DNA of 64,000 bases, from contig JAFWIU010000012.1 of NCBI GenBank assembly GCA_017514765.1, forward strand, positions 313 through 64,312, given 5' to 3'. Origin of the DNA: Candidatus Saccharimonadota bacterium. Lineage in GTDB: Bacteria; Patescibacteriota; Saccharimonadia; Saccharimonadales; Saccharimonadaceae. The position numbers were made by a program, and so were the translations under genes. The notes beneath the pieces are model-generated. The model saw only the letters and a program-made list of their open reading frames with translations. It ran no database searches and had not been told where the DNA came from. Positions 1 through 64,000 of the stretch are shown here, piece after piece. Position 1 is the first letter of the stretch. Each line of letters opens with the position of its first letter.

Positions 1-173
1 TTGCCCGGTAGCTATGTGTGGAAGAGATAAGCGCTGAAAGCATATTAAGCGCGAAGCCCACTCCAAGATAAGGATTCCCAAGGAGACTCCTAATAGATGA
101 TTAGGTTGATAGGCTATAAGTGGAAGTATGGCAACATATGGAGCTGAGTAGTACTAATAGGTCCATCGCCTTT
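1..173 (+). rRNA. rrl: 23S rRNA, 3' terminal part (truncated by window start)
   Basis: Conserved 23S 3' motifs GATAAGCGCTGAAAGCAT-TAAG, GATAGG...GGAAG...GCAAC and GTACTAATAG; followed by 5S rRNA. Exact 3' end approximate. Confidence 0.9.
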
Positions 174-336
174 TTATGTTCTAGGTTTTCGGCAAGACTT
201 TCCAAAGTCGCGGCGGAAACCTAGGAGACTTAGCTAGCAACCGGTGTTTGATTGGTTTCAAACGCCGTGACGCTTTAAAACTTTATCTCACCTTATGGAC
301 ATCAATAGTAATAATTAGCGTCAGTTATTTATTACG

Positions 337-446
337 ATTTGGTGCCCATAGCGCCAGGGAAATACCTGTTATCATTCCGAACACAGAAGTCAAGCCTGGT
401 CGCGCCGATTATACTGCAATTGCGGGAAACTAGGAAGGTGCCAAAT
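337..446 (+). rRNA. rrf: 5S rRNA
   Basis: Terminal helix TTTGGTGCC/GGTGCCAAA, loop C motif ATTCCGAACACAGAAGTCAAGC and GCCGATTATACTG; ~110 nt, downstream of 23S. Confidence 0.9.
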
Positions 447-450
447 TATA

Positions 451-480
451 AAAAACCACTCGTAATACGGGTGGTTTTTT
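451..480 (+). terminator. Intrinsic terminator of the rRNA operon
   Basis: AAAAACCACTCGTA-A-TACGGGTGGTTTTTT hairpin with T-tract directly after 5S. Confidence 0.8.
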
Positions 481-524
481 CTTGTAACTATAATTGTATA
501 ATCCAAGATGAGGAATTGGTTTAA

Positions 525-551
525 AAACTCCGGTATTAATTACCGGAGTTT
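525..551 (-). terminator. Hairpin terminator downstream of ahcY
   Basis: Perfect 11-bp stem AAACTCCGGTA/TACCGGAGTTT about 22 nt past the ahcY stop. Confidence 0.65.
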
Positions 552-573
552 GAAATGTAGGAGGTTTTAGTAC

Positions 574-1815
574 TTAGAGTCCAAGATAGATACGTTGTTC
601 GTTGGTAAGATGGTCGATGGTGACGCCCATGGTCTTAAGCTTAAGGCGTGCAACTTGGTCATCAATTGCTGCCGGAACATTGTACAATTTGTTTTTGAGT
701 TTACCTCGAGTTTTAACGAGATACAGTAAACTGAGTGCCTGCAAGGCAAAACTGGTATCCATGATTTCGGCTGGGTGACCGTTACCGGCGGCGAGATTAA
801 CTAATCTGCCGTTGGCTAATACATTGATAGTCTTATTGTTTGGTAGAATGTATCCCACAATATTATCACGGCGGACGTAAATGTCTGATGACATTTTTTC
901 GAGGTCGTTGAGATTGATTTCGACGTCGAAATGTCCGGAATTGCAAAGTTTAACGTTATGTTTCATTAAAGGAAAGTGTTTGCCCGTAATGACATCTTTG
1001 CAACCGGTGGCGGTGACAAAGAAATCACCTAACGGAGCAGCTTCCTTCATGGTCATAACCTCATAGCCTTCCAATTTGGCTTCAATGGCTTTTACTGGAT
1101 CTATCTCGGTGATGATGACACGAGCACCCATACCACGCATACGTTTCGCAATGCCTCTACCGCAGAAACCATATCCTGCTACTACTACTGTTTTGCTAGC
1201 AATGACGTTGTTGGTAGTACTCATGATGGCATTGATGGTGGATTGTCCAGTCCCATATACATTATCATATAGGTGTTTGCATTTAGCATCATTAATGTTG
1301 ATCATGGGGAATGGTAGCATGCCGAAGCTTTCGTATTTTTTGAGACGAGTAATTCCGGTGGTGGTCTCTTCGCAACCACCTATGATGGACCATTTCTGAC
1401 TTTCGGGTAGATTGTAGTAGGTTTCGAATAGGTCTCCGCCATCATCGATGAAAAGATCTGGCTTCTCGTAGAGCGCGCCATACAAGTGTCTGTGGTATTC
1501 TCTATCGGATATGCCATGAACTGCGAAGACAATGATGCCTAATTTATCTAGTCCTGCTGCAACATCATCTTGTGTGGATAAAGGATTACATCCGGTAGCA
1601 TAAACCTCTGCGCCGAGCTCTTTTAAGAGAAGGGCGAGGCGGGCGGTTTTGGCTTCCATATGGATAGACATGGCAATTTTATAACCGGAAAATGGTTTGC
1701 TTTTACTGAATGTTTTTTCAATTTGTGCTAGTGCATTCATGTGGTCATAGGCCCAATAGATTTTTTTGATGCCGTGGTCGGCTAAAGATTTGTCCTTAAC
1801 GATTGAATACATCAT
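574..1815 (-). CDS. ahcY: Adenosylhomocysteinase (SAH hydrolase)
   Basis: Motifs CNPLSTQDDVAA, DDGGDL, EETTTG, K(C)KHLYDNVYGTGQS, NAD-binding GYGFCGRG, GRLVNL, GHPAEIMD; strong SD AGGAGGTG upstream. Start is 1815 or 1812. Confidence 0.95.
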   Translation of the reverse strand: MMYSIVKDKSLADHGIKKIYWAYDHMNALAQIEKTFSKSKPFSGYKIAMSIHMEAKTARLALLLKELGAEVYATGCNPLSTQDDVAAGLDKLGIIVFAVHGISDREYHRHLYGALYEKPDLFIDDGGDLFETYYNLPESQKWSIIGGCEETTTGITRLKKYESFGMLPFPMININDAKCKHLYDNVYGTGQSTINAIMSTTNNVIASKTVVVAGYGFCGRGIAKRMRGMGARVIITEIDPVKAIEAKLEGYEVMTMKEAAPLGDFFVTATGCKDVITGKHFPLMKHNVKLCNSGHFDVEINLNDLEKMSSDIYVRRDNIVGYILPNNKTINVLANGRLVNLAAGNGHPAEIMDTSFALQALSLLYLVKTRGKLKNKLYNVPAAIDDQVARLKLKTMGVTIDHLTNEQRIYLGL

Positions 1816-1976
1816 TCACCTCCTAAATAAAAGAACTAAGATACTAAGAATCTCCTAGTTATTATTATAACATAAAATATATGGGCAGGAAAGGGTGCTT
1901 CTTGGGGTTCGGATGGGGACGGTTTGTTCTTCGAGCATATAGCTCATTGAATCTAAAAATGTCGATTCTGGTACTC

Positions 1977-2004
1977 TTGACAAAACTAGATTATTTGTTA
2001 GAAT
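1977..2004 (+). promoter_or_regulatory. Sigma70-type promoter of the C1A protease gene
   Basis: TTGACA (1977-1982), 16 nt, TAGAAT (1999-2004). Confidence 0.6.
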
Positions 2005-2043
2005 TGTAAGCATAAAGGTCATTAAACAAATAAGGAAAACAAG

Positions 2044-4068
2044 ATGAGAAATAAATTTAAGATAAAAAAACGGATATTCGGTTTAGTTTCGGTTGGTTTG
2101 ACGGCGGGTGTTTTAATTATTTCTCTAATTGTGTTAGGAAACAATGTTTCTAACACTAGGGCGCTTGAAGAGGGTGAGATGTTCGAGGTTTCTAACTCGA
2201 ATGGTTTATTGCATGATGAGGATGACAATAGAAGCATATATGATTTATATGGGTCGATGGATCATGATGGTGCGGTTGCTGGGGAATCTATCATCCAAGC
2301 TACAGAGAGCCGATATGATAGTAGAGATACAATTACTACCGTGAGGACAAAGGAACAGGGTAAAGAAGGATTATGCTTTTTCTATAGTACGACTACAGTT
2401 TTAGAATATCTTTTAGCAAAAAATGGTATCAATGAGGAGCTATCGCCAAAGATAATGGATTACAGATTTGTTGATGCATCAGAGGCATACAAGGAAAGTG
2501 GGGTAAGAAATATCTATTATGACAAACAAGTTGAGGGATGGTCTAAGGATACCCGCACTTTGGGGGTAGGTGCGCCGTCGCCCTCATATATGTATCTTAT
2601 GATGTTTTCTGATCCGTTAGCATTAGTTTCGGAGTCAGCTATGCTTAATATAATGAAGGAAAATGATAGTAGACTGGGTGCTCTTGGTATTAATAATAGT
2701 TATGACGAGCTGTGGTCTAAGGATTATGAAAGTGTGACTACTAGTGTCGATGGATGGAATGTATATGATACTAAACAATCTTATAGCAAAATTAATAACC
2801 CAGATAATACTGAATATGTTGTTACGGGTCTTAGATTTTTAAAATTTCCAAGATATGGGAGAGATGATGATCCGGATAATCCTCAGTTGAGCAGGGTCGA
2901 TGTGATTCAAAATATTAAAAACGCTATTAAAACTTATGGCGCGGTACAAGCAATTATAAATGTGGATGAATCATCATCGGGACATGGTGGCGCTTTTACT
3001 ATCACGACATGTTCATCCCCTTGGTTAAAAGCAGATGGAGCACAATTTGTCTATATGAACAAGGGAAACGAGCGATGTACAGGAGGTAGCCATGCTATAG
3101 CGTTAGTCGGGTGGGATGATAATATTAGTTATAAGGATCTTGATCTTGGTACTGAGAATAATGAGAGAAAAGGAGGATTTATCGTGCAAAACTCCTATGG
3201 AGATTCGGCTTGGAATTATTATTTGGGCTATGATTCAATACTAAGAATTTTTGTTATTTATGGAATAGAGAGATATGATACTTATGACAATAGGTATGCT
3301 TTACCTGATTATCTGGCACCTGCTGAAACGACAGCTTCGGGACATGTTTACAGCTTTAAGGCTGATGGAAAAGAGCGTATAAGAGCTTTTACTTTTAGTG
3401 AGGCGCCTCTGACTTCTACGCAGTTCGATATATTGGTTAGTTCAGTGGAGACTGGTAACACTTTCAAGAAGGTTAATTCGTCGTCGTTTTCTACTGTATA
3501 CGGTATAAATAAATATGAATTTGAACAAGATGTGATAGTGAGTGGTGATTTTCAAATTAAGTTGTTAAGGACAGGTGGTGATGAGATAGACTTGGGTGAG
3601 CGTTTTTATAATAATGTAATACTATCTACTGATGATGTATCTGACCCAATTCCGGACGATCCGACACCGGACGATCCGACACCAGACGATCCGACACCGG
3701 ACGATCCGACTCCTGACGATCCGACACCAGACGACCCGACTCCTGATGATCCAACGCCAGATGACCCGACACCTGACGATCCGACTCCTGATGATCCAAC
3801 GCCAGATGACCCGACACCTGACGATCCGACTCCCGATGAGCCAACGCCGACTCCAGATGAAGAGGATATCCCAGTACCAAATACAAGTACTGATACGCCA
3901 AAGGGAGTATCGACGCCAAATACTGGTGCGGTAACTAGTAATAGTGAAGGTGGAATTTGGAGTAACTTAGTAATGGTGCCAGTTGTAGTAGTAGTTGGTG
4001 TGATTGTATTTCAAGTATCTATCAAGATATCCAAACATCCAAAATTTGGACATAAGGATTACGAATAA
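2044..4068 (+). CDS. Surface-anchored papain-like (C1A) cysteine protease with Pro/Asp/Thr stalk and C-terminal sorting-like signal
   Basis: N-terminal TM/signal; QGKEGLCFFYS (oxyanion Q, catalytic C), HAIALVGWDD (H), VQNSYG (N); PDDPT repeats; TPNTG, then hydrophobic segment and basic tail. Confidence 0.85.
   Translation: MRNKFKIKKRIFGLVSVGLTAGVLIISLIVLGNNVSNTRALEEGEMFEVSNSNGLLHDEDDNRSIYDLYGSMDHDGAVAGESIIQATESRYDSRDTITTVRTKEQGKEGLCFFYSTTTVLEYLLAKNGINEELSPKIMDYRFVDASEAYKESGVRNIYYDKQVEGWSKDTRTLGVGAPSPSYMYLMMFSDPLALVSESAMLNIMKENDSRLGALGINNSYDELWSKDYESVTTSVDGWNVYDTKQSYSKINNPDNTEYVVTGLRFLKFPRYGRDDDPDNPQLSRVDVIQNIKNAIKTYGAVQAIINVDESSSGHGGAFTITTCSSPWLKADGAQFVYMNKGNERCTGGSHAIALVGWDDNISYKDLDLGTENNERKGGFIVQNSYGDSAWNYYLGYDSILRIFVIYGIERYDTYDNRYALPDYLAPAETTASGHVYSFKADGKERIRAFTFSEAPLTSTQFDILVSSVETGNTFKKVNSSSFSTVYGINKYEFEQDVIVSGDFQIKLLRTGGDEIDLGERFYNNVILSTDDVSDPIPDDPTPDDPTPDDPTPDDPTPDDPTPDDPTPDDPTPDDPTPDDPTPDDPTPDDPTPDDPTPDEPTPTPDEEDIPVPNTSTDTPKGVSTPNTGAVTSNSEGGIWSNLVMVPVVVVVGVIVFQVSIKISKHPKFGHKDYE
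3652..3846 (+). repeat. 15-bp coding tandem repeat: 12x PDDPT plus 1x PDEPT
   Basis: Counted in the DNA; units 7-9 and 10-12 form an exact 45-bp duplication. Confidence 0.95.
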
Positions 4069-4089
4069 AAGATAATAATTCGTTTATCA

Positions 4090-4117
4090 AAAATCCGGCT
4101 GATGATAGCCGGATTTT
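4090..4117. terminator. Bidirectional terminator between convergent protease gene and nusA
   Basis: AAAATCCGGCT-GATGAT-AGCCGGATTTT. Confidence 0.75.
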
Positions 4118-4128
4118 GAGTTGGATGT

Positions 4129-5241
4129 TTATTCTTCTTCGCTGGTTTCTTCGAGAGCAGAGAGGAGAGAATCCTCGACGTTTTGTTTCTTTTTCTTCTT
4201 AGTAGTGGTTTGAAGGACGATGTCGATGTCGTAGCCAGTGAGTTTGCTGGCGAGACGGACGTTTTGGCCTTGCTTGCCGATAGCGATGGACTGCTGATCT
4301 TCGGAAACGTGGACTTTGGCTTTCTTGCCATCGATATCAACTTTCATGATTTCGGCGGGACTGAGGGCTTCACGGATATATTCGGAAGCGTTGTCGCTCC
4401 AGTTGATGACATCGATTTTCTCGCGGTCACCAATTTCGTTCATGACGGCGCCGACACGGATACCGCGTCCACCGACGAAAGTACCGACTGGATCGATGCC
4501 GGGTACGGTTGAGGTGACGGCGATTTTGGTGCGGCGTCCGGCTTCACGGGCAATGCCTTTGATTTCAACGGTGCCATTGATGAGTTCAGGAACTTCTTGT
4601 TTGAAGAGGGCTTCGACGAATTCTGCGCTGCCACGCGAGAGGAGCAGATTGGAACCGCGGTCGGTGCGTTCGATTTTTTTGATGAGGACCTTGATGCGGT
4701 TACCTATGGTGTAGTATTCGCCGTCGATTTGTTCGCTTCTAGGCATGATGCCGGTGGCACGACCGAGATCGACGCGGACGAGTCGCTGCTCGACGCGGGC
4801 GACGGTGCCGGTGACGATAGTGCCGATTTTGTCTTCAAAGGCGGCAAGAACGGCATCGTTTTCAGCTTCGCGAAGGCGTTGGACGACGACCTGTTTGGCA
4901 GTTTGAGCGGCAACGCGGCCGAAATCTTTGACAACATACTTTTCTTCAATGGTGTCACCGACTTGAGTCTTCTTGTCTTTGACTTGGTCAAGTGGGATTT
5001 CGGTCGAAGGGTTGTAAGCGACGCCTTCTTCGACGACCTCGCGCGAAACGAAGACATCGGCTTCACCAGTCTTGGTGTTAAGGATGGCACGGACGTTCAT
5101 GTCGCGGTCGCCGTTGTCTTTGCGCCAAGCGGCAGCGATAGCCTGTTCGATAACATTTAAAACAGTCTCTTTGGGCAGACCTTTCTCTTCTGCGATAATG
5201 TCGACCATGGCGGACATTTGCTTCAAATCTAGATTTTCCAT
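4129..5241 (-). CDS. nusA: Transcription termination/antitermination factor NusA
   Basis: FGRVAAQTAKQV, S1 domain, AREAGRRTKIAV, DPVGTFVGGRG, AIGKQGQNVRLASKLTG (KH domains). Confidence 0.97.
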   Translation of the reverse strand: MENLDLKQMSAMVDIIAEEKGLPKETVLNVIEQAIAAAWRKDNGDRDMNVRAILNTKTGEADVFVSREVVEEGVAYNPSTEIPLDQVKDKKTQVGDTIEEKYVVKDFGRVAAQTAKQVVVQRLREAENDAVLAAFEDKIGTIVTGTVARVEQRLVRVDLGRATGIMPRSEQIDGEYYTIGNRIKVLIKKIERTDRGSNLLLSRGSAEFVEALFKQEVPELINGTVEIKGIAREAGRRTKIAVTSTVPGIDPVGTFVGGRGIRVGAVMNEIGDREKIDVINWSDNASEYIREALSPAEIMKVDIDGKKAKVHVSEDQQSIAIGKQGQNVRLASKLTGYDIDIVLQTTTKKKKKQNVEDSLLSALEETSEEE

Positions 5242-5385
5242 TTTACTCCTTTCACTAAAAAACCGCCTCTATTGCAAGAGTCGGTCGTAATCTGTATGTA
5301 TCTATTATAACAAACGTGTTGCATTTTGGCAAGCTTTTTGGTATAATAGGGGTAATAATTAGTTACTTGTAATAAAAAGGAAAAT

Positions 5386-7602
5386 ATGAATATAAGTGAA
5401 GAACAGAGGCGTGCCCGGCTCTTAAAATCGCGGGCAGAGAGACTGCCGGGAATTAAGAAACAGTTTGAAGAAGCCCAGGGAAAGAAGACACAGAATAGTG
5501 GCCTCACTACAGGGGTTGATGAATTTGAGGCGGCGCAGAGTCGGAATTTTAACTCAAATTTTAAGCCTGGAGGCAAGGATGCAGGATTAGTGGTGTCTAA
5601 GGGTGCTAGCGCTAAAAAGGCTGGAAAAGCGGCAAAAAATGGCTCTAGCAGCAAAAAAGCTGCTAAGGCGGTCAAAAATCCGCCTAAATCTGCCAAAAAG
5701 CTAGAGGCCGAGAAGCGCAAAGTGAACCTTTCGGTATCGGCGAAGAAGGGCGATATGGTGCACCATCAGAGGATGCTATCTCAAGATGTAAATGCACAGG
5801 CGACGCAGCATATTATTGGGATTCCGGTCAATAAGTCTCGTTACAATGGTTATAATGGGAATCAGATAACAAATACGCAACTTAAGCAGATGCGACCAGA
5901 TTCAGAAGCGGTGCGGATTATTCCAATTGGGGGTGTAGGGGAATTTGGAATCGGCAAGAATATGACGATTCTAGAGTATAAAAACGAGATGATTGTGGTA
6001 GATATGGGTGTATTGTTTGCTGGTGAGGATTATCCAGGGGTAAACTATTTGATACCGGATATTAAGTATCTTGAGGACAATATTTCTAAAGTAAAGGCAA
6101 TACTGTTTACACATGCGCACTTGGATCATATCGGGGCGTGCCGGCATCTGTTGCCGAAGTTTTCGCAGTTGACGCCGATTTATGGAACGGATTTTACGAT
6201 TGGGATGATTAAAAAACAGATGTCGGAGCTTGAAGAAGCACCAGATATGAATTATATTGCGGTGGATCCATTTAAACATGAGAAGATTAAGGTGGGGGAG
6301 TATTTTTCGGTGGAGTTTATCCATACTCTGCATTCGATTCCAGGAAATACGGCGATAGTGATTAGGACGCCGAACGGAGTGATTTACATGTCGGGGGACT
6401 GGCGACACGAGGAGCGTCCGATGGGGATTCAGACGGATTATGAGCGGATTGATGAGATTGTGGCGAAAGAGGGGATTGATTTGTTAATGAACGAGTCGAC
6501 TAATATTGATTCGCCGGGGAAGCACCCGCATTCGGAATATGATGTGGGGGAGAATTTGGGTAAGGTGATGGATCACTATGCGAATGGGCGCGTGATTATT
6601 TCGTGTTTTTCGTCTCAGATTTCGAGGATTGAATTAGTGCTAAAGGAAGCGGCGGCGCGTGGGCGTAAAGTAGCGTTTTCGGGATTTTCGATGATTAATA
6701 ACGTAGAGGTGGCACTTAGGGCGAAATCGATTAAGGTACCGAAAGATACGATTGTGAAGATGGAGGATATTATCAAACTGCCGGACGATAAGGTATGTAT
6801 AGTATGTACTGGTTCGCAAGGTGAGTTAAATGCGGTGCTCAATCGAATGGTAACTGGCGCGCATAAGTATATCAAGATTAAATCGACCGATACGATTGTG
6901 TTTAGCTCTAATCCGATTCCTGGGAACGAGCCACATGTGGTGTCAACGGTGGACGGTTTGTTGCGTGAGGGCGCACAGGTGATCCAAAATGGCAAGACGC
7001 ATTTAACTAATATTGGACCGTTGCATTTGTCAGGTCACGCGTATTTTGAAGACCATGTGGAATTTGTGACTAGGTTGGCGCCTAAGAATTATTTGCCTTA
7101 TCACGGTGAATTTTATATGTTGGAGCATAATGCGGAGATGGCGGAAAATGTGATTGGTTTGCCGCGTGATCGAATTTTGGTATCGGATGATGGTGATATT
7201 GTGGAATTGATGCCTGATAAGACGATTCGGAAGGCTGGGCGGATTCATGTGGGTAATCAGTTGTATGATGATGCAGACCAGCCGGTGCATGAGGCGGTGG
7301 TGAAGGATCGGATTCATATTTCTAGGGAAGGGATTTTCGTGATTGTATTAACTTTGTCTAAGAAAACTGGGCATTTGATGAAGACGCCAGATATTGTGTC
7401 ACGGGCGTTTATCTACTTGGATAATTCGGAGGAGCTGATTGGCAAAATTCGGCATTATTTGCGTCAGAAGACGGATAAATCGATTGCAACTGATCCGGAG
7501 ATGAAGGTATTAAAAGAAGAAATTAAAGAAGATATTACGCATATTTTGTTTGATGCGACGGGGCATACACCGATTGTGATACCAGTCATAAACAAAGTAT
7601 AA
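5386..7602 (+). CDS. rnj: Ribonuclease J with long basic N-terminal extension
   Basis: IPIGGVGEFGIGKNM, THAHLDHIG, HTLHSIP, TGSQGE, HLSGHA, PYHGE; ~170 extra Lys/Ala-rich N-terminal residues. Confidence 0.95.
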   Translation: MNISEEQRRARLLKSRAERLPGIKKQFEEAQGKKTQNSGLTTGVDEFEAAQSRNFNSNFKPGGKDAGLVVSKGASAKKAGKAAKNGSSSKKAAKAVKNPPKSAKKLEAEKRKVNLSVSAKKGDMVHHQRMLSQDVNAQATQHIIGIPVNKSRYNGYNGNQITNTQLKQMRPDSEAVRIIPIGGVGEFGIGKNMTILEYKNEMIVVDMGVLFAGEDYPGVNYLIPDIKYLEDNISKVKAILFTHAHLDHIGACRHLLPKFSQLTPIYGTDFTIGMIKKQMSELEEAPDMNYIAVDPFKHEKIKVGEYFSVEFIHTLHSIPGNTAIVIRTPNGVIYMSGDWRHEERPMGIQTDYERIDEIVAKEGIDLLMNESTNIDSPGKHPHSEYDVGENLGKVMDHYANGRVIISCFSSQISRIELVLKEAAARGRKVAFSGFSMINNVEVALRAKSIKVPKDTIVKMEDIIKLPDDKVCIVCTGSQGELNAVLNRMVTGAHKYIKIKSTDTIVFSSNPIPGNEPHVVSTVDGLLREGAQVIQNGKTHLTNIGPLHLSGHAYFEDHVEFVTRLAPKNYLPYHGEFYMLEHNAEMAENVIGLPRDRILVSDDGDIVELMPDKTIRKAGRIHVGNQLYDDADQPVHEAVVKDRIHISREGIFVIVLTLSKKTGHLMKTPDIVSRAFIYLDNSEELIGKIRHYLRQKTDKSIATDPEMKVLKEEIKEDITHILFDATGHTPIVIPVINKV

Positions 7603-7698
7603 AAAACGCGTTTGTGATTTTGGTGACCAATAAAGTAAAAAAGTATATTTACAAAACTTATGCTTGACTATATAATGAGAGCATAAGGAGAGTGGAGT

Positions 7699-10407
7699 AT
7701 GCTTAAAATCAAGCAAAAGAGGGGGATTTATAAACTTTATTTGAATCGAAGTCGGATTTTGTTGGCGTGTGCGGTTGCGCTGATTGTTTTTGGAGCTTTG
7801 GCACTGAAGCGTGTTTGGGCGACGGGGGAGGAAGGGCCAACTTTGACGTTAGAGTCAGTGTCCCAATACGGAGAACCGATTGAGCCGGAGTGGGATCCGC
7901 ATTTATTTAGAGGATTAGAGAGTTCTAATGACTGGGGTGATTATTACTATCAGGTTGCGAATAACATGGACAAAGTCACGGTGGGGGTGAGAGTGGACGG
8001 ACTAGAAGAGGGGAAGAATTACAAGGTTTTTAATGATCGGGTGGTGACGGCAGCGGATAATGGTACAGTGATTTATGGAGAAATGGAGCCGTCTGTATGG
8101 ATGGGGAGCTATACTTGCCATGAGAACGAGTGGGGCTGGGAGGAATGTGAGGGTGATATACATGCGAATGAATATACTGTGACTGTTGTTTTGAGTGACG
8201 ATGAGTGGACTTGGTATGGTGCAGTAACGGCGGTGCTGAGACCAGTGACGGTGGGTAGTAGTGATATTGAAATACTTTCGGTAAAACAAGATGGAGTGGA
8301 TGTGCATCTTGATACGGTGGGGAGGCAGGAAAACAATTTGAATGTGCCACAGACGATTAATGAGTACCAGTTAATGGATTATACTAAGCCAGTAACGATT
8401 GAATTCAAGGCGAAGAATTTGCATGTAGGATGGGAATATTCGTTGAGCGCTGGTAGTGAGCAGAGCATGTCGGCGACGGCGGATGCAAGTGAGATGGTAG
8501 GGTCGGTGGATGTGGATGTGAGTGCTCTAAGTAGGCATGCGAGTGTGCAGATGTCGTTTTATGGACATAGCACAGCGGCGTATGGAAGTGGATATGAAAT
8601 GCACGAGTCGAGCGTGGTGTTGTATTTTAATATTGCGGATGAAAATTTTGTACCGCTAGGTGACTTGGCGATAGAGGGAATAAGACAGGGTGGAGAGACG
8701 TTGAACGTGACTGAAAATGAGCTTACACATGAGTATGTGGTCAATGCGAATGATGTGCAAGATTTGGAAGTGGCTTTGAGAGCTACTGATGCGACTAGCG
8801 ATTTGGATTACTATGTAGGGTATAGTTTAAATCCGGCGTCGTCTTATTATTATGGGGCATCGGGGTGGATAATGGTGAGTGGAGCAGATTTGAAAGATGG
8901 AGTAACTCTAATGGTGCCGGCTAAATACGGTGAAAGCGAAAATTCACCTTTTGCGCTTAACCTTTATATGAGGACGACCGGTGGAATGTGGTCTTATAAT
9001 AGTGCACGTTATTGTTGGGGGCAGTGTGAATACGACTATGATAGCGATACAGTTGTGGTGAATTTCGAAGTCGATCCGAGTATTCCGCGGTACGTGGTAG
9101 ATTATGGTTATGCAGTATTTCAAGATGGGCAAGAGATTTTGCCAAATAATGAGGGGGTGTATATGATTACAGATTATACGAAATCAATAAGCCTAAGAGT
9201 TAACGTGAATGATGAAGAATCGGATTATTCTTTGAGTGGGCATTACGTTTCTCTTGGTGATGATGGTAATGAGATTGAGAGCAGACATAATAGTCAATAC
9301 GGTATATCTTCTACGATAACTGGTGGTGTTATGCAGTATGGTGTTAATGTATATTTGGATGTAAGTGCGAAGACTACACGGTTGGATTTGGCGATATATG
9401 ATGTAGTGGTGAATGAATATGGTTCATATAGTCAGAATAGGAAGTTGGAGGAATTTGCTCTGCGGTTTGCTTATGCAGATTACGATAGTGCGCATATACC
9501 GAGCCTTGAACTGACTGAGATGAGGCAAGGTGGTGCTGTGGTAAGTCCGGAAAACGAATATAATTATAAGATATTTCGTCTGAATTCGATTCAGGATTAC
9601 ACTTATAACGTGAGGGGATATAATCTGTTGGACGGGATAGAATATACTTCGTATGAAAACGGTATTGATCACACATATAGTAAAAGTGATTTAGAAAATG
9701 GAATGACTATTACGAGGTCGGTGAGTGATGCTAGTCGGAGTTTAGTGGGGAGTAGTAATTATTCTGCAGTGTTCGGTCATTACTTGGATTATCCAATGTA
9801 CGATGGAATGCCAGTGCAAGTGCGGACGGATAATTCTTTGAACGGAGATTTGGCGTTTTTCGATGCTTGTGTGCAGTATCGAGAAGATGAAGACTGTTTG
9901 TCGAGTTCATACCCATCGTATGGTTTGTTGCCATCTGTATATGGTGTGGTGGAAGATGTAGAAGACTATGATGCTGAGTACAATCCTTTAGAATTATATA
10001 TTAAGGGCGATAATTACGTAGACGATGTCGATTATGAGGTTAATGTGAAGGTTCTATATGGGAATGAGTTGCTGGTGGAAGATAATTTTGTTGCTACTGG
10101 GTTGAGTATCAAGAATGGTGTAGAAAAGGAATATTTTGATGAATTGAGGTTTGAAACGCTAGATCAGATGCTTGATGGGAGTTTTGAGGAAATCGGGTAT
10201 AATGTTGAAGTAACGATTGGCGAGATGACGCGAACGATAGATTTTATGGCTAATGGTGAAGCTATGGCAACTTCTGTAATGTTTACATCGGATGGGTTGA
10301 CGATTCCTGATTATATTAACAATATGGGTGGGCGGTATGGGAGCTACTGGCGGGAATCGGTTTGTAGGATATGGCGAGTGGCATATTTCGCGCGAGATAC
10401 TTGGTGA
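7699..10407 (+). CDS. Large secreted acidic beta-rich protein, N-terminal part (frameshifted from its dockerin-bearing C-terminal part)
   Basis: N-terminal TM/signal; four recurring domain-start motifs (LTLESVSQYG, IEILSVKQDG, LAIEGIRQGG, LELTEMRQGG); overlaps the next ORF in the +1 frame; composition changes abruptly after NNMGG. Confidence 0.75.
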   Translation: MLKIKQKRGIYKLYLNRSRILLACAVALIVFGALALKRVWATGEEGPTLTLESVSQYGEPIEPEWDPHLFRGLESSNDWGDYYYQVANNMDKVTVGVRVDGLEEGKNYKVFNDRVVTAADNGTVIYGEMEPSVWMGSYTCHENEWGWEECEGDIHANEYTVTVVLSDDEWTWYGAVTAVLRPVTVGSSDIEILSVKQDGVDVHLDTVGRQENNLNVPQTINEYQLMDYTKPVTIEFKAKNLHVGWEYSLSAGSEQSMSATADASEMVGSVDVDVSALSRHASVQMSFYGHSTAAYGSGYEMHESSVVLYFNIADENFVPLGDLAIEGIRQGGETLNVTENELTHEYVVNANDVQDLEVALRATDATSDLDYYVGYSLNPASSYYYGASGWIMVSGADLKDGVTLMVPAKYGESENSPFALNLYMRTTGGMWSYNSARYCWGQCEYDYDSDTVVVNFEVDPSIPRYVVDYGYAVFQDGQEILPNNEGVYMITDYTKSISLRVNVNDEESDYSLSGHYVSLGDDGNEIESRHNSQYGISSTITGGVMQYGVNVYLDVSAKTTRLDLAIYDVVVNEYGSYSQNRKLEEFALRFAYADYDSAHIPSLELTEMRQGGAVVSPENEYNYKIFRLNSIQDYTYNVRGYNLLDGIEYTSYENGIDHTYSKSDLENGMTITRSVSDASRSLVGSSNYSAVFGHYLDYPMYDGMPVQVRTDNSLNGDLAFFDACVQYREDEDCLSSSYPSYGLLPSVYGVVEDVEDYDAEYNPLELYIKGDNYVDDVDYEVNVKVLYGNELLVEDNFVATGLSIKNGVEKEYFDELRFETLDQMLDGSFEEIGYNVEVTIGEMTRTIDFMANGEAMATSVMFTSDGLTIPDYINNMGGRYGSYWRESVCRIWRVAYFARDTW

Positions 10408-11551
10408 TCATGCATACATGTATCTTGGGGCATTGAATGACGACATAGAGGGGGTGAATTATCATATTTATCATCACCCTGCTAGTGATGATGCAAATGA
10501 TTTGAGTGGAGCGAGATTGATGCGAGAGGGGGAGATTGGTATTAGCAGTGATGTGGGTTTGTTGCGACTTGAAAGAGATGATATGGAATACTATTATTAT
10601 ACTTTGGTGATAGAAAAAAATGGGCGGATTTTGGCGGTAATGCATTACAAGATGTGTTTAGATGATGTTCCGGCAACCTATGGGCTTGCGGTATCGGCGA
10701 GGACTGAGGAGGAGGATGCGTTAGTAGGTTACTATTTGACAAGGGAGGTGCCAGTTAAAGTGATGGCATACGGCGCGAGGTTTGATGAATCTAAAACTTA
10801 TACGGCTGGTATAGTAGTAAGATCAAATAGTGTTAAAACATATGAGGATTCTGTGAATGTGACCGGTGCGGAGCTCAATAGTGATACGGAATTGTTTACA
10901 GTGCAGTATAACGATATGTTTAGCCAGAATGTTTGGTTTTGTGATATAGAGTTTGTATTGAAAGATGAGAATGGTGGTACTATGTTGAACAGGTCGATTC
11001 ACTTAGCACGGGGAGATGGGGATGACTATGGAGGGTTTTACGAAAACGAGCTTGTGTATGCGATGATTCGGGCGCTAGAGCAAGGTGGTGAGGAGCCAGA
11101 GGAACCTGAGGAGGCAATAGTAGACGATAGGACGCCGGAAGGGGTGGATGTAATTGTGGAAGGTGGGACACTGACTGCAGTTTCGGAAAAACCTGTTACG
11201 GTAGCTGGTTATAGAAATGGCGAATGGATAAAACTATATGAGTGGGATGTAGTTGAAAACGGTGAAGAGAGAACCAATCATTACAGTATTGGTGATTGCG
11301 ATGAGGTAAAAGTAGTATTGAAGGGTGATGGTGACATGAATGGAATGGTGGATCCAGGGGATTTGAATCGTTTGAATAGGTCGTTGATTAGCCCAACTTT
11401 GGGAAGTAGGTATCGGGCTTTGACTGATTGGGAGAAAGTTATCTTTGATTTTGATGGAAACGGAGATGTAACGCCAGCAGATTTAAATACGCTTAATCGG
11501 GCATTGATTAGTCCAACGCTTGCGCCTAGGTATCGAGAGATACAGTGGTAG
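10328..11551 (+). CDS. C-terminal part of the same surface protein, ending in X-module plus type I-like dockerin
   Basis: Two F-hand Ca-binding repeats GDGDMNGMVDPGDLNRLNRSL and DFDGNGDVTPADLNTLNRAL; no signal peptide of its own. Confidence 0.8.
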   Translation: MGGMGATGGNRFVGYGEWHISREILGDHAYMYLGALNDDIEGVNYHIYHHPASDDANDLSGARLMREGEIGISSDVGLLRLERDDMEYYYYTLVIEKNGRILAVMHYKMCLDDVPATYGLAVSARTEEEDALVGYYLTREVPVKVMAYGARFDESKTYTAGIVVRSNSVKTYEDSVNVTGAELNSDTELFTVQYNDMFSQNVWFCDIEFVLKDENGGTMLNRSIHLARGDGDDYGGFYENELVYAMIRALEQGGEEPEEPEEAIVDDRTPEGVDVIVEGGTLTAVSEKPVTVAGYRNGEWIKLYEWDVVENGEERTNHYSIGDCDEVKVVLKGDGDMNGMVDPGDLNRLNRSLISPTLGSRYRALTDWEKVIFDFDGNGDVTPADLNTLNRALISPTLAPRYREIQW

Positions 11552-11563
11552 ATTGATTACAGT

Positions 11564-11596
11564 AAAAAGCATGCTCTAAAAAAGGGCATGTTTTTT
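11564..11596 (+). terminator. Intrinsic terminator
   Basis: AAAAAGCATGCTCT-AAAAA-AGGGCATGTTTTTT. Confidence 0.6.
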
Positions 11597-11621
11597 AAAG
11601 TGCTTATGTTATAATGTGGGT

Positions 11622-13313
11622 ATGAGCAAGCTCTTAAGTAATACGAAAGATTGTTTGGCGTTGTTTGGCGTATTAGTAATATGCTTGTTGTGTGGTTTCT
11701 ACTTGTTTAATAGTGGGGAGAAAATAGCCAATGGTGATTCGAGTGACGTAACTGAGTGTTCTGATGAGTGCATGGAGGAGTTTTTTGATTCTTATGCAGA
11801 AATGACGGCTAGTGGTGAGCAGGATAACATGTTGATAGTAGTTAGCTCTAACCGTCCAAATGATTATGAAGCAAGTGGAATAGTAGAGGGGCCGAACCAC
11901 ACTTATTATTTGATGTATAACGACTTAGAAAAACGAGACAATGCTTACGAACAATTTGCGAATGACGACACTGTAAGTGTCGAGAAGAATAACAAGATGG
12001 AATTACTAAACTATATGTCTTGGGGGATAGAACAGATGGGGATAGATGATGGTATTATTGCAAGAGGAGATGCAGGCGAAAATGTGAAGGTAGCCGTAAT
12101 CGACACTGGGTTGGATATGAATCGGTTTCTTGAATACTTCCCATCAAAAACTGTAAGCGTTTATGATGTGGTGTCAAATTCGGAATCACCGAGTGAGATG
12201 AGCGATGCGATTGGGCATGGTACACATATAGCTGGAACGATTGCCGAAGGAACGGCGGATTGTACAAGTCTGATGATATTTAAGGCTGAGAGAGATGGTA
12301 AGGTTACTGTGTCAGACGTGAATACTGCAATTTATAAAGCGATTGATGCTGGGGTAGACGTGATTAATCTGAGTTTAGGAAGTAATGATTATTCTGAAAG
12401 CCAGAAAAGGGCGATAGATATAGCGAGCGCAAATGATATTGTAGTGGTAGCTGCGGCGGGAAATGAAAACAATTCCGTAATTATGTATCCGGCTGGTTAT
12501 GATAATACTATATCGGTAGCAGCATTAGATAGGAATTTGGAAAGAGCGGTATGGAGTGCGGAAGATAATACTGGTTCGAACTATAATGCGATGATAGATT
12601 ATGCAGCGCCAGGGACGCGTATTCGGAGTATTAATGGATTCGCGAGTGGGACTTCGGTAGCGGCGCCGCATGTGACAGCGGCGGTAGCGTTATTGAAGAG
12701 TTATAATAATGATTTAGGATTAGACGAGGTGAATATGCTACTGAGGAAACATGTGGTGGATTTAGGTGAGGATGGTAGAGATGATTATTATGGTTATGGA
12801 ATGATTGATTTGAATGATGTGGAATTTTGTGAAAATGCTTATTGCGATGAGTATGGCGTGTTTGCAGTGGACGTGTCGATAGATGATTTGACAGGAGGAG
12901 TAGCTGAAATTGCAGTGTTGGATGATGGGATTATGGTAACGGCTGATGAAGCGTGTATGGTGGTAATAAGCAATGATAGTGGAGAAACGTATAATGTGGT
13001 GCCGACCATGACAGTTATCGGCGGGGGGGATAAGCATAAGTTTGAGTTTGAAATAACCAAAGAGGTTGAAGTATTGGTAGTATTGAAGGGTGATGGTGAT
13101 ATGGATGGTGTGATAACGCCAAGGGATTTGAATCTTTTGAGTAGATCGCTTCTTAGCACGACTGCAAATGGTAGATATAGGGCTTTGACTGAATTGGAAA
13201 AGATAGTTTTTGATTTTGACATAGATGGAAATGTGACACCAGCGGATTTAAATACGCTTAATCGGGCATTGATTAGTCCGACACTTAGACCCTATAAAGC
13301 CATAGAATGGTGA
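11622..13313 (+). CDS. Secreted subtilisin-like (S8) serine protease with C-terminal X-module plus dockerin
   Basis: VAVIDTG (D), GHGTHIAGTIA (H), AAAGN (N), GTSVAAPHV (S); dockerin repeats GDGDMDGVITPRDL and DFDIDGNVTPADL. ATG 11622 lies 6 nt after TG-t-TATAAT (track start 11616 abuts the -10). Confidence 0.9.
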   Translation: MSKLLSNTKDCLALFGVLVICLLCGFYLFNSGEKIANGDSSDVTECSDECMEEFFDSYAEMTASGEQDNMLIVVSSNRPNDYEASGIVEGPNHTYYLMYNDLEKRDNAYEQFANDDTVSVEKNNKMELLNYMSWGIEQMGIDDGIIARGDAGENVKVAVIDTGLDMNRFLEYFPSKTVSVYDVVSNSESPSEMSDAIGHGTHIAGTIAEGTADCTSLMIFKAERDGKVTVSDVNTAIYKAIDAGVDVINLSLGSNDYSESQKRAIDIASANDIVVVAAAGNENNSVIMYPAGYDNTISVAALDRNLERAVWSAEDNTGSNYNAMIDYAAPGTRIRSINGFASGTSVAAPHVTAAVALLKSYNNDLGLDEVNMLLRKHVVDLGEDGRDDYYGYGMIDLNDVEFCENAYCDEYGVFAVDVSIDDLTGGVAEIAVLDDGIMVTADEACMVVISNDSGETYNVVPTMTVIGGGDKHKFEFEITKEVEVLVVLKGDGDMDGVITPRDLNLLSRSLLSTTANGRYRALTELEKIVFDFDIDGNVTPADLNTLNRALISPTLRPYKAIEW

Positions 13314-13406
13314 GAAAGTGGGGTTGTGTAAAACTATTAAGAATTTAAAAATAGACGCTAGCGAAATGGAAAAATCTATGATAGTATAGATGAAAGGAGC
13401 AATCAT

Positions 13407-16400
13407 ATGTCAATAATAAACTATCTGAAAGAACGAAAAAAGTTAACGGGGATTGTCGCGGGTTTGGTCGCCGTGGCGATTGTTTTTGCTGGGTTGTTGT
13501 CAAATGCTTTTGCTAGTGTCGCTTATTATTTCCCAGATACTTTGGTGGAGCTGGATGGGGTGAATGACGGTACGATGACAGTTAGCTTCAATACTCCAGA
13601 AGCAGATGATATCGCTTACGTTCGGGGAAATTTTGACACTCTGATAGGTTACGATATGGAACACATGTATTTTACTTTGACCGGTATGTCTACTGGTGGG
13701 GATTTGTCGCCTGCAAAAATTACGAATAATACGGTTGCAGATGGTTTAATAAGTTGGTCGGATTGGGAAAGTGACCCTCCGATACACGTAGCAGAGCGAG
13801 GTCAATTACTCAGTGCAACATATATTGTGGACAAAGACACCCCGGCTGGTAACCATTCGGTTTGTTTGAGAGATATTTGGGTGGCGTCGGGCAAAAGTGA
13901 ATGGGATACCATAAATATCAATAGTGTGTGTGCAAATATTGAAGTAACGAGAAGTGATACTCCTGCGGAGAAACCGACTCAGGTGGTGACTTTCCGGGAT
14001 GGTGATGATAATCCGATTACGGAGATTACGAAATATTATGGTGATGAAGATTTTGAAATAAAGAAAGAAGTGACGACTGGCGATGGGGCTATACTAGAGT
14101 ATCATCCTGATGATGATGGAACTGGTAGGGTTGCACATACAGATCCGGATCTTAACTCTAATGTTGTGGGTGTAGGTGAGCCTGGCGATGTTGAGATTTG
14201 TGCTTGGGTAGAGGGGACGGGAAACTATGCGGCAACCAAAGCTTGCTATACAGTGCATGTGTTGAAGCGACCTATAACGATTTCTAGTGTAACGATTGAA
14301 GATAAGACATATGATGGTACGCCGAGTGCAGTAGTAACAAGTGTATCATTTGAAAATGGGGTGTTAACTAATGAGCAATATAATGTAACATCTGCATACT
14401 TTACTGGGACGAATGCGGCAGATGCTGGAGTTGATAAGCCGGTTCGTGTAAATGTGGAACTTGCAGGGACTGGTGTAGATTACTATACATTGAGTCCAGA
14501 TTATTATACGACAATTAAAACTATCTCGCCGTTTAATTTGAGTGTTGATGGTGCATCGTTTGCGAGTGGGGAAGATGAATATGCTTATGATCCAGATGGC
14601 GTAGAGCCAGAGATAAGAGTAGAAGCAAATACACATGGTGGCACTTCGGTATTGGTTGAAGGCGAGGATTTTGAAGTAGAGTATGTTAACAATACTGTTG
14701 CAGGGCAGGCTCAGGCAGTAATTACTGGTTTGGGGAATTATACGACTAGTGGTCCAGGTATTGTTCTGCCGTTTACAATCAACCCGAAAGGAATCATTAA
14801 CGAAAATGTGAACGCTCCAAGTTCGATTGTGGAAGGTCGTATCTTGGCTCCGGAAGATGTTTCTGTGAACGTGGATGGTCACACTTTGACGAGGTGCGCT
14901 ACGGATGGAGAGATGAATTGTGACTACGTGCTCACGATTTCTGGAGATAATGACGGTGAGGTGGGACATACTGTACATGTAGCAGTCAATGGTCGTAATA
15001 ATTATGATGGTGCTGGTGTTGCTGATGTGAATATTGTAGCAAAACAGGAACAGACTGTGACGATTGAGGATGTGACTGATACAATAGTGAATAAGAGTTA
15101 TGGTGATGCAAACTTTACATATGTTGCAATATCTACTGGTAACGGTGATATTTCGTATCGTTCGACTGCAGAAGCGGTAGCGACGGTAGATATGAATACT
15201 GGTGAGGTTTCGATTGTCGGAGTAGGTGATGCGGATATCATTGCTACAGCGGCGGAGAATGATACTTACGCTGAGGGCTCGGCGAAGTATACAGTGCATG
15301 TGGATAAGAAGGTGATTACGGTTACTAATGCGACGGTGGCGGATAAGACCTTTGATAATACTCCAGTTGCGACAGTAAGTGACGTGACTTTAAGTGAAGG
15401 CTCACTTGTTTATAATGCGGACTTTACTGCTACTGGTTTGTTCAATGATGTAACTCCTGCTATTCGTAATGTTAATGTAATGGTCGCTTTGACTAACGAA
15501 GCTTACAAGAACTATTGTTTTATGTATGAGTCTAGCTGTATTCAGAATACAAGTTATGCTGCAATTGGGACAATTATGCCATTTACGCTTGGTGGAGATA
15601 ACGCAGTGGCGGAATTGACGGAAGATACGTTTGTATACAACGGTTCGGAGCAGTGTCCGGCTGCAAATGTGAGGGTTGACCTTAACGGTAACGGTATAAA
15701 GGATGTTGTACTTTCAGCTGGAACCGATTATGATGTGGTATGTGATAATAATGTGAATGTGGGGACAAGTGCGACTGCTACAATAACTGGTAAAGGAAAC
15801 TATACTGGTAGTTTAGAGGGCTTAACTTTCTCGATTACACCGGCGACAGTGGAAGATGTAGCAGTGACTGCTGCTTCTCAAGATTATACAGGTGAGCCTT
15901 TGGAGCCGGTCGTGACGGTAACTGGTACAGTGAATGGTGAGAGTAAGACATTTACGACCGATGATTATGAAGTAGCGCCGCATGGTAATTTCATAACCGC
16001 TGGTGATTATACTGTAACTATTAATCCTAAGGTTGGTTCGAATTATAGTATTCCAAGTACAAGTGGTACCTTTACGATTAATAAAGTTGCGTCTGGTACC
16101 CCAGCGGAGTCTAGTCAGAATCTGAAGATTGAGGCTGGTAAAACTTTGTCGGAACTGGGTGACTTAAGTGAAGGATTTGTTTGGGCAGATGGTAGCACGG
16201 TAGTAAGCGAAGGTTCACACGATTATGATGCAACCTATACTAAGAATGGTGATACAGAGAATTATGTGACTGAGAACGTATCAGTAATAGTATATGGATT
16301 AAAGCGAATCGAAATAACGACTGCTATATTTGCTGGTGGCGAGGTTATGACTCCTGGTGGCACAGCACTCGAGGGTGATGAAATAAGCTGGACGATTACA

Positions 16401-16964
16401 CCGGATGAAGGATATGAATTGTGGCGTTTCTCAATCAATACGGAGGATAAAACTAGCGAAGTATCGGATGGTCAGTTTACGATGACTGCTGGTACGGAAG
16501 ATATTATGGCGATTGTATATTTCAGAAGGTTATACCAGTTTATTGATAGTATGGGGCAAACACATGTCCGAGGGGTAGATGGTACAGCAGAGTTTGAAAT
16601 TGATGCGGATTATGAGCTGTTTGAAGATGGTGGTAGGGTCTTCGTAGACGGTGAATTGCTTGATGAGGAAAACTATCGAGCTTGGAGTGGTAGTACTATG
16701 ATTGAGCTTTCGGCTGATTATCTGAATTCATTGACTATCGGTGAGCATACTTTAGCGGTAGAATTCGACGATGGTGGGATAGCGAGGACAACATTTGTGA
16801 TTGCTGATCCGGAGGCACCAGAAGAGGAAAAACCAGCAGCTGCAGATACTGGTGTATTCACTGGTATGAGGAATGGTGCAATTGCGACAGGTCTGTCTAT
16901 GGTGACAATGGGTGCTGTAGCTGGCTTATTATATGGAATAAAGAAACGAAACAATAGAGCATAA
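13407..16964 (+). CDS. Cell-surface-anchored scaffoldin-like protein: N-terminal cohesin-like domain, YDG/Ig-like stalk, X2-like module, xADTG-TM-basic tail
   Basis: Signal peptide; residues ~38-181 fit cohesin pattern (G-LLSATYIVDKDTPAGNHSVCL-DI); KTYDGT and KTFDNT (YDG-like) repeats; VDG-LL---NY----GST-I-LS--YL-SL--GEHTL-V-FDDG (X2-like); AADTG, TM, IKKRNNRA. Confidence 0.7.
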   Translation: MSIINYLKERKKLTGIVAGLVAVAIVFAGLLSNAFASVAYYFPDTLVELDGVNDGTMTVSFNTPEADDIAYVRGNFDTLIGYDMEHMYFTLTGMSTGGDLSPAKITNNTVADGLISWSDWESDPPIHVAERGQLLSATYIVDKDTPAGNHSVCLRDIWVASGKSEWDTININSVCANIEVTRSDTPAEKPTQVVTFRDGDDNPITEITKYYGDEDFEIKKEVTTGDGAILEYHPDDDGTGRVAHTDPDLNSNVVGVGEPGDVEICAWVEGTGNYAATKACYTVHVLKRPITISSVTIEDKTYDGTPSAVVTSVSFENGVLTNEQYNVTSAYFTGTNAADAGVDKPVRVNVELAGTGVDYYTLSPDYYTTIKTISPFNLSVDGASFASGEDEYAYDPDGVEPEIRVEANTHGGTSVLVEGEDFEVEYVNNTVAGQAQAVITGLGNYTTSGPGIVLPFTINPKGIINENVNAPSSIVEGRILAPEDVSVNVDGHTLTRCATDGEMNCDYVLTISGDNDGEVGHTVHVAVNGRNNYDGAGVADVNIVAKQEQTVTIEDVTDTIVNKSYGDANFTYVAISTGNGDISYRSTAEAVATVDMNTGEVSIVGVGDADIIATAAENDTYAEGSAKYTVHVDKKVITVTNATVADKTFDNTPVATVSDVTLSEGSLVYNADFTATGLFNDVTPAIRNVNVMVALTNEAYKNYCFMYESSCIQNTSYAAIGTIMPFTLGGDNAVAELTEDTFVYNGSEQCPAANVRVDLNGNGIKDVVLSAGTDYDVVCDNNVNVGTSATATITGKGNYTGSLEGLTFSITPATVEDVAVTAASQDYTGEPLEPVVTVTGTVNGESKTFTTDDYEVAPHGNFITAGDYTVTINPKVGSNYSIPSTSGTFTINKVASGTPAESSQNLKIEAGKTLSELGDLSEGFVWADGSTVVSEGSHDYDATYTKNGDTENYVTENVSVIVYGLKRIEITTAIFAGGEVMTPGGTALEGDEISWTITPDEGYELWRFSINTEDKTSEVSDGQFTMTAGTEDIMAIVYFRRLYQFIDSMGQTHVRGVDGTAEFEIDADYELFEDGGRVFVDGELLDEENYRAWSGSTMIELSADYLNSLTIGEHTLAVEFDDGGIARTTFVIADPEAPEEEKPAAADTGVFTGMRNGAIATGLSMVTMGAVAGLLYGIKKRNNRA

Positions 16965-16983
16965 TTAGTTTTATTTGTCTAGG

Positions 16984-17011
16984 AAATAACGCTTAACTTA
17001 AAGCGTTATTT
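16984..17011 (+). terminator. Intrinsic terminator
   Basis: AAATAACGCTT/AAGCGTTATTT stem after the scaffoldin-like gene. Confidence 0.65.
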
Positions 17012-17041
17012 TCGTGATATAATGAGGGAAAGGAGTGTAAA

Positions 17042-17818
17042 ATGAATTATGATGTGATAATAGTTGGTGCTGGGATGGCGGGTTTGACGGCAGGGATTTA
17101 TGTTGCTAGGGCTGGTAAAACAGTTTTGATGCTAGAATCTGGAGCGGTGGGGGGACAAATTGTAACGGCGTTTAGAATTGATAACTGGCCTGGAAACTAC
17201 GGTGTATCGGGGGGTGATTTAATGAAGAATATTAGCGAACAAGCAATTGAGTTGGGCGTAGAGGTTCGCTATGAAGAAACCGTGAATATTTTGCAAAATG
17301 ACAGTGGATTCACGGTATCAACAGATGAGAACGAATATAAGTGTAAGGCTCTGATTATAGCGACAGGCACAATACCGAGAAAACTGAGCGCAAAACAGGA
17401 GAAGGATGCAGGTAAGCGACCAATTTCGTATTGCGCAACTTGTGATGGGGCTTTATATAAGGACAAACCTGTAGTGGTAGTAGGGAGTGGTAATACGGCG
17501 AAACTTGAGATGGAGTATCTCGAGGGGATTTGCAAGAGGGTTTATCATATTCATCATGATGATCCGATTCCGGAGGATGCGGAGGCAGTGTTCGTGGCAA
17601 TTGGTAGAGTGCCAGCAACTGGGTTTCTAGGTGGGTTAGTGAAATTAGATAAAGACGGATACGTGGTGGCTGGTGAGGATTGCACGACTTCTTGTCCTGG
17701 AGTTATGGTGGCTGGTGATGTGCGAACTAAGTCGGTGAGACAATTGGTGACTGCAGCAGGAGATGCGGCGGTGGCGGCTGACGCAGCGGTGAAATATTTG
17801 GGAAAAATTGATGGCTGA
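17042..17818 (+). CDS. trxB: Thioredoxin reductase-like FAD oxidoreductase (short form)
   Basis: GAGMAGLTAG, GGQ, IIATG, redox CATC (ISYCATCDG), AIGRVP, AAGD; 258 aa. Confidence 0.85.
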   Translation: MNYDVIIVGAGMAGLTAGIYVARAGKTVLMLESGAVGGQIVTAFRIDNWPGNYGVSGGDLMKNISEQAIELGVEVRYEETVNILQNDSGFTVSTDENEYKCKALIIATGTIPRKLSAKQEKDAGKRPISYCATCDGALYKDKPVVVVGSGNTAKLEMEYLEGICKRVYHIHHDDPIPEDAEAVFVAIGRVPATGFLGGLVKLDKDGYVVAGEDCTTSCPGVMVAGDVRTKSVRQLVTAAGDAAVAADAAVKYLGKIDG

Positions 17819-18308
17819 TTTGGAAACTGAAGGCTGGGCGGAAAAATCTAAGCAGATTGAAGCCGAACGGATGAAAGCGGCTAAGGCTGTGGCAGAAGAA
17901 AAACCGGATAAGTCTAGTCTGGCATTTTTGGATCCGAAAGCGACGAAAGTCAAAGGATGGTCGAATGATGCGGATGTGATTGTCGCAAATGCTGAACGGA
18001 TGGGGAATCGAGCAGTAATGTTCGCGGTCTGTGGGATGGTACTTGATATTATTGGTACGGTTGGGGGTATGGTGACTTCTGCAAATAATTTAGGAATGGG
18101 TGGACTAATTATATCTGGGTTGCCTAGTGGAATTGGACTATTTGGAATTGGCTTGGCGTTTTTGATGGCGGTGATTACGGTTGGCGTTGAATTGTTTTAT
18201 AAGCTAAAGAACGGCCGAAAGATGACGATGGCGACTTGGTCGGCAGTGGCGGCGATTGTAGTTTGCGTGGGGTATCTTTGGGTAAAGATGTTTGTGTTGA
18301 ATCGCTAG
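17811..18308 (+). CDS. Hypothetical membrane protein (about 3 TM segments)
   Basis: Overlaps trxB stop; three hydrophobic segments in the C-terminal half. Confidence 0.65.
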   Translation: MADLETEGWAEKSKQIEAERMKAAKAVAEEKPDKSSLAFLDPKATKVKGWSNDADVIVANAERMGNRAVMFAVCGMVLDIIGTVGGMVTSANNLGMGGLIISGLPSGIGLFGIGLAFLMAVITVGVELFYKLKNGRKMTMATWSAVAAIVVCVGYLWVKMFVLNR

Positions 18309-18356
18309 GGTGTAAAAGGCGATAGATTTAGTATAAATATGGTATAATATAAGAGT

Positions 18357-18441
18357 GGCCGAGTGGCGGAATTGGTATACGCGTTCGACTTAAAATCGAA
18401 TGGGGAAACTCGTACGGGTTCAAGTCCCGTCTCGGCTACCA
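18357..18441 (+). tRNA. tRNA-Leu(UAA)
   Basis: Acceptor GGCCGAG/CTCGGCT, anticodon arm TTCGA-CTTAAAA-TCGAA, long variable arm, GTTCAAGTC, encoded CCA. Confidence 0.95.
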
Positions 18442-18451
18442 TGTTTTTTAT

Positions 18452-18528
18452 CTGGGATTGGCGCAGCTCGGTAGCGCGCACGCATGGGGTGCGTGAGGTC
18501 AGGAGTTCAAATCTCCTATCCCAGACCA
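18452..18528 (+). tRNA. tRNA-Pro(GGG)
   Basis: CTGGGAT/ATCCCAG, CACGC-ATGGGGT-GCGTG, GTTCAAATC, CCA. Confidence 0.95.
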
Positions 18529-18540
18529 GGAGTTAGCAAT

Positions 18541-18605
18541 CAGGGTGTGGCGCAGTTGGCAGCGCTTTAGCGTAGGGACGCTGAGGTCGTCGGTTCAAGT
18601 CTGAT
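18541..18605 (+). pseudogene. Degenerate partial copy of tRNA-Pro(CGG)
   Basis: Nearly identical to 18620-18684 but with an altered anticodon arm and no 3' acceptor strand or CCA. Confidence 0.8.
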
Positions 18606-18619
18606 TAACAATTCAATTA

Positions 18620-18695
18620 CAGGGTGTGGCGCAGTTGGTAGCGCGCAGCGTTCGGGACGCTGAGGTCGTCGGTTCAAGCCCGATCACCCTGACCA
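18620..18695 (+). tRNA. tRNA-Pro(CGG)
   Basis: CAGGGTG/CACCCTG, CAGCG-TTCGGGA-CGCTG, CCA. Confidence 0.95.
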
Positions 18696-18715
18696 TTTTT
18701 TTATTGCATAAAAAA

Positions 18716-18789
18716 TGGAGGTGCCTACCGGAATTGAACCGGTGTACGCGGTTTTGCAGACCGCTGCGTAACCACTCCGCCAAAGCACC
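18716..18789 (-). tRNA. tRNA-Cys(GCA)
   Basis: Reverse complement GGTGCTT...GCGGT-CTGCAAA-ACCGC...GTTCAATT...AGGCACC-T-CCA (U73). Confidence 0.95.
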
Positions 18790-18805
18790 ACCTGTAGATA
18801 TTATA

Positions 18806-19732
18806 TCACACGTTTTGTAAAATAATAACACCCGTAACGACGAGGGCGATAGCAATGACATGAACTAAAACTGTCTTGCGATTGAGTTTTTCGCGACCGA
18901 AACGTGGCCAAATGATGGTTAGGATGATTCCCATGAAAAAGATAACGATTGGACCTGAGGAATCAGAAACTGCAGAGGCTAAGGCGACGGTAGGTGCGGT
19001 AACAAGAGCAGCGCGGTAGACGAACTCTTTGGTAGTGCCAATGAGGGTATTTGTGAGCATCGGACGAAAGATTTTGCCTTTGCTGTGTTTGACGACTGAA
19101 TGATAGCGACGGCGCCATTTGGGAACGGAATAGACGATAATGAGGTTGGTGATGCTTTTGCTAATGAGGAGGATGGCGGTAATGGTGATGAAACTAGCAT
19201 TGGTAGTGTTGGCTTTGACGAAAATGAGGTTGCTGATTACGGCGATTAAGACGTAAAGTGATGAATAGAGAGCAGCGCGGATTTGGATTTTGCGAGAACG
19301 TTTGCGAGTGGTGAAGATAATGAGAAGTGGTGCGGAGATAATAATAAGAAATGAGATGAGCTGGATAGGTGAAATTGTTTCGCCGAGGAAAAGCCAGCCA
19401 AGAATGAGATATAAAACTGGAGCTAGCTGGATAAAAATCCCGAGATTAGTAGAATCGTCGAGTTCGAGAGCTTTAAAGTAAAAAATGCCAGAAATAGAGC
19501 TAATAATACCGGCAATGATTAATGCGGTGAGAAGTGTGGGAGTAAAAGAGCTGAAATCAAAACCAGTGATAGCCAAGATGATAATGGAGACTATGGAAAC
19601 TGAATAACCATAAAAGAGTTTTTGTGAGACGGCACCTCTACCTTTGAAATAGACGTCAGATACGTAATTATCGATGAAGATACGGAGGGCGTCAACGATT
19701 AGGGTAATGCCAATATAGATGAGCCAGGTCAT
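18806..19732 (-). CDS. EamA/DMT-superfamily transporter
   Basis: About 10 TM segments, duplicated halves, LFLGETISP and GREKLN motifs; ATGA overlap with the upstream antiporter stop. Confidence 0.75.
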   Translation of the reverse strand: MTWLIYIGITLIVDALRIFIDNYVSDVYFKGRGAVSQKLFYGYSVSIVSIIILAITGFDFSSFTPTLLTALIIAGIISSISGIFYFKALELDDSTNLGIFIQLAPVLYLILGWLFLGETISPIQLISFLIIISAPLLIIFTTRKRSRKIQIRAALYSSLYVLIAVISNLIFVKANTTNASFITITAILLISKSITNLIIVYSVPKWRRRYHSVVKHSKGKIFRPMLTNTLIGTTKEFVYRAALVTAPTVALASAVSDSSGPIVIFFMGIILTIIWPRFGREKLNRKTVLVHVIAIALVVTGVIILQNV

Positions 19733-20700
19733 GCAAAGGCTCCATAAATCAGGAAGCCATAATATCCTGCGAAGATAGTAAGCATAAGAATACCATCGAA
19801 ACGAGTGATTCTGTGACCGCGTCTAGCGAGTAAACAGACTAGGATGGATGAAAAGACTAACATAACAAGATCGATGGTCTGGAAGTTATTTGGCGTAATA
19901 CTGCCAGCGAAGATGACTGGTAAGGCAAGGACGATACAGATGTTAAAGATGTTACTACCGACAATATTGCCGATGAGAAGGTCGGATTCGCCTTTTTTGG
20001 CGGCGGAAACAGTAGTAACGAGTTCAGGAAGAGAAGTACCGAGTGCGATTACGGTGAGAGAAATGATGCGCTCTGAGATACCGATACTGGAGGCGATAAA
20101 ACTGGCGGAGTTTACGACTAGTTCACTACCGCCAACGACGCCGGCGAGACCGAGGATAACTAGGAGGAATGATTTGCCAAGTTTGTATTTGGGTTTGTCG
20201 ACTTTTTTGGCTTCTTTTTTGTTCTTGCGGGCAAGGGAGATGAGATAGTAGAGGAAAATCCCAAAGAATAGAAGACAAATGATAGCGTCGGCGCGAGAGA
20301 AAGTATTAATGATGGCGTCGGAGAGGGTGACGTCGAGAATGAGGACGATGAGGGCAGTAGAAATGAGAAGGAGGAGCGGCAATTCTTTACTAACGGTGTC
20401 TTTCTTGACCTTGATGGGGTGAATGACGGCGGCGACGCCGATGAGGAGAAGAACGTTGATAATATTACTACCGATGACGTTACCGACTAGGATGTCGGTG
20501 TTGCCGTTGATGAGGGAACTAAAAGAGACAGCGAGTTCCGGTGCGCCAGTGCCGAAGGCGACGATAGTGAGACCGATGAGCAATTTGCTGATTTTGAAAT
20601 TGGAGGCGACGGATGAGGCACCGTCGACAAGCCAATCGGCGCCTTTGATGAGAAAAATGAAGCCGATAATTAATAGTAAGATTTGTAATATGATTTCCAT
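19729..20700 (-). CDS. Calcium/sodium antiporter (CaCA family, YrbG-like)
   Basis: Alpha repeats GTGAPELAVS, GNVIGSNIIN, GTSLPELVT, GNIVGSNIFN; start reassigned to MEIIL (20700) because the track start overlaps tRNA-Gly. Confidence 0.9.
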   Translation of the reverse strand: MEIILQILLLIIGFIFLIKGADWLVDGASSVASNFKISKLLIGLTIVAFGTGAPELAVSFSSLINGNTDILVGNVIGSNIINVLLLIGVAAVIHPIKVKKDTVSKELPLLLLISTALIVLILDVTLSDAIINTFSRADAIICLLFFGIFLYYLISLARKNKKEAKKVDKPKYKLGKSFLLVILGLAGVVGGSELVVNSASFIASSIGISERIISLTVIALGTSLPELVTTVSAAKKGESDLLIGNIVGSNIFNICIVLALPVIFAGSITPNNFQTIDLVMLVFSSILVCLLARRGHRITRFDGILMLTIFAGYYGFLIYGAFA

Positions 20701-20739
20701 TATGGTTATGATTATAACATATTTTTTGGCAATAAAAAA

Positions 20740-20816
20740 TGGTGCGAGCGAAGAGACTCTAACTCTCGACCTCTTCCTTGGCAAGGAAGCGCTCTAAACA
20801 ACTGAGCTACGCTCGC
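20740..20816 (-). tRNA. tRNA-Gly(GCC), non-canonical elbow
   Basis: GCGAGCG/CGCTCGC acceptor, CTTCC-TTGCCAA-GGAAG; D-loop AGTTGTTTA, T-loop TTAGAGT, A73, CCA. Confidence 0.85.
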
Positions 20817-20901
20817 ATTTGTAGTTTATATTATAGCATAGATTTTTGATTTTGTGGGAAAAATCGTGATATAATGAAAGTATAATTAAAAAAGGAGAAA
20901 A

Positions 20902-21480
20902 ATGTCTACAGGTGGAATAATAGCCATTGTGGTTGTCGTGATAATTGTGGCGATAATAGTGATGGTAATCGGGGCTTACAATAGTCTCGTTAAGTTAGAC
21001 GAGCGCGTCAATGAGGCGTGGTCGGATATCACGGTACAGCTGAAGTACCGAGCGGATTTGATCCCGAACGTGGTGGAAACCGTGAAAGGTTACGCCAAGC
21101 ATGAAAAGGAAACTTTCCAGATGGTGACTGAGGCCCGTACGGCGGCGATGGGTGCTAAAACAGTGAAGCAAGCGGCTGAGGCTGAAAAAGAAATGCAAAC
21201 AGCACTCGGACGTATTTTTGCGATTGCGGAAGCTTATCCAGAGCTCAAAGCTAACGAAAACTTTGTGAAATTACAAGAGCAGTTGCAGGATGTGGAAGAT
21301 AAGATTCAGGCTGCACGTCGCTTCTATAATGCTGGTGCGAAAGAGCTTAATACGAAGATTAAGATTTTCCCAACTAATTTGATAAATAAATTCGTGGGTC
21401 ACTTCAAGGTGCGTGAGTACTTTGAGGTTGAAGAGTCTGAGAAGGCTCGCATTAAAGATGCTCCTGAAGTGAAGTTTTAA
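20902..21480 (+). CDS. lemA: LemA family protein
   Basis: N-terminal TM, YNSLV, WSDITVQLKYRADLIPN, AEAYPELKANENF, ARRFYN. Confidence 0.93.
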   Translation: MSTGGIIAIVVVVIIVAIIVMVIGAYNSLVKLDERVNEAWSDITVQLKYRADLIPNVVETVKGYAKHEKETFQMVTEARTAAMGAKTVKQAAEAEKEMQTALGRIFAIAEAYPELKANENFVKLQEQLQDVEDKIQAARRFYNAGAKELNTKIKIFPTNLINKFVGHFKVREYFEVEESEKARIKDAPEVKF

Positions 21481-21516
21481 ACAGGGATATGCTCCTAGCT
21501 TAGGCTAGGAGCATAA

Positions 21517-22404
21517 ATGATTAAAATGTATAAGCAGATAGCAGAGAATAAACGTAAGACAATTTATATTATTGTAGTGTTTGTGCTGATGATTACCGCG
21601 ATTGCGGCACTTTTTGCGTGGTACTATAATGACCCATGGATTGCGGTATGGACGGTGGTGGCTGGTATTATATATGCAGTAATACAATATTATGCTTCGA
21701 GTTCGCTGGCAATGGCGACGGCGGGAGCGAAGGAAATCGAAAAGAAAGATAATCCAAGACTTTATAATATAGTGGAAAATTTGTCGATTACGACTGGATT
21801 ACCTATGCCGAAGGTGTACGTGATTGATGATTCGGCGCCTAATGCATTTGCGACTGGTCGTGATCCGAAACATGCTTCGGTGGCAGCGACGACTGGATTG
21901 ATGGATATTATGGATGATAAGGAATTAACAGCGGTGATGGCACACGAGATGTCACATGTAAAGAATTACGACATTAGAGTGTCGATGATTGTATTCGGAT
22001 TGGTATGTGTGGTAGGGTTGATTTCGGATTTGGCATTTCGGTTGATGTTTTATGGTTCGAGAAGACGGGATAATGAAGGTAGCCCAATGGGGTATTTGTT
22101 GATTTTGGTGGCAGCGATATTGTCACCACTGGTGGCGACTTTGGCGCAGATGGCGGTGAGTCGACAGCGCGAGTACTTGGCGGACGCATCGGCGGTGAAT
22201 ATTACGAGATATCCGGAAGGGATGATTGGTGCTCTGAAAAAATTGCAGTCGCACAGTCAGCCAATGAAGAGTCAAAATATCGCGGCAGAATCAATGTATA
22301 TTAATAATCCTTTACGTAAAGGTTTTTTCAGTAATTTATTATCATCACATCCGCCACTAGAAAAGAGAATCGAAAGATTGGAACATGGTAAAGAAAAGTT
22401 CTAG
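21517..22404 (+). CDS. htpX: HtpX-like M48 zinc metalloprotease
   Basis: PNAFATG, AHEMSH (HExxH), SRQREYLAD, SHPPLEKRI. Confidence 0.93.
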   Translation: MIKMYKQIAENKRKTIYIIVVFVLMITAIAALFAWYYNDPWIAVWTVVAGIIYAVIQYYASSSLAMATAGAKEIEKKDNPRLYNIVENLSITTGLPMPKVYVIDDSAPNAFATGRDPKHASVAATTGLMDIMDDKELTAVMAHEMSHVKNYDIRVSMIVFGLVCVVGLISDLAFRLMFYGSRRRDNEGSPMGYLLILVAAILSPLVATLAQMAVSRQREYLADASAVNITRYPEGMIGALKKLQSHSQPMKSQNIAAESMYINNPLRKGFFSNLLSSHPPLEKRIERLEHGKEKF

Positions 22405-23188
22405 TCGGAAAAAGTCACCACACAAATCTTTCAAGCGGACTTATCGGGAAGATTACGTGCGAGGACTCAATGTACCTGGGATGGGACAACATATCGTAGA
22501 AGCTTTCCAGATGCTTGGGCGGAATTGGAAGGTTTTTGGGTCGCTATTAATACTATCAGCTGTACTTGAGATATTGGCGGTACAAACGACTGAAGAAACT
22601 ACAGCAGTATTTACGATATTGATTTTTCTGATGATATGGCTGACAACGATCTTCTTGGTGAGGCACATCAAAGCTAAGCATAAGGTGACTTTACGCGATG
22701 GATTATATAATGCGATGGCGCCTTTGATACCGACGTTGATAGTATTTGTGGTGGCAGTGGTGGAATGTATACCGATTTTTGTACTAATAATTGCCTATTC
22801 GGCAGCAGTGAAAACGGATTTTCTAACAATGCCGTTTTATGCGTTGATGTTTTTCGGATTTGCGGGATTGATGCTGACGTTGTCGGGGTATTTATTGTCA
22901 TCGTCATTAGTTGCATTAATTGCGGTGAGCGCGCCAGGAATCTATCCATTAAGTGCTTTTGTGACTGCTGCGGAATTGATGATGGGGAGAAAAATTCGGT
23001 TTGTTTTGCGGTTAATCGCTTTAATGTTGGTGCTGGCGGTAATGATGGCAGTTGTGGTGTTGCCACTAGCGGCGCTAAAGGTACCAATGGAAGTGCTGTC
23101 GGTAATAGTATCGTTCGTGGGTTGTTTCGGTGCGATTTATATGACGGTTTATTTATATTTATACTACCGTTGGCTGCTGGATGCGTGA
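22385..23188 (+). CDS. Hypothetical polytopic membrane protein
   Basis: About 6 hydrophobic segments; overlaps htpX end. Confidence 0.7.
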   Translation: MVKKSSSRKKSPHKSFKRTYREDYVRGLNVPGMGQHIVEAFQMLGRNWKVFGSLLILSAVLEILAVQTTEETTAVFTILIFLMIWLTTIFLVRHIKAKHKVTLRDGLYNAMAPLIPTLIVFVVAVVECIPIFVLIIAYSAAVKTDFLTMPFYALMFFGFAGLMLTLSGYLLSSSLVALIAVSAPGIYPLSAFVTAAELMMGRKIRFVLRLIALMLVLAVMMAVVVLPLAALKVPMEVLSVIVSFVGCFGAIYMTVYLYLYYRWLLDA

Positions 23189-23200
23189 TAAAATAGTATT

Positions 23201-25300
23201 ATGAATAAAATGGATGCGGAGAAAAGAATCGCGAAATTACGCGAGTTAATTAATGATTATCGTTATCATTATCATGTACTTGATGAGTCGATTATGAGTG
23301 AGGCGGCGGCAGATTCGTTGAAACATGAATTGTCATTATTAGAGGAAGAATATCCGGAGCTTATAACGTCAGATTCGCCGACACAGCGGGTGGCTGGTAA
23401 GCCTCTAGATAAGTTTGAGAAGGTGCGACATGAAAAGCGGATGATTTCGCTCGCGGATGTGTTTTCGGAAGAAGAGGTGCGGGATTGGATTACGCGCAAT
23501 GAAAAACTGATACCTGGTGGGAGGATTCAAGAGTTCTTTACGGATATCAAGATGGATGGATTAGCGTGCTCACTGAAATATCGTGATGGTGTGTTCTATC
23601 AAGCTGTTACTCGTGGTGATGGGTTGGTTGGTGAAGATGTGACTTTGAATGTAAAAACTATTCAGAACGTACCCTTAAACCTCAGAAGTATTTCTTCATC
23701 GTCGGGCCGCGTCCGGCTGGCCCGTCGCCACGGGCGGCCGGCGCTACCCCTCGCCTTGCCAGGCTCCGGATTCCCTCCGATTGAAGAAATACCTTCTGAG
23801 GTGGAGGTGCGCGGGGAAATCGTTATATTCAAAAAAGATTTTGAACATCTCAATGAGTTACAGCGGAAGAAAGGAGAGGCGGAGTTTGCGAATCCACGGA
23901 ATCTTGCGGCGGGTTCGATTCGGCAGCTTGACCCGAAGGTGGCGGCTAGTCGGCCGTTGAAGTTTATTGCATATGATTTGGTGGCGCCGGATTTGCCGAC
24001 TTGGCATGAAGCGTACGATAAACTGCGAGAATTAGGATTTCAGACTTCTGGTGAAGACAGAGTGTTTTCGAGTCAAGACATGAAGGAGTTGTTTAAGTAT
24101 ATAAGTGAACTGGACGAATATCGGAAAGGTCTGAAGTTTAATACGGATGGTATGGTGATAAAAATCAATGATAGGGCTGTGTATGATAAGCTCGGGATTG
24201 TAGGGAAAACGCCGCGCGGGGCGGTGGCGTATAAGTTTCCGGCGGAAGAGTCGACGACGGTGGTGCGCGATATTGTGATTTCAATTGGGCGGACTGGCGC
24301 GGCGACACCGGTGGCGATATTGGATCCGGTATCAGTGGCAGGGACGACAGTGCAGCATGCGTCGCTACATAATGCGGATGAGATCGCAAAGTTAGATGTG
24401 AGGATTGGCGATACGGTGATTATCTATAAGGCAGGTGATATTATCCCGCAGGTAAAGGAAGTGTTGGTGGCTCTTAGGCCAGAGGGGACGGTGGCGTTTG
24501 ATTATGAAAAGGCTCTAAAGAAACAGTATCCGGAATTAACATTTGAACGTCCGGAGGGGGAGGTAGTGTATCGGGTTAAGGGAGAATCATCAGATCTGAT
24601 ATTGAAGCGGACGGTGGAGTATTATGCCTCGAAGCCAGCGCTGAATATCGAGGGGTTAGGGGAGAAGAACGTAGAGGCTTTGATTGATGCTGGATTGGTG
24701 CACTCGATTGCGGATTTGTATCGGTTGTCTGTTAGTGAGGTAGCGAAATTGGAGAGATTTGGGGAAGTGTCGGCGCGGAATTTGGTAAGTGCGATTCAAG
24801 AATCGAAGAACCCGACTCTGGCGAAGTTTGTCACGGCACTTGGAATTCGGCATGTGGGTGCGCAGACGGCGGTGAGTTTGGCACGAAGATTTAAAAGTTT
24901 AGATAAGTTGATGATGGTGACGAAGGAGGAGCTGCTGTCGGTTGACGATATTGGTGAAGTGGTGGCGGAGTCTATTCTGGCGTGGTTTGCGGATGAAGAC
25001 AACGTGAAACTACTTGAAGAATTACGTGGGTTGGGTGTGTGGCCAGTGGAAGAGTCGAGGGCTGTGTTGCCGCTCGATGGGCGGTCGTATATTGTGACTG
25101 GGACGCTCGCGTCGATGGGGAGGGAAGAGGCGGAAGATAAACTGCGAGAGTTAGGTGCGACAGTGACGTCTTCGGTGACTAAGACTACGACGGCTTTGAT
25201 TGTAGGAGAAAAACCCGGAAAATCTAAGGCTGACAAAGCTGCGAAATTGGGTATCCCGACGATTGATGAGGCGGAGTTTTTGAAACTGGTGAAAATGTGA
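23201..25300 (+). CDS. ligA: NAD-dependent DNA ligase with an in-frame palindromic insertion
   Basis: KMDG adenylation motif, TRGDG, EVRGE, NPRNLAAGS, PRGAVAYKF, HhH motifs, BRCT; the C4 zinc-finger cysteines are not evident. Confidence 0.96.
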   Translation: MNKMDAEKRIAKLRELINDYRYHYHVLDESIMSEAAADSLKHELSLLEEEYPELITSDSPTQRVAGKPLDKFEKVRHEKRMISLADVFSEEEVRDWITRNEKLIPGGRIQEFFTDIKMDGLACSLKYRDGVFYQAVTRGDGLVGEDVTLNVKTIQNVPLNLRSISSSSGRVRLARRHGRPALPLALPGSGFPPIEEIPSEVEVRGEIVIFKKDFEHLNELQRKKGEAEFANPRNLAAGSIRQLDPKVAASRPLKFIAYDLVAPDLPTWHEAYDKLRELGFQTSGEDRVFSSQDMKELFKYISELDEYRKGLKFNTDGMVIKINDRAVYDKLGIVGKTPRGAVAYKFPAEESTTVVRDIVISIGRTGAATPVAILDPVSVAGTTVQHASLHNADEIAKLDVRIGDTVIIYKAGDIIPQVKEVLVALRPEGTVAFDYEKALKKQYPELTFERPEGEVVYRVKGESSDLILKRTVEYYASKPALNIEGLGEKNVEALIDAGLVHSIADLYRLSVSEVAKLERFGEVSARNLVSAIQESKNPTLAKFVTALGIRHVGAQTAVSLARRFKSLDKLMMVTKEELLSVDDIGEVVAESILAWFADEDNVKLLEELRGLGVWPVEESRAVLPLDGRSYIVTGTLASMGREEAEDKLRELGATVTSSVTKTTTALIVGEKPGKSKADKAAKLGIPTIDEAEFLKLVKM
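23679..23802. repeat. GC-rich nested palindromic element inserted in frame in ligA
   Basis: Terminal inverted repeats ACCTCAGAAG-TATTTCTTCA-TCG / CGATTGAAGAAATACCTTCTGAGGT; inner hairpin CCGGCT-G-GCCCGT-CGCC-ACGGGC-GGCCGG. Confidence 0.8.
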
Positions 25301-25316
25301 TATAATAGGAGTGTGC

Positions 25317-25392
25317 CTGGGTGTAGCACAGTTGGTAGCGCGCAACGTTTGGGACGTTGAGGTCGCAGGTTCAAGTCCTGTCACCCAGACCA
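25317..25392 (+). tRNA. tRNA-Pro(UGG)
   Basis: CTGGGTG/CACCCAG, CAACG-TTTGGGA-CGTTG, CCA. Confidence 0.95.
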
Positions 25393-25399
25393 TTTTTTG

Positions 25400-27421
25400 T
25401 TATTCGTAAATAGGAACATCGTCGGGGAAGGGGTCGAAATCGGATTTGCCAAAATCGTCGTCGGTGAAGTCGGTTAAAGTGTCGTCGGTGAAGCCGTCGC
25501 CGTCTTGGTCGTGGTAGCCTGATGAGCCATAGGGATTGTAGCCGAGTTCGGTAAGGAAGCGGGAGGGCATACTGTAGCTACGAGTGCCATAGGAATAGCG
25601 CGATAGGGCGTAGGTGAGGAATAGGCGTTTCATGGCGCGAGTCATGGCGACGTAGGCGAGGCGGCGCTCTTCTTCGAGTTCGGCGTCGTTGTCGTAGGCG
25701 CGGGAACCTGGAAAGAGGCCTTCTTCCATACCAACGATGAAGACGACGGGGAACTCGAGGCCTTTGGCGGCATGCATGGTCATAAGAGTGACGGAGTTCT
25801 TGCTGGTGGCTTCGTCGGCGCTGGACATTAAAGTGGCGTCGGCGAGGAAATCCGACAAAGTGTCGTATTCGCTGGCGTTACTAATGAGTACTTCGAGGTT
25901 TTGCATGCGATCTTCGGTAGTGGGGGTACCATCATTTAGGAGAGTTTGGAAATCGAAATAAGTGACAACGCGCTCAGCGATTTTGCCTGGGTTATCTTCG
26001 AGATTAGTGGTTTTTAGGAAATTGATGAGACGAAGGAGGGCAGTTTTGGCTTTGGCGGAATTGATGACTGAGGGGAGGTCGGGATTGAAAAGTGGTTGCG
26101 GCTCATCGATGGAGTCGATGGCGCCAAGGAGTTTTCGGATGGAGACTTCGCCGATACCGGACAGGATGTTGCTACAAACGCGGGTGAGACTGACTTTGTC
26201 GCGTTGGTTAATAAGGAGGCGAAGGATTGCCATGACGTCTTTGATTTCCTTACGGTCGTAGAAGCGGACGCCGCCGATGATTTTATAGGGGATATGCATG
26301 TTAAGAAAAGCTTTTTCAAAAGCATAGGATTGGGCATTGGTGCGGTAAAGGATGGCGAAGTCGGAAAAATCGGGGTAGTCTTTCTGAAGATTGAGGATTT
26401 TCATGGCGACGTAGGTGGCTTCGGTGGTTTCATCTTGGAGGTTTTCGATGTCGACGGGCTCGCCAGCTTCGGCGTCGGTGAAGAGGGTTTTGTCGGTGCG
26501 AGTTTTGTTTTCGTGAATGACTTTTTGAGAGGCGGCGAGGATATTCTTGGTGGAGCGGTAGTTTTGTTCGAGTTTGATGACTTTGGCGCCAGGGAAATCC
26601 TTTTCGAAGTTGAGGATGTTGGTGAAGTCGGCGCCGCGCCAGGAGTAGATGGATTGCCAGTCGTCGCCGACGACGCAAATGTTACGATTTGCGTTGACGA
26701 GGAGTTTGACGATATGGTATTGGACGAGGTTGGTGTCTTGGTACTCGTCGATAAGAATGTGGTGGAATTTCTGTTGCCATTTGGTGCGGATATTGGGGTG
26801 GTTTTGGAATAGCTCGAGTTCTTTTAAGAGTAGGTCGTCGAAATCGAGGGCGGAGGCTTGGGCTTTCTCGGATTCGTAGCGGGCGAAGATTTGGGCGATT
26901 TGCTTCTGATTGGGGTAGAGAGCGGTGGCGGCGTAGTCGTCGGCAGAGTGACCTTGGTTCTTCTCGCTACTAATAATGGATTGGATGGATTTGGGTTTGA
27001 GTTGCTTGTTGTCGCTCATGCGAAGGTCTTTCATGATGCGGCGGATGAGGGAGATTTGGTCGTCGGTATCGTAGATGACGAAATCGCGACTTAAGCTGAT
27101 AGCTTCGTGCTCTATTCTTAGTATTTTGACCGCAATACTATGAAATGTTCCCATATAAGGCATAAAAGAACGTGGAGGTGGAGTGGTTTGGTTTTGTAAT
27201 AATTTCCATAGTCGTTCGCGCATTTCATTGGCGGCTTTGTTGGTGAAAGTGACGGCGAGGATGCTGTGCGGGTCGGTGCCGTGAGCGATGAGATTAGCGA
27301 TGCGATGAGTGAGGGTTCTGGTTTTGCCGGAACCGGCGCCAGCTAAAATCAATAGTGGCCCAGACAATGTCTCGACCGCGGATTGTTGCGCGGGGTTTAA
27401 ACCCTCTAGAATTTTGTCCAT
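25400..27421 (-). CDS. pcrA: ATP-dependent DNA helicase PcrA/UvrD
   Basis: AGAGSGKT, VTFTNKAA, DEYQDTN, VGDDWQSIYSWRGA, QNYRST, LYRTNAQS, TMHAAKGLEF, EERRLAYVAMTRA; start reassigned to MDKIL. Confidence 0.95.
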   Translation of the reverse strand: MDKILEGLNPAQQSAVETLSGPLLILAGAGSGKTRTLTHRIANLIAHGTDPHSILAVTFTNKAANEMRERLWKLLQNQTTPPPRSFMPYMGTFHSIAVKILRIEHEAISLSRDFVIYDTDDQISLIRRIMKDLRMSDNKQLKPKSIQSIISSEKNQGHSADDYAATALYPNQKQIAQIFARYESEKAQASALDFDDLLLKELELFQNHPNIRTKWQQKFHHILIDEYQDTNLVQYHIVKLLVNANRNICVVGDDWQSIYSWRGADFTNILNFEKDFPGAKVIKLEQNYRSTKNILAASQKVIHENKTRTDKTLFTDAEAGEPVDIENLQDETTEATYVAMKILNLQKDYPDFSDFAILYRTNAQSYAFEKAFLNMHIPYKIIGGVRFYDRKEIKDVMAILRLLINQRDKVSLTRVCSNILSGIGEVSIRKLLGAIDSIDEPQPLFNPDLPSVINSAKAKTALLRLINFLKTTNLEDNPGKIAERVVTYFDFQTLLNDGTPTTEDRMQNLEVLISNASEYDTLSDFLADATLMSSADEATSKNSVTLMTMHAAKGLEFPVVFIVGMEEGLFPGSRAYDNDAELEEERRLAYVAMTRAMKRLFLTYALSRYSYGTRSYSMPSRFLTELGYNPYGSSGYHDQDGDGFTDDTLTDFTDDDFGKSDFDPFPDDVPIYE

Positions 27422-27576
27422 GTAATTATTGTAACACATTAGAGTGTTGGTTTATTTGCGCGATTTGAAAGTTGAGTTGTTTGATAATGATTATGTTGAA
27501 TAATGCATACTAAAGGGGTTGTAAATGTCTTTATACTGTGATAAGGTGTTATGCATTAAAAATATAGAGTGATATA

Positions 27577-27796
27577 ATGAAACAATTTAATAAAGTCTAT
27601 AAAAGTGATCGGAATTACAAAGATTGGTTTTTAGTGAAAGATAGTATTCAATATAGAAAGGTTTTGCGAAGTTTTAAGGAGTGGGAGATGTGGTGGTGCG
27701 CTATTGGTGAAAATGTGGGGGTCGAAATAAACGGTAATGGGAGAACTTGATGATGAGGATATCCGGAAGATTCAAGATGGTTTATGGAACTTATAG
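27577..27796 (+). pseudogene. PemK/MazF-family toxin relic with internal deletion and frameshift
   Basis: 57-codon ORF (27577-27750, below track cutoff) ending FKEWEMWWCAIGENVGVEINGNG; a short C-terminal helix GELDDEDIRKIQDGLWNL continues in another frame; central RP-containing core missing. Confidence 0.65.
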
Positions 27797-27926
27797 GGAG
27801 TAAAAAATGCCCCCTCGTTTAGGAGGGGTAGGGCGGGAAAATCCCGAAGATGGTTTAATTGTACCAGCTTTTGGCGAAAAATGCAACGTGTGCTATGTAA
27901 AAAAGTGGCATAAGGGGGAATGATGA

Positions 27927-29477
27927 TTAAATGCCGGTGAGGGGGGAGATGTCGGCGCCGAGGTGGCGGAGGCGGGCGGCGAAGTCTTGGTAGCCGCGAT
28001 TGATAGGGTAGACGTTACGAAGAATGGATTGGCCGGGGGCGGCGAGCATGCCGATCAGGATGACAACAGCGGGACGGAGTGCTTGCGGAGCAACGAGCTC
28101 GGTGGGGCGCCAGTTGGTGGGTCCTTCGATGTAGACGCGGTGAGCGTCGAGGAGTTCGACTTTAACGTTGAGATTGGCGAGTTCAGTAGTGTAAACGGCG
28201 CGGTTTTCGAAGACCCAGTCGTGGATAAGAGTACGGCCACTCGCGACAGCAGCGATGACGGAAAAGAAGGGAAGATTGTCAATATTAAGACCTGGGAAAG
28301 GCATGGGGTGAATTTTGTCGACGGGTGCGACGAGGCTGGATTTTTTGATATATAGATCAACGAGGCGGGTGCGATTGTTGGAGGAGAGGTATTCGGGGGA
28401 TTTGTCGATGATAGCATGCATGTTTTTCAAGACTTCGAGTTCGATTTCGAGGAATTCGATGGGTGCGCGCATGATAGTGATTTCGGAGTTGGTAGCAAGG
28501 GCGGCAGTGATGAAACTCATGGCTTCGATGGGGTCTTCAGAGATATTATATTCAACGTCTTGATTGAAGAACGGACGACCTTGAACGACGAGGCGGGTAG
28601 TACCGATGCCGGAAATCTTAACGCCGAGTTGTTCGAGGTAGAAACAAACGTCTTGAACCATGTAGTTAGGCGAGGCGCCGACGATGGTGGTCTTGCCAGG
28701 GGCGAGGGCGGCGGCCATGAGAACGTTTTCAGTGACGGTGTCGCCACGCTCAGTAAGGACAATATAACGGTCGTGGTATTTATGAAGAGTTTCTTGTCGG
28801 ACTTCGACTTCGTAGAAGCCACTATGACATTCGGCGTCAACGGTGAGGCCGAAAGATTTGAGAGCTTGAAGGTGTGGTTCGACGGTGCGAGTACCGAGTG
28901 AACAACCGCCGGCGTAGGGGATTTTGAATCTAGGATAGCGGTGAAGTAGAGGGCCGAGGAACATAATAATAGAGCGGGTACGGCGGGCAGCTTCGATGTC
29001 CATTTCGTCGAGTTTTAATTCGCGGGGTGAGATAATTTCGAGGTCACGATGGCGGTTGGTCCAGTGGCATTTGACACCGATAGATTCCAAAACTTCGATA
29101 ATGCGGAAGACTTCTTCGATGCGGGCGATATGACGAAGGGTGGTCTTGCCGGTGTTGAGAAGGGTGGCACACAGGAGGGCAACGGCAGCGTTTTTGGAAG
29201 TATTGATGGTGATTTCACCGTGCAATTCTTTGCCGCCGCGGATGCGAAAACTTTGTCCAGCTGAGTCATTAACAGAGAGGATTTGGGTGCCGAGAGCTTC
29301 AGAGAGTTTCTTGATCATTTCAAGGGAAATGTTCTGGCCACCTTTTTCGATACGGTGGATGGCGGACTGAGAGGAGCCGACTTGTTCAGCTAATTCTTCT
29401 TGAGTCCAACCTTTTTCGATGCGCATTTGTTCGATGGCCTCACCGATGACTTGTTGATATGACAGTGTTTTCTTCAT
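27927..29477 (-). CDS. murA: UDP-N-acetylglucosamine 1-carboxyvinyltransferase with N-terminal XRE helix-turn-helix
   Basis: N-terminal WTQEELAEQVGSSQSAIHRIEKG; SKNAAVA, GGCSLGTR (catalytic Cys), SEDPIEA, FENR, ALRPA. Confidence 0.9.
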   Translation of the reverse strand: MKKTLSYQQVIGEAIEQMRIEKGWTQEELAEQVGSSQSAIHRIEKGGQNISLEMIKKLSEALGTQILSVNDSAGQSFRIRGGKELHGEITINTSKNAAVALLCATLLNTGKTTLRHIARIEEVFRIIEVLESIGVKCHWTNRHRDLEIISPRELKLDEMDIEAARRTRSIIMFLGPLLHRYPRFKIPYAGGCSLGTRTVEPHLQALKSFGLTVDAECHSGFYEVEVRQETLHKYHDRYIVLTERGDTVTENVLMAAALAPGKTTIVGASPNYMVQDVCFYLEQLGVKISGIGTTRLVVQGRPFFNQDVEYNISEDPIEAMSFITAALATNSEITIMRAPIEFLEIELEVLKNMHAIIDKSPEYLSSNNRTRLVDLYIKKSSLVAPVDKIHPMPFPGLNIDNLPFFSVIAAVASGRTLIHDWVFENRAVYTTELANLNVKVELLDAHRVYIEGPTNWRPTELVAPQALRPAVVILIGMLAAPGQSILRNVYPINRGYQDFAARLRHLGADISPLTGI

Positions 29478-29613
29478 GATAATGAATATATCATGGCATG
29501 AATAAAATGTAAAGAGCCGAAATATAGAGAAATAATTGCTTATTTGTCATAAGTACTATATAATTAAGTATAGGCGCTACGGCTTGTTTTAGCGTGGAAG
29601 TTATGGAGTAAGA

Positions 29614-32600
29614 GTGTTGTCAAAGAGAATAAAGAATAGAGGAATTGTTGTGGTTGTCGTCATGTTGAGCTTTTTGTTTGCCTGTAATTGTGATGTCAAA
29701 ACTACACTTGCTTATTCTGCTTCTATTACTACCTCTAACTCGATTGTTCTAAATGCAGCCTTAATCAGTAACGGTACCTCAATCCATGCTGAGTCCATTA
29801 ATGTTCAATCGGATTGTAGGAGTGGCTATAATCTAACTATTGCTGTACCGGAAGGCAGTGATTTGTATAGATATGATAATGGTAATCAAGCGGTCAATGC
29901 TTCTTTTACTGCTGTAGATGGTGTATCGGCTCTCAATAGTAGCAATAATACTAATAAATGGGGTTATACCTTGACTAATGATGCTAATGCTAGCACGGTT
30001 TTTTATCCACTTTCATCCAATGAATCAGTTTTAAAAACTTCTACTCAGACTGCAAGTGCCAGCGATATTAATGATACATTCTCGATTTATTATGGGGTAA
30101 AAACAGATAATACGATTGAACCTGGCGTATACCAGATGGCTAATAACGGTTCCGTTGTTTATTATCTAACTATGGATGTTACTTGTACTCAATATACTGT
30201 ATCGTTTGATCCCAATGGCGGCACTGTAACGAGTGGAGGGAATAATCCTACTCAGGCTATTCAACAAGGAGAACTTACCAATTTGAATTCAGCAGAATTA
30301 TTGCAAGCGCCAACAGCCGCTTCTTATACCGATGCAGATAACAATACTATAAATGGTGATGCTGATAAAGTTTGGGTTTTCTGGGGTTGGAATACTAAAG
30401 TAGATGGTACTGGCGATTGGTATAAGGATAAGGAAGCAGTGGAGAATTTGACAGCTGCAGGAACTACCATTACACTTTATGCTCAGTGGAAACAGGCTAC
30501 CTTAATCGATTTGGCTGTAGGGACTCAAGTGGGTACCGAAAAGGTTATTGATCATAATACTATGCAAGATATGAGTGCAGGCATTTGTTATAATTCTACG
30601 GCTTATTCTATAGATACTAGTTCTGATGCGTACAGTCCGTATAATGCATCTACTAATCCAAACGGTTATCATACTGTTACTTTGAATGATTATCGTGGTA
30701 AAGTCACTGTTGGCGAGAATTTGGAGTTACCAGAACAGTATAACGTTTCTAGACTCGCGGATGGGTTGTGTTGGATGACGACTAACCTTAACCTCGGTAG
30801 AAGTGGTACGGATGGGCCGAATGGTGATGGTACAGTTACGCTCACTTCGGAAGATTCCGATTTGGCCAATAATGCTACTTTTGCATTGCCTGCACATTCT
30901 ACTACTAGTAGTACTGCAAATAATACTGCTAGAATTCGAATAACCAATAATGATGGTAATAACGATAATGGTGTTTTTTATTCTTGGGCAGCTGCCGTAG
31001 CTGGAGTTGTGTCGAATCCCACAGTTTCGGTTTGTCCGAAGAATTGGGATTTGCCAAATAGAGCACAATACGATAATTTACAAACAAAAATGGACTATAA
31101 GTCTGGTAATTCGCCTACTTCACTGCCTGGTGCATTTCTGTTAAGTGGAGGGTTTACGAATGGCGCTACTTTTTATCAGACTAGTTATGGGCACCTTTGG
31201 ACGACACAACCAAGTACCTCGGCGGCATATGGAGCAAGGATAGAAAGTGCAAGAGTATTAACCAGTTTAACTAGTAACACTACTTATGGTGGGAATAAGT
31301 ATTATGAGAAAAATGTGAGATGTGTAGCAAGTAAGGGCCGAGCAACTGTTAACTATGATGGCAATGGGACAACGGAATACCCAGTGACTGGTAGTACGTC
31401 TTCGCAGGTAAATGTAGAAATAAATAGTACGAATACACGGGCTAGTAGTGGTTTTATTAGGACTGGATGGATTTTCAAGAACTGGAATACCGCATCGGAT
31501 GGTAGTGGTGTTGCGATAGCTGCTAGCACGGCACTTTCTGCCTTAAACATTAAGCCTAGTGATACGATTACGCTTTATGCTCAGTGGACGCCGGTTTATA
31601 AGATTACTTATGTCAATAATTGCGCTACTTATAATACAGGATGCACTACGACTACTTCAAATACTACTTCTATACAGAATATTAATCTGACAAGCTATCC
31701 AAGTGGTGGCACAGAATCTGGTACACTTGGTGCATTTGATAAATTCACGCAAAGTGGTTGGAAGATTAAAGAATGGACAACCAATGCAGACGGTACTGGT
31801 ACGTCGTATCTGATATCTAGTAGCTATACGGTGCCGAGTGGTTCGGCGCCAGGGGATGGAATTACGTTGTATGCCCATTGGGTGCCGGTTTATTCTATTC
31901 AGTATGATGGTAATGGTGCGGATAATCCTGATGGTATGGGTACCACGAATGCTTCTGGTGTCAAAGCTGTTAGGCATATTAATGTGAGTGGGGGTGATCC
32001 CGTGACATTTATAGCTAGTAATTTTAAACGTACTGGGTATGGGTTTGTGGGCTGGTCTACTGATCCTGATGCGTGGACTCATTTTATGGATAATGATAGT
32101 ACTAATGATTCGGTAATATATGGTCCGATGGAGACTATATCGGCTCCAGCTGATTCTGGAAATAATACAAGCACTATGACGGTGTATGCGGTTTGGGTGG
32201 AGGCAGAGAAGGACGGTAACAATAATCCGATTTATCTTCAGGACTTTACGGGTTCGGACTGTAGTGCTCTTACGGGGACGGAATTTGACACAAATACGGG
32301 TGCTATTAGTGTGGGCGAGGTTATTGCGCTTACGGATAAGCGTGATAATGAAGTTTATGCGGTAGCGAAGCTTGCCGATGACCACTGTTGGATGGTGGAA
32401 AACCTGAGATTGGAATCTGCTGGGACATTGGGGAATAATATCAATGATAGTAGTGTAACGAACCAAAGTCTTGCTCAAGGCTATGGTGGTATTACGGGGA
32501 GAAATGGGAATTTTGTGGGGTTAGCCAATCCGGAGTCTTCCAGTAGCTGGAATAGCACAGCATCAAATAGTATTTATAAGTCATCTGCCAGTACGCCGTT

Positions 32601-33207
32601 GGATACTTATGATCCTATTAATGGTGTATTGGAGGATATCGGATCATTGGACAACCCGATTCATCGTTTTCCGCGATATGATAATAGTCCCAAAAGTAAT
32701 CTTAATGGTATTTCACATACGAGGAATCATGGTAATCCATCAAATAATACTGGTACTTTTCCTGGTAATCTGTATTCTTATGGCGATTTGTACACTTGGA
32801 GTGCGGCGATGGCTAATACATCTCATTATGTTGGAGCGAGGGAGGTAAATGTTGCTGGAGAGATTTCGGAGACTGTGGGTACTTCAATTTGTCCATACGG
32901 TTGGCGTTTGCCAACTGGGGGTAGTTCTACCAAAGAGTTTGCTGCTCTTGCTAAGGCTTATGGTGGGACTGGTGTAAATCAATCTGGTGCAGTGAACTCT
33001 GGTGACGTGATGTCGAACCGTTTGCGAACGTTTCCAAATAACTTTGTTTTTTCTAGAAGTGGTGCTGACGGTAGGTATTGGACTACCTCGAGCTGGAATA
33101 GTTCTAACGGAAATGTCTTTTTCTTAAATAGTACGAGATTAGATCCAACTGAGCATTGGGGTAAGAACTCTGCTTATGCCGTGCGTTGTTTTATGGATGA
33201 ATCTTAA
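29614..33207 (+). CDS. Secreted protein with four InlB-B/Listeria-Bacteroides-like repeats and two FISUMP (Fib_succ_major)-like domains
   Basis: Repeats Y-V-F/YD-NG...LYAQW; FISUMP-like motifs CWM-TNL, YSWAAA, VCPKNWDLP, NVRC and CWMVENL, YTWSAAMA, ICPYGWRLPT, YWT, AVRC. Confidence 0.8.
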   Translation: MLSKRIKNRGIVVVVVMLSFLFACNCDVKTTLAYSASITTSNSIVLNAALISNGTSIHAESINVQSDCRSGYNLTIAVPEGSDLYRYDNGNQAVNASFTAVDGVSALNSSNNTNKWGYTLTNDANASTVFYPLSSNESVLKTSTQTASASDINDTFSIYYGVKTDNTIEPGVYQMANNGSVVYYLTMDVTCTQYTVSFDPNGGTVTSGGNNPTQAIQQGELTNLNSAELLQAPTAASYTDADNNTINGDADKVWVFWGWNTKVDGTGDWYKDKEAVENLTAAGTTITLYAQWKQATLIDLAVGTQVGTEKVIDHNTMQDMSAGICYNSTAYSIDTSSDAYSPYNASTNPNGYHTVTLNDYRGKVTVGENLELPEQYNVSRLADGLCWMTTNLNLGRSGTDGPNGDGTVTLTSEDSDLANNATFALPAHSTTSSTANNTARIRITNNDGNNDNGVFYSWAAAVAGVVSNPTVSVCPKNWDLPNRAQYDNLQTKMDYKSGNSPTSLPGAFLLSGGFTNGATFYQTSYGHLWTTQPSTSAAYGARIESARVLTSLTSNTTYGGNKYYEKNVRCVASKGRATVNYDGNGTTEYPVTGSTSSQVNVEINSTNTRASSGFIRTGWIFKNWNTASDGSGVAIAASTALSALNIKPSDTITLYAQWTPVYKITYVNNCATYNTGCTTTTSNTTSIQNINLTSYPSGGTESGTLGAFDKFTQSGWKIKEWTTNADGTGTSYLISSSYTVPSGSAPGDGITLYAHWVPVYSIQYDGNGADNPDGMGTTNASGVKAVRHINVSGGDPVTFIASNFKRTGYGFVGWSTDPDAWTHFMDNDSTNDSVIYGPMETISAPADSGNNTSTMTVYAVWVEAEKDGNNNPIYLQDFTGSDCSALTGTEFDTNTGAISVGEVIALTDKRDNEVYAVAKLADDHCWMVENLRLESAGTLGNNINDSSVTNQSLAQGYGGITGRNGNFVGLANPESSSSWNSTASNSIYKSSASTPLDTYDPINGVLEDIGSLDNPIHRFPRYDNSPKSNLNGISHTRNHGNPSNNTGTFPGNLYSYGDLYTWSAAMANTSHYVGAREVNVAGEISETVGTSICPYGWRLPTGGSSTKEFAALAKAYGGTGVNQSGAVNSGDVMSNRLRTFPNNFVFSRSGADGRYWTTSSWNSSNGNVFFLNSTRLDPTEHWGKNSAYAVRCFMDES

Positions 33208-33226
33208 TTCGTAGTATAATGATAAT

Positions 33227-34276
33227 ATGAAAACAATTAGAGATATTAATGTTAAAGATAAGATAGTGCTAATGCGGGTGGATTATAATGTGCCGCTTAA
33301 AAATGGGAAGATTGTAGATGACCTGAGGGTTCGGGCGAGTGTGTCGACGATTGAGACGTTATTGAAGCGGGGTGCGAAACGGGTGGTGCTTTTGTCGCAT
33401 CTGGGGAGGCCGGAGGGTAGGGTAGATATGAAACTGTCGCTCTCAGTAGTGGCGAAGGCGCTTGAGAAGATGTTGAAGCGGGTTGTAGGATTCTACCCCC
33501 TGCCGGAGGAGGGAGCGAAAATATCAATTCCTGGAAATGTGAAGGTGGCGTTACTAGAAAATTTGCGATTCGATCTGGGTGAAGAGGGGAATTCGAAAGA
33601 GTTTATTAAAAACATCATTGATGCGGTAGATGCAGATATGTATGTGCAGGATGGGTTTGCGGTAGTGCATCGGGCACACGCTTCGACAGATGCGGTGAAA
33701 GAGTTTTTGCCGGTGTATGCTGGGCTACTTGTAGAAAAGGAAGTAGTGAACCTGGATAAGGTGATGAATAAGCCAGAAAAGCCAGTGCTGCTAATTATTG
33801 GTGGAGCAAAAGTAGAAGACAAACAGCCATTGATTGAAAAACTAGTGAATAAAGTAGATTATATTGTAGTAGGTGGGAAGATCGCGGCGGATGGATATAA
33901 GGCCAAAAATGAAAAGATATATGTAGCGGAAGATTTTGATGAGAATGCTGAGGGCGCAAAGTTGGATATTGGACCATTATCAACAGCAAAACTGGCAGGG
34001 ATGATTACGGATGCTAAGACAATTATTTGGAATGGGCTCTTGGGCTATGCAGAAGATCCGGCTTACGCGACGGCGTCGACAATTACGGCGGAGATGATTG
34101 GTGAACACGTGTCGGCAGAGACGGTGATATGTGGGGGTGATACGACTGGGTTTGTGGAGAATCTGATGAAGGAACATCCGAATTTGTCGTACTCGTTAGT
34201 GTCGACAGGTGGTGGGGCGGCACTAGAATACTTGCTCGGCGAAAAATTACCAGGCATTAGTGCGATTGAAAAATAG
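33227..34276 (+). CDS. pgk: Phosphoglycerate kinase (short form, 349 aa)
   Basis: RVDYNVP, SHLGRP, LENLRF, HRAHAS, GGAKV, LDIGP, IIWNG, STGGGAALEYL. Confidence 0.95.
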   Translation: MKTIRDINVKDKIVLMRVDYNVPLKNGKIVDDLRVRASVSTIETLLKRGAKRVVLLSHLGRPEGRVDMKLSLSVVAKALEKMLKRVVGFYPLPEEGAKISIPGNVKVALLENLRFDLGEEGNSKEFIKNIIDAVDADMYVQDGFAVVHRAHASTDAVKEFLPVYAGLLVEKEVVNLDKVMNKPEKPVLLIIGGAKVEDKQPLIEKLVNKVDYIVVGGKIAADGYKAKNEKIYVAEDFDENAEGAKLDIGPLSTAKLAGMITDAKTIIWNGLLGYAEDPAYATASTITAEMIGEHVSAETVICGGDTTGFVENLMKEHPNLSYSLVSTGGGAALEYLLGEKLPGISAIEK

Positions 34277-34279
34277 TTA

Positions 34280-35713
34280 TTATACAGTTCTAACTTTAAT
34301 AGTATCGGTGCCGTATTTGTCGCGGTTGCCGGAGACGATGACGGTGGTGAGATCTTTTTTGCCGTCTTCGACTTGAAGATAGTTGCCTTTGAGTTCTTTG
34401 GCGAGGGCGAGACCGAAATCTTCAGCGTAGGGACGGACGAAGGCGGAGTTGGCGTAGCAGAGAGCGAGCTGGTTGGCAACGCGAGCGTTGGGAGTGACGG
34501 AGACGATGGGGAGATTCGGGCGCTGGGCAGCCATGGTGGTGGCGGTGACGCCAGAAGCGGTTTGGCAAATAATGGCGTCGGCTTCGATAGATTCGGCGAT
34601 ATGAGCGGCGGCGCTGGAAATGGCGTCGTAGACTTCGGATTTTTCGCCGACGGGATCTTGAGAAATAGGTGCAATACGAGAGTGATTCTGGGTGTAGAGG
34701 ATGATTTTCTTCATGGCTTTGACGGTTTCTAGTGGATATTTGCCATTGGCGGTTTCATCGGAAAGCATAACAGTGTCGGCTCCTTGAATAACGGCAGTCG
34801 CAACATCGGAAACTTCGGCACGTGTGGGTTCGGGATTGTCGACCATGCTGGAAAGCATTTGAGTGGCGACGATGCAGAGTTTAGCGTGAGCGCGACAAAG
34901 CGCGATGAGCTTACGTTGGATAATGGGGACGACTTCGGTGCCGGCTTCGACGGCCATGTCGCCGCGAGCGACCATAATACCATCGGCGGCTCTCACGATG
35001 TCTTCGAGACTTTTTTCGGATTCGATGGCTTTTTTGGTTTCAATCTTCGCAATAACCTTGGCGGTGGAGCCGAGTGAGAGTAGCATTTGTTTTAACTTGA
35101 CGATGTCGCTGGCGGATTGGACGAAGGATAGGGAAACGTAGTCGTAGTCGCAGTTTACGCCGTATTCAATGTCAGCGAGGTCTTTCTCGGTCAGGATGTC
35201 GCCGCCGAAATCAGTGTCGGGGAGGTTGAGGCCTTTCTTGGACATAATGAAGCCGTCGTTTTCGATTGTGACTTTGATGGCGGTACTTGAGACGATTTCG
35301 GTAATAGTGGCTTTGACTTTACCATCAAACATAGAGAGAGGTTCGCCGGGTTTGACTTTGCTGGCGAGGTTATATTGAACTGGTACGGTCATACCGCCGT
35401 CGTGCTCAAAACTATCATCGGATTCGAGGATTAATTCGTCGCCTTTTTTGAGGTCGAGGTGATTGTCTTTTAACATGCCGAGACGGATTTTGGGACCTTG
35501 AAGATCTTGCAGGATAGCGACGGAGCGGCCTTTCTTAGCGGCAGCAGCGCGAATCCATTTGATTTGTTGGTCGCGTTCTTCGTTAGAGCCATGTGAACAG
35601 TTAAGACGGCAGCCGTTAACGCCGGCCATAATGACCTCTTCCACGAGTTCGGGTGAATTGGTGGCGGGTCCGATTGTTGCTAGTATTTTAGTGCGTTTGA
35701 ATAGTTTACTCAT
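34280..35713 (-). CDS. pyk: Pyruvate kinase
   Basis: RTKILATIGP, RLNCSHG, DLQGPKIR, AKIE, MVARGDM, ATQML, PTRAEVSDV, MLSDETA. Confidence 0.96.
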   Translation of the reverse strand: MSKLFKRTKILATIGPATNSPELVEEVIMAGVNGCRLNCSHGSNEERDQQIKWIRAAAAKKGRSVAILQDLQGPKIRLGMLKDNHLDLKKGDELILESDDSFEHDGGMTVPVQYNLASKVKPGEPLSMFDGKVKATITEIVSSTAIKVTIENDGFIMSKKGLNLPDTDFGGDILTEKDLADIEYGVNCDYDYVSLSFVQSASDIVKLKQMLLSLGSTAKVIAKIETKKAIESEKSLEDIVRAADGIMVARGDMAVEAGTEVVPIIQRKLIALCRAHAKLCIVATQMLSSMVDNPEPTRAEVSDVATAVIQGADTVMLSDETANGKYPLETVKAMKKIILYTQNHSRIAPISQDPVGEKSEVYDAISSAAAHIAESIEADAIICQTASGVTATTMAAQRPNLPIVSVTPNARVANQLALCYANSAFVRPYAEDFGLALAKELKGNYLQVEDGKKDLTTVIVSGNRDKYGTDTIKVRTV

Positions 35714-35757
35714 ATTATAATCTTACCATATGTTTGATTATATGGTAATATCATAAT

Positions 35758-36228
35758 ATGAATATGGTTAAAAAACGAACTAGGTCGTCGTATGGGCGAA
35801 GGGTGGCAAGAAAGAAATATGATATCACGGTGGTTAGACGAGTGGTTTTGTGGGTGATTGGTCTTACAATTGCGACGGTGGTAGTCGGTGTGGTGGTGTG
35901 TTTAGTGTGGAGTAATGAGCGAGTGACGAAAGCAAAACTAGATGCAATGGCAAAGGATTACTATGAGGGATATATTTATGAGAACTTGATTAGTGGTGCG
36001 ATGTCGCAAGATGAAATAAATAAAACTATGGAGCGATATGAGGGGTGGGGGTTTGCACCGGTGAACTTGCGACAATTATTGTCGTATGATGAACAAAAGA
36101 ATGGTAAAGGGGCGGAATTTGTAAAGAACTATTGTGATGAGAATGATACATCGGTTAAATATTATCCAGAAGTGCCATATGATAAGAAATCTTACCGGCT
36201 TGAATATAAATATGTGTGTGAGTGGTAG
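35758..36228 (+). CDS. Hypothetical single-pass membrane protein
   Basis: Basic N-terminus, one TM, soluble C-terminal domain with two Cys. Confidence 0.65.
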   Translation: MNMVKKRTRSSYGRRVARKKYDITVVRRVVLWVIGLTIATVVVGVVVCLVWSNERVTKAKLDAMAKDYYEGYIYENLISGAMSQDEINKTMERYEGWGFAPVNLRQLLSYDEQKNGKGAEFVKNYCDENDTSVKYYPEVPYDKKSYRLEYKYVCEW

Positions 36229-36239
36229 AATAATATTGT

Positions 36240-37111
36240 ATGAAAAACAATCGAGAAAAAACAGTAGTTAAACTAGTATTATAAGTATCTTAGCGAATCT
36301 TGTTCTTGTAGGGTTCAAAGCGGCAGTGGGTTTATTGTCGAACTCTATCGCTATCATTTCGGATGCTGTCAATAACTTTAGTGATGCGCTTTCTAGCATT
36401 ATTACGATTATTGGTACGAAGCTAGTCGGCAAGGCGTCGGACAAGAAACATCCATATGGTTATGGGCGCATCGAATAGATTACTTCGCTTATCGTTTCTG
36501 CAATCGTACTTTACGCTGGTATTACGGCACTTATTGAATCCGTGAAGAAGATTATTGTACCAGAAGAAGTAGATTATAATGTTACGACATTAGTTATCTT
36601 AGTTGCTGGTATTATTGTTAAATTTGTACTTGGTACGCGTATAGAAGGTAGTCTGACTAAATCGATTAAGAAAGATATTTTGAAGGAAAAAGACGTCAAA
36701 GGGGTATTTGATTTGGTGTTAAATGATTATGGTCCGGATAAGTATTTGGGTTCAGTTCATATTGAAGTCAATGATACGCTAACTGTGGCGCACATTGATA
36801 AGATTTCTCGTCGCATCACGAAGCAAGTAGCGGAAAAATATGGAGTAATTCTTCATACAATTGGTGTTTATTCTATTAATACAAAAGACATGGATATTAT
36901 TGAAGCCAAGAAAAAGGTTGAGAAGATTGTTTTCTCGCATAAAGAAATCTTACAAATGCACGGGTTCTATTTAGATGTTAAGGATGATATTATTATTGAT
37001 TTTGAGGCTCGGGATCGTGAAAAGACTTACCGGGATATTTATGATGCAGTCCAAAAGGAATTTAAGGACTATATAATTGCAATTACGCTAGATGTTGATG
37101 CGAGTGATTAG
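36240..37111 (+). pseudogene. Cation diffusion facilitator (FieF-like) pseudogene
   Basis: Manual translation from ATG 36240 gives SIAIISDAVNNFSD and HPYGYGRIE, with a 1-nt frameshift near codon 11, an in-frame TAG after GRIE and a deletion of the second TM half after KFVLG. Confidence 0.85.
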
Positions 37112-37160
37112 GGGGTATTGATAAAAAGTCATAATAGAAGTCTTAAAGGGTTTTTGATTT

Positions 37161-37304
37161 TGGTGATGTTGGCGGGAGTAAGGATTTACTTCGCAAATCC
37201 TTTTCGTAGGGCGTTGCTTCGAAGAATCCAGAATGAATTCTGGATTCTTGCTCAGCTCCTGCTACGAGCGAACCCTGCGGGTTCATCTCCCTGCTGAAGC
37301 CATT
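37161..37304. repeat. Structured palindromic element derived from a tRNA-Glu 3' end
   Basis: Begins TGGTGATGTTGGCGGGAGT (tRNA: TGGTGATCTCGGCGGGAGT) and resumes CGAACCC after an insert; three internal hairpins; outer stem. Confidence 0.65.
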
Positions 37305-37347
37305 AAGAAATAAAAATAAGACCCTTTGGGTCTATTTTTTATTTCTT
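37305..37347. terminator. Long hairpin terminator downstream of tRNA-Glu
   Basis: AAGAAATAAAAATAAGACCC-TTT-GGGTCTATTTTTTATTTCTT. Confidence 0.7.
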
Positions 37348-37421
37348 GGTGATCTCGGCGGGAGTCGAACCCGCATTGTCGGGATGAAAACCCGATGTAC
37401 TAACCGCTATACTACGAGACC
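37347..37421 (-). tRNA. tRNA-Glu(UUC)
   Basis: GGTCTCG/CGAGATC, TCGGG-TTTTCAT-CCCGA, GTTCGACTC, CCA. Confidence 0.95.
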
Positions 37422-37485
37422 AATTTGTAAAGGTACTGTGATTATACCAAATTTTGGTGAAAAAAGCAACGTGTGATAAAATGGG

Positions 37486-39444
37486 GTGAGTAAGGAGATA
37501 AGAGTGGTAGAGAAAATGTCAAACAAAATGTCAAACAAGACTAAAGGGCGACCTAATAATCAGAATAATGTTTCTAATGCGATGAGGAGTATTGTTTTTA
37601 CGATTATACTGGTATGCTTGGCGGCGTTCTTGATAAGTAATATGAATTATGGTACGGCGCAGAAGACCGAAGTGCCAATATCGGAGGTGATTCAGCGGGC
37701 TAATAATCCAGACGGTGATATTGCGAAAATTACAGTGATGGGGGATAGTTTGGATATTACGTTGAAGGGTAAGGATCAGCCGACGGAGACTTCGCGGAAA
37801 GATGGTTCGGGGACTCTGTATGATCAGGGTTTGGTGAATTATTGTGAAGATTTGGCAAATGATGAATTAGTAGCTTGCCAGAAGCAATATCCGATTATCG
37901 AGTATAAGGAAGATATCGATGTACTTGGGATAGTATTAAATGTGGCGTTGACGATTTTGCCAGTGATTGCAATCGTGATATTCTTCTCATGGATGATGAG
38001 GCAGGCGAATGCCGCAAATGCGAACTCACTCTCATTCGGGAAGTCGAAGGCGAAGCTATACGGTCCAGACAAGAAGAAGGTGACATTTAAGGATGTGGCC
38101 GGTAATGAATCGGCGAAGCAGGATTTGACAGAGATTGTGGATTTCCTAAAGAGCCCAAAGAAATATGAGAAACTGGGCGCGAAGATTCCGCGCGGGGTGC
38201 TGCTGGCTGGTGATCCAGGTACTGGCAAAACTTTGATGGCGCGAGCAGTGGCAGGCGAGGCTAATGTACCATTTTTCTCGATTTCAGGTTCGGAATTCGC
38301 GGAGATGTTTGTGGGCGTGGGTGCTTCGAGGGTACGTGATTTGTTTTCGCGAGCGAAGAAGAATGCGCCGTCGATTATCTTCATAGATGAAATTGATGCG
38401 GTAGCACACAAACGTGATGCACGAGGTGGTGCAGGACGTGAGGATGAACAGACTTTGAACCAGATTTTGGTGGAGATGGATGGATTTGATAATGATTCGG
38501 GCGTGATTGTAATGGCAGCAACGAACCGAGTGGATATGTTGGATAAGGCATTATTGCGACCTGGACGGTTTGACCGGCATGTAAATGTGGCGTTGCCAGA
38601 AAGAAAAGACCGGTTAGAGATTTTGAAGGTGCATTTCAAGGGCAAGCCAGTGGAAGCAGATGTGGATCTCGAGTCGCTCGCGAAGAAGACGGCGGGTTCG
38701 TCGGGTGCGGACCTCGCGAATATTGCGAATGAGGCAGCAATTACGGCAGCGCGGGAAGGACATAAGGCGATTGCGAATAAGGACGTGGTGGAGGCATTTG
38801 AGCGGGTAGCGATTGGGCCGGAGCGAAAGTCGAAGGTAATGAATGATAAGGAACGTAAGATTACAGCTTATCATGAAGCGGGCCACGCGATAGTGGGACA
38901 CGTGTTGCCGGATTCTGATCCGGTACATAAAGTGACGATTATTCCGCGTGGAAGTACGGGTGGAGTGACGTGGTTCTTGCCACCAGAGGATAGGAGTTAT
39001 AAGAGTATTTATGAGTTAAAAGATATTCTAGCGCGAGCGATGGGCGGACGCGTGGCAGAGAAAATAGTGTTTGGCACGGATGCGGTGACAACTGGAGCCT
39101 CATCGGATTTGAAAAATGTGGCTTCGCTTGCGAAATCGATGATTGTGGAAGAAGGAATGGGGGATAATTTAAGGAATTTGGTATTTCCGGAAGGGGATAT
39201 GGGTTATTATACGATTACGACTGGGAAACCATATTCAGAAAAGACTGCAGAATTAATTGATGCAGAAATTAAGAAATTATCAGATGAAGCGGCTAAACGA
39301 GCCGAGGAAGTGTTGAAAGCGAATAAAGATGTGCTGGATAAGCTGGCTGAGGAATTGTTGGCTCACGAGACCTTAGAAGAGACTGAACTCGAGCCGCTGC
39401 TGAAGCCCGCGAAGTTACCGGATTCTGTAAAACTATATAAGTAA
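37486..39444 (+). CDS. ftsH: ATP-dependent zinc metalloprotease FtsH
   Basis: Two TMs, GDPGTGKT, FIDEID, ATNRVDMLD, RPGRFDR, HEAGH; alternative start ATG 37516. Confidence 0.96.
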   Translation: MSKEIRVVEKMSNKMSNKTKGRPNNQNNVSNAMRSIVFTIILVCLAAFLISNMNYGTAQKTEVPISEVIQRANNPDGDIAKITVMGDSLDITLKGKDQPTETSRKDGSGTLYDQGLVNYCEDLANDELVACQKQYPIIEYKEDIDVLGIVLNVALTILPVIAIVIFFSWMMRQANAANANSLSFGKSKAKLYGPDKKKVTFKDVAGNESAKQDLTEIVDFLKSPKKYEKLGAKIPRGVLLAGDPGTGKTLMARAVAGEANVPFFSISGSEFAEMFVGVGASRVRDLFSRAKKNAPSIIFIDEIDAVAHKRDARGGAGREDEQTLNQILVEMDGFDNDSGVIVMAATNRVDMLDKALLRPGRFDRHVNVALPERKDRLEILKVHFKGKPVEADVDLESLAKKTAGSSGADLANIANEAAITAAREGHKAIANKDVVEAFERVAIGPERKSKVMNDKERKITAYHEAGHAIVGHVLPDSDPVHKVTIIPRGSTGGVTWFLPPEDRSYKSIYELKDILARAMGGRVAEKIVFGTDAVTTGASSDLKNVASLAKSMIVEEGMGDNLRNLVFPEGDMGYYTITTGKPYSEKTAELIDAEIKKLSDEAAKRAEEVLKANKDVLDKLAEELLAHETLEETELEPLLKPAKLPDSVKLYK

Positions 39445-39463
39445 TTTAATAAAAGGAGGTGTT

Positions 39464-41872
39464 GTGGAGAGATTACTGGAATATTTTGTTCCGGGCATTT
39501 ATGTTTTGGATTTAAAGATCGATAAGTTTAAGAAAACGATTGGTGGTCGTGTAAGCGTGTACGGCAAAGCTTTGTCAAAAACTATTAAATTTCATGCTGT
39601 AAATCTAGAAGTTTCAAGTGTTTTGATTCGTGGTAAGACTCCGATTTTTACTATAAAAAATGATGTTCTAGAAATTACTCTAGACGATTCATTGGTGGGA
39701 TGTGATTTTACTTTACATATTTATTATAGCGGTAAGTTAAATGATAATATGGAAGGTGCATATCTTTCGACCTATGAGTTTGAAGGCAAGAAAGAGACTA
39801 TTGTTGCGACGCAATTTGAATCGCACTATGCGCGTGAAGCTTTTCCGTGTATCGATGAACCTGCTGCAAAAGCTGAATTTAAACTAAATATTACTATCCC
39901 TAAGGTTGACGATGAAATCGTAATCTCAAACACTGTGGCAACTCAAATTGTAGAAAAAAATAATGAAATAAAATATCATTTCGCTGATATGCCACGAATG
40001 AGCACATATTTGCTAGCGTGGGTGATTGGTAAGTTCCACGGGAAGACGGTGAAGAATAAGCATGGGGTGGAGATTACGACATATTGTCCTCTGAATCAGG
40101 ATGTTGATTCGGTGGATTTTGCAAATGAGATTGCGGCGCGATCACTCGAGTTTTATGATGATAATTTCGCAGAACCATATCCGTTGAAGCAGTGTTTACA
40201 GGTGGCGTTGCCGGATTTTGAGGCGGGAGCGATGGAAAACTGGGGGTTGGTGACGTACCGCGAATCGATGCTACTGGCTGGTAAAAATGCGACGCTGGGC
40301 ACGAAAAAATCGGTGGCTCTTACTGTGGCGCATGAGTTGTCACATCAGTGGTTCGGTGATCTTGTGACGATGAAGTGGTGGGATGATTTGTGGCTAAATG
40401 AATCATTTGCTTCGGTGATGGAATATTATGCGGTGGACACAATTCATCCGGAATATAAGATTTTTGAAGGTTTCTTTACGGGCGATGCGTATTTAGCGTT
40501 GATGCGGGATGCCTATAAAGATGTGCAGTCGGTACATCAAGAGGTGCATAATCCGGAGGAGATTGCGACGTTGTTTGACGCGGCGATTGTGTATTCGAAG
40601 GGTGCACGGTTGATGTTAATGTTGATTCGTTTGATGGGGTGGGAGGCGTTTTGTAAGGGGGTGGCGGATTATTTCAACAAGTATAAATATCAGAATACGG
40701 TGGGGGATGATTTGTGGGCTAGTCTAAAGCCTTATGCGGATTTTGACCCCAAGGAGTTGATGCACGCGTTTATCGATCAGCCTGGATATCCGGTGATTAC
40801 GGGTGAGGATGGATTCCGCAAATATACGCAGAAGAGATTTTTGCTTGACGACATAATGGTGAAATCAGATTGGCCGTTACCTGAGATAACTGAAGATATG
40901 AGTGGACATTATATATTAAATTTGTCGGATGCGCAGTTTGCAGAGAGATTGCGGGATTTTGATAAATTAGGTTTGGAGGAAAAGCTACGATTATTGATTG
41001 ACAGGAATTTGGCGGCGAAGACAGATTTGGTGTCTTCGGGGTCATTGGTGCCGCTAGTGAAGAAGTTCCAGCAGGAAGATTCAGCGGCAGTGTGGGGAGT
41101 GGTGCTGACTATTGTGTCGGGGTTAAAGATATTTTTCGAGCCGGATTCGGAGGAAGAAAATGAGTATAAGCGATTTGTGGGGGAGTTAGTGAAGCCGAAG
41201 CTGACAGAAATTGGTCTCACTACGCGAAAAGGCGATGATGAAAACACGATTAGGCTCAGGGCGATATTATTAGGGTTAGATTATTATGCGGAGAATCAGG
41301 AAAATATAGAGAAGTTGGCTAAGATGTATAAGGATGATTTGGGTTGTCTGGAGCCCGAAATACGGGAGGCGATACTGGATGCGAAACTGTATAGGGAGCC
41401 AGGAATGATAGAAAGGTATTTGGAAAAATATCAAGAGGAAGTTGACCCAGAGGTTAAATTTGAATTATTACTGGCGGGTACGATTTCGAAGGATGAAAAA
41501 GTGTTAGATAGGATGTTGCATTTGCTTGACCAACCGGAAGTGGTAAAACCTCAGGATCAGTTGTATTTATATGTGTATTTATATCGGAATTCGCGTTCGC
41601 GGGGTAAAGCGTTTGAGTGGTTGAAGGGTCATTGGGATTACGTGAGAGAGATGGCGGGGGATAAGACGTTAGAGGGATATCCGCGTTATATGGCTGGTGC
41701 AGCACGAACTGGGAAGGAGTTTGAGGATTGGAAGGAGTTTTTTGGACCGATGCGAGATGATTCGGCAGTATCACGAGCAGTTATGATTGGCGAGAAGGAA
41801 ATTGCGGCGAGATTGAAGTTGATTGAAAGCGATAGGTTGAATGTTGCACGAGCTGTAGAAGAGAATATATAA
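39464..41872 (+). CDS. pepN: M1 family aminopeptidase (PepN-like)
   Basis: GAMENWG, HELSHQWFG...E (HExxH-18x-E), YSKG; GTG start with AGGAGG SD. Confidence 0.93.
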   Translation: MERLLEYFVPGIYVLDLKIDKFKKTIGGRVSVYGKALSKTIKFHAVNLEVSSVLIRGKTPIFTIKNDVLEITLDDSLVGCDFTLHIYYSGKLNDNMEGAYLSTYEFEGKKETIVATQFESHYAREAFPCIDEPAAKAEFKLNITIPKVDDEIVISNTVATQIVEKNNEIKYHFADMPRMSTYLLAWVIGKFHGKTVKNKHGVEITTYCPLNQDVDSVDFANEIAARSLEFYDDNFAEPYPLKQCLQVALPDFEAGAMENWGLVTYRESMLLAGKNATLGTKKSVALTVAHELSHQWFGDLVTMKWWDDLWLNESFASVMEYYAVDTIHPEYKIFEGFFTGDAYLALMRDAYKDVQSVHQEVHNPEEIATLFDAAIVYSKGARLMLMLIRLMGWEAFCKGVADYFNKYKYQNTVGDDLWASLKPYADFDPKELMHAFIDQPGYPVITGEDGFRKYTQKRFLLDDIMVKSDWPLPEITEDMSGHYILNLSDAQFAERLRDFDKLGLEEKLRLLIDRNLAAKTDLVSSGSLVPLVKKFQQEDSAAVWGVVLTIVSGLKIFFEPDSEEENEYKRFVGELVKPKLTEIGLTTRKGDDENTIRLRAILLGLDYYAENQENIEKLAKMYKDDLGCLEPEIREAILDAKLYREPGMIERYLEKYQEEVDPEVKFELLLAGTISKDEKVLDRMLHLLDQPEVVKPQDQLYLYVYLYRNSRSRGKAFEWLKGHWDYVREMAGDKTLEGYPRYMAGAARTGKEFEDWKEFFGPMRDDSAVSRAVMIGEKEIAARLKLIESDRLNVARAVEENI

Positions 41873-41890
41873 CAGTTTAATAAGGTGAAA

Positions 41891-41915
41891 ATAAAAACCC
41901 CCGGCGAACCGGGGG
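41891..41915 (-). terminator. Intrinsic terminator (CCCCCGG-TTCG-CCGGGGG-TTTTT on minus strand)
   Basis: Perfect GC stem, UUCG loop, T-tract. Confidence 0.75.
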
Positions 41916-42002
41916 AACAAAGGAAGTTTACAGGGGGTTGGTTATGACTTGGGAGATTTGCGTTGTAGGGGGGTCTTCTTCCTTTGTTTTTCTTGGGGGT
42001 AT

Positions 42003-42287
42003 TTACAATTGTCTTCTTTCAATTGTAAATTTCGTTATGGGTGAGCTTGAGAGGATGTTTATAACCTCTTTGTTTAGCTCACGATTGGAGCTGGTAGCAT
42101 TGTATATGAGTTCATAGATGCTACCATCATCATCCGGCAGTAAAGGCATCTCCTGGATTGTTTCGATGCCATTGTTGGAACGTCGGAGGAGCTCGAAACC
42201 CTTCTTCTGAAGGATTTGACAAAGCTTTCTGTTTTTTGCGTCGACGTAAGCCGAGATAATGAATTTGTACTCTTTTTTCATACTCAT
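42003..42287 (-). CDS. Hypothetical 94-aa protein
   Basis: Strong SD GGGGAGGA upstream, own terminator; no family recognised. Confidence 0.6.
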   Translation of the reverse strand: MSMKKEYKFIISAYVDAKNRKLCQILQKKGFELLRRSNNGIETIQEMPLLPDDDGSIYELIYNATSSNRELNKEVINILSSSPITKFTIERRQL

Positions 42288-42431
42288 TTATCCTCCCCAG
42301 GAAAATAATGTGTCCATTCTGGACAAATTGATAAGGTACTTTTTATATTATAGCATACTTTGATGAAAAAAGCAAGAGTTTTATTTTATTTTAGGGATTG
42401 GTATAATGGGATAAAGATAGTTGGAGGTAAT

Positions 42432-43562
42432 ATGATAAAAGTTAATTTTGACCCGAAAGTGGATGTGGAGCGAGCGACGAAGATTTTGAAAGAGATTGCA
42501 AAAGATAAGATGGGTGGGTGGTTTAGCTTGCCGAAGAAGTACGATATGGGGGAATTAGTGCGGATTAAAGAGGCGGCAAAGAAGATTCAAGATGAATCAG
42601 AGATACTAGTATGTATTGGAATAGGGGGATCATATCTTGGGCATCGGGCGATTATTGAGGCTTTAAGACCGAAATCGAGTGTAAAGATTGTGTTTGCGGG
42701 GAATTCTCTGTCGCGACGGGAATTAGATCATGCTTTGAGGATGGTGGGGGATCATGATTTTTCGGTGAACGTGATATCGAAATCAGGGACGACGTTGGAG
42801 CCAGCGGTGGCATTTGGTGCATTTAAGAAAAAACTGATTGAAAAATACGGCGAAGAGGAAGCTTATCAACGGATTTATGCGACAACAGATAGGAAACAGG
42901 GGGCGTTGCATGATGAAGCGGTAGCGTGTGGTTATACGAGATTTGTGGTCCCAGATAATATTGGTGGAAGATATTCGGTATTGACAGCTGTAGGGATGTT
43001 GCCGCTTGCGGTGGCGAGAGTGGATATTGATAAATTGCTTGAAGGTGCAGCGGATGCGGCTTCGGAATCGGCTGAAACAGCGGTAAAGTACGGATTTATG
43101 CGACACGAGTTGGGGAGTAAAGGCTATGATACAGAGGTGTTTGCGAGTTTTGAGCCGTCTACTATGTACTTTAATGAATGGTTGAAACAGTTGTTCGGGG
43201 AGTCAGAAGGTAAAGATAAACAGGGTGTGTGGCCGGCTGCGGTGGTCTATTCGACGGATTTGCACTCGCTTGGGCAATTTATGCAAGATGGACGCAGGGA
43301 TCTGTGGGAGACGATTATCGATTATCCGACGGATGAGATGAATGCGAAAGTAGTGCAGGCGGTGAAAATTGCACATCTTCAAGGGGGGATTCCGGTTTTG
43401 ACTATTACGCCTTCATCGTTTGACGAGAGAGGTTTTGGCGAATTGATTTATTTCTTTGAATTGGCATGCGCGGTTTCGGCGAAGCTGTTCGGTGTGAATC
43501 CGTTTGACCAACCTGGGGTGGAAGCATATAAAAATGAGCTTAATAAGCTCATTAATGTGTAG
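42432..43562 (+). CDS. pgi: Glucose-6-phosphate isomerase (short form)
   Basis: GIGGSYLG, ISKSGTTLEP, IGGRYSVLT, QLFGESEGK, DLHSLGQ, NPFDQPGVEAYK; start reassigned to ATG 42432 after GGAGG. Confidence 0.95.
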   Translation: MIKVNFDPKVDVERATKILKEIAKDKMGGWFSLPKKYDMGELVRIKEAAKKIQDESEILVCIGIGGSYLGHRAIIEALRPKSSVKIVFAGNSLSRRELDHALRMVGDHDFSVNVISKSGTTLEPAVAFGAFKKKLIEKYGEEEAYQRIYATTDRKQGALHDEAVACGYTRFVVPDNIGGRYSVLTAVGMLPLAVARVDIDKLLEGAADAASESAETAVKYGFMRHELGSKGYDTEVFASFEPSTMYFNEWLKQLFGESEGKDKQGVWPAAVVYSTDLHSLGQFMQDGRRDLWETIIDYPTDEMNAKVVQAVKIAHLQGGIPVLTITPSSFDERGFGELIYFFELACAVSAKLFGVNPFDQPGVEAYKNELNKLINV

Positions 43563-43610
43563 AAAACGGGGTTTGGTATTAGAGATAATCTATTGATTGC
43601 CTCTGTTTTT

Positions 43611-43697
43611 TGGTGCCCGAGACAGGGGTTGAACCTGCACGATATTGCTATCACTAGCACCTGAAGCTAGCGCGTCTGCCAATTCCGCCACTCGGGC
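43611..43697 (-). tRNA. tRNA-Leu(CAG)
   Basis: GCCCGAG/CTCGGGC, CTAGC-TTCAGGT-GCTAG, long variable arm, CCA. Confidence 0.95.
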
Positions 43698-43718
43698 ATG
43701 GCGTAATTATAACATATT

Positions 43719-44660
43719 TTACTTCGTAATGATAGTGCCGGCTTTGCCGGAGAGGGCTGCGGCGAGGTGGTCGATATCTGTAATGATGCCGATACGGTTG
43801 GGTTTTTTGGCAAATTCGGTAGTAGCTTCGATTTTGGGAAGCATGGAGCCGGCTTTGAAATAGCCTTCCTTGATGTATTTGGCGAGTTCTTTGGTGGTAA
43901 TCTTGTGGATGGGTTGGGCGTCTGGTTGTCCGAAGTTAATATAGGCATTGGGTACCGCAGTGACGGAGACGAAAACGTCGGCGTTGACTTCTTCGGCGAG
44001 GCGTTCGGCGGCGAAATCTTTGTCAATGACGGCATCGATGCCTTTGAGGCGTTTTAGAACTTTGGTGCGATAGACGGGAATACCACCACCGCCGGCGGCG
44101 ATAACAATGACACCATCTTTAATTAATTCACGGATAGTACGTTTTTCGACAATGTCGATGGGCTTGGGTGAGGCGACGACGCGGCGCCAACCACGTCCAG
44201 CGTCTTCCTTGACGACCCAATGATTGACTTTGGCGAGAGCTTTGGCTTGTTTTTCGTTATAGAATTGGCCGATGGGTTTGGTGGGGTTACGAAAAGCGGG
44301 ATCGTTTACGTCGACAACAACTTGCGAAATAATGGTGGCGACTTTACGGTGTTGGTTTTTCTGAGCGAAGGCGTTATGGATGGCTTGAGTGAGCCAATAG
44401 CCGATTTGTCCTTGACTCATTGCGACGGCAGTTTCGAGCGGCATAGCGGGGGCTTTGTCGGTAGAGGCTTGTTCTTCGTGAATGAGGATGTTACCGACTT
44501 GAGGGCCATTACCGTGAGCGATGACAATTTCGTATTTGTGAGCTAATGCAGCAACAACGGTGCCAACAATGTTAGCAACCTTCTTCTGAGCTTCAGCGGT
44601 GACTTCGCCGTTTTTCTGTAGGGCGTTACCACCAAGTGCTAAGACGATACGTTTTTTCAT
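43719..44660 (-). CDS. arcC: Carbamate kinase
   Basis: VLALGGNAL, HGNGPQVG, SQGQIGY, GWRRVVASP, GGGGIPV, VIDKD, GSMLPKI. Confidence 0.96.
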   Translation of the reverse strand: MKKRIVLALGGNALQKNGEVTAEAQKKVANIVGTVVAALAHKYEIVIAHGNGPQVGNILIHEEQASTDKAPAMPLETAVAMSQGQIGYWLTQAIHNAFAQKNQHRKVATIISQVVVDVNDPAFRNPTKPIGQFYNEKQAKALAKVNHWVVKEDAGRGWRRVVASPKPIDIVEKRTIRELIKDGVIVIAAGGGGIPVYRTKVLKRLKGIDAVIDKDFAAERLAEEVNADVFVSVTAVPNAYINFGQPDAQPIHKITTKELAKYIKEGYFKAGSMLPKIEATTEFAKKPNRIGIITDIDHLAAALSGKAGTIITK

Positions 44661-44704
44661 AATAAATTTATTATATCATAAAAGCTTATGTTATAATGTA
44701 ATAT

Positions 44705-47700
44705 ATGGTAAAAAGGTTTTTGACACTAGCGACTGTTGCACTATCTGCTGTGATGATATATGGAGTGGCAAATGCTTTTGTGATACCAGAAAACCTTCTG
44801 AAAGAGTATTCGGCTAATGATATTTATTTCATAGATCCGTGCGCGAGTGGCGCGAATAGCAATCGTGGTAATGGCTGTGTGGGGACTTTGCCAGGCAGTA
44901 ATAATGCGGAGCTGACCTGGAATGCGATTGTGGAGGCAAATGTGGACGGTGTGTCGAATAACCCAGCGGCGATTGCGGGGATAATGGGGAATTTGATGCA
45001 GGAGACGGGGTTTGATCCGTTTGAGCAAAAGGGAAAATATTATGGTATTCATATGACTCCGGATCAGGAGTTTATTGATGTAATAAATAATGCAGGACTT
45101 GGTCAATATTGGGGACGTGGTAATGAAGCGCCAAAAGAGGCTGTGAAGCAGGCGATAGAGTTGGAAATCAATTGGATTATGAAGACGAACGAGAGGTTTT
45201 TGGGTGTAGGAACATGGGAAGGCAGAGGCTTTATGAGCTTTGTGAATGATGTGTCAGAGAATACGCCGGAGGCTTATTCTGATTTATTTCTGACGGCTGT
45301 AGAAGATGCTGATTGGCCTAGCTCACAGAGTCAATGGAAGGGTAATAATATAATAGAGGAACCAGCGGCGAAGGAGGTGGGTAGGAGGGTTCGTGGTGAA
45401 GAAATGTATTATCAGGAAGCAGAAGTGAGGCGTGATTACGCGAGGGAGTTTTATGAAAAGTATGGTTCGTCTGGCGTGTGTAATCTAGGGGGAGCGTTTA
45501 ATGGAACTGAAGTGACGTGGCAAGATTTGGCGCCCTTGGGTACTAATGATAGGTTGAAGCTGTTGGTGGAGCGTTATGGCGAGTACGCAATGCAATTACA
45601 GAAGTATTATGGGATACCGTGGGAATTGCCGTTTGCGGTGATGGTGTTTGAGTCGGAGGTGGGTACTAATACCAATAGTGTTTCGTATTTAGTGCAACAA
45701 GCTGGTTATTATAATATGATGGGGCTAACGTACCCGGTGCCGGGGGAACATGAGGAATATGTAGTGGATAGATATCGGGTGACAAATGCGGGTGACAATG
45801 GGTGCTTTAGAAACGAAAAGTATAAGCAATGTCACGTAGCATATGAATCGATATCTAAGATGTTGCTAGGGTATACGATTTATCATGGTCGGAGCGGCTA
45901 CGAGGGGGATGCGTCATATGATGGTGGATTAAAGTTGCTTTCGCCAAGTAATTACAATTTAAATGACGCAATAAAGAAACTAATGCATTCTTATTGTGGT
46001 ACTACTACATCTTCGACTTACTGTGGTGATGGAACTGGTATTACTGATGTTATTAGGGGAGGGACATCAAGGCTGGCAAAAGACTATAGCGGGTTAATGG
46101 ATGTGGTAAAAGAAAAGGGATGGATGAACTCGGAAGAGTTAGCGAAGGCTTGGAATATCCAACCGGGTGGGATAGCGACGCAGCAGTGGGGATGGGGTGA
46201 TATTAGGGAACAAATTTGGAATGCTTATGGTGAAGCAGGATTACCTGGTAATGCATCAGCTACAACTGGAGCGACTTCGATTACTGGTGGAACTGCAAGC
46301 ACTGGAACTATGAGTGGCTCACTAGTGGGAAATGCGGTACTGCATAAGCCGCAAAATGAGTGGTTGGAAAACGCTGGTTTGGAAGGATATATTAAGGATC
46401 CGGTAACACCGGGGGGAGCTAACGGTATAAGAGTTGATTCGAGCGCTTCAGATGGTTCGAATTATACGGAATTTGCAAGTGATGCAGGAGCTGGATCGGG
46501 ATTACCAGGATTTATAGTGTTACATTTAACGGAGGCGGATAACTTTGATAAGAGGTCTTGGCAGAACTTTAAAGGTGATGGTGTATATGTGCCGCCACAT
46601 TTTACAATTGATGTGAAAAAACGAGAGGTTTTCCAGCATTTTCCGTTATCTCATCCATCGGCGGCGGTGAAGAGGCGTAATGGTATGGTACCGGATAAGT
46701 ATGGTATTCAAATCGAAATTGTGGGTCATGGTGGCGACGATAGAGGAGACAATCTTGAAACATGTATACATGGTGCTTGCAGTGATGAATATAACTTTAG
46801 AAACTTCACGGAGGAGGACTACGAATATCTCGCTAAGCTACTAATTGCGATTAGTAATGAGACTGGGATTCCTTTGACTAGCTCGGTTCAGTGGGCGAAG
46901 ACGGCGGAGGAAGCGCCGAGTTTAATAATAAAAGATGACGAAGAATTAAAAAAGTATATTGGTGTGCTTGGTCATACACATGTGAACGGGAAATGGGACC
47001 CACTGAATCTATGGGAATACCTTGAGCCGGTATTAGCAAAAATGGGCTATAGTTATAATACGAGTGCGTATAGTAATTCGGTTAATTGTGGGAATAGTGG
47101 TCTAGGTGCTACTTTGTTACGTGGACATTGTTTTGATATCCCGAGTGGTGATGGTGGATGTACTGAAGATGGATTTACATGGTTTGGACAAGGCGGCGAC
47201 TCGTGGAGTACAAAACAGTACGGTAAGAAATGCGGTGGTTCTACTATGAGATCGTCTGGATGTGGTCCATCGGCGATGGCGATGGTGGTTACAGCGTTGA
47301 CTGGTCAATTAGTGAAACCGGATGAGATGGCTGAAAAAGCGGATGAAGTAGGCGCAAGAATATGTGGTAGCGGTACTGACGTTGTAACAATGACAACAAA
47401 AATAGCTCCTATGTATGGATTGCAAGCACAGTGTGTTCCGTCTTCTCAAGTAACTGTTGATAATGTAAACAAATGGTTTGATGAGGGTAAAATGGCTGTT
47501 TTCTCTGTTGGTAATGAGTACTCTACTGAGTTTGGTCCGATGGGATCTGCTAACGGTCATGTAGTAGCCTTACGTGGAAGGGCAAGTGATGGTAAATGGT
47601 ATACTTTTGATAGTTCGCGCCGAGATGTGCCAAAGAATGACAGACATTATAAGCCCGAGGAGGTAGTGAAGGCGTTCCAAGCGCATGGAAGGGACAATTT

Positions 47701-47719
47701 CTGTCTAGTGTATAAGTAG
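44705..47719 (+). CDS. Secreted multi-domain cell-wall hydrolase (lysozyme-like, glucosaminidase-like, amidase_2-like, C39-like peptidase)
   Basis: Signal; AGIMGNLMQETG; IPWELPFAVMVFES...YNMMGL; IVLHLTE...HFTID...IQIEIVG...GHTHV...DP; SGCGPSAMAMVVT...GHVVAL...DS. Confidence 0.75.
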   Translation: MVKRFLTLATVALSAVMIYGVANAFVIPENLLKEYSANDIYFIDPCASGANSNRGNGCVGTLPGSNNAELTWNAIVEANVDGVSNNPAAIAGIMGNLMQETGFDPFEQKGKYYGIHMTPDQEFIDVINNAGLGQYWGRGNEAPKEAVKQAIELEINWIMKTNERFLGVGTWEGRGFMSFVNDVSENTPEAYSDLFLTAVEDADWPSSQSQWKGNNIIEEPAAKEVGRRVRGEEMYYQEAEVRRDYAREFYEKYGSSGVCNLGGAFNGTEVTWQDLAPLGTNDRLKLLVERYGEYAMQLQKYYGIPWELPFAVMVFESEVGTNTNSVSYLVQQAGYYNMMGLTYPVPGEHEEYVVDRYRVTNAGDNGCFRNEKYKQCHVAYESISKMLLGYTIYHGRSGYEGDASYDGGLKLLSPSNYNLNDAIKKLMHSYCGTTTSSTYCGDGTGITDVIRGGTSRLAKDYSGLMDVVKEKGWMNSEELAKAWNIQPGGIATQQWGWGDIREQIWNAYGEAGLPGNASATTGATSITGGTASTGTMSGSLVGNAVLHKPQNEWLENAGLEGYIKDPVTPGGANGIRVDSSASDGSNYTEFASDAGAGSGLPGFIVLHLTEADNFDKRSWQNFKGDGVYVPPHFTIDVKKREVFQHFPLSHPSAAVKRRNGMVPDKYGIQIEIVGHGGDDRGDNLETCIHGACSDEYNFRNFTEEDYEYLAKLLIAISNETGIPLTSSVQWAKTAEEAPSLIIKDDEELKKYIGVLGHTHVNGKWDPLNLWEYLEPVLAKMGYSYNTSAYSNSVNCGNSGLGATLLRGHCFDIPSGDGGCTEDGFTWFGQGGDSWSTKQYGKKCGGSTMRSSGCGPSAMAMVVTALTGQLVKPDEMAEKADEVGARICGSGTDVVTMTTKIAPMYGLQAQCVPSSQVTVDNVNKWFDEGKMAVFSVGNEYSTEFGPMGSANGHVVALRGRASDGKWYTFDSSRRDVPKNDRHYKPEEVVKAFQAHGRDNFCLVYK

Positions 47720-47731
47720 GAGGAATGTGAT

Positions 47732-48322
47732 ATGAACAAGAAAACAGAGAAAAAACTAAAAGAGTTTGGTGAGTGGTTGGTGTCGCCACTTGGCACGATT
47801 GTGGCGGTAGTGATATTGATAGCAATAATACTGGTAGTGGTATCAGTTAATCTGGTACGTAAGACAATAATAGATGGCGAAGCGGAATGGCTGTATGAAG
47901 AATATGATCCAGCTTCGGATACCATAATGAAGGTCATGGCACCAACCAATGATGAGTCGGATGGACCAGATTATGTAGGATTTAATGTGTTGTTTGACAA
48001 TGGTGTAACGAGTGCACAATTTGCCTTATTTGAAGATGCGGTAAGCGGGTATGCAGCGAGTAAGGAAATGGAATTAACTCGAGTAAGTTATCTGAAGGAC
48101 AGCTATAGTTTGGCTGCGTCGTATGTGTTTGATTTTAAGGTCGTGCTTAATAAAGATCAAGAGACGCTGAAAGTACGAATAGATAGTTCGGCGGGGTGGA
48201 AGGATGTGATGGGTGCAAAAGTGGAACTTTGGAATGAAAATGGGGATTTGGTGTTTGAGCTAAGTGTGGATGATAGTAATATTTGCAACTATTTTAGCGA
48301 TGCTGAATGTGGGGATAACTAG
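47732..48322 (+). CDS. Hypothetical single-pass membrane protein, co-oriented with the hydrolase
   Basis: One N-terminal TM, acidic soluble domain; 12 nt after hydrolase stop with AGGAGG SD. Confidence 0.7.
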   Translation: MNKKTEKKLKEFGEWLVSPLGTIVAVVILIAIILVVVSVNLVRKTIIDGEAEWLYEEYDPASDTIMKVMAPTNDESDGPDYVGFNVLFDNGVTSAQFALFEDAVSGYAASKEMELTRVSYLKDSYSLAASYVFDFKVVLNKDQETLKVRIDSSAGWKDVMGAKVELWNENGDLVFELSVDDSNICNYFSDAECGDN

Positions 48323-48336
48323 GTTTATTTGAATTA

Positions 48337-48371
48337 AAACGCTTGCGCTTAAAAACAACTTAATATATAAT
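48337..48371 (+). promoter_or_regulatory. Promoter of agmatine deiminase operon with AAAACGCTTGCGCTTA motif
   Basis: TTGCGC (48343-48348), 17 nt, TATAAT (48366-48371); the same 16-mer occurs at 52012-52027. Confidence 0.7.
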
Positions 48372-48378
48372 GTGGGTT

Positions 48379-49413
48379 ATGGATAGGTATACTTTGCGGC
48401 ATAAAGAGCCGACAAAAAAAGATTTTATTGACACGGCGGATTTTGATCAGTCGGAAATAGTTGATATTATTAGAACTTCTCGTATAGTGAGAGAATATAT
48501 TAAAGCGGGTGGGTATTTGAATACTTTGTATCATAAGACGCTAGCGATGATTTTTGAGCAAAAATCGACCAGAACTAGAGTATCGTTTGAAACGGCGATG
48601 GTGCAGTTGGGCGGTCATGCTTTGAATTTGGCACCGGGTGCAATTCAGCTTGGTGCGCATGAGACGATTGAAGACACAGCAGTGGTGCTAGGCCGGATGT
48701 GCGATATGATTATGTCGCGTGTAGATAGACATGAGTCGATTGAGGCGCTCGCCAAATATGCTCAGGTTCCGGTGATAAATGGCATGAGTGACAAAGTCCA
48801 TCCAACGCAGGGAGTTGGTGATATGATTACAGTGTTTGACCATTGGCCGGCAGGAAAGAAACCAAATGAGATAAAATTTGTATTCGTGGGCGATGCAACA
48901 CAAGTATGTAATACTTTGTGTGATATTACGACGAAGCTCGGATTTAATTTTGTGCATTATGGGCCAGAGAATCATAAGCTTGCGGATGAGTGGCTAGAAA
49001 TTGGTCGTAAAAATGCGGAAAAATATGGTGGTTCGGCGGTGTGGTCGGAAGATCCGGAAGTTCTGAAAGGTGCTGATTTCATTTATACGGATGTATGGTA
49101 TGGTCTTTATGATAAAGAAACGCCTAAAGAAGAGTACATGAAGGATTTTTATCCAAAATACCAAGTAAATGACGAGATGATGCAGGCGACTGAGAATCCG
49201 AATTGTAAGTTCATGCATTGTTTGCCAGCAAATCGAAACGAAGAAGTAACGGATTCGGTGTTAGACGGACCGAATTCGGCAGCTTGGGATGAGGCAGAAA
49301 ACCGTCTGACGGCTCAGCGTGGGCTGGTATTATATTTCGGTCGAGTGGCGCAGGAAGCGCTCGATGAAATTAAATTACAAAAGGAGGCGAAAGATGCCAA
49401 AAAAGAAATATAA
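48379..49413 (+). CDS. ptcA: Putrescine carbamoyltransferase
   Basis: STRTRVSFE, HPTQ, YTDVWYGLY, MHCLPA, DEAENRL; sits first in an aguB-aguD-aguA arrangement; start reassigned to ATG 48379. Confidence 0.85.
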   Translation: MDRYTLRHKEPTKKDFIDTADFDQSEIVDIIRTSRIVREYIKAGGYLNTLYHKTLAMIFEQKSTRTRVSFETAMVQLGGHALNLAPGAIQLGAHETIEDTAVVLGRMCDMIMSRVDRHESIEALAKYAQVPVINGMSDKVHPTQGVGDMITVFDHWPAGKKPNEIKFVFVGDATQVCNTLCDITTKLGFNFVHYGPENHKLADEWLEIGRKNAEKYGGSAVWSEDPEVLKGADFIYTDVWYGLYDKETPKEEYMKDFYPKYQVNDEMMQATENPNCKFMHCLPANRNEEVTDSVLDGPNSAAWDEAENRLTAQRGLVLYFGRVAQEALDEIKLQKEAKDAKKEI

Positions 49414-50842
49414 GTTCAGGCTGTTTTCGGCAGTGCTTGCAACAGTCTGTATAATCTTGGTGGGAGATGCCGTAGCACCTACTGCAGCCATCGGTAATTC
49501 GATGTATGTGTGGTGGGCGATTATGCTGATTGGTTTCTTCGTACCATATGCGCTGATTAGCGCAGAACTCGGTACACAGTATCCATCGGAAGGTGGGATG
49601 TATACTTGGATTAAGAAAGCCTTTGGTAAGAAGTGGGCTTCGAGAGTTGCTTGGTTCTACTGGGTGAATTATCCGCTGTGGATTGCGTCTCTGGCCGATC
49701 TTATTACTACATTGATTATGCAGATGTTTGGCATCGAGATGGAAATCTGGATAGTACTTGCGATTCAGGTTGCCTATATTGCGCTCGTGACGATTCTGGG
49801 GATGTTGCGCATCTCGCAGTCTGACTGGGTATCGAACATTGGTGCGATCATCAAGATTATGATTCTTGCCACAATTGGTTTTCTTGGGTTTTATGTGTTG
49901 TTTACAAAAGGTACAGCAAATCCGGTTGAATCATGGCATGACTTGGTGCCTCTAGCATCAGCAGATGGGGGAATAGACTGGGCAGGTTTGTCATTTGTAT
50001 CGCTGATTATCTTTAACATGCTTGGGTTTGAAGTGGTTGGTACGTTCTATGATGACATGGATAAACCAAAAACGCAGATTCCAAAAGCGATTATTCTCGG
50101 TGGGATTTTGATTGCGATTTTCTACATTTTGCCATCGTTTGGTATGGGCGTAGGAACATCGTTTGAAGAAATCCAAACCAACACCGGGTTGCTTGATTCG
50201 TATAATGTGTTGATGTTGAACGCTGGGTTTACAGAGGCGGCGATTCAGGCAGTGACGATTGTGGTAGGTGGTTTGTTTATACTTACTTTGATTTCGAACG
50301 TTTCGTCGTGGAACTTCGGGGTGTATTCAGTGATTGCGTGTGCAGCGGAAGATGGGATGTTCCCGAAGTCTTGGAAGAAGCGCAACAAAGATGGTGTGCC
50401 GTATATGGTAGGTATCTGGACTGGTATTGTTGCAGCAGTTTTGGCTGTGGCGGGTATCATTCTGGCTTATTGTTTCCCAGAATGGGAAGATGGCGCAAAT
50501 ATGTTCTGGGCATTCTTCGATGTATCACTAGTTTGTTTATTGTTATCATATATTCCGATGTTTGCAGCGTTTATTAAACTGCACAAAAAAGGCCCACAGG
50601 TCAAGAATGGCTACTGGCTAAAGGTGGGACCGGTGATGAGATGGTTGATGGGTGTAATACCATTAATACTACTCGGTATATCACTGCTCTTTACTTTGGT
50701 GCCAGAATTTTCGTGGGAAGCAATTCAGGACAATGCTACACTACTAATCTCTTCGGGTATCTGTGTCGTGATTGGTGAAATTATGGTATTTAATATGGCT
50801 CAAAAAGATAAAAGGAAGAAATTAGCACGGAGTAGAAGATAA
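49394..50842 (+). CDS. aguD: Agmatine/putrescine antiporter (APC family)
   Basis: About 12 TMs, AELGTQYPSEGGMYTW, GFEVV; between ptcA and aguA; start at MPKKKY after AAGGAGG. Confidence 0.8.
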   Translation: MPKKKYKFRLFSAVLATVCIILVGDAVAPTAAIGNSMYVWWAIMLIGFFVPYALISAELGTQYPSEGGMYTWIKKAFGKKWASRVAWFYWVNYPLWIASLADLITTLIMQMFGIEMEIWIVLAIQVAYIALVTILGMLRISQSDWVSNIGAIIKIMILATIGFLGFYVLFTKGTANPVESWHDLVPLASADGGIDWAGLSFVSLIIFNMLGFEVVGTFYDDMDKPKTQIPKAIILGGILIAIFYILPSFGMGVGTSFEEIQTNTGLLDSYNVLMLNAGFTEAAIQAVTIVVGGLFILTLISNVSSWNFGVYSVIACAAEDGMFPKSWKKRNKDGVPYMVGIWTGIVAAVLAVAGIILAYCFPEWEDGANMFWAFFDVSLVCLLLSYIPMFAAFIKLHKKGPQVKNGYWLKVGPVMRWLMGVIPLILLGISLLFTLVPEFSWEAIQDNATLLISSGICVVIGEIMVFNMAQKDKRKKLARSRR

Positions 50843-50845
50843 TTT

Positions 50846-50878
50846 AAAAAAATATCTCCTTTCGGGGAGATATTTTTT
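50846..50878 (+). terminator. Hairpin between aguD and aguA
   Basis: AAAAAATATCTCCT-TTCG-GGGAGATATTTTTT. Confidence 0.65.
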
Positions 50879-50910
50879 GTGCTATTATGGTATCTAAGGA
50901 GGTAATATTT

Positions 50911-52005
50911 ATGAGACTTAATTCAACACCGAAACAAGATGGGTTTTATATGCCATCGGAGCTTGCGGAGCACAAATGCACGTATTTATTGTGGCCAGAG
51001 CGACCAGATAATTGGCGAGGGGGAGCGAAGCCGGCGCAGAAAGCATTTCGAGAAGTAGTGGAAAAAATTGCTAAACATGAGCCGGTGGTACTAGGTGTAA
51101 ATCAATCGCAATATTCGCATGTACTCGGCATGAATATGGAAAATGTTTCGGTAGTGGAGATTTCGAATAATGATTCGTGGATTCGGGATACGGGTGCTAC
51201 GATGGTAGTGAATAATAATGGCGAAATGCGTGCGGTAGACTGGGGATTTAATGGTTATGGTGGATTAGTAAATGGGATTTATTTTCCGTGGGATCTGGAT
51301 GATATGATAGCCAGTAAAATGGCGGCAATTGAAAGGGTGGATAGGTATCGGACGGATGATTTTGTGCTTGAAGGCGGTTCGGTACATACGGATGGCGAAG
51401 GGACATTGCTAGTGACAGAAGAGACTTTACTAGATGAAGGGCGTAATCCTGGTAAAAGTAAAGAAGAGATTGAACGGTATTTATTAGACTATTGTGGTGC
51501 AGAGAAAGTTTTGTGGGTACCTTATGGTGTGTATAAAGATGAAGACACTAATGGACATGTAGATAATATTTGCCAGTTTGTGGCACCTGGTAAAGTAGTG
51601 CTAGCGTGGGAAGATAACCCAGAAGATCCACAACATGAGCGTTCGGCGAAGGATTTGGAGTATCTTGAAAGTGTAACTGATGCGCGTGGTCGAAAGCTTG
51701 AAATTATCAAAATCCATGTACCGAATGTAATTACGATTACAAAAGAAGAATCAGAAGGTGTAGATGTAGTGGAGGGGACGTTCCCACGTAACGAAGGTGA
51801 TAGATTGCCAGCATCATATATTAATTACTATAATTGTAACGGTGCAGTTATTTTGCCAGTATTTAATGATCCGCACGATGAGGAAGCAGTGCGAGTATTG
51901 CAGGAGTGTTTCCCAGATAAGGTGATTGAAACTGTATATGCGCGTGAGATATTGTTAGGGGGTGGAAATATCCATTGTATTACACAGCAAGTACCGAAGG
52001 TCTAA
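50911..52005 (+). CDS. aguA: Agmatine deiminase
   Basis: WPERPDNWR, WIRDTG, LEGGS, DTNGHVDN, ASYINYY, GGNIHCITQQ; start ATG 50911 after AAGGAGG. Confidence 0.95.
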   Translation: MRLNSTPKQDGFYMPSELAEHKCTYLLWPERPDNWRGGAKPAQKAFREVVEKIAKHEPVVLGVNQSQYSHVLGMNMENVSVVEISNNDSWIRDTGATMVVNNNGEMRAVDWGFNGYGGLVNGIYFPWDLDDMIASKMAAIERVDRYRTDDFVLEGGSVHTDGEGTLLVTEETLLDEGRNPGKSKEEIERYLLDYCGAEKVLWVPYGVYKDEDTNGHVDNICQFVAPGKVVLAWEDNPEDPQHERSAKDLEYLESVTDARGRKLEIIKIHVPNVITITKEESEGVDVVEGTFPRNEGDRLPASYINYYNCNGAVILPVFNDPHDEEAVRVLQECFPDKVIETVYAREILLGGGNIHCITQQVPKV

Positions 52006-52011
52006 TAATAC

Positions 52012-52047
52012 AAAACGCTTGCGCTTAGAATAAACATCATATATAAT
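52012..52047 (+). promoter_or_regulatory. Promoter of arginine deiminase operon with the same AAAACGCTTGCGCTTA motif
   Basis: TTGCGC (52019-52024), 17 nt, TATAAT (52042-52047). Confidence 0.7.
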
Positions 52048-52069
52048 GGGTAATATAAACAAGGGCATC

Positions 52070-53074
52070 ATGATGGATTTCTATGGAAAAGATTTTTTGA
52101 GAATACTCGACTTTAGTGAGAACGAGCTTCACTATATGTTGGCTATGTCGAAAAAATTTAAAGAAATGAAACGAGAAAAGGTAAATCATAAGTATTTCCC
52201 AGATAAGAATATTGCGATTTTATTTGAGAAGACTTCGACGCGAACAAGATGTAGCTTTGAAGTGGCGGGATATGATCTTGGTATGGGGGTAACTTTCCTT
52301 GATCCATCGGGTTCACAGATGGGGCACAAGGAATCGATTGCGGATACGGCTAGAGTGCTCGCCAAGATATATGACGGGATTGAGTACCGGGGATTTGATC
52401 AGAAGGTGGTGGATGATTTAGCGAAATACGCTGATGTGCCAGTATGGAATGGTTTGACTGATGAGTGTCACCCGACGCAAGCTTTGGCGGATTTCATGAC
52501 TATGGAAGAGCATTTTGGACATTTGAAGGGATTGACGCTTGCGTTTGTGGGTGACACGAGAAACAATGTGGGTAATTCTTTGATGGCGATGAGTGCTAAG
52601 ATGGGCGTGAATTATATTGCCTGTGGTCCGGACAGTTTGAAGCCGTCGGATGAGATGGTAAAGAAATGTCAACCAATTGCCGAAAAGAACGGCTCTACTA
52701 TTACGATAACAAGCAATATTAATGATTTGGCTGGAAAAGCAGACGTATTATATACGGATGTATGGTTATCACTTGGTGAGGATGCGGCAAAATGGGGTGA
52801 AAGGATTAAATTATTGGAGCCGTATCGGGTAACAATGAAGATGATGGATTTAGCAAAGCCGACTTCGGTGTTTTTGCATTGTTTGCCGTCATTTCATGAT
52901 TTGAATACTTCGATTGCGCGTGATGTACATGAGAAATTTGGTTTGACAGAAATGGAAGTAGCAAATGAGGTGTTTGAGTCTAATCGTTCGTTGGTGTTTG
53001 AAGAAGCGGAAAACCGTATGCATACAATTAAAGCAATCATGTTCTTAACACTATATAATAAGGAGGCAAAATAA
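52070..53074 (+). CDS. arcB: Catabolic ornithine carbamoyltransferase
   Basis: STRTRCSFE, GIEYRG, HPTQALAD, YTDVW, HCLP, EAENRMHTIKA; track start 52046 overlaps the -10 box. Confidence 0.93.
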   Translation: MMDFYGKDFLRILDFSENELHYMLAMSKKFKEMKREKVNHKYFPDKNIAILFEKTSTRTRCSFEVAGYDLGMGVTFLDPSGSQMGHKESIADTARVLAKIYDGIEYRGFDQKVVDDLAKYADVPVWNGLTDECHPTQALADFMTMEEHFGHLKGLTLAFVGDTRNNVGNSLMAMSAKMGVNYIACGPDSLKPSDEMVKKCQPIAEKNGSTITITSNINDLAGKADVLYTDVWLSLGEDAAKWGERIKLLEPYRVTMKMMDLAKPTSVFLHCLPSFHDLNTSIARDVHEKFGLTEMEVANEVFESNRSLVFEEAENRMHTIKAIMFLTLYNKEAK

Positions 53075-54303
53075 TGAAGAATATCATTTCGAATTTTAGC
53101 GAGATAGCGCCACTTAAAAAGGTGTTAATGCATCGGCCTGGGGATGAGTTTTTGAATTTGACTCCGAATACGCTTGATAGATTGTTGTTTGATGATATTC
53201 CGTATCTCAAGAAGGCTCAGGAAGAGCATGATGCTTTCGCGAATGCTTTGAGGTCTGAGGGGGTGGAAGTGGTTTACTTGGTAGATTTAGTGGCGGAAGC
53301 GATTGAGGCTGGCGGTAGAACGGTGCGAAGGAAATTCTTGGAACAATTTATTGCAGAAGCTGGTGTGACTTCGCCTAAAGTAGTGAAGCATTGTTATGAT
53401 TACCTGAATGGGTTTAAAGACACGAAGGATATGGTGCGAAAATGTATTGCGGGTATTGATATTTCGGAATTGAAGAAGTTAGGCAGCGTGTCAGGGTTTT
53501 ATGCAACGCGTGATACGGGAAGAATGATTATTGATCCAATTCCAAATATTTTGTTCCAACGTGACCCAATGGCAACCGTAGGACATGGTGCGACGCTACA
53601 TCGAATGTGGTCAGTGACTAGGACACGGGAATCGATTTTTATGGAATACGTCTATCAATATCATCCATTCTATGATGATGTGAAATTGTATTATGATAGA
53701 AGTGAACCTTATTGCGTTGAAGGTGGGGATATTGAAGTATTGTCGTCGGAGGTGGTTGCGATTGGGATTTCGCAGCGAACTGAACCTGATGCGATTGCGA
53801 GTTTTGCGAAACGGTTATTCAAGGATAAAACAAATAACTTTAAATATGTTTTAGCGATTGATATTCCGGACGAAAGAAGCTTTATGCATTTGGATACAGT
53901 GATGACGCAGGTTGACGTAGATAAGTTTGCGGTGCAAGATGCGATTATGGATATATCGACTATTTACGAGATAACACCAGGACGTGGTGGTGAGGTTGAA
54001 ATAGTGGAAGTGCATCAAGGATTGCAGAAAGTACTTGAAAAATATCTGCATCTCAACAAGGTTGAACTAATTAAGTGTGGCAATGGTAGGAGAATCGATG
54101 CAGAACGTGAACAATGGAGTGACGGTGTGAATTTGATTTGTATTAGGCCAGGTGTGGCGATTGCATATGATCGTAATTTCGTGACAAATCAGGCTTTGAA
54201 GAAGCATGGGATGAAGATTATTGAGATTCCAAGTTCCGAACTTTCGCGCGGGCGAGGTGGCTCGCACTGTATGACGATGGCGCTCGTTAGAGAGGAGGCT
54301 TGA
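53074..54303 (+). CDS. arcA: Arginine deiminase
   Basis: SEIAPLKKVLMHRPG, LLFDDIP, FQRDP, EGGD, MHLDTV, EQWSDG, SELSRGRGGSHCMT. Confidence 0.96.
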   Translation: MKNIISNFSEIAPLKKVLMHRPGDEFLNLTPNTLDRLLFDDIPYLKKAQEEHDAFANALRSEGVEVVYLVDLVAEAIEAGGRTVRRKFLEQFIAEAGVTSPKVVKHCYDYLNGFKDTKDMVRKCIAGIDISELKKLGSVSGFYATRDTGRMIIDPIPNILFQRDPMATVGHGATLHRMWSVTRTRESIFMEYVYQYHPFYDDVKLYYDRSEPYCVEGGDIEVLSSEVVAIGISQRTEPDAIASFAKRLFKDKTNNFKYVLAIDIPDERSFMHLDTVMTQVDVDKFAVQDAIMDISTIYEITPGRGGEVEIVEVHQGLQKVLEKYLHLNKVELIKCGNGRRIDAEREQWSDGVNLICIRPGVAIAYDRNFVTNQALKKHGMKIIEIPSSELSRGRGGSHCMTMALVREEA

Positions 54304-54373
54304 GTTCGGGAGGTAAATAGTAGTAACGTTGAGAAAATCTAAAACAATACAAAACATACAAAAAGGAAAAACT

Positions 54374-54517
54374 ATGAAAATAAATATTAAAACCAGAAGG
54401 ACAATTAACGTACATGAGGTGAAGACGATTGCATTTAGGGATATTAAGACAATTAATTTGATGCAGATTAATAGACAGGCTGTGATGGGGGAAAATATTA
54501 ACGTAAAAAGGATCTAA
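54374..54517 (+). CDS. Possible 47-aa peptide with 8-residue periodicity
   Basis: AAGGAAAA upstream of ATG; units RTINVHEV/KTIAFRDI/KTINLMQI; stops 1 nt before the transporter ATG. Confidence 0.35.
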   Translation: MKINIKTRRTINVHEVKTIAFRDIKTINLMQINRQAVMGENINVKRI

Positions 54518-54518
54518 A

Positions 54519-56363
54519 ATGTTTAAAAAGAAGAATCGAAGTAAAAGACGAAGTCGAGCGATGCTTTCGGCGTATTCGATTATCATGATTCTGATTATAC
54601 TGTTGGGTGTTTTGTCACATGTACTTCCAAAAGCAAAATATGCTCCAGTCGGATTGGATGATGATAGTGCGAGTGTCGAAGTTGGTCCAGGTGAGTGGGA
54701 AGGTGAAGCACCGGCTGGTGGTTCTGATGCCCTTCAGTCTGGCGAGCAAGCGGAAGAGTTGACATTGCCTGAAGGTGAGTCTTTTACGCCTGAGGTGGGC
54801 GATGAGGTAACCGATGAGGATTTGTCGACAGAGAAAAGTCGCATGATTACGGATGAGCCGGTTTCTGATGACGAGATGTCCAATCGAAGCGTTGAGGCTA
54901 GTGAAGACGTAGTGATGGCCGGTGAAGAAGTGACGACTACCGGTGAAAGCGAAGATGTAATGCTGATTGTCTCAGCCGAGAGCGAGACTTATGAGACGCT
55001 AGAGGCTTGCGAAGAGATTTATGGTGAAGATGGATGCGAAGTCGTGGACGGATCTGGTGTAGTAGGTGCAAAGTTGTATCAAGTATTGATGGCGCCTATT
55101 CTAGGGTTCGCCGATGCGATTGATGTGTGTATCTTTATTATGATGCTTGGTGGTTTGCTTGCGGTTGTGTCTAAGACAAAAGCTCTGGAAACCGGTATTA
55201 AGTTATTAGTGCATAAACTGCATGGTAAGGAATACTTGTTAATTGTATTGCTAATGTTTATCTTTTCGATACTTGGTACTACTTACGGGTTCCTTGAGGA
55301 AAGTGTCGGGTTCTATGTGCTAATTGCGGCGACAATGTTCGCGGCGGGTTTGGATCCGTTGGTGGGTGTCGCAACAATTCTCTTAGGCGCCGGTTCTGGT
55401 GTGTTAGGGTCTACGATTAACCCATTTGCAACTGGCGTGGCACTTTCGGCGATGAAGGATGCAGGAATTGAGTTTAGTCAGGGTACGGTGATTTTGATTG
55501 CTGTAGTATTGTGGCTAACTACACTTGCGATTTCGGCATTCTTTGTGATTAAGTATGCTAAGAAAGTGCAGCGTGATAAAGGCTCGACGTTCTTGAGTTT
55601 GCGTGAGCAAGCGGCAGCCGAGAAGACTTACGGCAAGTTTTTGCGGGCACAAGGTGATGCAGCGAAGTTGACTGGTAAGCAGATTGCGACATTGGTAGTG
55701 TTTGCGATTACGTTCCTAGTGATGATTGTTGGGTTTATTCCTTGGGGTGAGTTTGGTATTACCTTCTTTGATTCCTGGACGGGATGGCTTACTGGTGCAT
55801 CGCTGGGTAACTGGTGGTTCTACGAAGCGTCACTCTGGTTCCTCATTTGTGCAATTATTATCGCAATTATTAATCGTCAGGGTGAACACGGATTTGTAGA
55901 CGCCTTTGTAGACGGTGCGGATGATATGATTGGGGTGGCTCTTGTGATTGCAGTGGCACGTGGCGCATCGGTCTTGATGGCCGAGACTTCACTTGATAAC
56001 TTTATCATCGTGAACGCCGCGGAAGGTCTAAGGAATTTGCCTGAAATGGCATTTGTGCCTTTGAACTACCTACTTCACGTGGTGTTGTCGGTATTGGTAC
56101 CATCATCTTCGGGTCTCGCAACTTTATCAACGCCAATTATTGCGCCGGTGGCAGCAAATCTTGGTTACAGTACCGATGTAGCAGCAATGACAATTGTGGC
56201 AGCAAATGGTCTTGTAAACTTGATTACACCAACCTGTGGTGCAATTATGGGTGGCCTCGCACTTGCTAGAGTTGATTACTCCACTTGGTTTAAGTGGGGA
56301 ATGAGGGCGGTCGCATGTATAGCAGTAGTTAATATCATAGTGCTTTGTTTGTTCTCGCTATAG
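54519..56363 (+). CDS. YfcC/ArcD-type putative arginine/ornithine antiporter with large acidic loop insertion
   Basis: SAYSIIMILII, YGFLEESVGFY, GSTINPFATG, VPSSSGLA, LITPT; follows arcA. Confidence 0.8.
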   Translation: MFKKKNRSKRRSRAMLSAYSIIMILIILLGVLSHVLPKAKYAPVGLDDDSASVEVGPGEWEGEAPAGGSDALQSGEQAEELTLPEGESFTPEVGDEVTDEDLSTEKSRMITDEPVSDDEMSNRSVEASEDVVMAGEEVTTTGESEDVMLIVSAESETYETLEACEEIYGEDGCEVVDGSGVVGAKLYQVLMAPILGFADAIDVCIFIMMLGGLLAVVSKTKALETGIKLLVHKLHGKEYLLIVLLMFIFSILGTTYGFLEESVGFYVLIAATMFAAGLDPLVGVATILLGAGSGVLGSTINPFATGVALSAMKDAGIEFSQGTVILIAVVLWLTTLAISAFFVIKYAKKVQRDKGSTFLSLREQAAAEKTYGKFLRAQGDAAKLTGKQIATLVVFAITFLVMIVGFIPWGEFGITFFDSWTGWLTGASLGNWWFYEASLWFLICAIIIAIINRQGEHGFVDAFVDGADDMIGVALVIAVARGASVLMAETSLDNFIIVNAAEGLRNLPEMAFVPLNYLLHVVLSVLVPSSSGLATLSTPIIAPVAANLGYSTDVAAMTIVAANGLVNLITPTCGAIMGGLALARVDYSTWFKWGMRAVACIAVVNIIVLCLFSL

Positions 56364-56554
56364 AACAACAAAAAGGTGTTTTCTAAAGCTTGGACTTTTA
56401 AACTGTAAGACCTGCAACACAAGGTAAGAAAAAATCTCCTTATTCGCCCTTCGGGCTGAGGGAGATTTTTTCGTTGTTGAGTTGCAGAGCTTACAGTTTA
56501 GAAATCTGGTCTAAATCTCATTATGCTTTAGAAAACACCTTTTTGTTATTCTAT
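56360..56554. mobile_element. MITE-like long nested inverted repeat (~195 bp)
   Basis: Perfect 23-bp IR AACAAAAAGGTGTTTTCTAAAGC (56367-56389) / 56525-56547, extendable to ~30 bp with 1 mismatch; inner arms AAACTGTAAG, CTGCAAC, GAAAAAATCTCC; central TTCG loop. Confidence 0.55.
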
Positions 56555-56571
56555 GTGGTATAATAAAGATT

Positions 56572-58188
56572 ATGGATAAACTACAGTTTGATGGGCCTGT
56601 GGTCCTGGCAGTATTAGATGGGGTGGGGTTGGCGCCAGATGCACCTGGTAATGCGGTGAGTCGGGCGAGGACACCGTTTCTGGGAAATGCGGCGAGAGAT
56701 TGTTTGCATGTAGCACTTAATGCTTCGGGTGAAGCAGTGGGGCTTTTGCCTGGGCAGATGGGGAATTCGGAAGTGGGTCACAACACGATGGGGTCAGGTC
56801 AAGTGATTAAACAGGGTGTTGCGCACATTGAAGAAGCGTTTGCGACCGGAAAAATATTTGAATCAGAGGCTTGGAGGGGGTTGATTACGCGAATTATATC
56901 AGAAAACTATGCTAGTGGTGAAAGGAATCAAAAGGCGACTTTGCATTTTGCGGGAATTTTTTCGGATGGGGGAGTGCATAGTCATATTTCGCATCTTGAG
57001 CAGATGATTGTGAAAGCCTATGAGCAGGGGGTGCGGCGGATGAGAGTGCATGCGATTTTTGATGGGAGGGATGTGCCACCGCAAGCTGAGCCGAAGTTCA
57101 TTCGGAGATTTGAAGATTTTGCAAAACGATTTGAGGGCGCCGATATTAAGATAGCTTCTGGCGGTGGGCGGATGGTGTGCGTGGCAGATAGATATGAGAA
57201 CGATTGGTCGGTGGTAGCGAGAGGCTGGGATATGATGGTAAACGCACAAGCTGATTATTTCTTCAAATCAGCGGAAGAGGCAGTCATGACGCTGAGGCGA
57301 ATTAATCCAGAAGTGCAGGATCAGTATCTGCCAGCTTTTGTGATTGTAGACGATGATGACCGACCAGTAGGGCAGATTAAAAAAGGTGATGCTTTGGTGT
57401 ATTTTGACTTTCGGGCAGATAGAGCTATTGAAATTGCACAGGCGTTTACTTATTGGGATTTTCCTTATTTCAACCGTGGCAGCTATACACCAGATGACGT
57501 GTATTTTGTGGGGATGACGGAGTATAATTCGGATACACATGTACCGGAACACCGTTTGGTGGAGCCGGTGAAAATTACGGAGACTTTGAGTCGATTCTTG
57601 GGCGAGAAGGGTGTTAATCAGTTGGCGATTTCGGAGACGGTGAAGTATGGGCATATTACATATTATTTTAATGGAAATAGTTATGATAAGGTGTCGGGTG
57701 AGGAGTTTACGGAAGTAGAATCGTATGTGGAGCCATTCGAAACGAGACCATGGATGCGATGTGCAGAGATTACAGATACACTAATTCGGGAACTGTCGAA
57801 CTATAAGTTTGTGCGTGTGAATTATCCAGGTGGTGATATGGTGGGGCATACGGCGAATATGGAGGCGACAATTGTGGCGATGGAAGCGATTGATCTGTCT
57901 CTTGCGAGGTTGGCAGAAAAAATAAATGAATTAGGTGGGTGCATGGTGATAGTGGCGGATCATGGAAATGCAGAAGAATTATTGGATGCGGAGGGGAAGC
58001 CGAAGACTGCGCATACGACTAATAAAGTGCCTTGTATTATTTATGATAAGACTGAGAATCGGTTGAAGTATCAATTAAGTGAAGTGGCGGAGCCGGGTTT
58101 GGCGAATCTCGCTGCAACGATTGCCATGCTGCTAGGGTTTGATGACTATCCAGAACAATGGGATGCTGCATTAATTAAAGTTCAGTAA
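56572..58188 (+). CDS. gpmI: 2,3-bisphosphoglycerate-independent phosphoglycerate mutase
   Basis: VLDGVG, GQMGNSEVGH, DGGVHSH, DGRD, MVCVADRY, DFRADR, SETVKYGHITY, DMVGHT, ADHGNAE, AHT. Confidence 0.96.
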   Translation: MDKLQFDGPVVLAVLDGVGLAPDAPGNAVSRARTPFLGNAARDCLHVALNASGEAVGLLPGQMGNSEVGHNTMGSGQVIKQGVAHIEEAFATGKIFESEAWRGLITRIISENYASGERNQKATLHFAGIFSDGGVHSHISHLEQMIVKAYEQGVRRMRVHAIFDGRDVPPQAEPKFIRRFEDFAKRFEGADIKIASGGGRMVCVADRYENDWSVVARGWDMMVNAQADYFFKSAEEAVMTLRRINPEVQDQYLPAFVIVDDDDRPVGQIKKGDALVYFDFRADRAIEIAQAFTYWDFPYFNRGSYTPDDVYFVGMTEYNSDTHVPEHRLVEPVKITETLSRFLGEKGVNQLAISETVKYGHITYYFNGNSYDKVSGEEFTEVESYVEPFETRPWMRCAEITDTLIRELSNYKFVRVNYPGGDMVGHTANMEATIVAMEAIDLSLARLAEKINELGGCMVIVADHGNAEELLDAEGKPKTAHTTNKVPCIIYDKTENRLKYQLSEVAEPGLANLAATIAMLLGFDDYPEQWDAALIKVQ

Positions 58189-58193
58189 GCGTA

Positions 58194-58240
58194 ATTAATA
58201 ATATCCTGTTTTACACTCACTCAATCAGGATATTATTAAT
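58194..58240. terminator. Bidirectional hairpin between convergent gpmI and galU-like genes
   Basis: Perfect 15-bp IR ATTAATAATATCCTG/CAGGATATTATTAAT with 17-nt loop. Confidence 0.65.
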
Positions 58241-58249
58241 CAAGTATTA

Positions 58250-59080
58250 TTAATTATTGCAGACGACGTTGTTGGCGTGGAGCCAGCCTTCAACGGAACC
58301 GCCGTCGAGGTATTCGCCGGTGGTTTTCGCGATGCGCATGACACCATTGTCTTTAATGTATTCATCGATGGGGTCGGTAACCAGGTATTCTTGGTCCTTA
58401 GGACCGAAGTTGTGTTCATTGACATATCTGACAATACGTTGTAGGAGATCGGGAGACATGATGTACTTGGAGACATTGATAAGATTAGAGGGTGCCTCAT
58501 CGACGGTTGGTTTTTCGACGATGTCGACTAGTTTGCCGTCTTTACTAGACAACACACCGTATTTCTCGACGGCGTTTTTATCGATTTCGACGCCGAGTAT
58601 GGCGGAATCATCGTCGCGTTGGACTGACTTAATGAGGGCTTCGGTGGCAGATTCGCCGCCTGGATTCCAGATGAAGTCATCGCCCATGAAGACAAGTACT
58701 GGCTCGTCGATTTTAAATTCTTCGACAGCGAGGGCGATGGGGACGGCAGTGCCGTATTTGGCGGAGGGGTCTTGAGAGACGTAGTGAACTTTGACGTCGT
58801 CGGGTAAGGTTTTGGCTATTTCGAGTTTGTCTTCCTTGCCGCGTTCGATAAGGTATTGGTTAAGAGCTAAGTTGTCTTTGTAGAACTCGCGGACTTGGCA
58901 GGGTTCGACGTTGGAAATCACTAAGTAGATATCTTTGACGCCGGCGTCGACAAGTTCTTGGACTGAATAGTCTACGAGCGGACGATTGCCGACTGGGAGC
59001 ATGGATTTCTCGATAATTTTGGTGATTGGAAGCCTCCTGGTACCCCAACCGGCGACTGGAATGATAGCTTTTGTAATCAT
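58250..59080 (-). CDS. galU: Sugar-phosphate nucleotidyltransferase (UTP-glucose-1-phosphate uridylyltransferase-like)
   Basis: IIPVAGWGTRRLP-TK---K-MLPV, GDD, KYGV, VEKP, YLDGG. Confidence 0.7.
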   Translation of the reverse strand: MITKAIIPVAGWGTRRLPITKIIEKSMLPVGNRPLVDYSVQELVDAGVKDIYLVISNVEPCQVREFYKDNLALNQYLIERGKEDKLEIAKTLPDDVKVHYVSQDPSAKYGTAVPIALAVEEFKIDEPVLVFMGDDFIWNPGGESATEALIKSVQRDDDSAILGVEIDKNAVEKYGVLSSKDGKLVDIVEKPTVDEAPSNLINVSKYIMSPDLLQRIVRYVNEHNFGPKDQEYLVTDPIDEYIKDNGVMRIAKTTGEYLDGGSVEGWLHANNVVCNN

Positions 59081-59155
59081 TTGATAATTCCTATTAAGTT
59101 ATGGGTTAATTGTAGCATATTTGTGATATAATGATAAGCGTAAGGAGAATAGAAT

Positions 59156-59773
59156 ATGGAACCGAATCAAAATGTAAATAGTGCACAAAGATCAGCGACC
59201 AGTGCAACGAGCGCAGTTGGCGCGACTGTTGGTGCACCAAGTGCTGCGGGTGGATTAGATGCCTCGGGTGCTGCAAGTGCGTTAAATGCACCGGAAACTG
59301 CAAGTACTTCGGATAAGTCAGGGGATGATGTAGTGTTTCGGGATAAGCCGAAAAGGAATACTGGGATGATCCTCGGGATGGTTTTGCTAGGTATTTTGGC
59401 GGTTGGCGGAATTGCGTTTGGGGTGTGGGAGATGATGGATGGAAATAAACGTGTAGATGATTTGAATAACCAAATAAGTACGTTGAAGACGCAGAATAGT
59501 GAGTTGGCGGATAAAGTGAATGAATTGAAAGAATCGCATTCAGAGATGCAGACGAATATTGCAGGCAACCAAGAAGCAATTGAAGAGATGCAAGAAGAGG
59601 CGCTAAACGAGGAAGGGGGTGGGTATCGTGTTTTGTCTATTGGTGATTGTGTTTCCGATGGTGGTACTACTGATAGTACATTGGTTGTGAAATGTGATGT
59701 AGAAACTAGTGTTGGTGCTGGTAAGTTTGTCTATGATTCGGAGAGTAATACTTTGAAGCTGGTGTTGAACTAG
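59156..59773 (+). CDS. Hypothetical single-pass membrane protein with coiled coil
   Basis: Ala/Ser-rich N-terminus, one TM, heptad-rich segment, small C-terminal domain with two Cys. Confidence 0.7.
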   Translation: MEPNQNVNSAQRSATSATSAVGATVGAPSAAGGLDASGAASALNAPETASTSDKSGDDVVFRDKPKRNTGMILGMVLLGILAVGGIAFGVWEMMDGNKRVDDLNNQISTLKTQNSELADKVNELKESHSEMQTNIAGNQEAIEEMQEEALNEEGGGYRVLSIGDCVSDGGTTDSTLVVKCDVETSVGAGKFVYDSESNTLKLVLN

Positions 59774-59797
59774 ACACCCTAGTAACTATGCAATGAA

Positions 59798-59835
59798 TTA
59801 GCACTCTTGACATGGGAGTGCTAATTTTATATAAT
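59798..59835 (+). promoter_or_regulatory. CIRCE element (HrcA operator) overlapping a sigma70 promoter
   Basis: TTAGCACTC-ttgacatgg-GAGTGCTAA (59798-59824), exact consensus with 9-nt spacer containing TTGACA; TATAAT at 59830-59835 (17-nt spacing). Confidence 0.93.
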
Positions 59836-59844
59836 GAGGGTATT

Positions 59845-62313
59845 ATGCAAGCAGAATTTAGTGAAATTATGAATAAACTGTCGGAGAATGCAAGGTTTGC
59901 TTTGCAGAAGGCCGATTATTACAGTAAAAGATACAACAACGGATACATGGGGACGGAACATCTGCTACTTGGAATTATGTCGATGGATAATTCGACGGGT
60001 GCGAAGTTGGTGCGCGAAGAAGGTGCTACAGTAGAGGAGGTGGAAAAGGCGCTGAATAAAGTCGCGGTAGAGGTGCCGGGTTCGGATATGGCGATGATGT
60101 CGCTCTCGGAGGCGGTGATTCTGACGCTCCGGATGGCGCAGAATTATACGATGGAGCAAGGACTCTCAGTGATCGGGACGGAGCATATATTATATGCATT
60201 GTTGTCGCAGCCGAATTCGCGGGCGTCGCTGATCTTGAGCGGATTAAAAGTAGATAGCGAGAAGATATTGGATGAAATTGAGCGCATGGTAGAAGAGCAG
60301 ACGAAGGACGAGAGACTAAAGGCGGAGAGGGCGAAGTATACGAACAAGAAACAATTTAAATTCTTGACGCGATATGGTAAGGATTTGACGGAAGAGGCGA
60401 AGCAAGGGAATCTGGATGCGGTAATTGGGCGTGAAAATGAAATTGAACGGGTGGTGACGGTGCTATCTCGTAGAACGAAATCAAATCCGGTGCTGATTGG
60501 AGAGGCTGGGGTAGGTAAGACGGCGATTGTGGAAGGGCTTGCGACGAGGATTTCGAAAAACGAAGTGCCGGGAAATTTGATTGGCAAACATATTTATCAG
60601 GTAGATTTGTCGTCTTTGGTCGCGGGAACGAAATTCCGAGGTGAATTTGAAGAGCGGATTAAGGGAGTGATTGACGAAGCGATTTCGGATGATTCGGTGC
60701 TACTATTCATTGATGAGATTCATTTGCTTTGTGGGGCGGGATCGAGTGAAGGGTCGATGGATGCGGCGAATATTTTGAAGCCGGCGCTGGCGCGAAATAA
60801 GATTAATTTGATTGGTGCGACGACTTTGGATGAATATCGGAAGACGGTAGAGAAGGATAAGGCCTTATCGCGACGGTTCCAGACGGTGATGGTAGAGGAG
60901 CCCTCAGCGGCGGTGACGCTTCGAATTTTGAAGGGCATTAAAAGTCATTATGAGAAGCATCACGGAGTGGTAATTCCGGATACTTGTCTTGAAACAGCGA
61001 TTGTGATGGGGCAGAGGTACATTAATGATCGATTTATGCCGGATAAGGTGATTGATATCATTGACGAGGCGTCGGCGATTTGTAAAGTGGCTGCGGATAA
61101 GAAGGGTGGCGGTAAGTATAAGAAGATGAAGATTGAGATGACTGGTCTCGAGAAAAAGATTGAAGAAGCGGCGGAAGCGGAAGATTATGAAAAGGCGGCG
61201 GAGTACAAGACGGAGTATGAGAGGTTGAAAAAAGAAGTGAAGAAACTGGAGAAGTCTGGTGTGAAGGAGTCTGTGACGCCGAAACTTACGGAAGAGAATC
61301 TCGCGACGGCAGTGTCGCTTAAGACTGGGATTCCGGTGTCGAAAGTGCATGGGTCGGAAATGAAAATGTTGATGGAACTAGAAGACCACATTAAGGAATC
61401 GATTATCGGTCAGGATGAGGCGGTGTCAGCGGTGGCGAAGGCGATTCGGCGAGGGCGTTCTGGTATCGCGGATGCGAGAAGGCCGATTGGTTCGTTCCTA
61501 TTCATGGGTCCGACTGGTGTAGGTAAGACGGAACTAGCGCGGGTAATTGCACGCGAGGTGTTTGGTGGGGAGAATGCGTTGGTGAAAATTGACATGTCGG
61601 AATTTGGCGAGAAGCATAATGTATCGAGACTAGTTGGTGCGCCGGCTGGGTATATTGGTTATGATGATGGTGGGAAACTAACCGAGGCGGTGCGACGGAA
61701 GCCTTATTCGGTGATACTGTTTGACGAAATTGAAAAGGCACATCCGGATGTATTTAATTTGCTACTGCAGATATTGGAAGATGGCGTGTTGACGGATGGG
61801 CAGGGGAATAAGATTAAATTCAATAATACGATAGTGATTTTGACTTCTAACTTGGGCTCGGCGGATATGTATAGAGAAAGTGAACTTGGGTTTACGGCGA
61901 AGACGGCGAAGGACAAGAAGGCGCTGGCGGAAGAGTACGAAGAGAACAAGTCATATGCGATGAAGGCGCTTAAAAAAGTGATGCGTCCAGAGCTGATTAA
62001 TCGGCTAGATAATATCTTAGTATTCCATGCGCTGACAAAGAAGGATGTGGAGAGGATTTTCGATAATCTGATTGATGATTTACGCAAACGGCTCGCGACG
62101 AAGGGAGTGGGGATAAAGGTGGAGTCGAAGGCGAGAGATTATCTGATTAATAAAGGGTATGACCCGAAGAATGGAGCGAGACCGCTTAGACGCTGCATCG
62201 AGGACGAGGTAGAATCAATGCTTTCGGAGGAGATTATTAAAGGAGAGCTGAAGAAAGGTGATATACCGGTTCTGAAACTGGTTGGTAAGAAATTAAAGTT
62301 AGTAAAGGAGTAA
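59845..62313 (+). CDS. clpC: ATP-dependent Clp protease ATPase subunit ClpC
   Basis: Clp-N repeats ([16 protein letters not shown]), [17 protein letters not shown]-like [23 protein letters not shown]; start ATG 59845. Confidence 0.93.
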
Positions 62314-62315
62314 TT

Positions 62316-62900
62316 ATGACAAAAAACTATTTGGTACCTACGGTAGTAGAAGAAACTAATAAGGGTGAGAGGGCGTATGATATTTATTCGCGGCTACTTA
62401 ACGATAGGATTGTTTTCCTGGGCGAAGACGTGAATCCGCATACGGCGAACCTGGTGATTGCGCAGATGTTGTATCTCGCGCATGAGGATCCAAAGAAACC
62501 GATTAAACTCTATATTAATTCGCCTGGTGGGTCGGTATATGATGGGCTCGCGATTATTGATACGATGAATTATATTGAACCTGATGTGGAGACGATTGGG
62601 ATAGGACTCCAGGCTTCGATGGGTGCGATGCTATTATCGTCTGGCGCGAAAGGTAAAAGGTATTGTTTGCCGAATTCGCGGATTATGATTCATCAGCCGT
62701 CGTCGGGAACAGAAGGCAAGATTACGGATCAGGAAATTATGTTGCGTGAGGGTGTGTTCTTGAAAAAGCGCTTGGCTGAGATTTTTGCGAAAAATACGGG
62801 GAAAGATTTGAAGACGGTGGAAAAGGATATGGACCGCGATAACTGGATGAGCGCGGAAGAAGCCAAGAGTTATGGGATTATTGATGAGATAATATCTTGA
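62316..62900 (+). CDS. clpP: Clp protease proteolytic subunit
   Basis: [27 protein letters not shown] (S), MIHQP (H), RDNWM (D). Confidence 0.97.
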
Positions 62901-62976
62901 CCTTTTTTCTGGAGAAAAAGGTCAGCAAAAAAGACTAGTAAGAAAATTAAAATGGAAGTGATTCCATTTTAATTTT
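62897..62976. terminator. Two hairpins between convergent clpP and fic
   Basis: TGACCTTTTTT-CTGG-AGAAAAAGGTCA and perfect 15-bp AAAATTAAAATGGAA-GTGA-TTCCATTTTAATTTT (62943-62976). Confidence 0.65.
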
Positions 62977-62993
62977 TGATAATGATTTGTTGT

Positions 62994-63569
62994 CTAAGGT
63001 AATGGATGCAGGTGAGAAAGAATAAGCTCTTGGAGGGGCTTGTAGTCTAGTTTGAAGGAGGCTTTGGAGGCGGCGATCATTTCATCCTGAGTGATGCCAG
63101 CGTAGGAAAGGAAAAGGTTGTTCTGATAGGCGAGTTGGCGGATAAATTCGCGCTGGGCGCGACCGTTGCCTTCGCGGAAAGGGTGGAGGGCGTTGATTTC
63201 GGCGAGATAATAGACAAGACGTTCGGCGAGTTGATTAATCGGTAGGTCTTTAAGAAGCTTTTCTTTGTGTAGTTCGGTGAAGATGCGACTTGCTTCGGAT
63301 TCGATAGCGAAACAGCGACAAAATAGGTTGCCTTTGGCGATATCAACAGTGCGAACTTGGCCTGCCCAGACGTAGATATCTTGAAAGAGGTATTTGTGGA
63401 TGCGTTGGAGGTGGTCGAAATCATAATGGCCGACAAGGGGGGAGTTGAATAACTCTTCATTGCGATATTTAGTAAGGCGACGTTCGGCCTCTAAGAGTAA
63501 ATCGCGATTGTGGATGTTTAGTTTGTTCTTAAGCACATGTGAATTGGGATAACAATAAGGGTCTTGCAT
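62994..63569 (-). CDS. fic: Fic-family (FicT-like) adenylyltransferase toxin
   Basis: DPYCYPNSHVLKNKL, IHKYLFQDIY-WAG--R, canonical HPFREGNGRAQR. Confidence 0.93.
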   Translation of the reverse strand: MQDPYCYPNSHVLKNKLNIHNRDLLLEAERRLTKYRNEELFNSPLVGHYDFDHLQRIHKYLFQDIYVWAGQVRTVDIAKGNLFCRCFAIESEASRIFTELHKEKLLKDLPINQLAERLVYYLAEINALHPFREGNGRAQREFIRQLAYQNNLFLSYAGITQDEMIAASKASFKLDYKPLQELILSHLHPLP

Positions 63570-63578
63570 TTACTTCTT

Positions 63579-63938
63579 TTACCTCCCTTTGTATTCTGCG
63601 ATAGCTTTTTGACGGAGTTCTTCGGTGGTGGTTCTAGCTAGTTCGTAATCGCGAAGTTCTTGGAGGTCGCGCTCATCTAGTGGCATACCCTCAAGTTCAA
63701 AGTTGGCGACAACTTCGCGGATGCGTTCGTTGGCAGAAATGGGATAAGCGCCGGTACGGATGGGGAAGGGGATGCTCTTGGTCTCGTCGGCGCGAAGGAG
63801 CATCATACGAATGACGTCCGACGTGTTGGTGCCGAGGCTTTCGAAGAGGGCAGCGGTGCGCTCTTTGAGGTCGGCAGGAACGCGAACTTGGATTAGGTTG
63901 TTAGTAGACTTGTTGTGCTTAATTGTTGTAGTACTCAT
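63579..63938 (-). CDS. Antitoxin: RelB/DinJ-like ribbon-helix-helix fused to VbhA/FicA-like domain
   Basis: N-terminal IQVRVPADLKE---LFESLG--TSD-IRM-L---------PF; C-terminal VVANFELEGM-LD; 9 nt upstream of fic. Confidence 0.75.
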   Translation of the reverse strand: MSTTTIKHNKSTNNLIQVRVPADLKERTAALFESLGTNTSDVIRMMLLRADETKSIPFPIRTGAYPISANERIREVVANFELEGMPLDERDLQELRDYELARTTTEELRQKAIAEYKGR

Positions 63939-63945
63939 ACTACTA

Positions 63946-63966
63946 TTGTATGACAGTGTAATACAA
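63946..63966. promoter_or_regulatory. Candidate autoregulatory operator of the antitoxin-fic operon
   Basis: TTGTATGAC-AGT-GTAATACAA (9-bp IR, 1 mismatch) overlapping minus-strand TACAAT 6 nt upstream of the ATG. Confidence 0.6.
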
Positions 63967-64000
63967 AAATCAAGTATATTATATATATGTAGTGCTAAAA

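Follow-up and report, generated by a model that had tools for sequence, protein, structure and literature searches.

Three consecutive genes of a Saccharibacterium, an ultra-small and probably parasitic bacterium, are discussed here as A, B and C; the window is the whole 64-kb stretch of DNA that was analysed. Genes A and B end in an X module followed by a dockerin, and gene C, as judged from a structural model, begins with a divergent cohesin. The window holds two such X-dockerins and one cohesin domain; further cohesins or dockerins may be present elsewhere in the genome, of which 64 kb were seen. The organism is found in gut metagenomes, and runs from sheep and bovine gut are among the lower-share matches. 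The features of the locus are:

7699..10407, forward strand: N-terminal part of gene A, a 902-aa ORF with a signal/transmembrane segment
10301..10407, forward strand: interval holding the +1 frame break in gene A, from the opening of the downstream frame (10301) to the stop of the upstream ORF (10407)
10328..11551, forward strand: ORF A, the C-terminal part of gene A (407 aa), with X module and dockerin A
11111..11323, forward strand: X module of A, conserved, some 70 aa immediately before the dockerin; matches the A6 profile, in whose alignment it is a row
11306..11548, forward strand: dockerin A, whose two Ca-loop/helix repeats begin at 11327 and 11447
11480..11514, forward strand: exact 35-bp repeat, copy 1, in the repeat-2 helix of dockerin A
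11616..13313, forward strand: gene B (565 aa), with signal/transmembrane segment, S8 subtilase domain, X module and dockerin B
12867..13088, forward strand: X module of B, matching the A6 profile at residues 430-503 of the open frame; also a row of the A6 alignment
13071..13310, forward strand: dockerin B, whose repeats begin at 13092 and 13212
13245..13279, forward strand: exact 35-bp repeat, copy 2, in dockerin B
13407..16964, forward strand: gene C (1185 aa); a cohesin follows the signal peptide, and a stalk of about 950 aa leads to a C-terminal tail resembling a sorting signal
13515..13958, forward strand: predicted divergent cohesin, residues 37-184 of C, assigned by fold and family profile; proposed partner of both dockerins
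16833..16961, forward strand: putative LPXTG-like sorting signal of C, read from the translation as 'PAAADTGVFTG', a hydrophobic stretch and the basic tail KKRNNRA

A frameshift has split one ancestral gene into the two ORFs at 7699..10407 and 10328..11551, the proteins of the relatives being about 1000-1050 aa long. The N-terminal ORF aligns with residues 1-480 of the ~1026-1046-aa orthologues in three related genomes (L001-L003) and with residues 1-437 of the intact 1008-aa protein in a fourth (L029). Residues 91-407 of ORF A match orthologue residues ~680-1042, and a tblastn search with residues 666-1008 of the L029 protein recovers 10577-11548 in frame 2. No Pfam family reaches threshold in 7699..10407. 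Since the frameshift parts dockerin A from the signal peptide and the N-terminal 900 aa, it is probably the protease alone that is docked in the sequenced strain. An assembly error behind the frame break was considered and is unlikely, Logan contigs from four public runs, belonging to at least three studies, showing no indel.

Gene B encodes a subtilase, identified by the Pfam Peptidase_S8 model (PF00082; residues 154-395, E 4.9e-39) together with the catalytic Asp/His/Ser motifs VIDTG, HGTH and GTSVAAP in its translation. Its full-length orthologues in L001-L003 are 57-69% identical; the docked protease of L002 also carries a CHAP peptidoglycan-hydrolase domain. No glycoside hydrolase family scores above threshold in gene A or B. 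The cargos were originally predicted to be unrelated, and so they are: an S8 subtilase in B and a large protein without a Pfam match in A. BLASTP of A against B aligns only the final 133 residues (A 276-407, B 434-565; 49% identity, E 9e-29), which confines the homology to the dockerin and the module of some 60-70 aa upstream of it; outside these the two proteins are unrelated.

This X module (~70 aa, A6) stands directly N-terminal to the dockerin in every case. In the dyads of type II/III anchoring dockerins an X module at that place takes part in cohesin binding, and the window module is a candidate for such a part. The X modules of A and B align with each other by BLASTP, and a search of PDB sequences with the X-module profile gave no match. 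Compared with the L029 orthologue, the X module of A keeps 72-88% identity, the dockerin ~50% and the remaining protein 31-38%.

A six-frame regular-expression scan of the 64 kb finds exactly four Ca-loop repeats, all of them within dockerins A and B. Each of these modules consists of two tandem segments, a Ca-loop and then a helix, the arrangement by which a type I-like dockerin is defined; in the definition each segment has about 22 residues, and D/N occupies loop positions 1, 3, 5, 9 and 12. The four repeats share the consensus D-x-D-x-(N/D)-G-x-(V/I)-(D/T)-P-x-D followed by LNxL(N/S)R(S/A)L(I/L)S, and all have the Pro at loop position 10 and the D-L-N-x-L-(N/S)-R helix that had been noted earlier. 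Within a dockerin the repeats are spaced 39-40 residues apart and are internally symmetric (21/30 identical positions in A, 14/30 in B), a symmetry of the kind that may allow a dual binding mode, as raised in the original prediction. Against the Pfam Dockerin_1 model (PF00404; gathering score 22.9 bits) the isolated modules score 30.0 (B) and 23.0 bits (A), dockerin A falling below the cut-off, at 18.4 bits, when scored inside the whole protein. A profile of ten such modules searched against the PDB returns dockerins as its top 18 matches, the best being 2ccl_B (E 4.9e-6).

Calcium-binding loops of this sort might instead be plain EF-hand-like sites, serving the folding or stability of secreted proteins and having no protein partner. 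Weak EF-hand Pfam matches (E 0.03-0.18) and calmodulin matches in the profile search, the latter only at E>0.02, are what such modules would give; dockerin models and solved dockerins, however, score far better. The X module is always alongside and a cohesin gene always follows, and the positions that vary are the canonical recognition positions, matching between paralogues. We regard this explanation as highly improbable and treat the modules as dockerins.

The two dockerins are much alike, with 70% protein and 75.4% DNA identity over 80 aligned codons (MAFFT), and the 35-bp identity between 11480-11514 and 13245-13279 holds base for base, both in agreement with the original prediction. As read from the sequences, the likeness of the A and B modules is one of homology, far beyond chance. 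The 35-mer forms a separate unitig in four public gut-metagenome runs, with a depth of 41 compared to 17 and 15, roughly the doubling expected of a two-copy sequence. The prediction had also called the shared ancestry recent, and here it fails: with dS≈0.71 and dN≈0.21, the high synonymous divergence indicates that the copies are not recent. The 35-bp run was considered as a sign of recent gene conversion and set aside, its length being no greater than expected from the identical amino acids (shuffle test, P≈0.06).

Residues 37-184 of gene C yield an all-beta AlphaFold2 (AF2) model of high confidence (pLDDT 93.6, pTM 0.88), in agreement with the cohesin fold, which is a nine-stranded beta-sandwich (jelly roll) of about 140 aa. 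The best Foldseek match is cohesin 5 of Ruminococcus flavefaciens ScaB (5n5p_A; E 3e-6, TM 0.69/0.73, rmsd 3.3 Å), and the top cohesins, from R. flavefaciens, C. acetobutylicum, C. perfringens, A. fulgidus and C. thermocellum, have a probability of 1.00. The adjacent cohesin assumed in the original prediction is thus supported by AF2 and Foldseek. At the sequence level the domain is well hidden. The window cohesin has no Pfam sequence match even at E≤10 and no relevant PDB sequence match by phmmer, a profile of four orthologues finds nothing relevant in the PDB, a word-indexed protein search with the N-terminus of C returns nothing, and AF2 run on the single sequence gives an unusable model (pLDDT 39.5). 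The family of this N-terminus was reached only by an exhaustive HMMER search. Cohesins take the first five places among the PDB matches of its profile (A4; E 0.0012-0.03), and 10 of 37 family segments weakly match Pfam Cohesin (PF00963), the best at E 5e-4. As the window domain does not match PF00963 directly, its membership rests on fold and transitive homology; on the model, gene C begins with a divergent cohesin.

Elsewhere in gene C, Pfam reports YDG, Flg_new_2 and a weak CBM_X2, the stalk matching YDG and InlB-B-repeat-like families. In L001-L003 and L029 gene B is immediately followed by an orthologue of C (52-66% identical), the L029 locus ending 84 bp into the gene. The same tripartite tail, with [AN][DN]TG[VT]FTG, ends the orthologues and several family representatives. 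The motif in C itself is AADTG rather than the canonical LPXTG; no NCBIfam anchor model matches the tail, and no sortase was found among the scanned ORFs of the window. The tail is a putative wall anchor. Representatives of the cohesin family end in LPXTG-like tails, SLH repeats or X-dockerins, endings that would fit an anchoring or scaffolding role. With one cohesin in the window, and an S8 protease and a protein without a Pfam match as cargos, the locus falls outside the definition of a cellulosome, namely a scaffoldin bearing several cohesins and a CBM, together with carbohydrate-active enzymes that carry dockerins.

The gene order A-B-C is kept in five Saccharibacteria genomes, those of the window, L001, L002, L003 and L029. 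An X-dockerin followed by an anchored protein that starts with the same cohesin subfamily recurs in two further genomic backgrounds: L024 has a leucine-rich repeat protein with X-dockerin and, after it, a pair of cohesin proteins that carry a PNTG motif and transmembrane tail, and L025-L028 (GC 54-56%) have an adaptor with X-dockerin and then a cohesin-Big_2-SLH protein. A promoter and terminator scan around the cluster did no better than on shuffled sequence, and a search for RNA runs found none.

That the dockerins share one recognition code, as originally proposed, is borne out by comparing the two or three dockerins of each of the five related genomes, which are alike within a genome at positions 10/11/13/14/17/18. 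The code reads TPADLN..NR in the window and L003, SSADSN..NR in L001, (S/T)TADSN in L029 and NARDSAKIKYY / TARDAALVDYS in L002. The L029 code includes its third dockerin, which is separated from the cluster by three housekeeping genes. Dockerins A and B are 70-74% identical inside every genome, while between genomes dockerin identity drops as low as 26-37% (against L002).

The cohesin changes along with them. Pairwise cohesin identities correlate with those of dockerin A at r=0.97 and of dockerin B at r=0.91, compared to r=-0.02 for cohesin against stalk, and the S8 domain stays flat at 68-70% between genomes. These coefficients come from four genomes, that is, six non-independent pairs. The stalks of L003 and L002 are 79% identical and their cohesins 28%, with a sharp switch at the domain border. 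The adjacent cohesin had been named as one possible partner, and its co-divergence with both dockerins, in which the remaining protein parts do not take part, makes this plausible.

Because dockerin B adjoins the cohesin (13071-13958), a single recombination tract could replace the two together even if they had no link in function. The co-variation may then be an artefact of linkage and the likeness of the dockerins a product of gene conversion, the true partners, if there are any, lying elsewhere in the genome or the cohesin of C binding some other target. Only 94 bp separate the end of dockerin B from the start of gene C, so that a tract of ~0.9 kb spans both modules; gene conversion alone could keep the dockerins alike, as their common 35-bp run might be taken to indicate, and the genes are mosaic (X module of A 72-88% against L029, flanks 31-54%). 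Dockerin A, however, lies ~1.5 kb upstream, beyond an S8 domain that remains at 68-70%, and tracks the cohesin better than dockerin B does. The third dockerin of L029 has the same code at its distance from the cluster, the dS of about 0.7 speaks against recent conversion, and the order X-dockerin to cohesin is kept in L024 and L025-L028. We consider this explanation unlikely and favour the cohesin of C as the partner of both dockerins.

The original prediction also offered a cohesin on a cellulosome-bearing host as the target of the dockerins; a bacterium that has the same cohesin subfamily on its surface may be added to it. The dockerins would then be hooks by which the epibiont tethers itself to a host or delivers its protease; we judge such binding to be rather improbable, and the tethering or delivery role equally so. 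The cohesin subfamily does occur on an SLH-anchored protein in the high-GC loci, one of which is labelled human gut, and the X-dockerin that precedes it resembles those of the window in its helix motif, xRS[LI][LI], and in its C-terminal end, Y-x-x-[LI]-x-W. By fold and profile the nearest solved cohesins are from the rumen bacterium R. flavefaciens; the sheep and bovine runs among the gut metagenomes fit a host there, and the CHAP domain in L002 hints at a cargo acting on a cell wall. On the other hand, every relative has a cohesin of its own in the next gene, and that cohesin changes with the dockerins between genomes, which is unexpected if the selective partner is a host protein. The recognition residues are moreover unlike those of the high-GC-locus and L024 dockerins. 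A self-encoded, syntenic and co-varying cohesin leaves no need for an external partner.

We think it likely, though well short of certain, that A, B and C make up a minimal display system of the cohesin–dockerin type, complete in itself and non-cellulosomal, in a ruminant-gut Saccharibacterium. Protein C, of about 1200 aa, would be secreted and held by its LPXTG-like C-terminal anchor, with the long repeat stalk carrying the divergent cohesin at the distal N-terminus. The subtilisin-like S8 protease B and the ancestral A, a large beta-rich protein, would likewise be secreted, each ending in an X-module-dockerin dyad. Having the same recognition residues, both dockerins would bind the single cohesin of C in a Ca2+-dependent manner, so that the tip of the stalk would show either the protease or the large protein on the cell surface. 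Module replacement, gene conversion and selection may together diversify cohesin and dockerins jointly between lineages, as one matched set of specificities.

A far more speculative and, in our estimate, improbable extension is that matched cohesin/X-dockerin sets are interchangeable specificity cassettes, diversifying between co-resident Saccharibacteria, and that the dockerins also engage a host-cell cohesin. The latter is conceivable because the SLH-anchored protein of the high-GC loci has the same cohesin subfamily. If true, gut Saccharibacteria would have a protein-level means of attachment and a determinant of host range, and a protease would be placed on the host wall, together with a CHAP peptidoglycan hydrolase in one relative.

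The locus bears on the surface organisation of Saccharibacteria and other CPR epibionts and on their contact with hosts, and suggests that these reduced genomes keep a modular docking system for displaying a protease and a large surface protein. Its cohesin/dockerin sets, diversifying together, amount to a small natural series of variants in specificity. Since standard domain models miss the window cohesin, cohesin counts based on HMMs would overlook such systems. A camel-rumen survey placed cohesins in Firmicutes_A only (PMC9177762).

Systems of this kind are already known, though none had been known from the Saccharibacteria. An earlier case to set beside it is SEML1_0315 of the cultivated species Southlakia epibionticum, a dockerin-domain envelope protein that was found essential in Tn-seq (Wang et al. 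2023, PMC10633639). Host-cell glycans were suggested by the authors as its target, and no cohesin partner was reported (PMC10633639). The likeness is one of description, a dockerin-bearing envelope protein in a Saccharibacterium. The locus supplies a candidate cohesin partner for Saccharibacteria dockerins.

A close parallel is the type III anchoring of R. flavefaciens, a Firmicute, in which ScaE is sortase-anchored and binds the X-Doc of ScaB. In both cases one cohesin on a wall-anchored protein would take an X-module-dockerin dyad; the ScaB cohesins 5n5p, 5m2o and 5aoz are the best structure and profile matches of the window cohesin, and C has an LPXTG-like tail. Unlike R. flavefaciens, the window has no multi-cohesin scaffoldin, CBM or glycoside hydrolase cargo, its cargos being a protease and a protein without a Pfam match. 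The window cohesin is 11-14% identical in sequence to the ScaB cohesins, and no solved structure is recognisably related in sequence to the window X module.

Cohesin–dockerin pairs outside cellulose degradation reportedly often involve proteases or other hydrolases and are said to be few per genome. Among the top fold matches of the window cohesin are two modules from such settings, 2vo8 of C. perfringens (glycosidase complexes) and 2xdh of A. fulgidus. The present pair differs in belonging to a cassette of three syntenic genes, in which the cohesin sits on a stalk and two or three dockerins would compete for it; the cohesin subfamily, in the window protein, is missed by standard models. Non-cellulosomal modules are the subject of Peer et al. 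(2009, FEMS Microbiol Lett 291:1), as cited in PMC10066038.

Among the sequences matched by the dockerin profile, the type I dockerins of C. thermocellum (for example Xyn10B; 2ccl/1ohz) come out best (E 4.9e-6). Like the window dockerins, they are built of a pair of 22-residue Ca-loop/helix repeats and are internally symmetric. The C. thermocellum repeats are ~33 residues apart, compared to the 39-40 of the window, where a conserved SPTLxxRYRxL tail lengthens every repeat, Pro occupies position 10 and an X module precedes the dockerin. The amylosome of R. bromii is another gut cohesin–dockerin system with non-cellulolytic cargo, and its Amy16 dockerin (9qf9) is matched by the window dockerin profile at E 3e-4. 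Amylosome cargo consists of amylases on several scaffoldins, whereas the window has one cohesin, and its cargos are a protease and an adhesin-like protein.

Three consecutive genes of the window encode its only predicted cohesin and its two X-dockerins, that is, dockerins together with the conserved module of about 70 residues (X module) directly upstream of each:

Gene A, 7699..10407 and 10328..11551: split gene, ancestrally ending in dockerin A (11306-11548)
Gene B, 11616..13313 (+): 565 aa, S8 subtilase, X module and dockerin B (13071-13310)
Gene C, 13407-16964 (+): 1185 aa, predicted N-terminal cohesin, stalk and C-terminal sorting-signal-like tail

From their sequence features they form, in a Saccharibacterium, a putative cryptic cassette for cohesin–dockerin display whose matched specificity sets vary from lineage to lineage.

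The two dockerins are as similar as originally noted: 35 bases are identical (11480-11514 and 13245-13279), the modules share 70% of protein and 75% of DNA positions (80 codons), and exactly four calcium-loop repeats occur in the 64 kb, all within these dockerins and all with Pro at position 10 and DLNxL(N/S)R. BLASTP of protein A against B aligned only the last 133 residues (49% identity, E 9e-29), comprising the dockerin and the 60-70-aa module before it; the remainder of the two proteins is unrelated, as had also been claimed. A recent ancestry of the dockerins is not supported: dS is ~0.71 (dN ~0.21), and the 35-bp run does not exceed the length expected from the identical amino acids (P≈0.06). 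Plain EF-hands were rejected. As isolated sequences the two modules score 30.0 and 23.0 bits, above the Pfam Dockerin_1 threshold of 22.9, and a profile of ten such modules gave dockerins as its first 18 PDB matches (Clostridium thermocellum Xyn10B, E 4.9e-6) and calmodulins only above E 0.02; the repeats are thus dockerins. Their internal symmetry (21/30 and 14/30 identical positions) would allow a dual binding mode. The subtype is rare, being represented by 11 short fragments in a large protein collection. The 35-mer forms a separate unitig of about double depth in four runs, and the exact repeat interrupts k=31 unitigs in all runs examined. Assembly of short reads could fuse cargo A with the tail of dockerin B, or cargo B with that of dockerin A, and chimeric dockerin ends are possible in MAGs of this lineage.

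Gene C matched only YDG, InlB-B-repeat and, weakly, CBM_X2 in Pfam; its residues 37-184 had no Pfam or PDB sequence match, and a single-sequence structure model of them was uninformative. An exhaustive HMMER search with this domain yielded 43 representative relatives, in nearly all of which it directly follows the signal peptide; one carries three tandem copies and then a dockerin. The top five PDB matches to a profile of 37 domain segments are cohesins, including those of Ruminococcus flavefaciens ScaB (E 0.0012-0.002) and Pseudobacteroides cellulosolvens ScaB (4ums, 0.007), and 10 of the 37 segments match Pfam Cohesin weakly. AlphaFold2, given the 37-segment alignment, produced a model (pLDDT 93.6, pTM 0.88) whose top Foldseek matches are almost exclusively cohesins, the best being 5n5p_A (E 3e-6, TM 0.69/0.73), followed by those of C. 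acetobutylicum, C. perfringens, A. fulgidus and C. thermocellum. The adjacent cohesin of the original interpretation is thus real, but the domain belongs to a divergent subfamily missed by standard models. The C-terminus of the gene C product reads PAAADTGVFTG, then a hydrophobic stretch and KKRNNRA, an LPXTG-like tail common to its orthologues and other family members; the tail gave no match to curated anchor models, and the window ORFs scanned included no sortase.

The order A-B-C is conserved in four related loci (L001, L002, L003 and L029). Full-length relatives of gene B occur in L003, a goat-jejunum Saccharibacteria MAG (69% identity), L001, a Candidatus Nanosyncoccus MAG (60%), and L002, an uncultured Saccharibacterium (57%). 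Within each genome the dockerins carry the same residues at the classical recognition positions, a genome-specific code that bears out the claim of one recognition code.

Recognition codes of the dockerins, by genome
Window and L003: TPADLN..NR
L001: SSADSN..NR
L029: (S/T)TADSN, third dockerin included
L002: repeat 1 NARDSAKIKYY; repeat 2 TARDAALVDYS

The third X-dockerin of L029 (P0048, 2474-3439) has the code of that genome's A and B and is separated from the A-B-C cluster by AdoHcyase, NusA and RNase J genes; this short ORF may be a fragment. Dockerins A and B are 70-74% identical within all four genomes, and between-genome identity against L002 falls to 26-37%. Over a small set of four genomes, cohesin divergence correlates at r=0.97 with that of dockerin A and at r=0.91 with that of dockerin B, but not with that of the C stalk (r=-0.02); S8 domain identity is flat at 68-70%. 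Between L003 and L002 the stalks are 79% identical, the cohesins 28% and the dockerins 27-30%, with an abrupt change where the domains meet. Conversely, window and L029 are 72-88% identical in the X module of A and about 50% in the adjoining dockerin. The genes are mosaics, and their docking modules are transferred, or diverge, together. A single recombination tract could have replaced dockerin B and the cohesin together, these being contiguous in DNA, with gene conversion keeping the dockerins alike; however, dockerin A and the distant third L029 dockerin track as well, and the dS argues against a recent conversion. The original interpretation thus stands in its shared code and in the adjacent cohesin, plausibly the partner of both dockerins, but not in their "recent" ancestry.

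We propose that C would be a wall-anchored stalk with the cohesin at its tip, to which the secreted S8 protease (B) and a large beta-rich protein (ancestral A) would dock via X-dockerin dyads of the same code, B and ancestral A being displayed alternately on the epibiont surface. The L002 gene B orthologue (9112-11235, 707 aa) additionally carries, after the dockerin, a CHAP peptidoglycan-hydrolase domain (Pfam E 1.6e-15), so that the dockerin is internal rather than C-terminal; the CHAP domain hints that displayed cargo may work on a cell envelope.

The cargo of dockerin A had been misjudged, 10328..11551 being the C-terminal half of a larger gene. Its two ORFs are halves of a gene intact in four relatives (1008-1046 aa), 7699..10407 corresponding to orthologue residues 1-480 and 10328..11551, in a different frame, to residues ~680-1042. 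The +1 frame break lies at 10301-10407; contigs from four public runs have identical sequence there without an indel, so a one-off assembly error was rejected. Either this strain carries a genuine, recently formed pseudogene or split gene, or the break is a site of readthrough. Through the break, dockerin A is severed from its own signal peptide in this strain.

The X-dockerin to cohesin arrangement recurs in two other backgrounds. L024 (5655-10771, GC 41%) encodes a 978-aa leucine-rich-repeat protein with a C-terminal X-dockerin of the same type and, after it, has two genes in tandem, each for a signal peptide, divergent cohesin, long Pro/Thr/Asp linker and PNTG-like motif/TM tail. Loci L025-L028 (GC 54-56%) encode a cohesin plus X-dockerin adaptor and then a cohesin-Big_2-SLH protein, amid ORFs that we read as recombinase-like and otherwise mobile-element-like.

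Three-tier set of L027 (1142-11641; also in L025, L026 and L028)
Tier 1: 2507-aa CotH-domain protein with canonical dockerin
Tier 2: 434-aa adaptor, Pfam Cohesin plus X-dockerin of the window subtype
Tier 3: 545-aa protein, divergent cohesin, Big_2 repeats and three SLH repeats

That the window dockerins instead engage a cohesin on another bacterium, as hooks for a host cellulosome, is improbable: this analysis found no positive evidence for it, and with a co-varying cohesin encoded by the genome itself there is no need to invoke it. The hook keeps some small probability because the same cohesin subfamily occurs on an SLH-anchored protein in these high-GC loci, whose X-dockerins resemble those of the window; one of the loci is labelled human gut.

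The proposed display on C parallels the way in which the R. flavefaciens cellulosome is anchored, where an X-dockerin binds a sortase-anchored single cohesin. A cellulosome itself was rejected; unlike one, the window system has a single cohesin and lacks both a CBM and glycoside hydrolase cargo. A further parallel is with the non-cellulosomal cohesin–dockerin pairs that Peer et al. 2009 catalogued (cited in PMC10066038). Cohesin–dockerin display is itself a known kind of system, one that had not been known in Saccharibacteria. The searchable literature yielded no report of a cohesin in this group; PMC10633639 mentions in passing an essential dockerin-domain protein of Saccharibacteria, with no partner, and a rumen survey found cohesins only in Firmicutes_A (PMC9177762).

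The window derives from a Saccharibacteria (TM7) genome from animal gut, and 99-100% of its sampled words are present in five public gut-metagenome runs, while runs from sheep and bovine gut match at a lower share. Almost every gene is on the + strand, GC skew is strong, and the A-B-C cluster is surrounded by housekeeping genes and an arginine-deiminase cluster. The latter (48370-54303) comprises two carbamoyltransferases, an amino-acid permease, agmatine deiminase (PAD_porph) and arginine deiminase and, with a carbamate-kinase-like gene at 43719-44660 (-), looks like an arginine/agmatine deiminase energy pathway. At 44705-47719 lies a 1004-aa protein with four cell-wall-hydrolase-type domains (phage-tail lysozyme, glucosaminidase, amidase_2 and C39-like peptidase). 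Another putative large surface protein (29614-33207, 1197 aa) has Fibrobacter-succinogenes-major (FISUMP) and Listeria-Bacteroides repeat domains and no dockerin, and 27927-29477 (-) encodes an EPSP-synthase-family protein (MurA/AroA-like) with an N-terminally fused Cro/C1-type HTH, an unusual combination.

Follow-up and report, generated by a model that had tools for sequence, protein, structure and literature searches.

The palindromic segment within ligA of a Saccharibacteria genome is probably a 102-nt copy of a dispersed, GC-rich fold-back DNA repeat that occupies the short loop linking the VPL strand to motif III (EVRGE) in the adenylation domain of LigA, and is read through as a loop of 34 amino acids. 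Hundreds of further copies were found in the same Saccharibacteria genus (Nanosyncoccus-like, ruminant gut). The window analysed was a stretch of 64,000 nucleotides, and Table 1 gives the features by their position in it. A sequence-only reading had proposed a selfish palindromic repeat, similar to the Rickettsia palindromic elements (RPEs), that an essential enzyme accommodates in frame in one of its loops, and this proposal was supported by the existence of other copies, by empty sites and by conservation at the DNA level.

Table 1. Positions of ligA, of the repeat copy that it carries and of the parts of that copy
Feature	Position	Strand	Basis
ligA, NAD-dependent DNA ligase, 699 aa, host gene	23201..25300	+	ORF list; Pfam domains and source names of homologues; phmmer match to adenylation domains of LigA in PDB, E = 5e-76
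Whole hairpin, 124 nt: outer stem, inner stem, three-way core	23679..23802	+	Inverted-repeat search, RNA fold, ortholog identity
Inserted unit proper, 102 nt = 34 codons, codons 164-197 (ISSSSGRVRLARRHGRPALPLALPGSGFPPIEEI)	23690..23791	+	Empty-allele length; phmmer break against PDB
5' outer arm ACCTCAGAAG, codons N-L-R-S; loop codons of the host, rewritten as the complement of the 3' flank	23679..23688	+	100% complementary to 23793-23802
3' outer arm CTTCTGAGGT, codons P-S-E-V, resembling the host (P-G-E-V in empty alleles)	23793..23802	+	Complementarity; empty-allele comparison
C23792, sole bulged base, at the junction with the 3' outer arm			
5' inner stem of the element TATTTCTTCA, pairs with 23782-23791	23689..23698	+	Inverted-repeat search and fold
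3' inner stem of the element TGAAGAAATA	23782..23791	+	Inverted-repeat search and fold
Inner hairpin P3: closing GCG/CGC, variable 7-bp stem CCGGCTGG/CGGCCGG, conserved tip CCCGTCGCCACGGG	23709..23744	+	Consensus fold of 13 copies
Small hairpin P4, GCCT TGCC AGGC	23753..23764	+	Copy comparison and consensus fold
P2 5' half, GGG, junction-closing helix; partner CCC at 23773-23775	23704..23706	+	Fold and consensus fold
Example tryptic peptide HGRPALPLALPGSGFPPIEEIPSEVEVR, within LigA residues 164-197			

In the ORF list, the ligA frame runs uninterrupted across the hairpin segment, and membership of the product in the LigA family, which is marked by adenylation motifs followed by OB, HhH and BRCT domains, was borne out by KMDG, TRGDG and EVRGE in its translation, by Pfam domains recorded on homologues and by the PDB match. 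An inverted-repeat search identified two pairs of blocks, 23679-23688 with 23793-23802 (10 bp) and 23688-23698 with 23782-23792 (11 bp), each 100% complementary, which combine into a 21-bp stem with a single bulged C at 23792. Terminal inverted repeats of ~24 bp had been described from the letters; the stem of 10 + 11 bp is indeed present, but it does not represent the termini of the element itself, as the insert measures 102 nt and the outer 10 bp on each side are rewritten host codons. The GC-rich segment of ~124 bp and its strong inner hairpin are both real: the GC content of the hairpin core reaches 0.70, against ~0.44 for the genome, and the RNA fold of the hairpin was calculated at -80.1 kcal/mol (z = -5.6), with none of 200 shuffled sequences equally stable. 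The stretch from VPL to EVRGE comprises the 42 aa originally counted, compared with mostly 7-8 aa (9-15 aa in a minority) in the empty alleles of the genus and 8 aa in PDB 1B04. An Rfam scan of positions 23000-24500 at E<=1 matched no family, and the 20-nt ligA arm had no second match at up to 3 mismatches in the 64-kb window, where shuffles predict 0.

Comparison of copies delimited the common part of the family as a three-way core of ~75 nt (P2, P3 and P4) with an inverted repeat of its own of 7-11 bp, and the sequence shared by near-identical copies is limited to the core and an inner stem of 8-10 bp. The outer arms are different at every locus, the inner stem alone being common to all, with a weak CTTTC/GAAAG consensus. 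The core loop sequence is conserved from copy to copy, while P4 takes the forms GCGC TGCC GCGC or GGC AGCA GCC in other copies. Compensatory changes were observed in the variable P3 stem in the consensus fold of 13 copies and at 24 of the 33 pairs of the covariance model, and in an orthologous ligA copy both arms of P3 had been exchanged as blocks. Bulging of the 3' arm recurs across the family, with 67 extra bases there compared with 36 in the 5' arm.

The covariance model identified 28 copies in the 697-kb genome, where BLAST had returned eight core copies besides the one in ligA, and copies were likewise present in related MAGs, so that the anticipated further copies do exist. An exact-seed hairpin finder, which misses most of the bulged copies, brought a second hairpin family to notice. 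Twenty-five of the 28 copies lie inside long ORFs that remain open, 10 in sense and 15 in antisense orientation and in several frames, and the other three lie in short spacers. All 25 genic copies are in frame and stop-free in the frame used, in either orientation; the host genes include ligA and lepA, as well as ORFs taken, without a search of protein families, to be ileS, leuS, pheT, der and obg. The same holds for copies inside open ORFs in two relatives (21/25 in G021 and 22/24 in G017), and 71 of 83 copies from ~50 further genomes also lie inside open ORFs. Copies would be translated in at least four combinations of frame and orientation. Most likely, the insert is read through and gives the protein an additional, harmless loop, the basis for its translation being frame and stop statistics: it would be transcribed and translated together with ligA, yielding 34 residues of no particular sequence. 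The survival of copies would be confined to those with a length that is a multiple of three, a stop-free frame and a permissive host loop, and these limits would explain why the same few sites recur.

The repeat was found in 33 of the 36 genomes of the genus and in 4 of the 94 other genera of the family, and none of 24 sister families carries it. Copy number ranges from 0 to 34 across the genomes of the genus, three of which have no copy. A GTDB-wide scan for the exact core motif, covering 185,579 species genomes, returned matches confined to Saccharibacteria records, with the exception of one labelled 'Actinomycetota' that was rejected as a chance match on a contig of 71% GC. The family is restricted to one group of Saccharibacteria from gut and rumen, and no publication describing it was found.

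The size of the insert was established by comparison with empty alleles and solved structures. Excision of 102 nt leaves IQNVPLNLRS/PSEVEVRGE, equal in length to the commonest empty allele, IENVPFKISE/PGEVEVRGE, and the phmmer alignments to PDB 1B04 and 4UCO break at query residues 163/198, where the residues of the chains are contiguous; solved LigA structures contain nothing that matches residues 164-197. The variability in loop length and the missing equivalent in solved LigA sequences suggest that the insert lies in a surface loop; an AlphaFold2 model of LigA (mean pLDDT 58, pTM 0.36) was too poor for placing it. Most ligA alleles of the genus are empty, in agreement with the expectation that empty sites would be found among orthologs, and ~100 of 120 LigA clusters hold something at the ligA site, in varied subtypes, frames and orientations and with scars, for which reason a single ancestral insertion behind all alleles was rejected.

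At each copy, the inverted complement of one flank has replaced a further 10-20 bp of host loop codons in the opposite flank, with the length unchanged, and one-sided overwriting of this kind gives every copy its private stem of 20-30 bp. In ligA, the outermost ~10 bp on either side consist of loop codons of the host turned into an inverted repeat, whereas the empty alleles have K/R-I-S/D-E at the position of the 5' arm, without complementarity to their own right flank. Such length-neutral rewriting was observed at ligA, C12:41323, lepA, leuS and C9:3368. C12:41323 has a right flank that agrees with the empty G031 allele at 17 of 18 positions, a left flank that is an inverted copy of the right, and a net gain of 90 nt. 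A comparison with E. coli had initially suggested that one arm was host sequence left as it was and the other an inverted copy newly added to it, a scheme that gave way to length-neutral overwriting, as the more probable course, after the comparisons at ligA, C12:41323 and C9:3368. The direction of rewriting is mixed, the 3' flank being the template at ligA and C12:41323 and the 5' flank at lepA and leuS, and this counts against the preferred reading. The overwriting may proceed by intrastrand template switching at the hairpin, as a correction or extension of a quasi-palindrome, and template switching, or recombination between the inverted arms, could also invert the core in place and exchange the P3 stem.

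It is rather unlikely that the private stem was instead made at insertion, by inverted duplication of a 10-25 nt target, for example through snap-back synthesis from the inserted hairpin. The net gain does exceed the shared unit at ileS (+102 to +108 nt), C9:2665 (+117 nt) and C5:42551 (+117 nt), and the recurrent single-base bulge where the shared unit meets the 3' arm could be a scar of insertion. However, the loop outside the shared unit has the length of the empty allele at ligA (exactly), C12:41323 and C9:3368, in comparisons between empty and filled loops that are divergent, and the net gains cluster at 78-96 nt, approximately the core plus the inner stem. Stem extent also differs between orthologous copies, the stem in G027 reaching into the EIEIR codons, which argues for continuing extension.

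The orientation of the copies tracks the strand asymmetry of the chromosome, with 24/28 on the G-rich strand in this genome and 21/25, 19/24 and 63/83 in the other sets counted, so that 127 of 160 follow the GC skew overall; these counts mix related genomes and non-independent copies, and p-values derived from them are overstated. The bias suggests that insertion or survival includes a single-strand step linked to replication. A search with the Y1 transposase profile (Y1_Tnp, PF01797), the only transposase profile used, matched control genomes and 2 of 41 genomes of the genus, this genome not among them, and Y1/RAYT was rejected as the partner. No multi-copy enzyme ORF was found in the genome, the multi-copy ORFs considered as transposase candidates being secreted surface-protein paralogues, and no split or long autonomous versions of the core were found. 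That these examinations yielded no transposase or other mobilising gene counts against the preferred reading. A rather unlikely extension of it would make the repeat a transposase-free fold-back element living on the replication fork of its host, in which entry, stem extension, core flip and exchange of the stem cassette occur by template switching on single-stranded DNA, and in which filled alleles and their private arms spread between naturally transformable Saccharibacteria by homing-like gene conversion. If true, it would account for the hotspot sites and for the nucleotide-level freezing of the ligA copy, and would constitute a new mode of mobility that rewrites up to about eight adjacent codons per insertion in essential proteins; to our knowledge, no described bacterial repeat family uses fork-driven mobility with codon rewriting.

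The ligA copy was compared with its orthologs at the nucleotide and codon levels. Its hairpin is 91% identical to that of an ortholog although the host ligA genes are only 76% identical, and identity at third codon positions is 88% within the element, compared with 53% in the remainder of ligA. In other ligA alleles, the core is inverted in situ between unchanged arms (90-91% identity as the reverse complement, 57-61% direct), and the encoded peptide is then wholly different. One allele carries a loss scar in the form of a 90-nt in-frame deletion, and copies have been deleted, or replaced by other subtypes at the same site. Judged by the several frames, the two orientations and the conserved third positions, the element is conserved at the nucleotide and not at the protein level. 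A loop conserved only as protein and lacking other copies would have spoken against the sequence-only reading; what was found is a repeat with other copies and with conservation at the DNA level. The conservation of the ligA copy, which includes unpaired core bases and the private arms, goes far beyond the neutral decay of a selfish insert and counts against selfishness; it hints at a host-level function or at a recent spread of the allele.

A host-level function would be provided if the core were a domesticated, beneficial nucleic-acid signal, either a structure or a binding site that depends on orientation, serving in replication, in the organisation of the chromosome, in DNA uptake or in the control of mRNA; its genic location would then reflect the scarcity of intergenic space in a 0.7-Mb genome. 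This is consistent with nucleotide conservation between orthologs far above the synonymous background, with an orientation that correlates with GC skew in the manner of Chi- or KOPS-type signals, with a core loop sequence conserved across copies and with the lack of a transposase among the candidates searched. Such an origin is nevertheless improbable in view of a copy number that varies between 0 and 34 within one genus, of copies that are deleted or exchanged for other subtypes, of a core that occurs in either orientation at one site, and of a patchy distribution that resembles invasion rather than ancestral function.

Removal or skipping of the hairpin at the RNA level, by cleavage and ligation of the RNase III type or by ribosome bypass like that of the Magnusiomyces 'byp', would yield a LigA without the extra 34 residues. 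The stem of -80 kcal/mol would bring both junctions together, RNase III is encoded, and mobile GC-rich palindromes that are bypassed or excised are known from organelles. However, removal before or during translation sets no constraint on frame, and every genic copy is in frame and stop-free in both orientations (25/25 here, 21 and 22 in the two relatives), which argues against it; the deletion alleles also leave in-frame scars, as expected if frame matters. A ribozyme or a protein-recognised RNA works only one way round, and 15 of 25 copies are antisense, in contrast to the fixed sense orientation of an intron. Stem mismatches show no excess of the G.U type on either strand (63 vs 82), a sign of selection at the RNA level that is thus absent, and the Rfam scan returned nothing. 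The suggestion of an RNA element excised from the mRNA found no support, and any removal at the RNA level is very improbable. This genome and 34 of 36 genomes of the genus encode RNase III despite mRNA stems of 20-30 bp, which counts against read-through, and with rnc present its loss was rejected as the reason for tolerating such stems. Finally, a plain lineage-specific LigA protein loop with the palindrome as a by-product of GC-rich, low-complexity coding has next to no chance of being correct, for although LigA loop length varies and the loop is kept in all close relatives at 85-88% identity, it is refuted by recurrence of the core across unrelated genes, where it lies on either strand and in different frames, by the census of 28 copies, by conserved synonymous positions and by the complete change of peptide on core flip.

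The 0.6-1-Mb genomes of Saccharibacteria have scarcely any intergenic space, and the repeat sits in dozens of essential genes. Its stems made from host codons, in-place core inversion, skew-tracking orientation, frozen synonymous sites and lack of an evident transposase raise mechanistic questions, and if template switching is the engine, the family would allow hairpin-driven mutagenesis of coding sequence to be studied as it occurs in nature. In practical terms, the inserts inflate and distort protein alignments, gene trees and structure predictions of Saccharibacteria, the 20-30-bp hairpins can break assemblies, and the inserts could act as strain markers in rumen metagenomes.

Several known systems share some of these properties. 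Quasi-palindrome template switching, in which imperfect inverted repeats are made perfect in one step, was reportedly described as a form of mutagenesis by Ripley in 1982 and is said to have been studied in E. coli by the Lovett laboratory. It would explain the private near-perfect stems, the block swaps of the P3 arms and covariation without selection, with the difference that its role in a hairpin repeat is conjectural; we know of it as a mechanism of point-mutation hotspots, not of a repeat family that remodels 10-20 bp of flanking coding sequence. The REP/REPIN-RAYT systems are likewise hairpin-forming repeats, and the orientation bias resembles the lagging-strand-template preference of single-stranded DNA transposition of the IS200/IS605 type, reportedly documented by Ton-Hoang et al. 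in 2010. In contrast, REPs are extragenic and have conserved stems and a GTAG or CGTC tag, and a Y1 transposase was matched in just 2 of 41 genomes of this genus, with none in the present one. Classical bacterial MITEs (Correia, ERIC, RUP, Nezha and others; reviewed in PMC10969869) are also small, non-autonomous, structured, multi-copy and sometimes intragenic. They are marked by terminal inverted repeats common to the whole family, by direct target-site duplications and by a parent IS, and none of these three was found here: the outer arms vary by locus, no direct repeats were seen at the ligA, C12:41323 and lepA junctions, where overwritten flanks would erase any duplication, and the searches for a multi-copy enzyme ORF, a long core version and Y1_Tnp in this genome revealed no autonomous IS.

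Yeast mitochondria possess optional mobile G+C clusters in var1, and the byps of Magnusiomyces mitochondria, reportedly described by Lang et al. in 2014, are said to be bypassed by the ribosome. Both resemble the present family as GC-rich palindromic mini-elements inside the protein genes of an AT-richer, compact genome, with the differences that they are organellar and unrelated in sequence and that byps break the frame and are skipped, whereas here the frame is kept.

The closest likeness is to RPE-1 to RPE-10, which, according to PMC10969869, are palindromic elements of ~100-150 bp lying in frame in unrelated housekeeping genes (Ogata et al. 2000, 2002), with no known transposase and at sites thought to be compatible with the protein fold; the same source states that RPE families encode a conserved peptide in one reading frame. 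The present family is similarly palindromic and in frame in unrelated housekeeping genes (25/28 copies) of a host-dependent bacterium with a small genome. It differs in phylum and in sequence family, the core motif occurring only in Saccharibacteria as judged by motif scan rather than by alignment to an RPE consensus. It also differs in using several frames and both orientations in place of a conserved peptide, in sharing only the ~75-nt core and a short inner stem while the outer stem is private and derived from host codons, and in its in-situ core inversion and strand-asymmetric orientation, neither of which we know to have been reported for RPEs. 'Selfish DNA inside protein-coding genes', hitherto a Rickettsia curiosity, would thereby be extended to the Candidate Phyla Radiation.

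The palindromic hairpin that the sequence-only reading had placed in frame inside the DNA ligase gene ligA was confirmed: two perfect inverted-repeat blocks (Table) combine into a 21-bp stem with a single bulged C, the interior has a GC content of 0.70 against 0.44 for the genome, and the RNA fold of -80.1 kcal/mol lies 5.6 standard deviations below shuffled sequences. The arm sequence has a single occurrence in the window, with a chance expectation of 0, and no Rfam family matched the segment.

Coordinates of the features in the window and elsewhere in its assembly (C plus number, contig)
Feature	Location	Strand	Details
ligA, NAD-dependent DNA ligase	window 23201-25300	+	open ORF, 699 aa, contains 23679-23802
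Inverted-repeat blocks of the ligA element	window 23679-23688/23793-23802 and 23688-23698/23782-23792		perfect
Variable P3 stem arms	window 23714-23719 and 23735-23740		block changes between orthologous copies
AT-richer hairpin	window 56367-56547		181 nt, perfect stem, -90.5 kcal/mol; overlaps start region of ORF 56515-58188
Second-set hairpins	C6:16696-16807, C6:213894-214003, C9:10385-10475		share ...GAGAAAACACCAATCT
Composite copy	C6:51162-51255		hairpin nested in P3
Element hosts			ligA, lepA, putative ileS, leuS, pheT, der, obg, others
Methyltransferase-like host			2 copies
RNase III (rnc)	C11:39667-40056		
Secreted-protein paralogues	C9:4988-6952, C11:32398-34350, C8:64835-65731 (just past window end), other contig ends		

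When the 124 nt were used as a BLAST query on the 697-kb, 12-contig assembly containing the window, 8 further loci matched element positions ~24-103, which form the GC-rich core, and relaxed settings gave additional loci; the element is thus a member of a repeat family. A 20-30-bp inverted repeat surrounds each copy, its sequence being different at every locus. Alignment of 13 copies gave a three-way structure in which P1 is the outer stem, P2 (GGG/CCC) is the closing helix and P3 is a long hairpin carrying a variable 7-bp stem beneath a conserved tip (CCCGTCGCCACGGG), together with a small hairpin (P4); two-sided changes were present in 24 of 33 pairs of the consensus. The covariance model derived from this alignment, used with a cut-off of E below 0.01, identified 28 copies in the assembly, 15 of them above 60 bits, the weaker matches being sister subtypes with the P3 tip in common. 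Composite copies (one in Table, and L011, the ligA locus of relative G031) contain an extra ~35-60-nt hairpin (…CGAGCCAGCTCG…) nested in P3, and 131-134-nt covariance-model matches in other genomes resemble them. The P3 stem states CCGGCYGG/CSGCCGG, CGCTCGCG/CGCGAGCG and CGCTCGC/GCTCGCG recur in numerous copies from different genomes, in the manner of cassettes being exchanged.

Related genomes also hold copies: the covariance model was positive in 33/36 same-genus genomes (1-34 copies each), with strong matches in 4 of the 94 other genera sampled within the family, whereas the 24 genomes representing the order's other families gave none. An exact core-motif scan of one genome per GTDB species gave at least 120 stretches. 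Among the matches listed, record titles named Candidatus Saccharibacteria, Candidatus Nanosyncoccus or 'bacterium isolate', apart from one 'Actinomycetota' record rejected as a chance match (DNA of 71% GC), and gut sources (sheep, goat, yak, buffalo, roe-deer) were frequent; homologues of the window LigA are likewise named Candidatus Saccharibacteria.

Long ORFs that remain open across the element contain 25 of the 28 copies, the other three lying in short intergenic spacers; the hosts ileS, leuS, pheT, der and obg were assigned by reading ORFs, without a family search. The same location was found for 21/25 and 22/24 copies in relatives G021 and G017, respectively, and for 71/83 in a wider sample from ~50 other genomes. 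With respect to the host gene the two orientations are roughly balanced (10 sense and 15 antisense in the window's assembly) and several frames are used, so it is at the nucleic-acid level that the element is conserved; all genic copies keep the frame and are free of stops. Under RNA excision or ribosome skipping, a frame shift would be expected in two thirds of the copies; since none has one, the genic copies are probably translated, mainly on the basis of these frame and stop statistics and of the two orientations. RNase III is encoded in this assembly, though at least 25 mRNAs would hold 20-30-bp perfect stems; speculatively, coupled translation may hold the stem arms apart in mRNAs of essential genes.

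Retrieval of ligA from 40 genomes of the genus gave 30 loci, and the loop is empty in most of them (e.g. VPL-RIDGDEI-EVRGE and VPF-KISEPGEV-EVRGE). Removal of 102 nt from the window gene (23690-23791, codons 164-197) leaves VPL-NLRS|PSEV-EVRGE, the exact length of the commonest empty allele, and, independently, the query aligned by phmmer to LigA adenylation domains of known structure (1B04, 4UCO and others) is interrupted at residues 163/198 with the chain residues ungapped; the insert is therefore 34 codons rather than the 41 of the full hairpin. Host loop codons make up the outermost 10 bp at either end. The right outer arm (P-S-E-V) is close to empty alleles (P-G-E-V), whereas the left (N-L-R-S versus K-I-S-E) is unlike them and matches the right exactly as its inverted complement; empty ligA alleles have no such flank complementarity.

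Other sites gave a similar picture. At C12:41323, 17/18 positions of the right arm agree with the empty G031 allele (TTACCAATCGTCTTCGTG), the left arm is an inverted copy thereof, and the loop, once a 90-nt unit is set aside, is as long as that of G031. In lepA the left arm (S-E-G-P-A-P-S-F) fits empty alleles (E-R-G-P-C-P-S-F) and the right is the copy, and in leuS the arm coding T-I-R is host sequence. At C9:3368 both the window's genome and G031 have gained 78 nt between flanks 83-95% identical, with wholly different arms, each resembling bits of a fast-evolving 14-16-aa host loop. The net gain over empty alleles at 12 sites was 63 to 117 nt, mostly 84-102 nt, approximating the core plus inner stem and falling below the ~125-nt hairpin length. 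In copies from a single genome that are nearly identical (95.7% over 92 nt), the similarity is confined to the core and an inner stem of 8-10 bp, the arms diverging immediately outside, often with a single bulged base at the 3' junction. Together, these comparisons lead to the conclusion that the element carries in its own short inverted repeat and that 10-20 bp of one flank are then overwritten by the complement of the opposite flank, length unchanged. For ligA and C12 the template was the 3' flank, for lepA and leuS the 5' flank, which suits a mechanism working in either direction and filtered by protein tolerance.

A candidate mechanism is intrastrand template switching at quasi-palindromes, a well-known source of mutation that would rewrite a flank in one step. 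Because it yields 'compensatory' changes without selection, covariation in the consensus fold is no proof of a functional RNA; consistent with this, stem mismatches on the model strand showed no excess of G.T (63) over A.C (82).

Something occupies this loop in ~100 of the 120 LigA clusters nearest to the window protein, including sense copies (two frames), antisense copies, composites with an extra nested hairpin, a shorter 'type B' core and short scars. Two ligA alleles of the same length, with 88% identity across the gene, share their outer arms, yet their cores are reverse complements of each other (90-91% identity as reverse complement versus 57-61% direct): the core has been flipped in place; the flip alters the encoded peptide completely, which argues against a role for the peptide. 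The allele NLRIVEEIPSEV is a loss scar, with a 90-nt in-frame deletion of the core and left inner arm and both rewritten flanks kept. In L012, L015 and L017 (ligA of G025, G021 and G004), a shorter 'type B' core (TCGGACACACTCAAGGCCGTTCGGCCGAGCTTACGGTCCTCGGA) occupies the same site within arms sharing the one-base bulge of the window copy, which suggests that the core was replaced or decayed inside retained arms.

Among public sequences the closest ligA, of the same length and with identities of 85% (aa) and 76% (nt), holds an orthologous copy. Over the 124 nt this copy differs at one position and in two symmetric blocks (element 36-41 and 57-62), which are the variable P3 stem arms in a replacement variant known from other copies. 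Conservation at the protein rather than the DNA level had been named as evidence against an inserted DNA element; the opposite was found, third codon positions being 88% identical in the element (36/41) versus 53% elsewhere in the gene (659 sites). The copy is frozen, including private arms and unpaired bases, as a decaying selfish insert should not be. Other shared sites show the reverse, with hairpins much less similar than their flanks (60% versus 83% at C9:3368), giving a 'frozen or replaced' pattern. The freezing may reflect selection, acting either to keep the hairpin intact or on some host-level function, or else a recent inter-lineage spread of filled alleles. The ligA copy is a typical, old and well-preserved family member.

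GC skew is very strong across the contigs of the window's assembly (|0.15-0.40| per 10-kb bin, with a single sign along each contig). The two largest contigs have a weaker skew, and on them the C-rich strand carries most of the genes that contain elements. With elements masked, the model strand coincided with the G-rich strand for 24/28 copies in this assembly, 21/25 in G021, 19/24 in G017 and 63/83 in the wider sample (127/160 pooled, nominal p 3e-14, overstated because related copies are non-independent). This bias points to a single-stranded DNA step in replication, or to strand-specific survival. In the search for a mobilising activity, a Y1 (IS200/RAYT) transposase was present in 2/41 genus genomes and absent from the window's own, and no half or split cores able to bracket a gene were found. 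The sole multi-copy ORFs, rejected as partners, encode secreted surface proteins; the ~10 paralogues (~650 aa, 50-94% identical), often at contig ends, probably break the assembly.

The window's AT-richer hairpin falls into a second, loosely defined group of long hairpins whose outer stems are private, and terminates in the partial motif AGAAAACACC.

No published description of such a repeat in Saccharibacteria, TM7 or Patescibacteria was found by full-text searches, and the repeat does not fit classical MITEs or REP/RAYT, its outer arms differing at every locus and the window's genome giving no Y1 transposase match. The nearest known phenomenon is that of the Rickettsia palindromic elements, small palindromic repeats that interrupt many housekeeping genes in frame and for which no transposase is known (PMC10969869). 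The Saccharibacteria repeat is no member of that group by sequence or taxon, and differs in lacking a conserved peptide or frame and in having a structured core with private stems derived from the host, inversion in place and an orientation biased by strand.

Follow-up and report, generated by a model that had tools for sequence, protein, structure and literature searches.

[quoted passage not shown] In the 64,000-nucleotide stretch of Candidatus Saccharimonadota DNA analyzed here (hereafter the window), which belongs to a Nanosyncoccus-like (G3) Saccharibacterium of the animal gut, ADS genes follow directly on a set of genes resembling the agmatine deiminase (AgDI) operon of Bacilli, and a single carbamate kinase gene precedes both. 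This arrangement raises the question of whether the agmatine genes supply a second ATP-yielding route, and of how such a route came to share a locus with the ADS. The window holds arcC, ptcA, aguD, aguA, arcB, arcA and a gene for a DcuC/YfcC-type transporter, all intact, and curated family profiles together with PDB comparison recover each of them where the initial annotation had placed it. Family matches for the locus genes have E-values of 1e-115 to 1e-160, which excludes chance. The ptcA-aguD-aguA order, described in the initial annotation as of the Enterococcus/Streptococcus type, is that of Enterococcus and Listeria, and the single divergent arcC, reported about 3.7 kb upstream, does start 3.7 kb from ptcA. 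The features of the locus are as follows:

43719-44660, minus strand: arcC, carbamate kinase, 313 aa (TIGR00746, 384.8 bits; cut-off 358.25)
44705-47719, plus strand: secreted multi-domain cell-wall hydrolase, 1004 aa (Pfam matches Phage_lysozyme2, Amidase_2 and Peptidase_C39_2)
47732-48322, plus strand: membrane-anchored ORF, 196 aa, with an N-terminal TM anchor (from the translation)
48340-48378, plus strand: conserved promoter-like stretch 5' of ptcA (TATAAT at 48366-48371)
48379-49413, plus strand: ptcA, putrescine carbamoyltransferase by PDB comparison and motifs, 344 aa, with a short C-terminal tail
49394-50842, plus strand: aguD, APC-superfamily permease, 482 aa, predicted agmatine/putrescine antiporter (PF13520, 157 bits)
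50887-52005, plus strand: aguA, agmatine deiminase, 372 aa (TIGR03380, 526.8 bits; cut-off 381.8)
52046-53074, plus strand: arcB, catabolic ornithine carbamoyltransferase, 342 aa (TIGR00658, 394.4 bits; cut-off 280.85)
53074-54303, plus strand: arcA, arginine deiminase, 409 aa (NF002381, 454.6 bits; cut-off 414; PF02274, 373 bits)
54374-54517, plus strand: conserved 47-codon ORF, of the same length in seven loci
54519-56363, plus strand: arcD/arcE-type transporter of the DcuC/YfcC family, 614 aa, predicted arginine/ornithine antiporter (PF03606, 265 bits)
56370-56550, no strand assigned: near-perfect hairpin of 180 nt between arcD/E and gpmI (folding energy)

Gene content of the two modules

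The assignment of aguA is supported by a second curated family (NF010070, 531.7 bits; cut-off 483) and by comparison with the Enterococcus faecalis AguA structure 2jer (392 bits). In the phmmer alignment to chain A of this structure, the positions of C357, H218, D220, D96 and E157 are conserved in five of five cases; we take C357, H218 and E157 to be the catalytic Cys-His-Glu, and D96 and D220 the guanidinium-binding Asp residues, of the E. faecalis enzyme, following the 2JER work. The permease gene between ptcA and aguA is listed as an ORF starting at GTG 49319, but the in-frame ATG at 49394 gives a 20-nt overlap with the end of ptcA and is preceded, at a distance of 7 nt, by a perfect AAGGAGG; because of this ribosome-binding site, aguD was set to 49394-50842. 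The best annotated matches of its product (39–44% identity) are permeases from Listeria, E. faecalis, Loigolactobacillus and Secundilactobacillus whose genes likewise separate ptcA from aguA. AguD thus corresponds, in position as in sequence, to the permease of ptcA-X-aguA operons in Bacilli (E. faecalis aguBDAC among them), and it is predicted to exchange agmatine for putrescine.

In the ADS module, ArcA, ArcB and ArcC all exceed curated family cut-offs (NF002381, TIGR00658 and TIGR00746, respectively); with the further arginine deiminase model TIGR01078, ArcA scores 461 bits, under the cut-off of 489. ArcA is represented in at least 120 database clusters at 88% identity or more, where the given names read "arginine deiminase [Candidatus Saccharibacteria bacterium]". 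ArcB carries the Lys at position -2 of the STRT motif, and its counterpart of the SMG loop reads DVWLSLG. The transporter gene, which in related loci always lies 3' of arcA, scores well below the cut-off of the YfcC model NF008611 (157.8 bits; cut-off 500), and its product is a predicted arginine/ornithine antiporter. A single nucleotide separates the stop codon of the 47-codon ORF from the start of arcD/E; across seven loci this ORF shows neither indels nor stops, its variable columns are distributed over codon positions as 22/22/38, and it has no Pfam match. Beyond the transporter gene, the 180-nt hairpin (-91.3 kcal/mol, z = -13.7) recurs at this junction in L092 and L105, both ADS-only, and at other positions in L004 and L052, and metagenome contig depth is ~200 at the hairpin vs. 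~14 in its flanks; it may act as a terminator or insulator, or represent a small mobile element of palindromic sequence.

The gene for the carbamate kinase is the only AA_kinase gene among the scanned ORFs of the window (between 574 and 62313), and its product matches the PDB carbamate kinases 1e19 and 1b7b with 301–309 bits. The gap between arcC and ptcA (44705-48322) is filled by the 1004-aa hydrolase, which has a signal peptide, and the anchored 196-aa ORF. These two genes are cargo outside the pathway: neither has a tblastn match in any of 80 related loci, and only 59 nt separate arcC from ptcA in L002, the closest relative. Their products were considered as regulators and rejected, being secreted and membrane-anchored, respectively, and both devoid of a DNA-binding domain. 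The absence of aguR and argR noted in the initial annotation was upheld, with neither ArgR nor a LuxR/GerE-type AguR among the scanned window ORFs, and no Crp/Fnr-type regulator was found among them either.

Substrate preference of PtcA

Whether the locus encodes an agmatine pathway at all depends largely on PtcA. Its ORF spans 48370-49413, with ATG 48379 as the probable true start, in keeping with a 344-aa database twin and with L002. A TATAAT ends 7 nt before this ATG, within a sequence block that is also found 5' of ptcA in L002; it is treated as a lead only, since a generic promoter scan of the region did not rise above chance, the counts from promoter and terminator scans alike staying within those of shuffled controls. 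Transcription is represented by one 256-nt contig on ptcA, from a single metatranscriptome run of the two RNA-type runs searched.

Putrescine carbamoyltransferases (PTCs) are distinguished by the lack of Lys at position -2 of STRT, where Gln stands instead, in combination with the STRT and HCLP motifs, by a 230-loop of the form (Y/W)(G/W)(V/L/I)X replacing the xSMG loop of ornithine carbamoyltransferases (OTCs), and by a C-terminal extension of ~20 residues (helix 13) with the signature (L/f/v/i/m)xx(F/Y/L/M/v)(L/i/m), which has been called constant (Polo et al., 2012; PMC3282769). In the window, PtcA displays FEQK-STRT, with Gln at -2, the 230-loop DVWYGLY and HCLP; among its best 120 database relatives EQK-STRT is present in 120, YGLY in 117 and HCLP in 120, and its nearest 50%-cluster representatives all combine QS-STRT with YGLY. 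PtcA therefore carries the residues that set putrescine specificity. Two traits set the lineage apart. On the one hand, a Lys occupies position -1 of STRT, beside the specificity Gln. On the other hand, the LxxFL signature of helix 13 is absent from the C-terminal extension of PtcA, which reaches only a short way beyond the OTC end and, by residue count, ends near residue 334 of E. faecalis PTC in the case of the window (near 328 for most relatives).

These departures lend some substance to the reading that PtcA is a second OTC, and that aguA and the permease serve something other than fermentative agmatine catabolism. PtcA scores 460.6 bits with the PTC family TIGR04384, which is its top family yet has a cut-off of 500, whereas the OTC family TIGR00658 is passed with 313 bits; furthermore, most database names read [quoted passage not shown], and the missing helix-13 signature and extra Lys add to the case. 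The names follow from the same features, since it is because of the absent helix signature and the sub-cut-off NCBIfam score that NCBI mostly calls the protein an OTC, although at least one Saccharibacteria MAG has it as "putrescine carbamoyltransferase". Comparison with PDB sequences speaks against a second OTC, the best PDB matches being the E. faecalis PTC 3txx/4a8h (380 bits; 56–59% identity to Enterococcus and Listeria PTCs) and the best OTC reaching 245 bits. Both traits experimentally shown to confer putrescine preference, Q50 and the YGLY loop, are present; in the E. faecalis enzyme a swap of YGLY for VSMG abolishes putrescine preference, whereas removal of helix 13 leaves activity nearly normal (PMC3282769). 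A true OTC, ArcB, is encoded 2.6 kb downstream, and all 72 informative loci have ptcA linked to aguD-aguA. A second OTC is hence very unlikely, although some OTC activity of PtcA is possible, given that E. faecalis PTC itself uses ornithine, if poorly (PMC3282769). As sub-cut-off PTCs mostly bear the name ornithine carbamoyltransferase, gene counts for "ADS completeness" can credit AgDI-only genomes with arcB and arcC. Moreover, a PTC variant without the helix-13 signature offers a natural test of the claimed constancy of helix 13 in this family.

The slot between pgi and gpmI

Related loci were sampled with AguA as anchor (the best 80 of 178 confirmed loci, all from the Nanosyncoccus-like group) and with ArcA as anchor, with ±8–10 kb of context seen around each locus. 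The AguA-anchored Saccharibacteria loci come mostly from the ruminant gut and include the published Ca. Nanosyncoccus alces. In the informative ones, drawn from Saccharibacteria species genomes, ptcA-aguD-aguA is collinear throughout (72/72), and arcC lies directly upstream of ptcA (<400 bp) in 45 of the 72. Among the ArcA-anchored loci, 11 fully flanked and 20 partial ones contain solely arcC-arcB-arcA-arcD in the same slot, and a single one (L110) has both modules. The slot reads pepN-pgi-[arcC …]-gpmI-ntp-clpC, and its contents are the ADS only, AgDI only or both. The constant gene is arcC, present in one copy in 61 of 80 AguA-anchored loci and also in ADS-only loci, and no second arcC occurs within the ±8–10 kb examined around any related locus. 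The arcC of the window shares 91% identity with its counterparts in L097, which is ADS-only, and in L002, which holds both modules; the origin of ArcC is uninformative, the protein being about equally far from E. faecalis AguC (48%), E. faecalis ArcC1 and the Pyrococcus carbamate kinase. A further group of ArcA sequences at 64–65% identity (L114-L125) belongs to other organisms and has arcA-arcB with neither arcC nor arcD nearby.

Since ArcA-anchored sampling reveals ADS-only contents in the same slot, the slot is best described as one carbamate kinase with two interchangeable substrate modules. An earlier reading of AgDI as the conserved core and the ADS as a rare add-on was rejected as an ascertainment bias of AguA-anchored loci, because a search with ArcA, the contexts of its matches and the ArcA-anchored metagenome scan revealed ADS-only loci in at least comparable numbers. 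The co-occurrence seen in the window is the unusual state (~5–12% of loci), and most relatives hold either the ADS or AgDI. Median identities to the window are 86.8% for AguA, 81.9% for PtcA and 88.5% for ArcA, compared with 69% for the flanking gpmI and 70% for pgi, and this higher conservation points to purifying selection on the modules. In the gpmI tree (NJ without support values, as are all single-gene and three-gene trees here), ADS-only, AgDI-only and combined loci are interleaved between sister taxa. We infer that modules have been exchanged or lost via recombination among related strains, with arcC and gpmI serving as homology arms.

The agmatine cluster is thus not special to this organism. 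The initial annotation had asked whether the cluster might already be both widespread and described in Saccharibacteria: the first holds, given its wide occurrence in public Nanosyncoccus-like genomes, and the second does not. Full-text literature searches yielded no paper that connects agmatine deiminase with Saccharibacteria, TM7, Patescibacteria or CPR, and papers on the ADS and on Saccharibacteria genomics that were examined individually leave agmatine unmentioned. Within the searchable literature, the agmatine route hence does not figure as an established trait of CPR bacteria, as the initial annotation had held, and the route appears to be undescribed for the phylum though common in public genomes.

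The resemblance to Bacilli, in gene order and in the best annotated matches (53–59% for PtcA, 49–60% for AguA and 39–44% for AguD), would be expected if this organism had recently acquired the genes from a Firmicute, or if the contig were chimeric or contained mis-binned Firmicute DNA. Identity to Bacilli, at only 40–60%, is nevertheless well apart from the 62–96% found among Saccharibacteria; GC content and a strong GC skew are uniform across cluster and flanks; and dozens of independent MAGs show the cluster in the same setting, flanked by pgi and gpmI. Metagenome contigs from independent runs extend across the junctions and are free of mismatches there, and the window also holds 23S/5S rRNA genes, tRNAs and housekeeping genes. 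Recent transfer or misassembly is contradicted by these data and exceedingly improbable. In the donor search, the 120 best homologous proteins listed were all from Saccharibacteria, a 50%-identity representative library reduced the PTC family to few representatives at ~54% identity, and a plasmid collection pointed to Bacilli at 40–60% identity. The cluster is an old resident and not a fresh transfer, as it matches its flanks in GC content and skew and its AgDI genes show deep divergence within the lineage.

Proposed function and known systems

The locus is, with good probability and as judged from sequence, a compact unit for converting carbamoyl phosphate to ATP, in which a single carbamate kinase receives its substrate from two catabolic modules. 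In the AgDI module, AguD would import agmatine and release putrescine, AguA would hydrolyse agmatine to N-carbamoylputrescine and NH3, and PtcA would phosphorolyse the latter to putrescine and carbamoyl phosphate. In the ADS module, the DcuC/YfcC-type antiporter would take up arginine and expel ornithine, ArcA would form citrulline and NH3, and ArcB would form ornithine and carbamoyl phosphate. For both modules, ArcC would then transfer phosphate from carbamoyl phosphate to ADP, yielding ATP, CO2 and NH3. The enzyme activities and transport specificities are those predicted from homology, and the genes from ptcA to arcA would form one transcript. The pathway would supply the epibiont with ATP and ammonia as the ADS does in TM7x, and acid protection, putrescine export and an effect on the host, which the initial annotation had also proposed, may follow from it. 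No arginine decarboxylase, as a source of agmatine, is encoded in the window.

The same route ends in putrescine, and it might instead serve mainly to supply polyamines to a biosynthesis-poor cell, with ATP and acid resistance incidental to its purpose. NCBI GO labels place Bacilli aguA homologues under putrescine biosynthesis, and no gene for polyamine biosynthesis was observed in the window. The biosynthetic form of the pathway, however, uses an N-carbamoylputrescine amidohydrolase in place of PTC, carbamate kinase and antiporter, as outlined in PMC12283126, and it is the latter, fermentative and ATP-yielding set that is present here. Furthermore, arcC is tightly linked, and the AgDI module sits in the very slot of the ADS, the energy pathway of TM7x. 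Polyamine supply as the main role is accordingly rated unlikely, and the two roles are compatible and not exclusive.

An energy-conserving role for the agmatine genes bears on the ecology of the group. An agmatine route in the ADS slot of a large animal-gut group of Saccharibacteria, often replacing the ADS, would change the possible energy substrates of these organisms; putrescine would then be expected to enter the gut, and cross-feeding with arginine-decarboxylating bacteria is suggested. Saccharibacteria are naturally competent, as noted in PMC10187176/PMC10633639. A broader, speculative proposal, which we regard as somewhat doubtful, is that Nanosyncoccus-like organisms of the ruminant gut owe their main energy pathway off the host to swappable cassettes (arginine, agmatine or both) around one resident carbamate kinase, which recombination among competent relatives would redistribute, so that arginine and agmatine niches are partitioned between closely related species and AgDI-only lineages live on the agmatine of neighbors, to which putrescine is returned. 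If so, agmatine would come from arginine-decarboxylating neighbors, possibly including the epibiont's own acid-stressed host, and the energy supply of the epibiont would be coupled to the acid response of its partner.

The closest known system in gene order is the aguBDAC operon of E. faecalis, with its counterparts in Listeria monocytogenes, Loigolactobacillus backii and Secundilactobacillus, which shares the ptcA-permease-aguA order. Compared with E. faecalis-type AgDI, identity is 56–59% for PtcA, 49–60% for AguA and 39–44% for AguD, and the PTC specificity residues as well as those at the AguA catalytic positions are common to both. The differences concern the kinase gene, which here lies upstream, co-directional or divergent, and in the E. 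faecalis type downstream of aguA; the regulator, E. faecalis and S. mutans having a LuxR-type AguR beside the operon and the scanned ORFs of the window including none of this type; and PtcA, with its truncated, signature-less C-terminal helix and the Lys at -1 of STRT. In addition, the operon of the window runs straight into arcB-arcA-arcD/E, and the kinase is common to both modules.

Within the phylum, the ADS of Nanosynbacter lyticus TM7x (arcA, arcB, arcE and arcC) supports ATP levels, ammonia production and host attachment (PMC8764695; PMC12815258), and formation of ammonia and ATP from arginine requires arcE, which lies at the place corresponding to arcD/E (PMC12815258). TM7x and the window lineage have in common that a single carbamate kinase turns carbamoyl phosphate into ATP and ammonia, as predicted in the latter case. 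TM7x, however, is a human oral G1 strain with the ADS only and another gene order, whereas the window lineage adds or substitutes the agmatine module. Lastly, a cross-species putrescine pathway has been described in the gut, in which E. coli exports agmatine by means of AdiA/AdiC and E. faecalis consumes it through AgDI (Kitada et al., 2018; PMC6021145). By analogy, this pathway provides an ecological model for the source of agmatine and for the release of putrescine, with ATP and ammonia accruing to the consumer; its partners are free-living bacteria, whereas the consumer here would be an obligate epibiont.

Gene content and the assignment of PtcA

The seven genes that the initial annotation had recognized, a module for agmatine (AgDI, ptcA-aguD-aguA), one for arginine (ADS, arcB-arcA-antiporter) and arcC, were all found intact in the window:

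43719-44660, minus strand: arcC, carbamate kinase (TIGR00746, 385 bits)
48370/48379-49413, plus strand: ptcA (ORF start 48370, likelier ATG 48379)
from ATG 49394, plus strand: aguD, APC permease between ptcA and aguA
50887-52005, plus strand: aguA (TIGR03380, 527 bits)
52046-53074, plus strand: arcB (TIGR00658, 394 bits)
53074-54303, plus strand: arcA (NF002381, 455 bits)
54519-56363, plus strand: arcD/E, DcuC/YfcC-family transporter (PF03606, 265 bits)

The most likely ptcA start on sequence grounds is ATG 48379, because it agrees with a 344-aa database entry and with the closest relative locus (L002); a conserved TATAAT-containing block lies just 5′ of it. A perfect AAGGAGG precedes the aguD ATG, and the first 20 nt of aguD lie within the end of ptcA. 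The next two gaps measure 44 and 40 nt, and arcB and arcA overlap, a tight spacing that suggests a single transcript spanning ptcA to arcA. Promoter and terminator scans of the cluster were uninformative; a single RNA run, which contributed one ptcA contig of 256 nt, hints at transcription of this gene in situ. Neither a second amino-acid-kinase gene nor a regulator of the ArgR, LuxR or Crp/Fnr type was found in the ORFs scanned from 574 to 62313, in agreement with the earlier statements that arcC is single and that the window holds no aguR or argR.

PtcA could be a putrescine (PTC) or an ornithine carbamoyltransferase (OTC). Compared with solved structures, it scores 377-381 bits against four E. 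faecalis PTC entries and 245 bits against the best OTC. PTCs are defined by five traits: the motifs STRT and HCLP, absence of the lysine that OTCs have at -2 of STRT (Gln50 in PTC), a 230-loop (Y/W)(G/W)(V/L/I)X replacing xSMG, a C-terminal extension in which ~20 residues make up helix 13, and a hydrophobic signature inside that helix (Polo et al., PMC3282769). The window PtcA carries FEQK-STRT, DVWYGLY and HCLP, and the window ArcB FEKT-STRT and DVWLSLG. Among the 120 closest PtcA relatives listed, EQK-STRT and HCLP are present in 120 and YGLY in 117; the Lys at -1 of STRT is lineage-specific, being found in all 120 of these Saccharibacteria proteins, and Bacilli PTCs have Ser. The helix-13 signature was not found in the window PtcA or in these 120 relatives, where the C-terminal extension is there but short, its tail mostly ending in ...LDYIKQQKEAK in the relatives. 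In the E. faecalis PTC, a YGLY-to-VSMG swap destroys the putrescine preference, and deletion of helix 13 leaves activity nearly normal (PMC3282769); PtcA thus has the decisive PTC traits, and the absent one is dispensable for catalysis. On the OTC side, PtcA scores above the cut-off of the OTC model and reaches 460.6 on the PTC model TIGR04384, below its cut-off of 500. The latter score is probably due to the divergence of PtcA, which also accounts for the NCBI name 'ornithine carbamoyltransferase' given to most relatives, only some being named 'putrescine carbamoyltransferase'. When 50%-identity representatives were searched exhaustively, the top full-length matches (54-56% identity) all carried QS-STRT and YGLY, and OTC-signature proteins rank below them.

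One chromosomal slot, three states

An AguA-anchored scan that sampled each GTDB species by one genome confirmed 178 loci. The following counts rest on the best 80 of these, which show 75-96% identity and all come from Saccharibacteria/Nanosyncoccus or from bins that carry no label but share the synteny; Ca. Nanosyncoccus alces (L019), whose genome is published, is one of them. The order ptcA-aguD-aguA is collinear on one strand in 72, the other eight being interrupted by a contig end, which extends the module seen by the initial annotation to many Saccharibacteria/Nanosyncoccus-type genomes. A single arcC is present in 61 of the 80, and none has two; in 45 it stands directly 5′ of ptcA (29 co-directional, 16 divergent), in 14 cargo of 1.7-4.4 kb intervenes between it and ptcA, and in two it lies 3′ of aguA. 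In 75 of the 80, gpmI follows. The orientation of arcC flips among related species. By raw counts of record titles (L001-L080), not normalised for sampling effort, ~29 of the ~38 RGIG-labelled AgDI loci come from the small intestine (jejunum, ileum, duodenum) and 2 from the rumen.

The arcB-arcA-arcD genes also occur in 9-10 of the best 80 AguA-anchored loci, in the arcC-ptcA interval in some and in the aguA-gpmI interval in others. A reading of these loci as an AgDI core with an ADS add-on was rejected as sampling bias, because ArcA-anchored sampling shows ADS-only loci in the same neighbourhood. For ArcA there are no fewer than 120 clusters in the database at ≥88% identity, also from Saccharibacteria, with the context pepN-pgi-arcC-arcB-arcA-arcD-gpmI-ntp-clpC and without agu genes. 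In ArcA-anchored metagenome contigs, the ADS-only loci number 11 with complete flanks and 20 that are partial, and a single locus holds both modules. Since AguA- and ArcA-anchored loci share one neighbourhood, there is one chromosomal slot in three states (ADS, AgDI or both), always with one carbamate kinase, as judged from 8-10 kb to either side of each locus. The window arcC is 91% identical to those of an ADS-only locus (L097) and of L002, which has both modules. A single-gene neighbour-joining tree of gpmI, without support values and trustworthy for the gross pattern only, contains one deep clade of ~25 species that is AgDI-only and another in which the three states are interleaved among sister taxa (L019 AgDI/L095 ADS; L001 AgDI/L137 ADS; L035 both/L090 ADS). 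This interleaving implies a putative history of repeated gain, loss or exchange of the modules.

Insertions and surroundings of the cluster

The 3.7-kb gap between arcC and ptcA (44705-48322, plus strand) contains two genes, a secreted hydrolase of 1004 aa that combines lysozyme-like, amidase_2 and C39-like peptidase domains, and an ORF of 196 aa with a membrane anchor. This pair was found at the arcC/ptcA place in none of the best 80 of 178 related loci, and arcC and ptcA are 59 nt apart in L002; the pair thus represents a private insertion that falls right into the divergent promoter region of arcC and ptcA, and may constitute a cell-wall-attacking effector of an epibiont. Cargo at this or the aguA/gpmI junction elsewhere includes large secreted proteins of the subtilase-dockerin and BspA-type LRR kinds, TrbL-like proteins and an amino-acid ABC transporter, and the two junctions are hot spots for insertion. 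Three related species (L033:3113-5461, L035:3144-5472, L048:3000-5300) have an ABC importer of the polar-amino-acid type (SBP_bac_3, permease, ATPase) between arcC and ptcA. Other features of the window are the following:

11616-16964 and 29614-33207, plus strand: subtilase with type I dockerin and very large surface-type proteins (YDG, Listeria-Bacteroides repeat and Fib_succ_major domains)
17042-18308, plus strand: 258-aa Pyr_redox_2 ORF overlapping the 166-aa ORF that comes next, which has no family match
27927-29477, minus strand: 516-aa ORF of unusual architecture (N-terminal XRE-type HTH_3, EPSP-synthase/MurA-family domain)
43611-43697, minus strand: tRNA-Leu(CAG), directly 3′ of arcC, between pgi and arcC
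54374-54517, plus strand: conserved 47-codon ORF (MKINIKTRRTINVHEVKTIAFRDIKTINLMQINRQAVMGENINVKRI) between arcA and arcD/E
56370-56550: 180-nt near-perfect hairpin between arcD/E and gpmI (-91 kcal/mol, z = -13.7)

The 47-codon ORF stops 1 nt 5′ of the arcD/E ATG, has identical length without indels or stops in seven loci, and shows a third-position bias (variable columns by codon position 22/22/38); it has no match in a Pfam search and is missing in loci where arcA and arcD are just 55 nt apart. The hairpin, present once in the window, has related copies at the arcD/E-gpmI junction (L092, L105), between aguA and gpmI (L052) and 3′ of gpmI (L004), and metagenome contig depth rises from ~14 on either side to ~200 at the hairpin. 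Possible readings of the hairpin are a terminator, an insulator and a small mobile element of palindromic form. Attachment to gut partners that bear cohesins is hinted at by the dockerin, and the ORF pair at 17042-18308 may reflect a sequencing error or a thioredoxin-reductase-like gene that is split or frameshifted.

The window starts with the 3′ end of a 23S rRNA gene, followed by a 5S gene, and contains eight tRNA genes and the housekeeping genes nusA, RNase J, ligA, pcrA/uvrD, pgk, pyk, ftsH, pepN, pgi, gpmI and clpC, at 41-50% GC with a strong, uniform GC skew. The nearest relatives of its proteins are ruminant gastrointestinal MAGs labelled Candidatus Saccharibacteria or Ca. Nanosyncoccus, which NCBI taxonomy places in Ca. 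Saccharimonadota, and the sequencing runs with window sequence are gut and bovine gut metagenomes.

Origin and predicted function

The alignment of AguA to its E. faecalis counterpart (2jer, 392 bits) is full-length, with conservation at the positions of the catalytic C357, H218 and E157 and of the guanidinium-binding D96 and D220. No equivalog model exists for AguD; its best annotated matches (39-44% identity) are permeases of Listeria monocytogenes, E. faecalis, Loigolactobacillus backii and Secundilactobacillus, each encoded between ptcA and aguA. The best annotated matches of PtcA (53-60%) and AguA (49-60%) are in Bacilli, those in Vibrio and Photobacterium being more distant, which points to a probable Bacillota-type origin of the AgDI genes, as has been proposed for the ADS (Tian et al.). 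By median identity of relatives to the window protein (ArcA 88.5%, ClpC 88%, AguA 86.8%, PtcA 81.9%, AguD 78.6%, pgi 70%, gpmI 69%), the catabolic enzymes rank with the most strongly conserved proteins of this neighbourhood, and this conservation, together with native composition, argues for a cluster that would be long resident and in use, as against recent transfer or decay.

AguA converts agmatine and water to N-carbamoylputrescine and NH3, and PtcA converts the former with Pi to putrescine and carbamoyl phosphate; ArcA converts arginine and water to citrulline and NH3, and ArcB converts citrulline with Pi to ornithine and carbamoyl phosphate; ArcC forms ATP, CO2 and NH3 from carbamoyl phosphate and ADP. 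The window enzymes are predicted to follow these steps, AguA and PtcA yielding putrescine and ArcA and ArcB ornithine, each with carbamoyl phosphate from which ArcC would make ATP for both modules, and AguD and the DcuC-type carrier would exchange precursor for product in the AgDI and ADS, respectively. Arginine-decarboxylating gut bacteria are a plausible agmatine supply, by analogy only with the hybrid pathway of E. coli and E. faecalis (PMC6021145).

Experimental backing exists for the ADS of the cultured Saccharibacterium TM7x only (PMC8764695, PMC12815258). The view that the agmatine route is not an established CPR trait fits the literature: no link of agmatine, AgDI or PTC to Saccharibacteria, TM7, Patescibacteria or CPR was found in full-text searches of open-access papers and bioRxiv, where absence is not proof, and the word agmatine does not appear in key Saccharibacteria genomic and ADS papers. 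As far as sequence reaches, the interpretation in the initial annotation is supported, and the cluster would be a canonical pathway in a new phylum, with a PTC variant failing one family signature and a curated cut-off, two modules served by one kinase, and a single slot that holds ADS, AgDI or both in a mosaic at the level of species. It broadens an experimentally important Saccharibacteria theme, is directly testable and overturns nothing. The characterised E. faecalis aguBDAC locus likewise has an AguD-like permease between ptcA and aguA, and there a divergent HTH regulator accompanies it.
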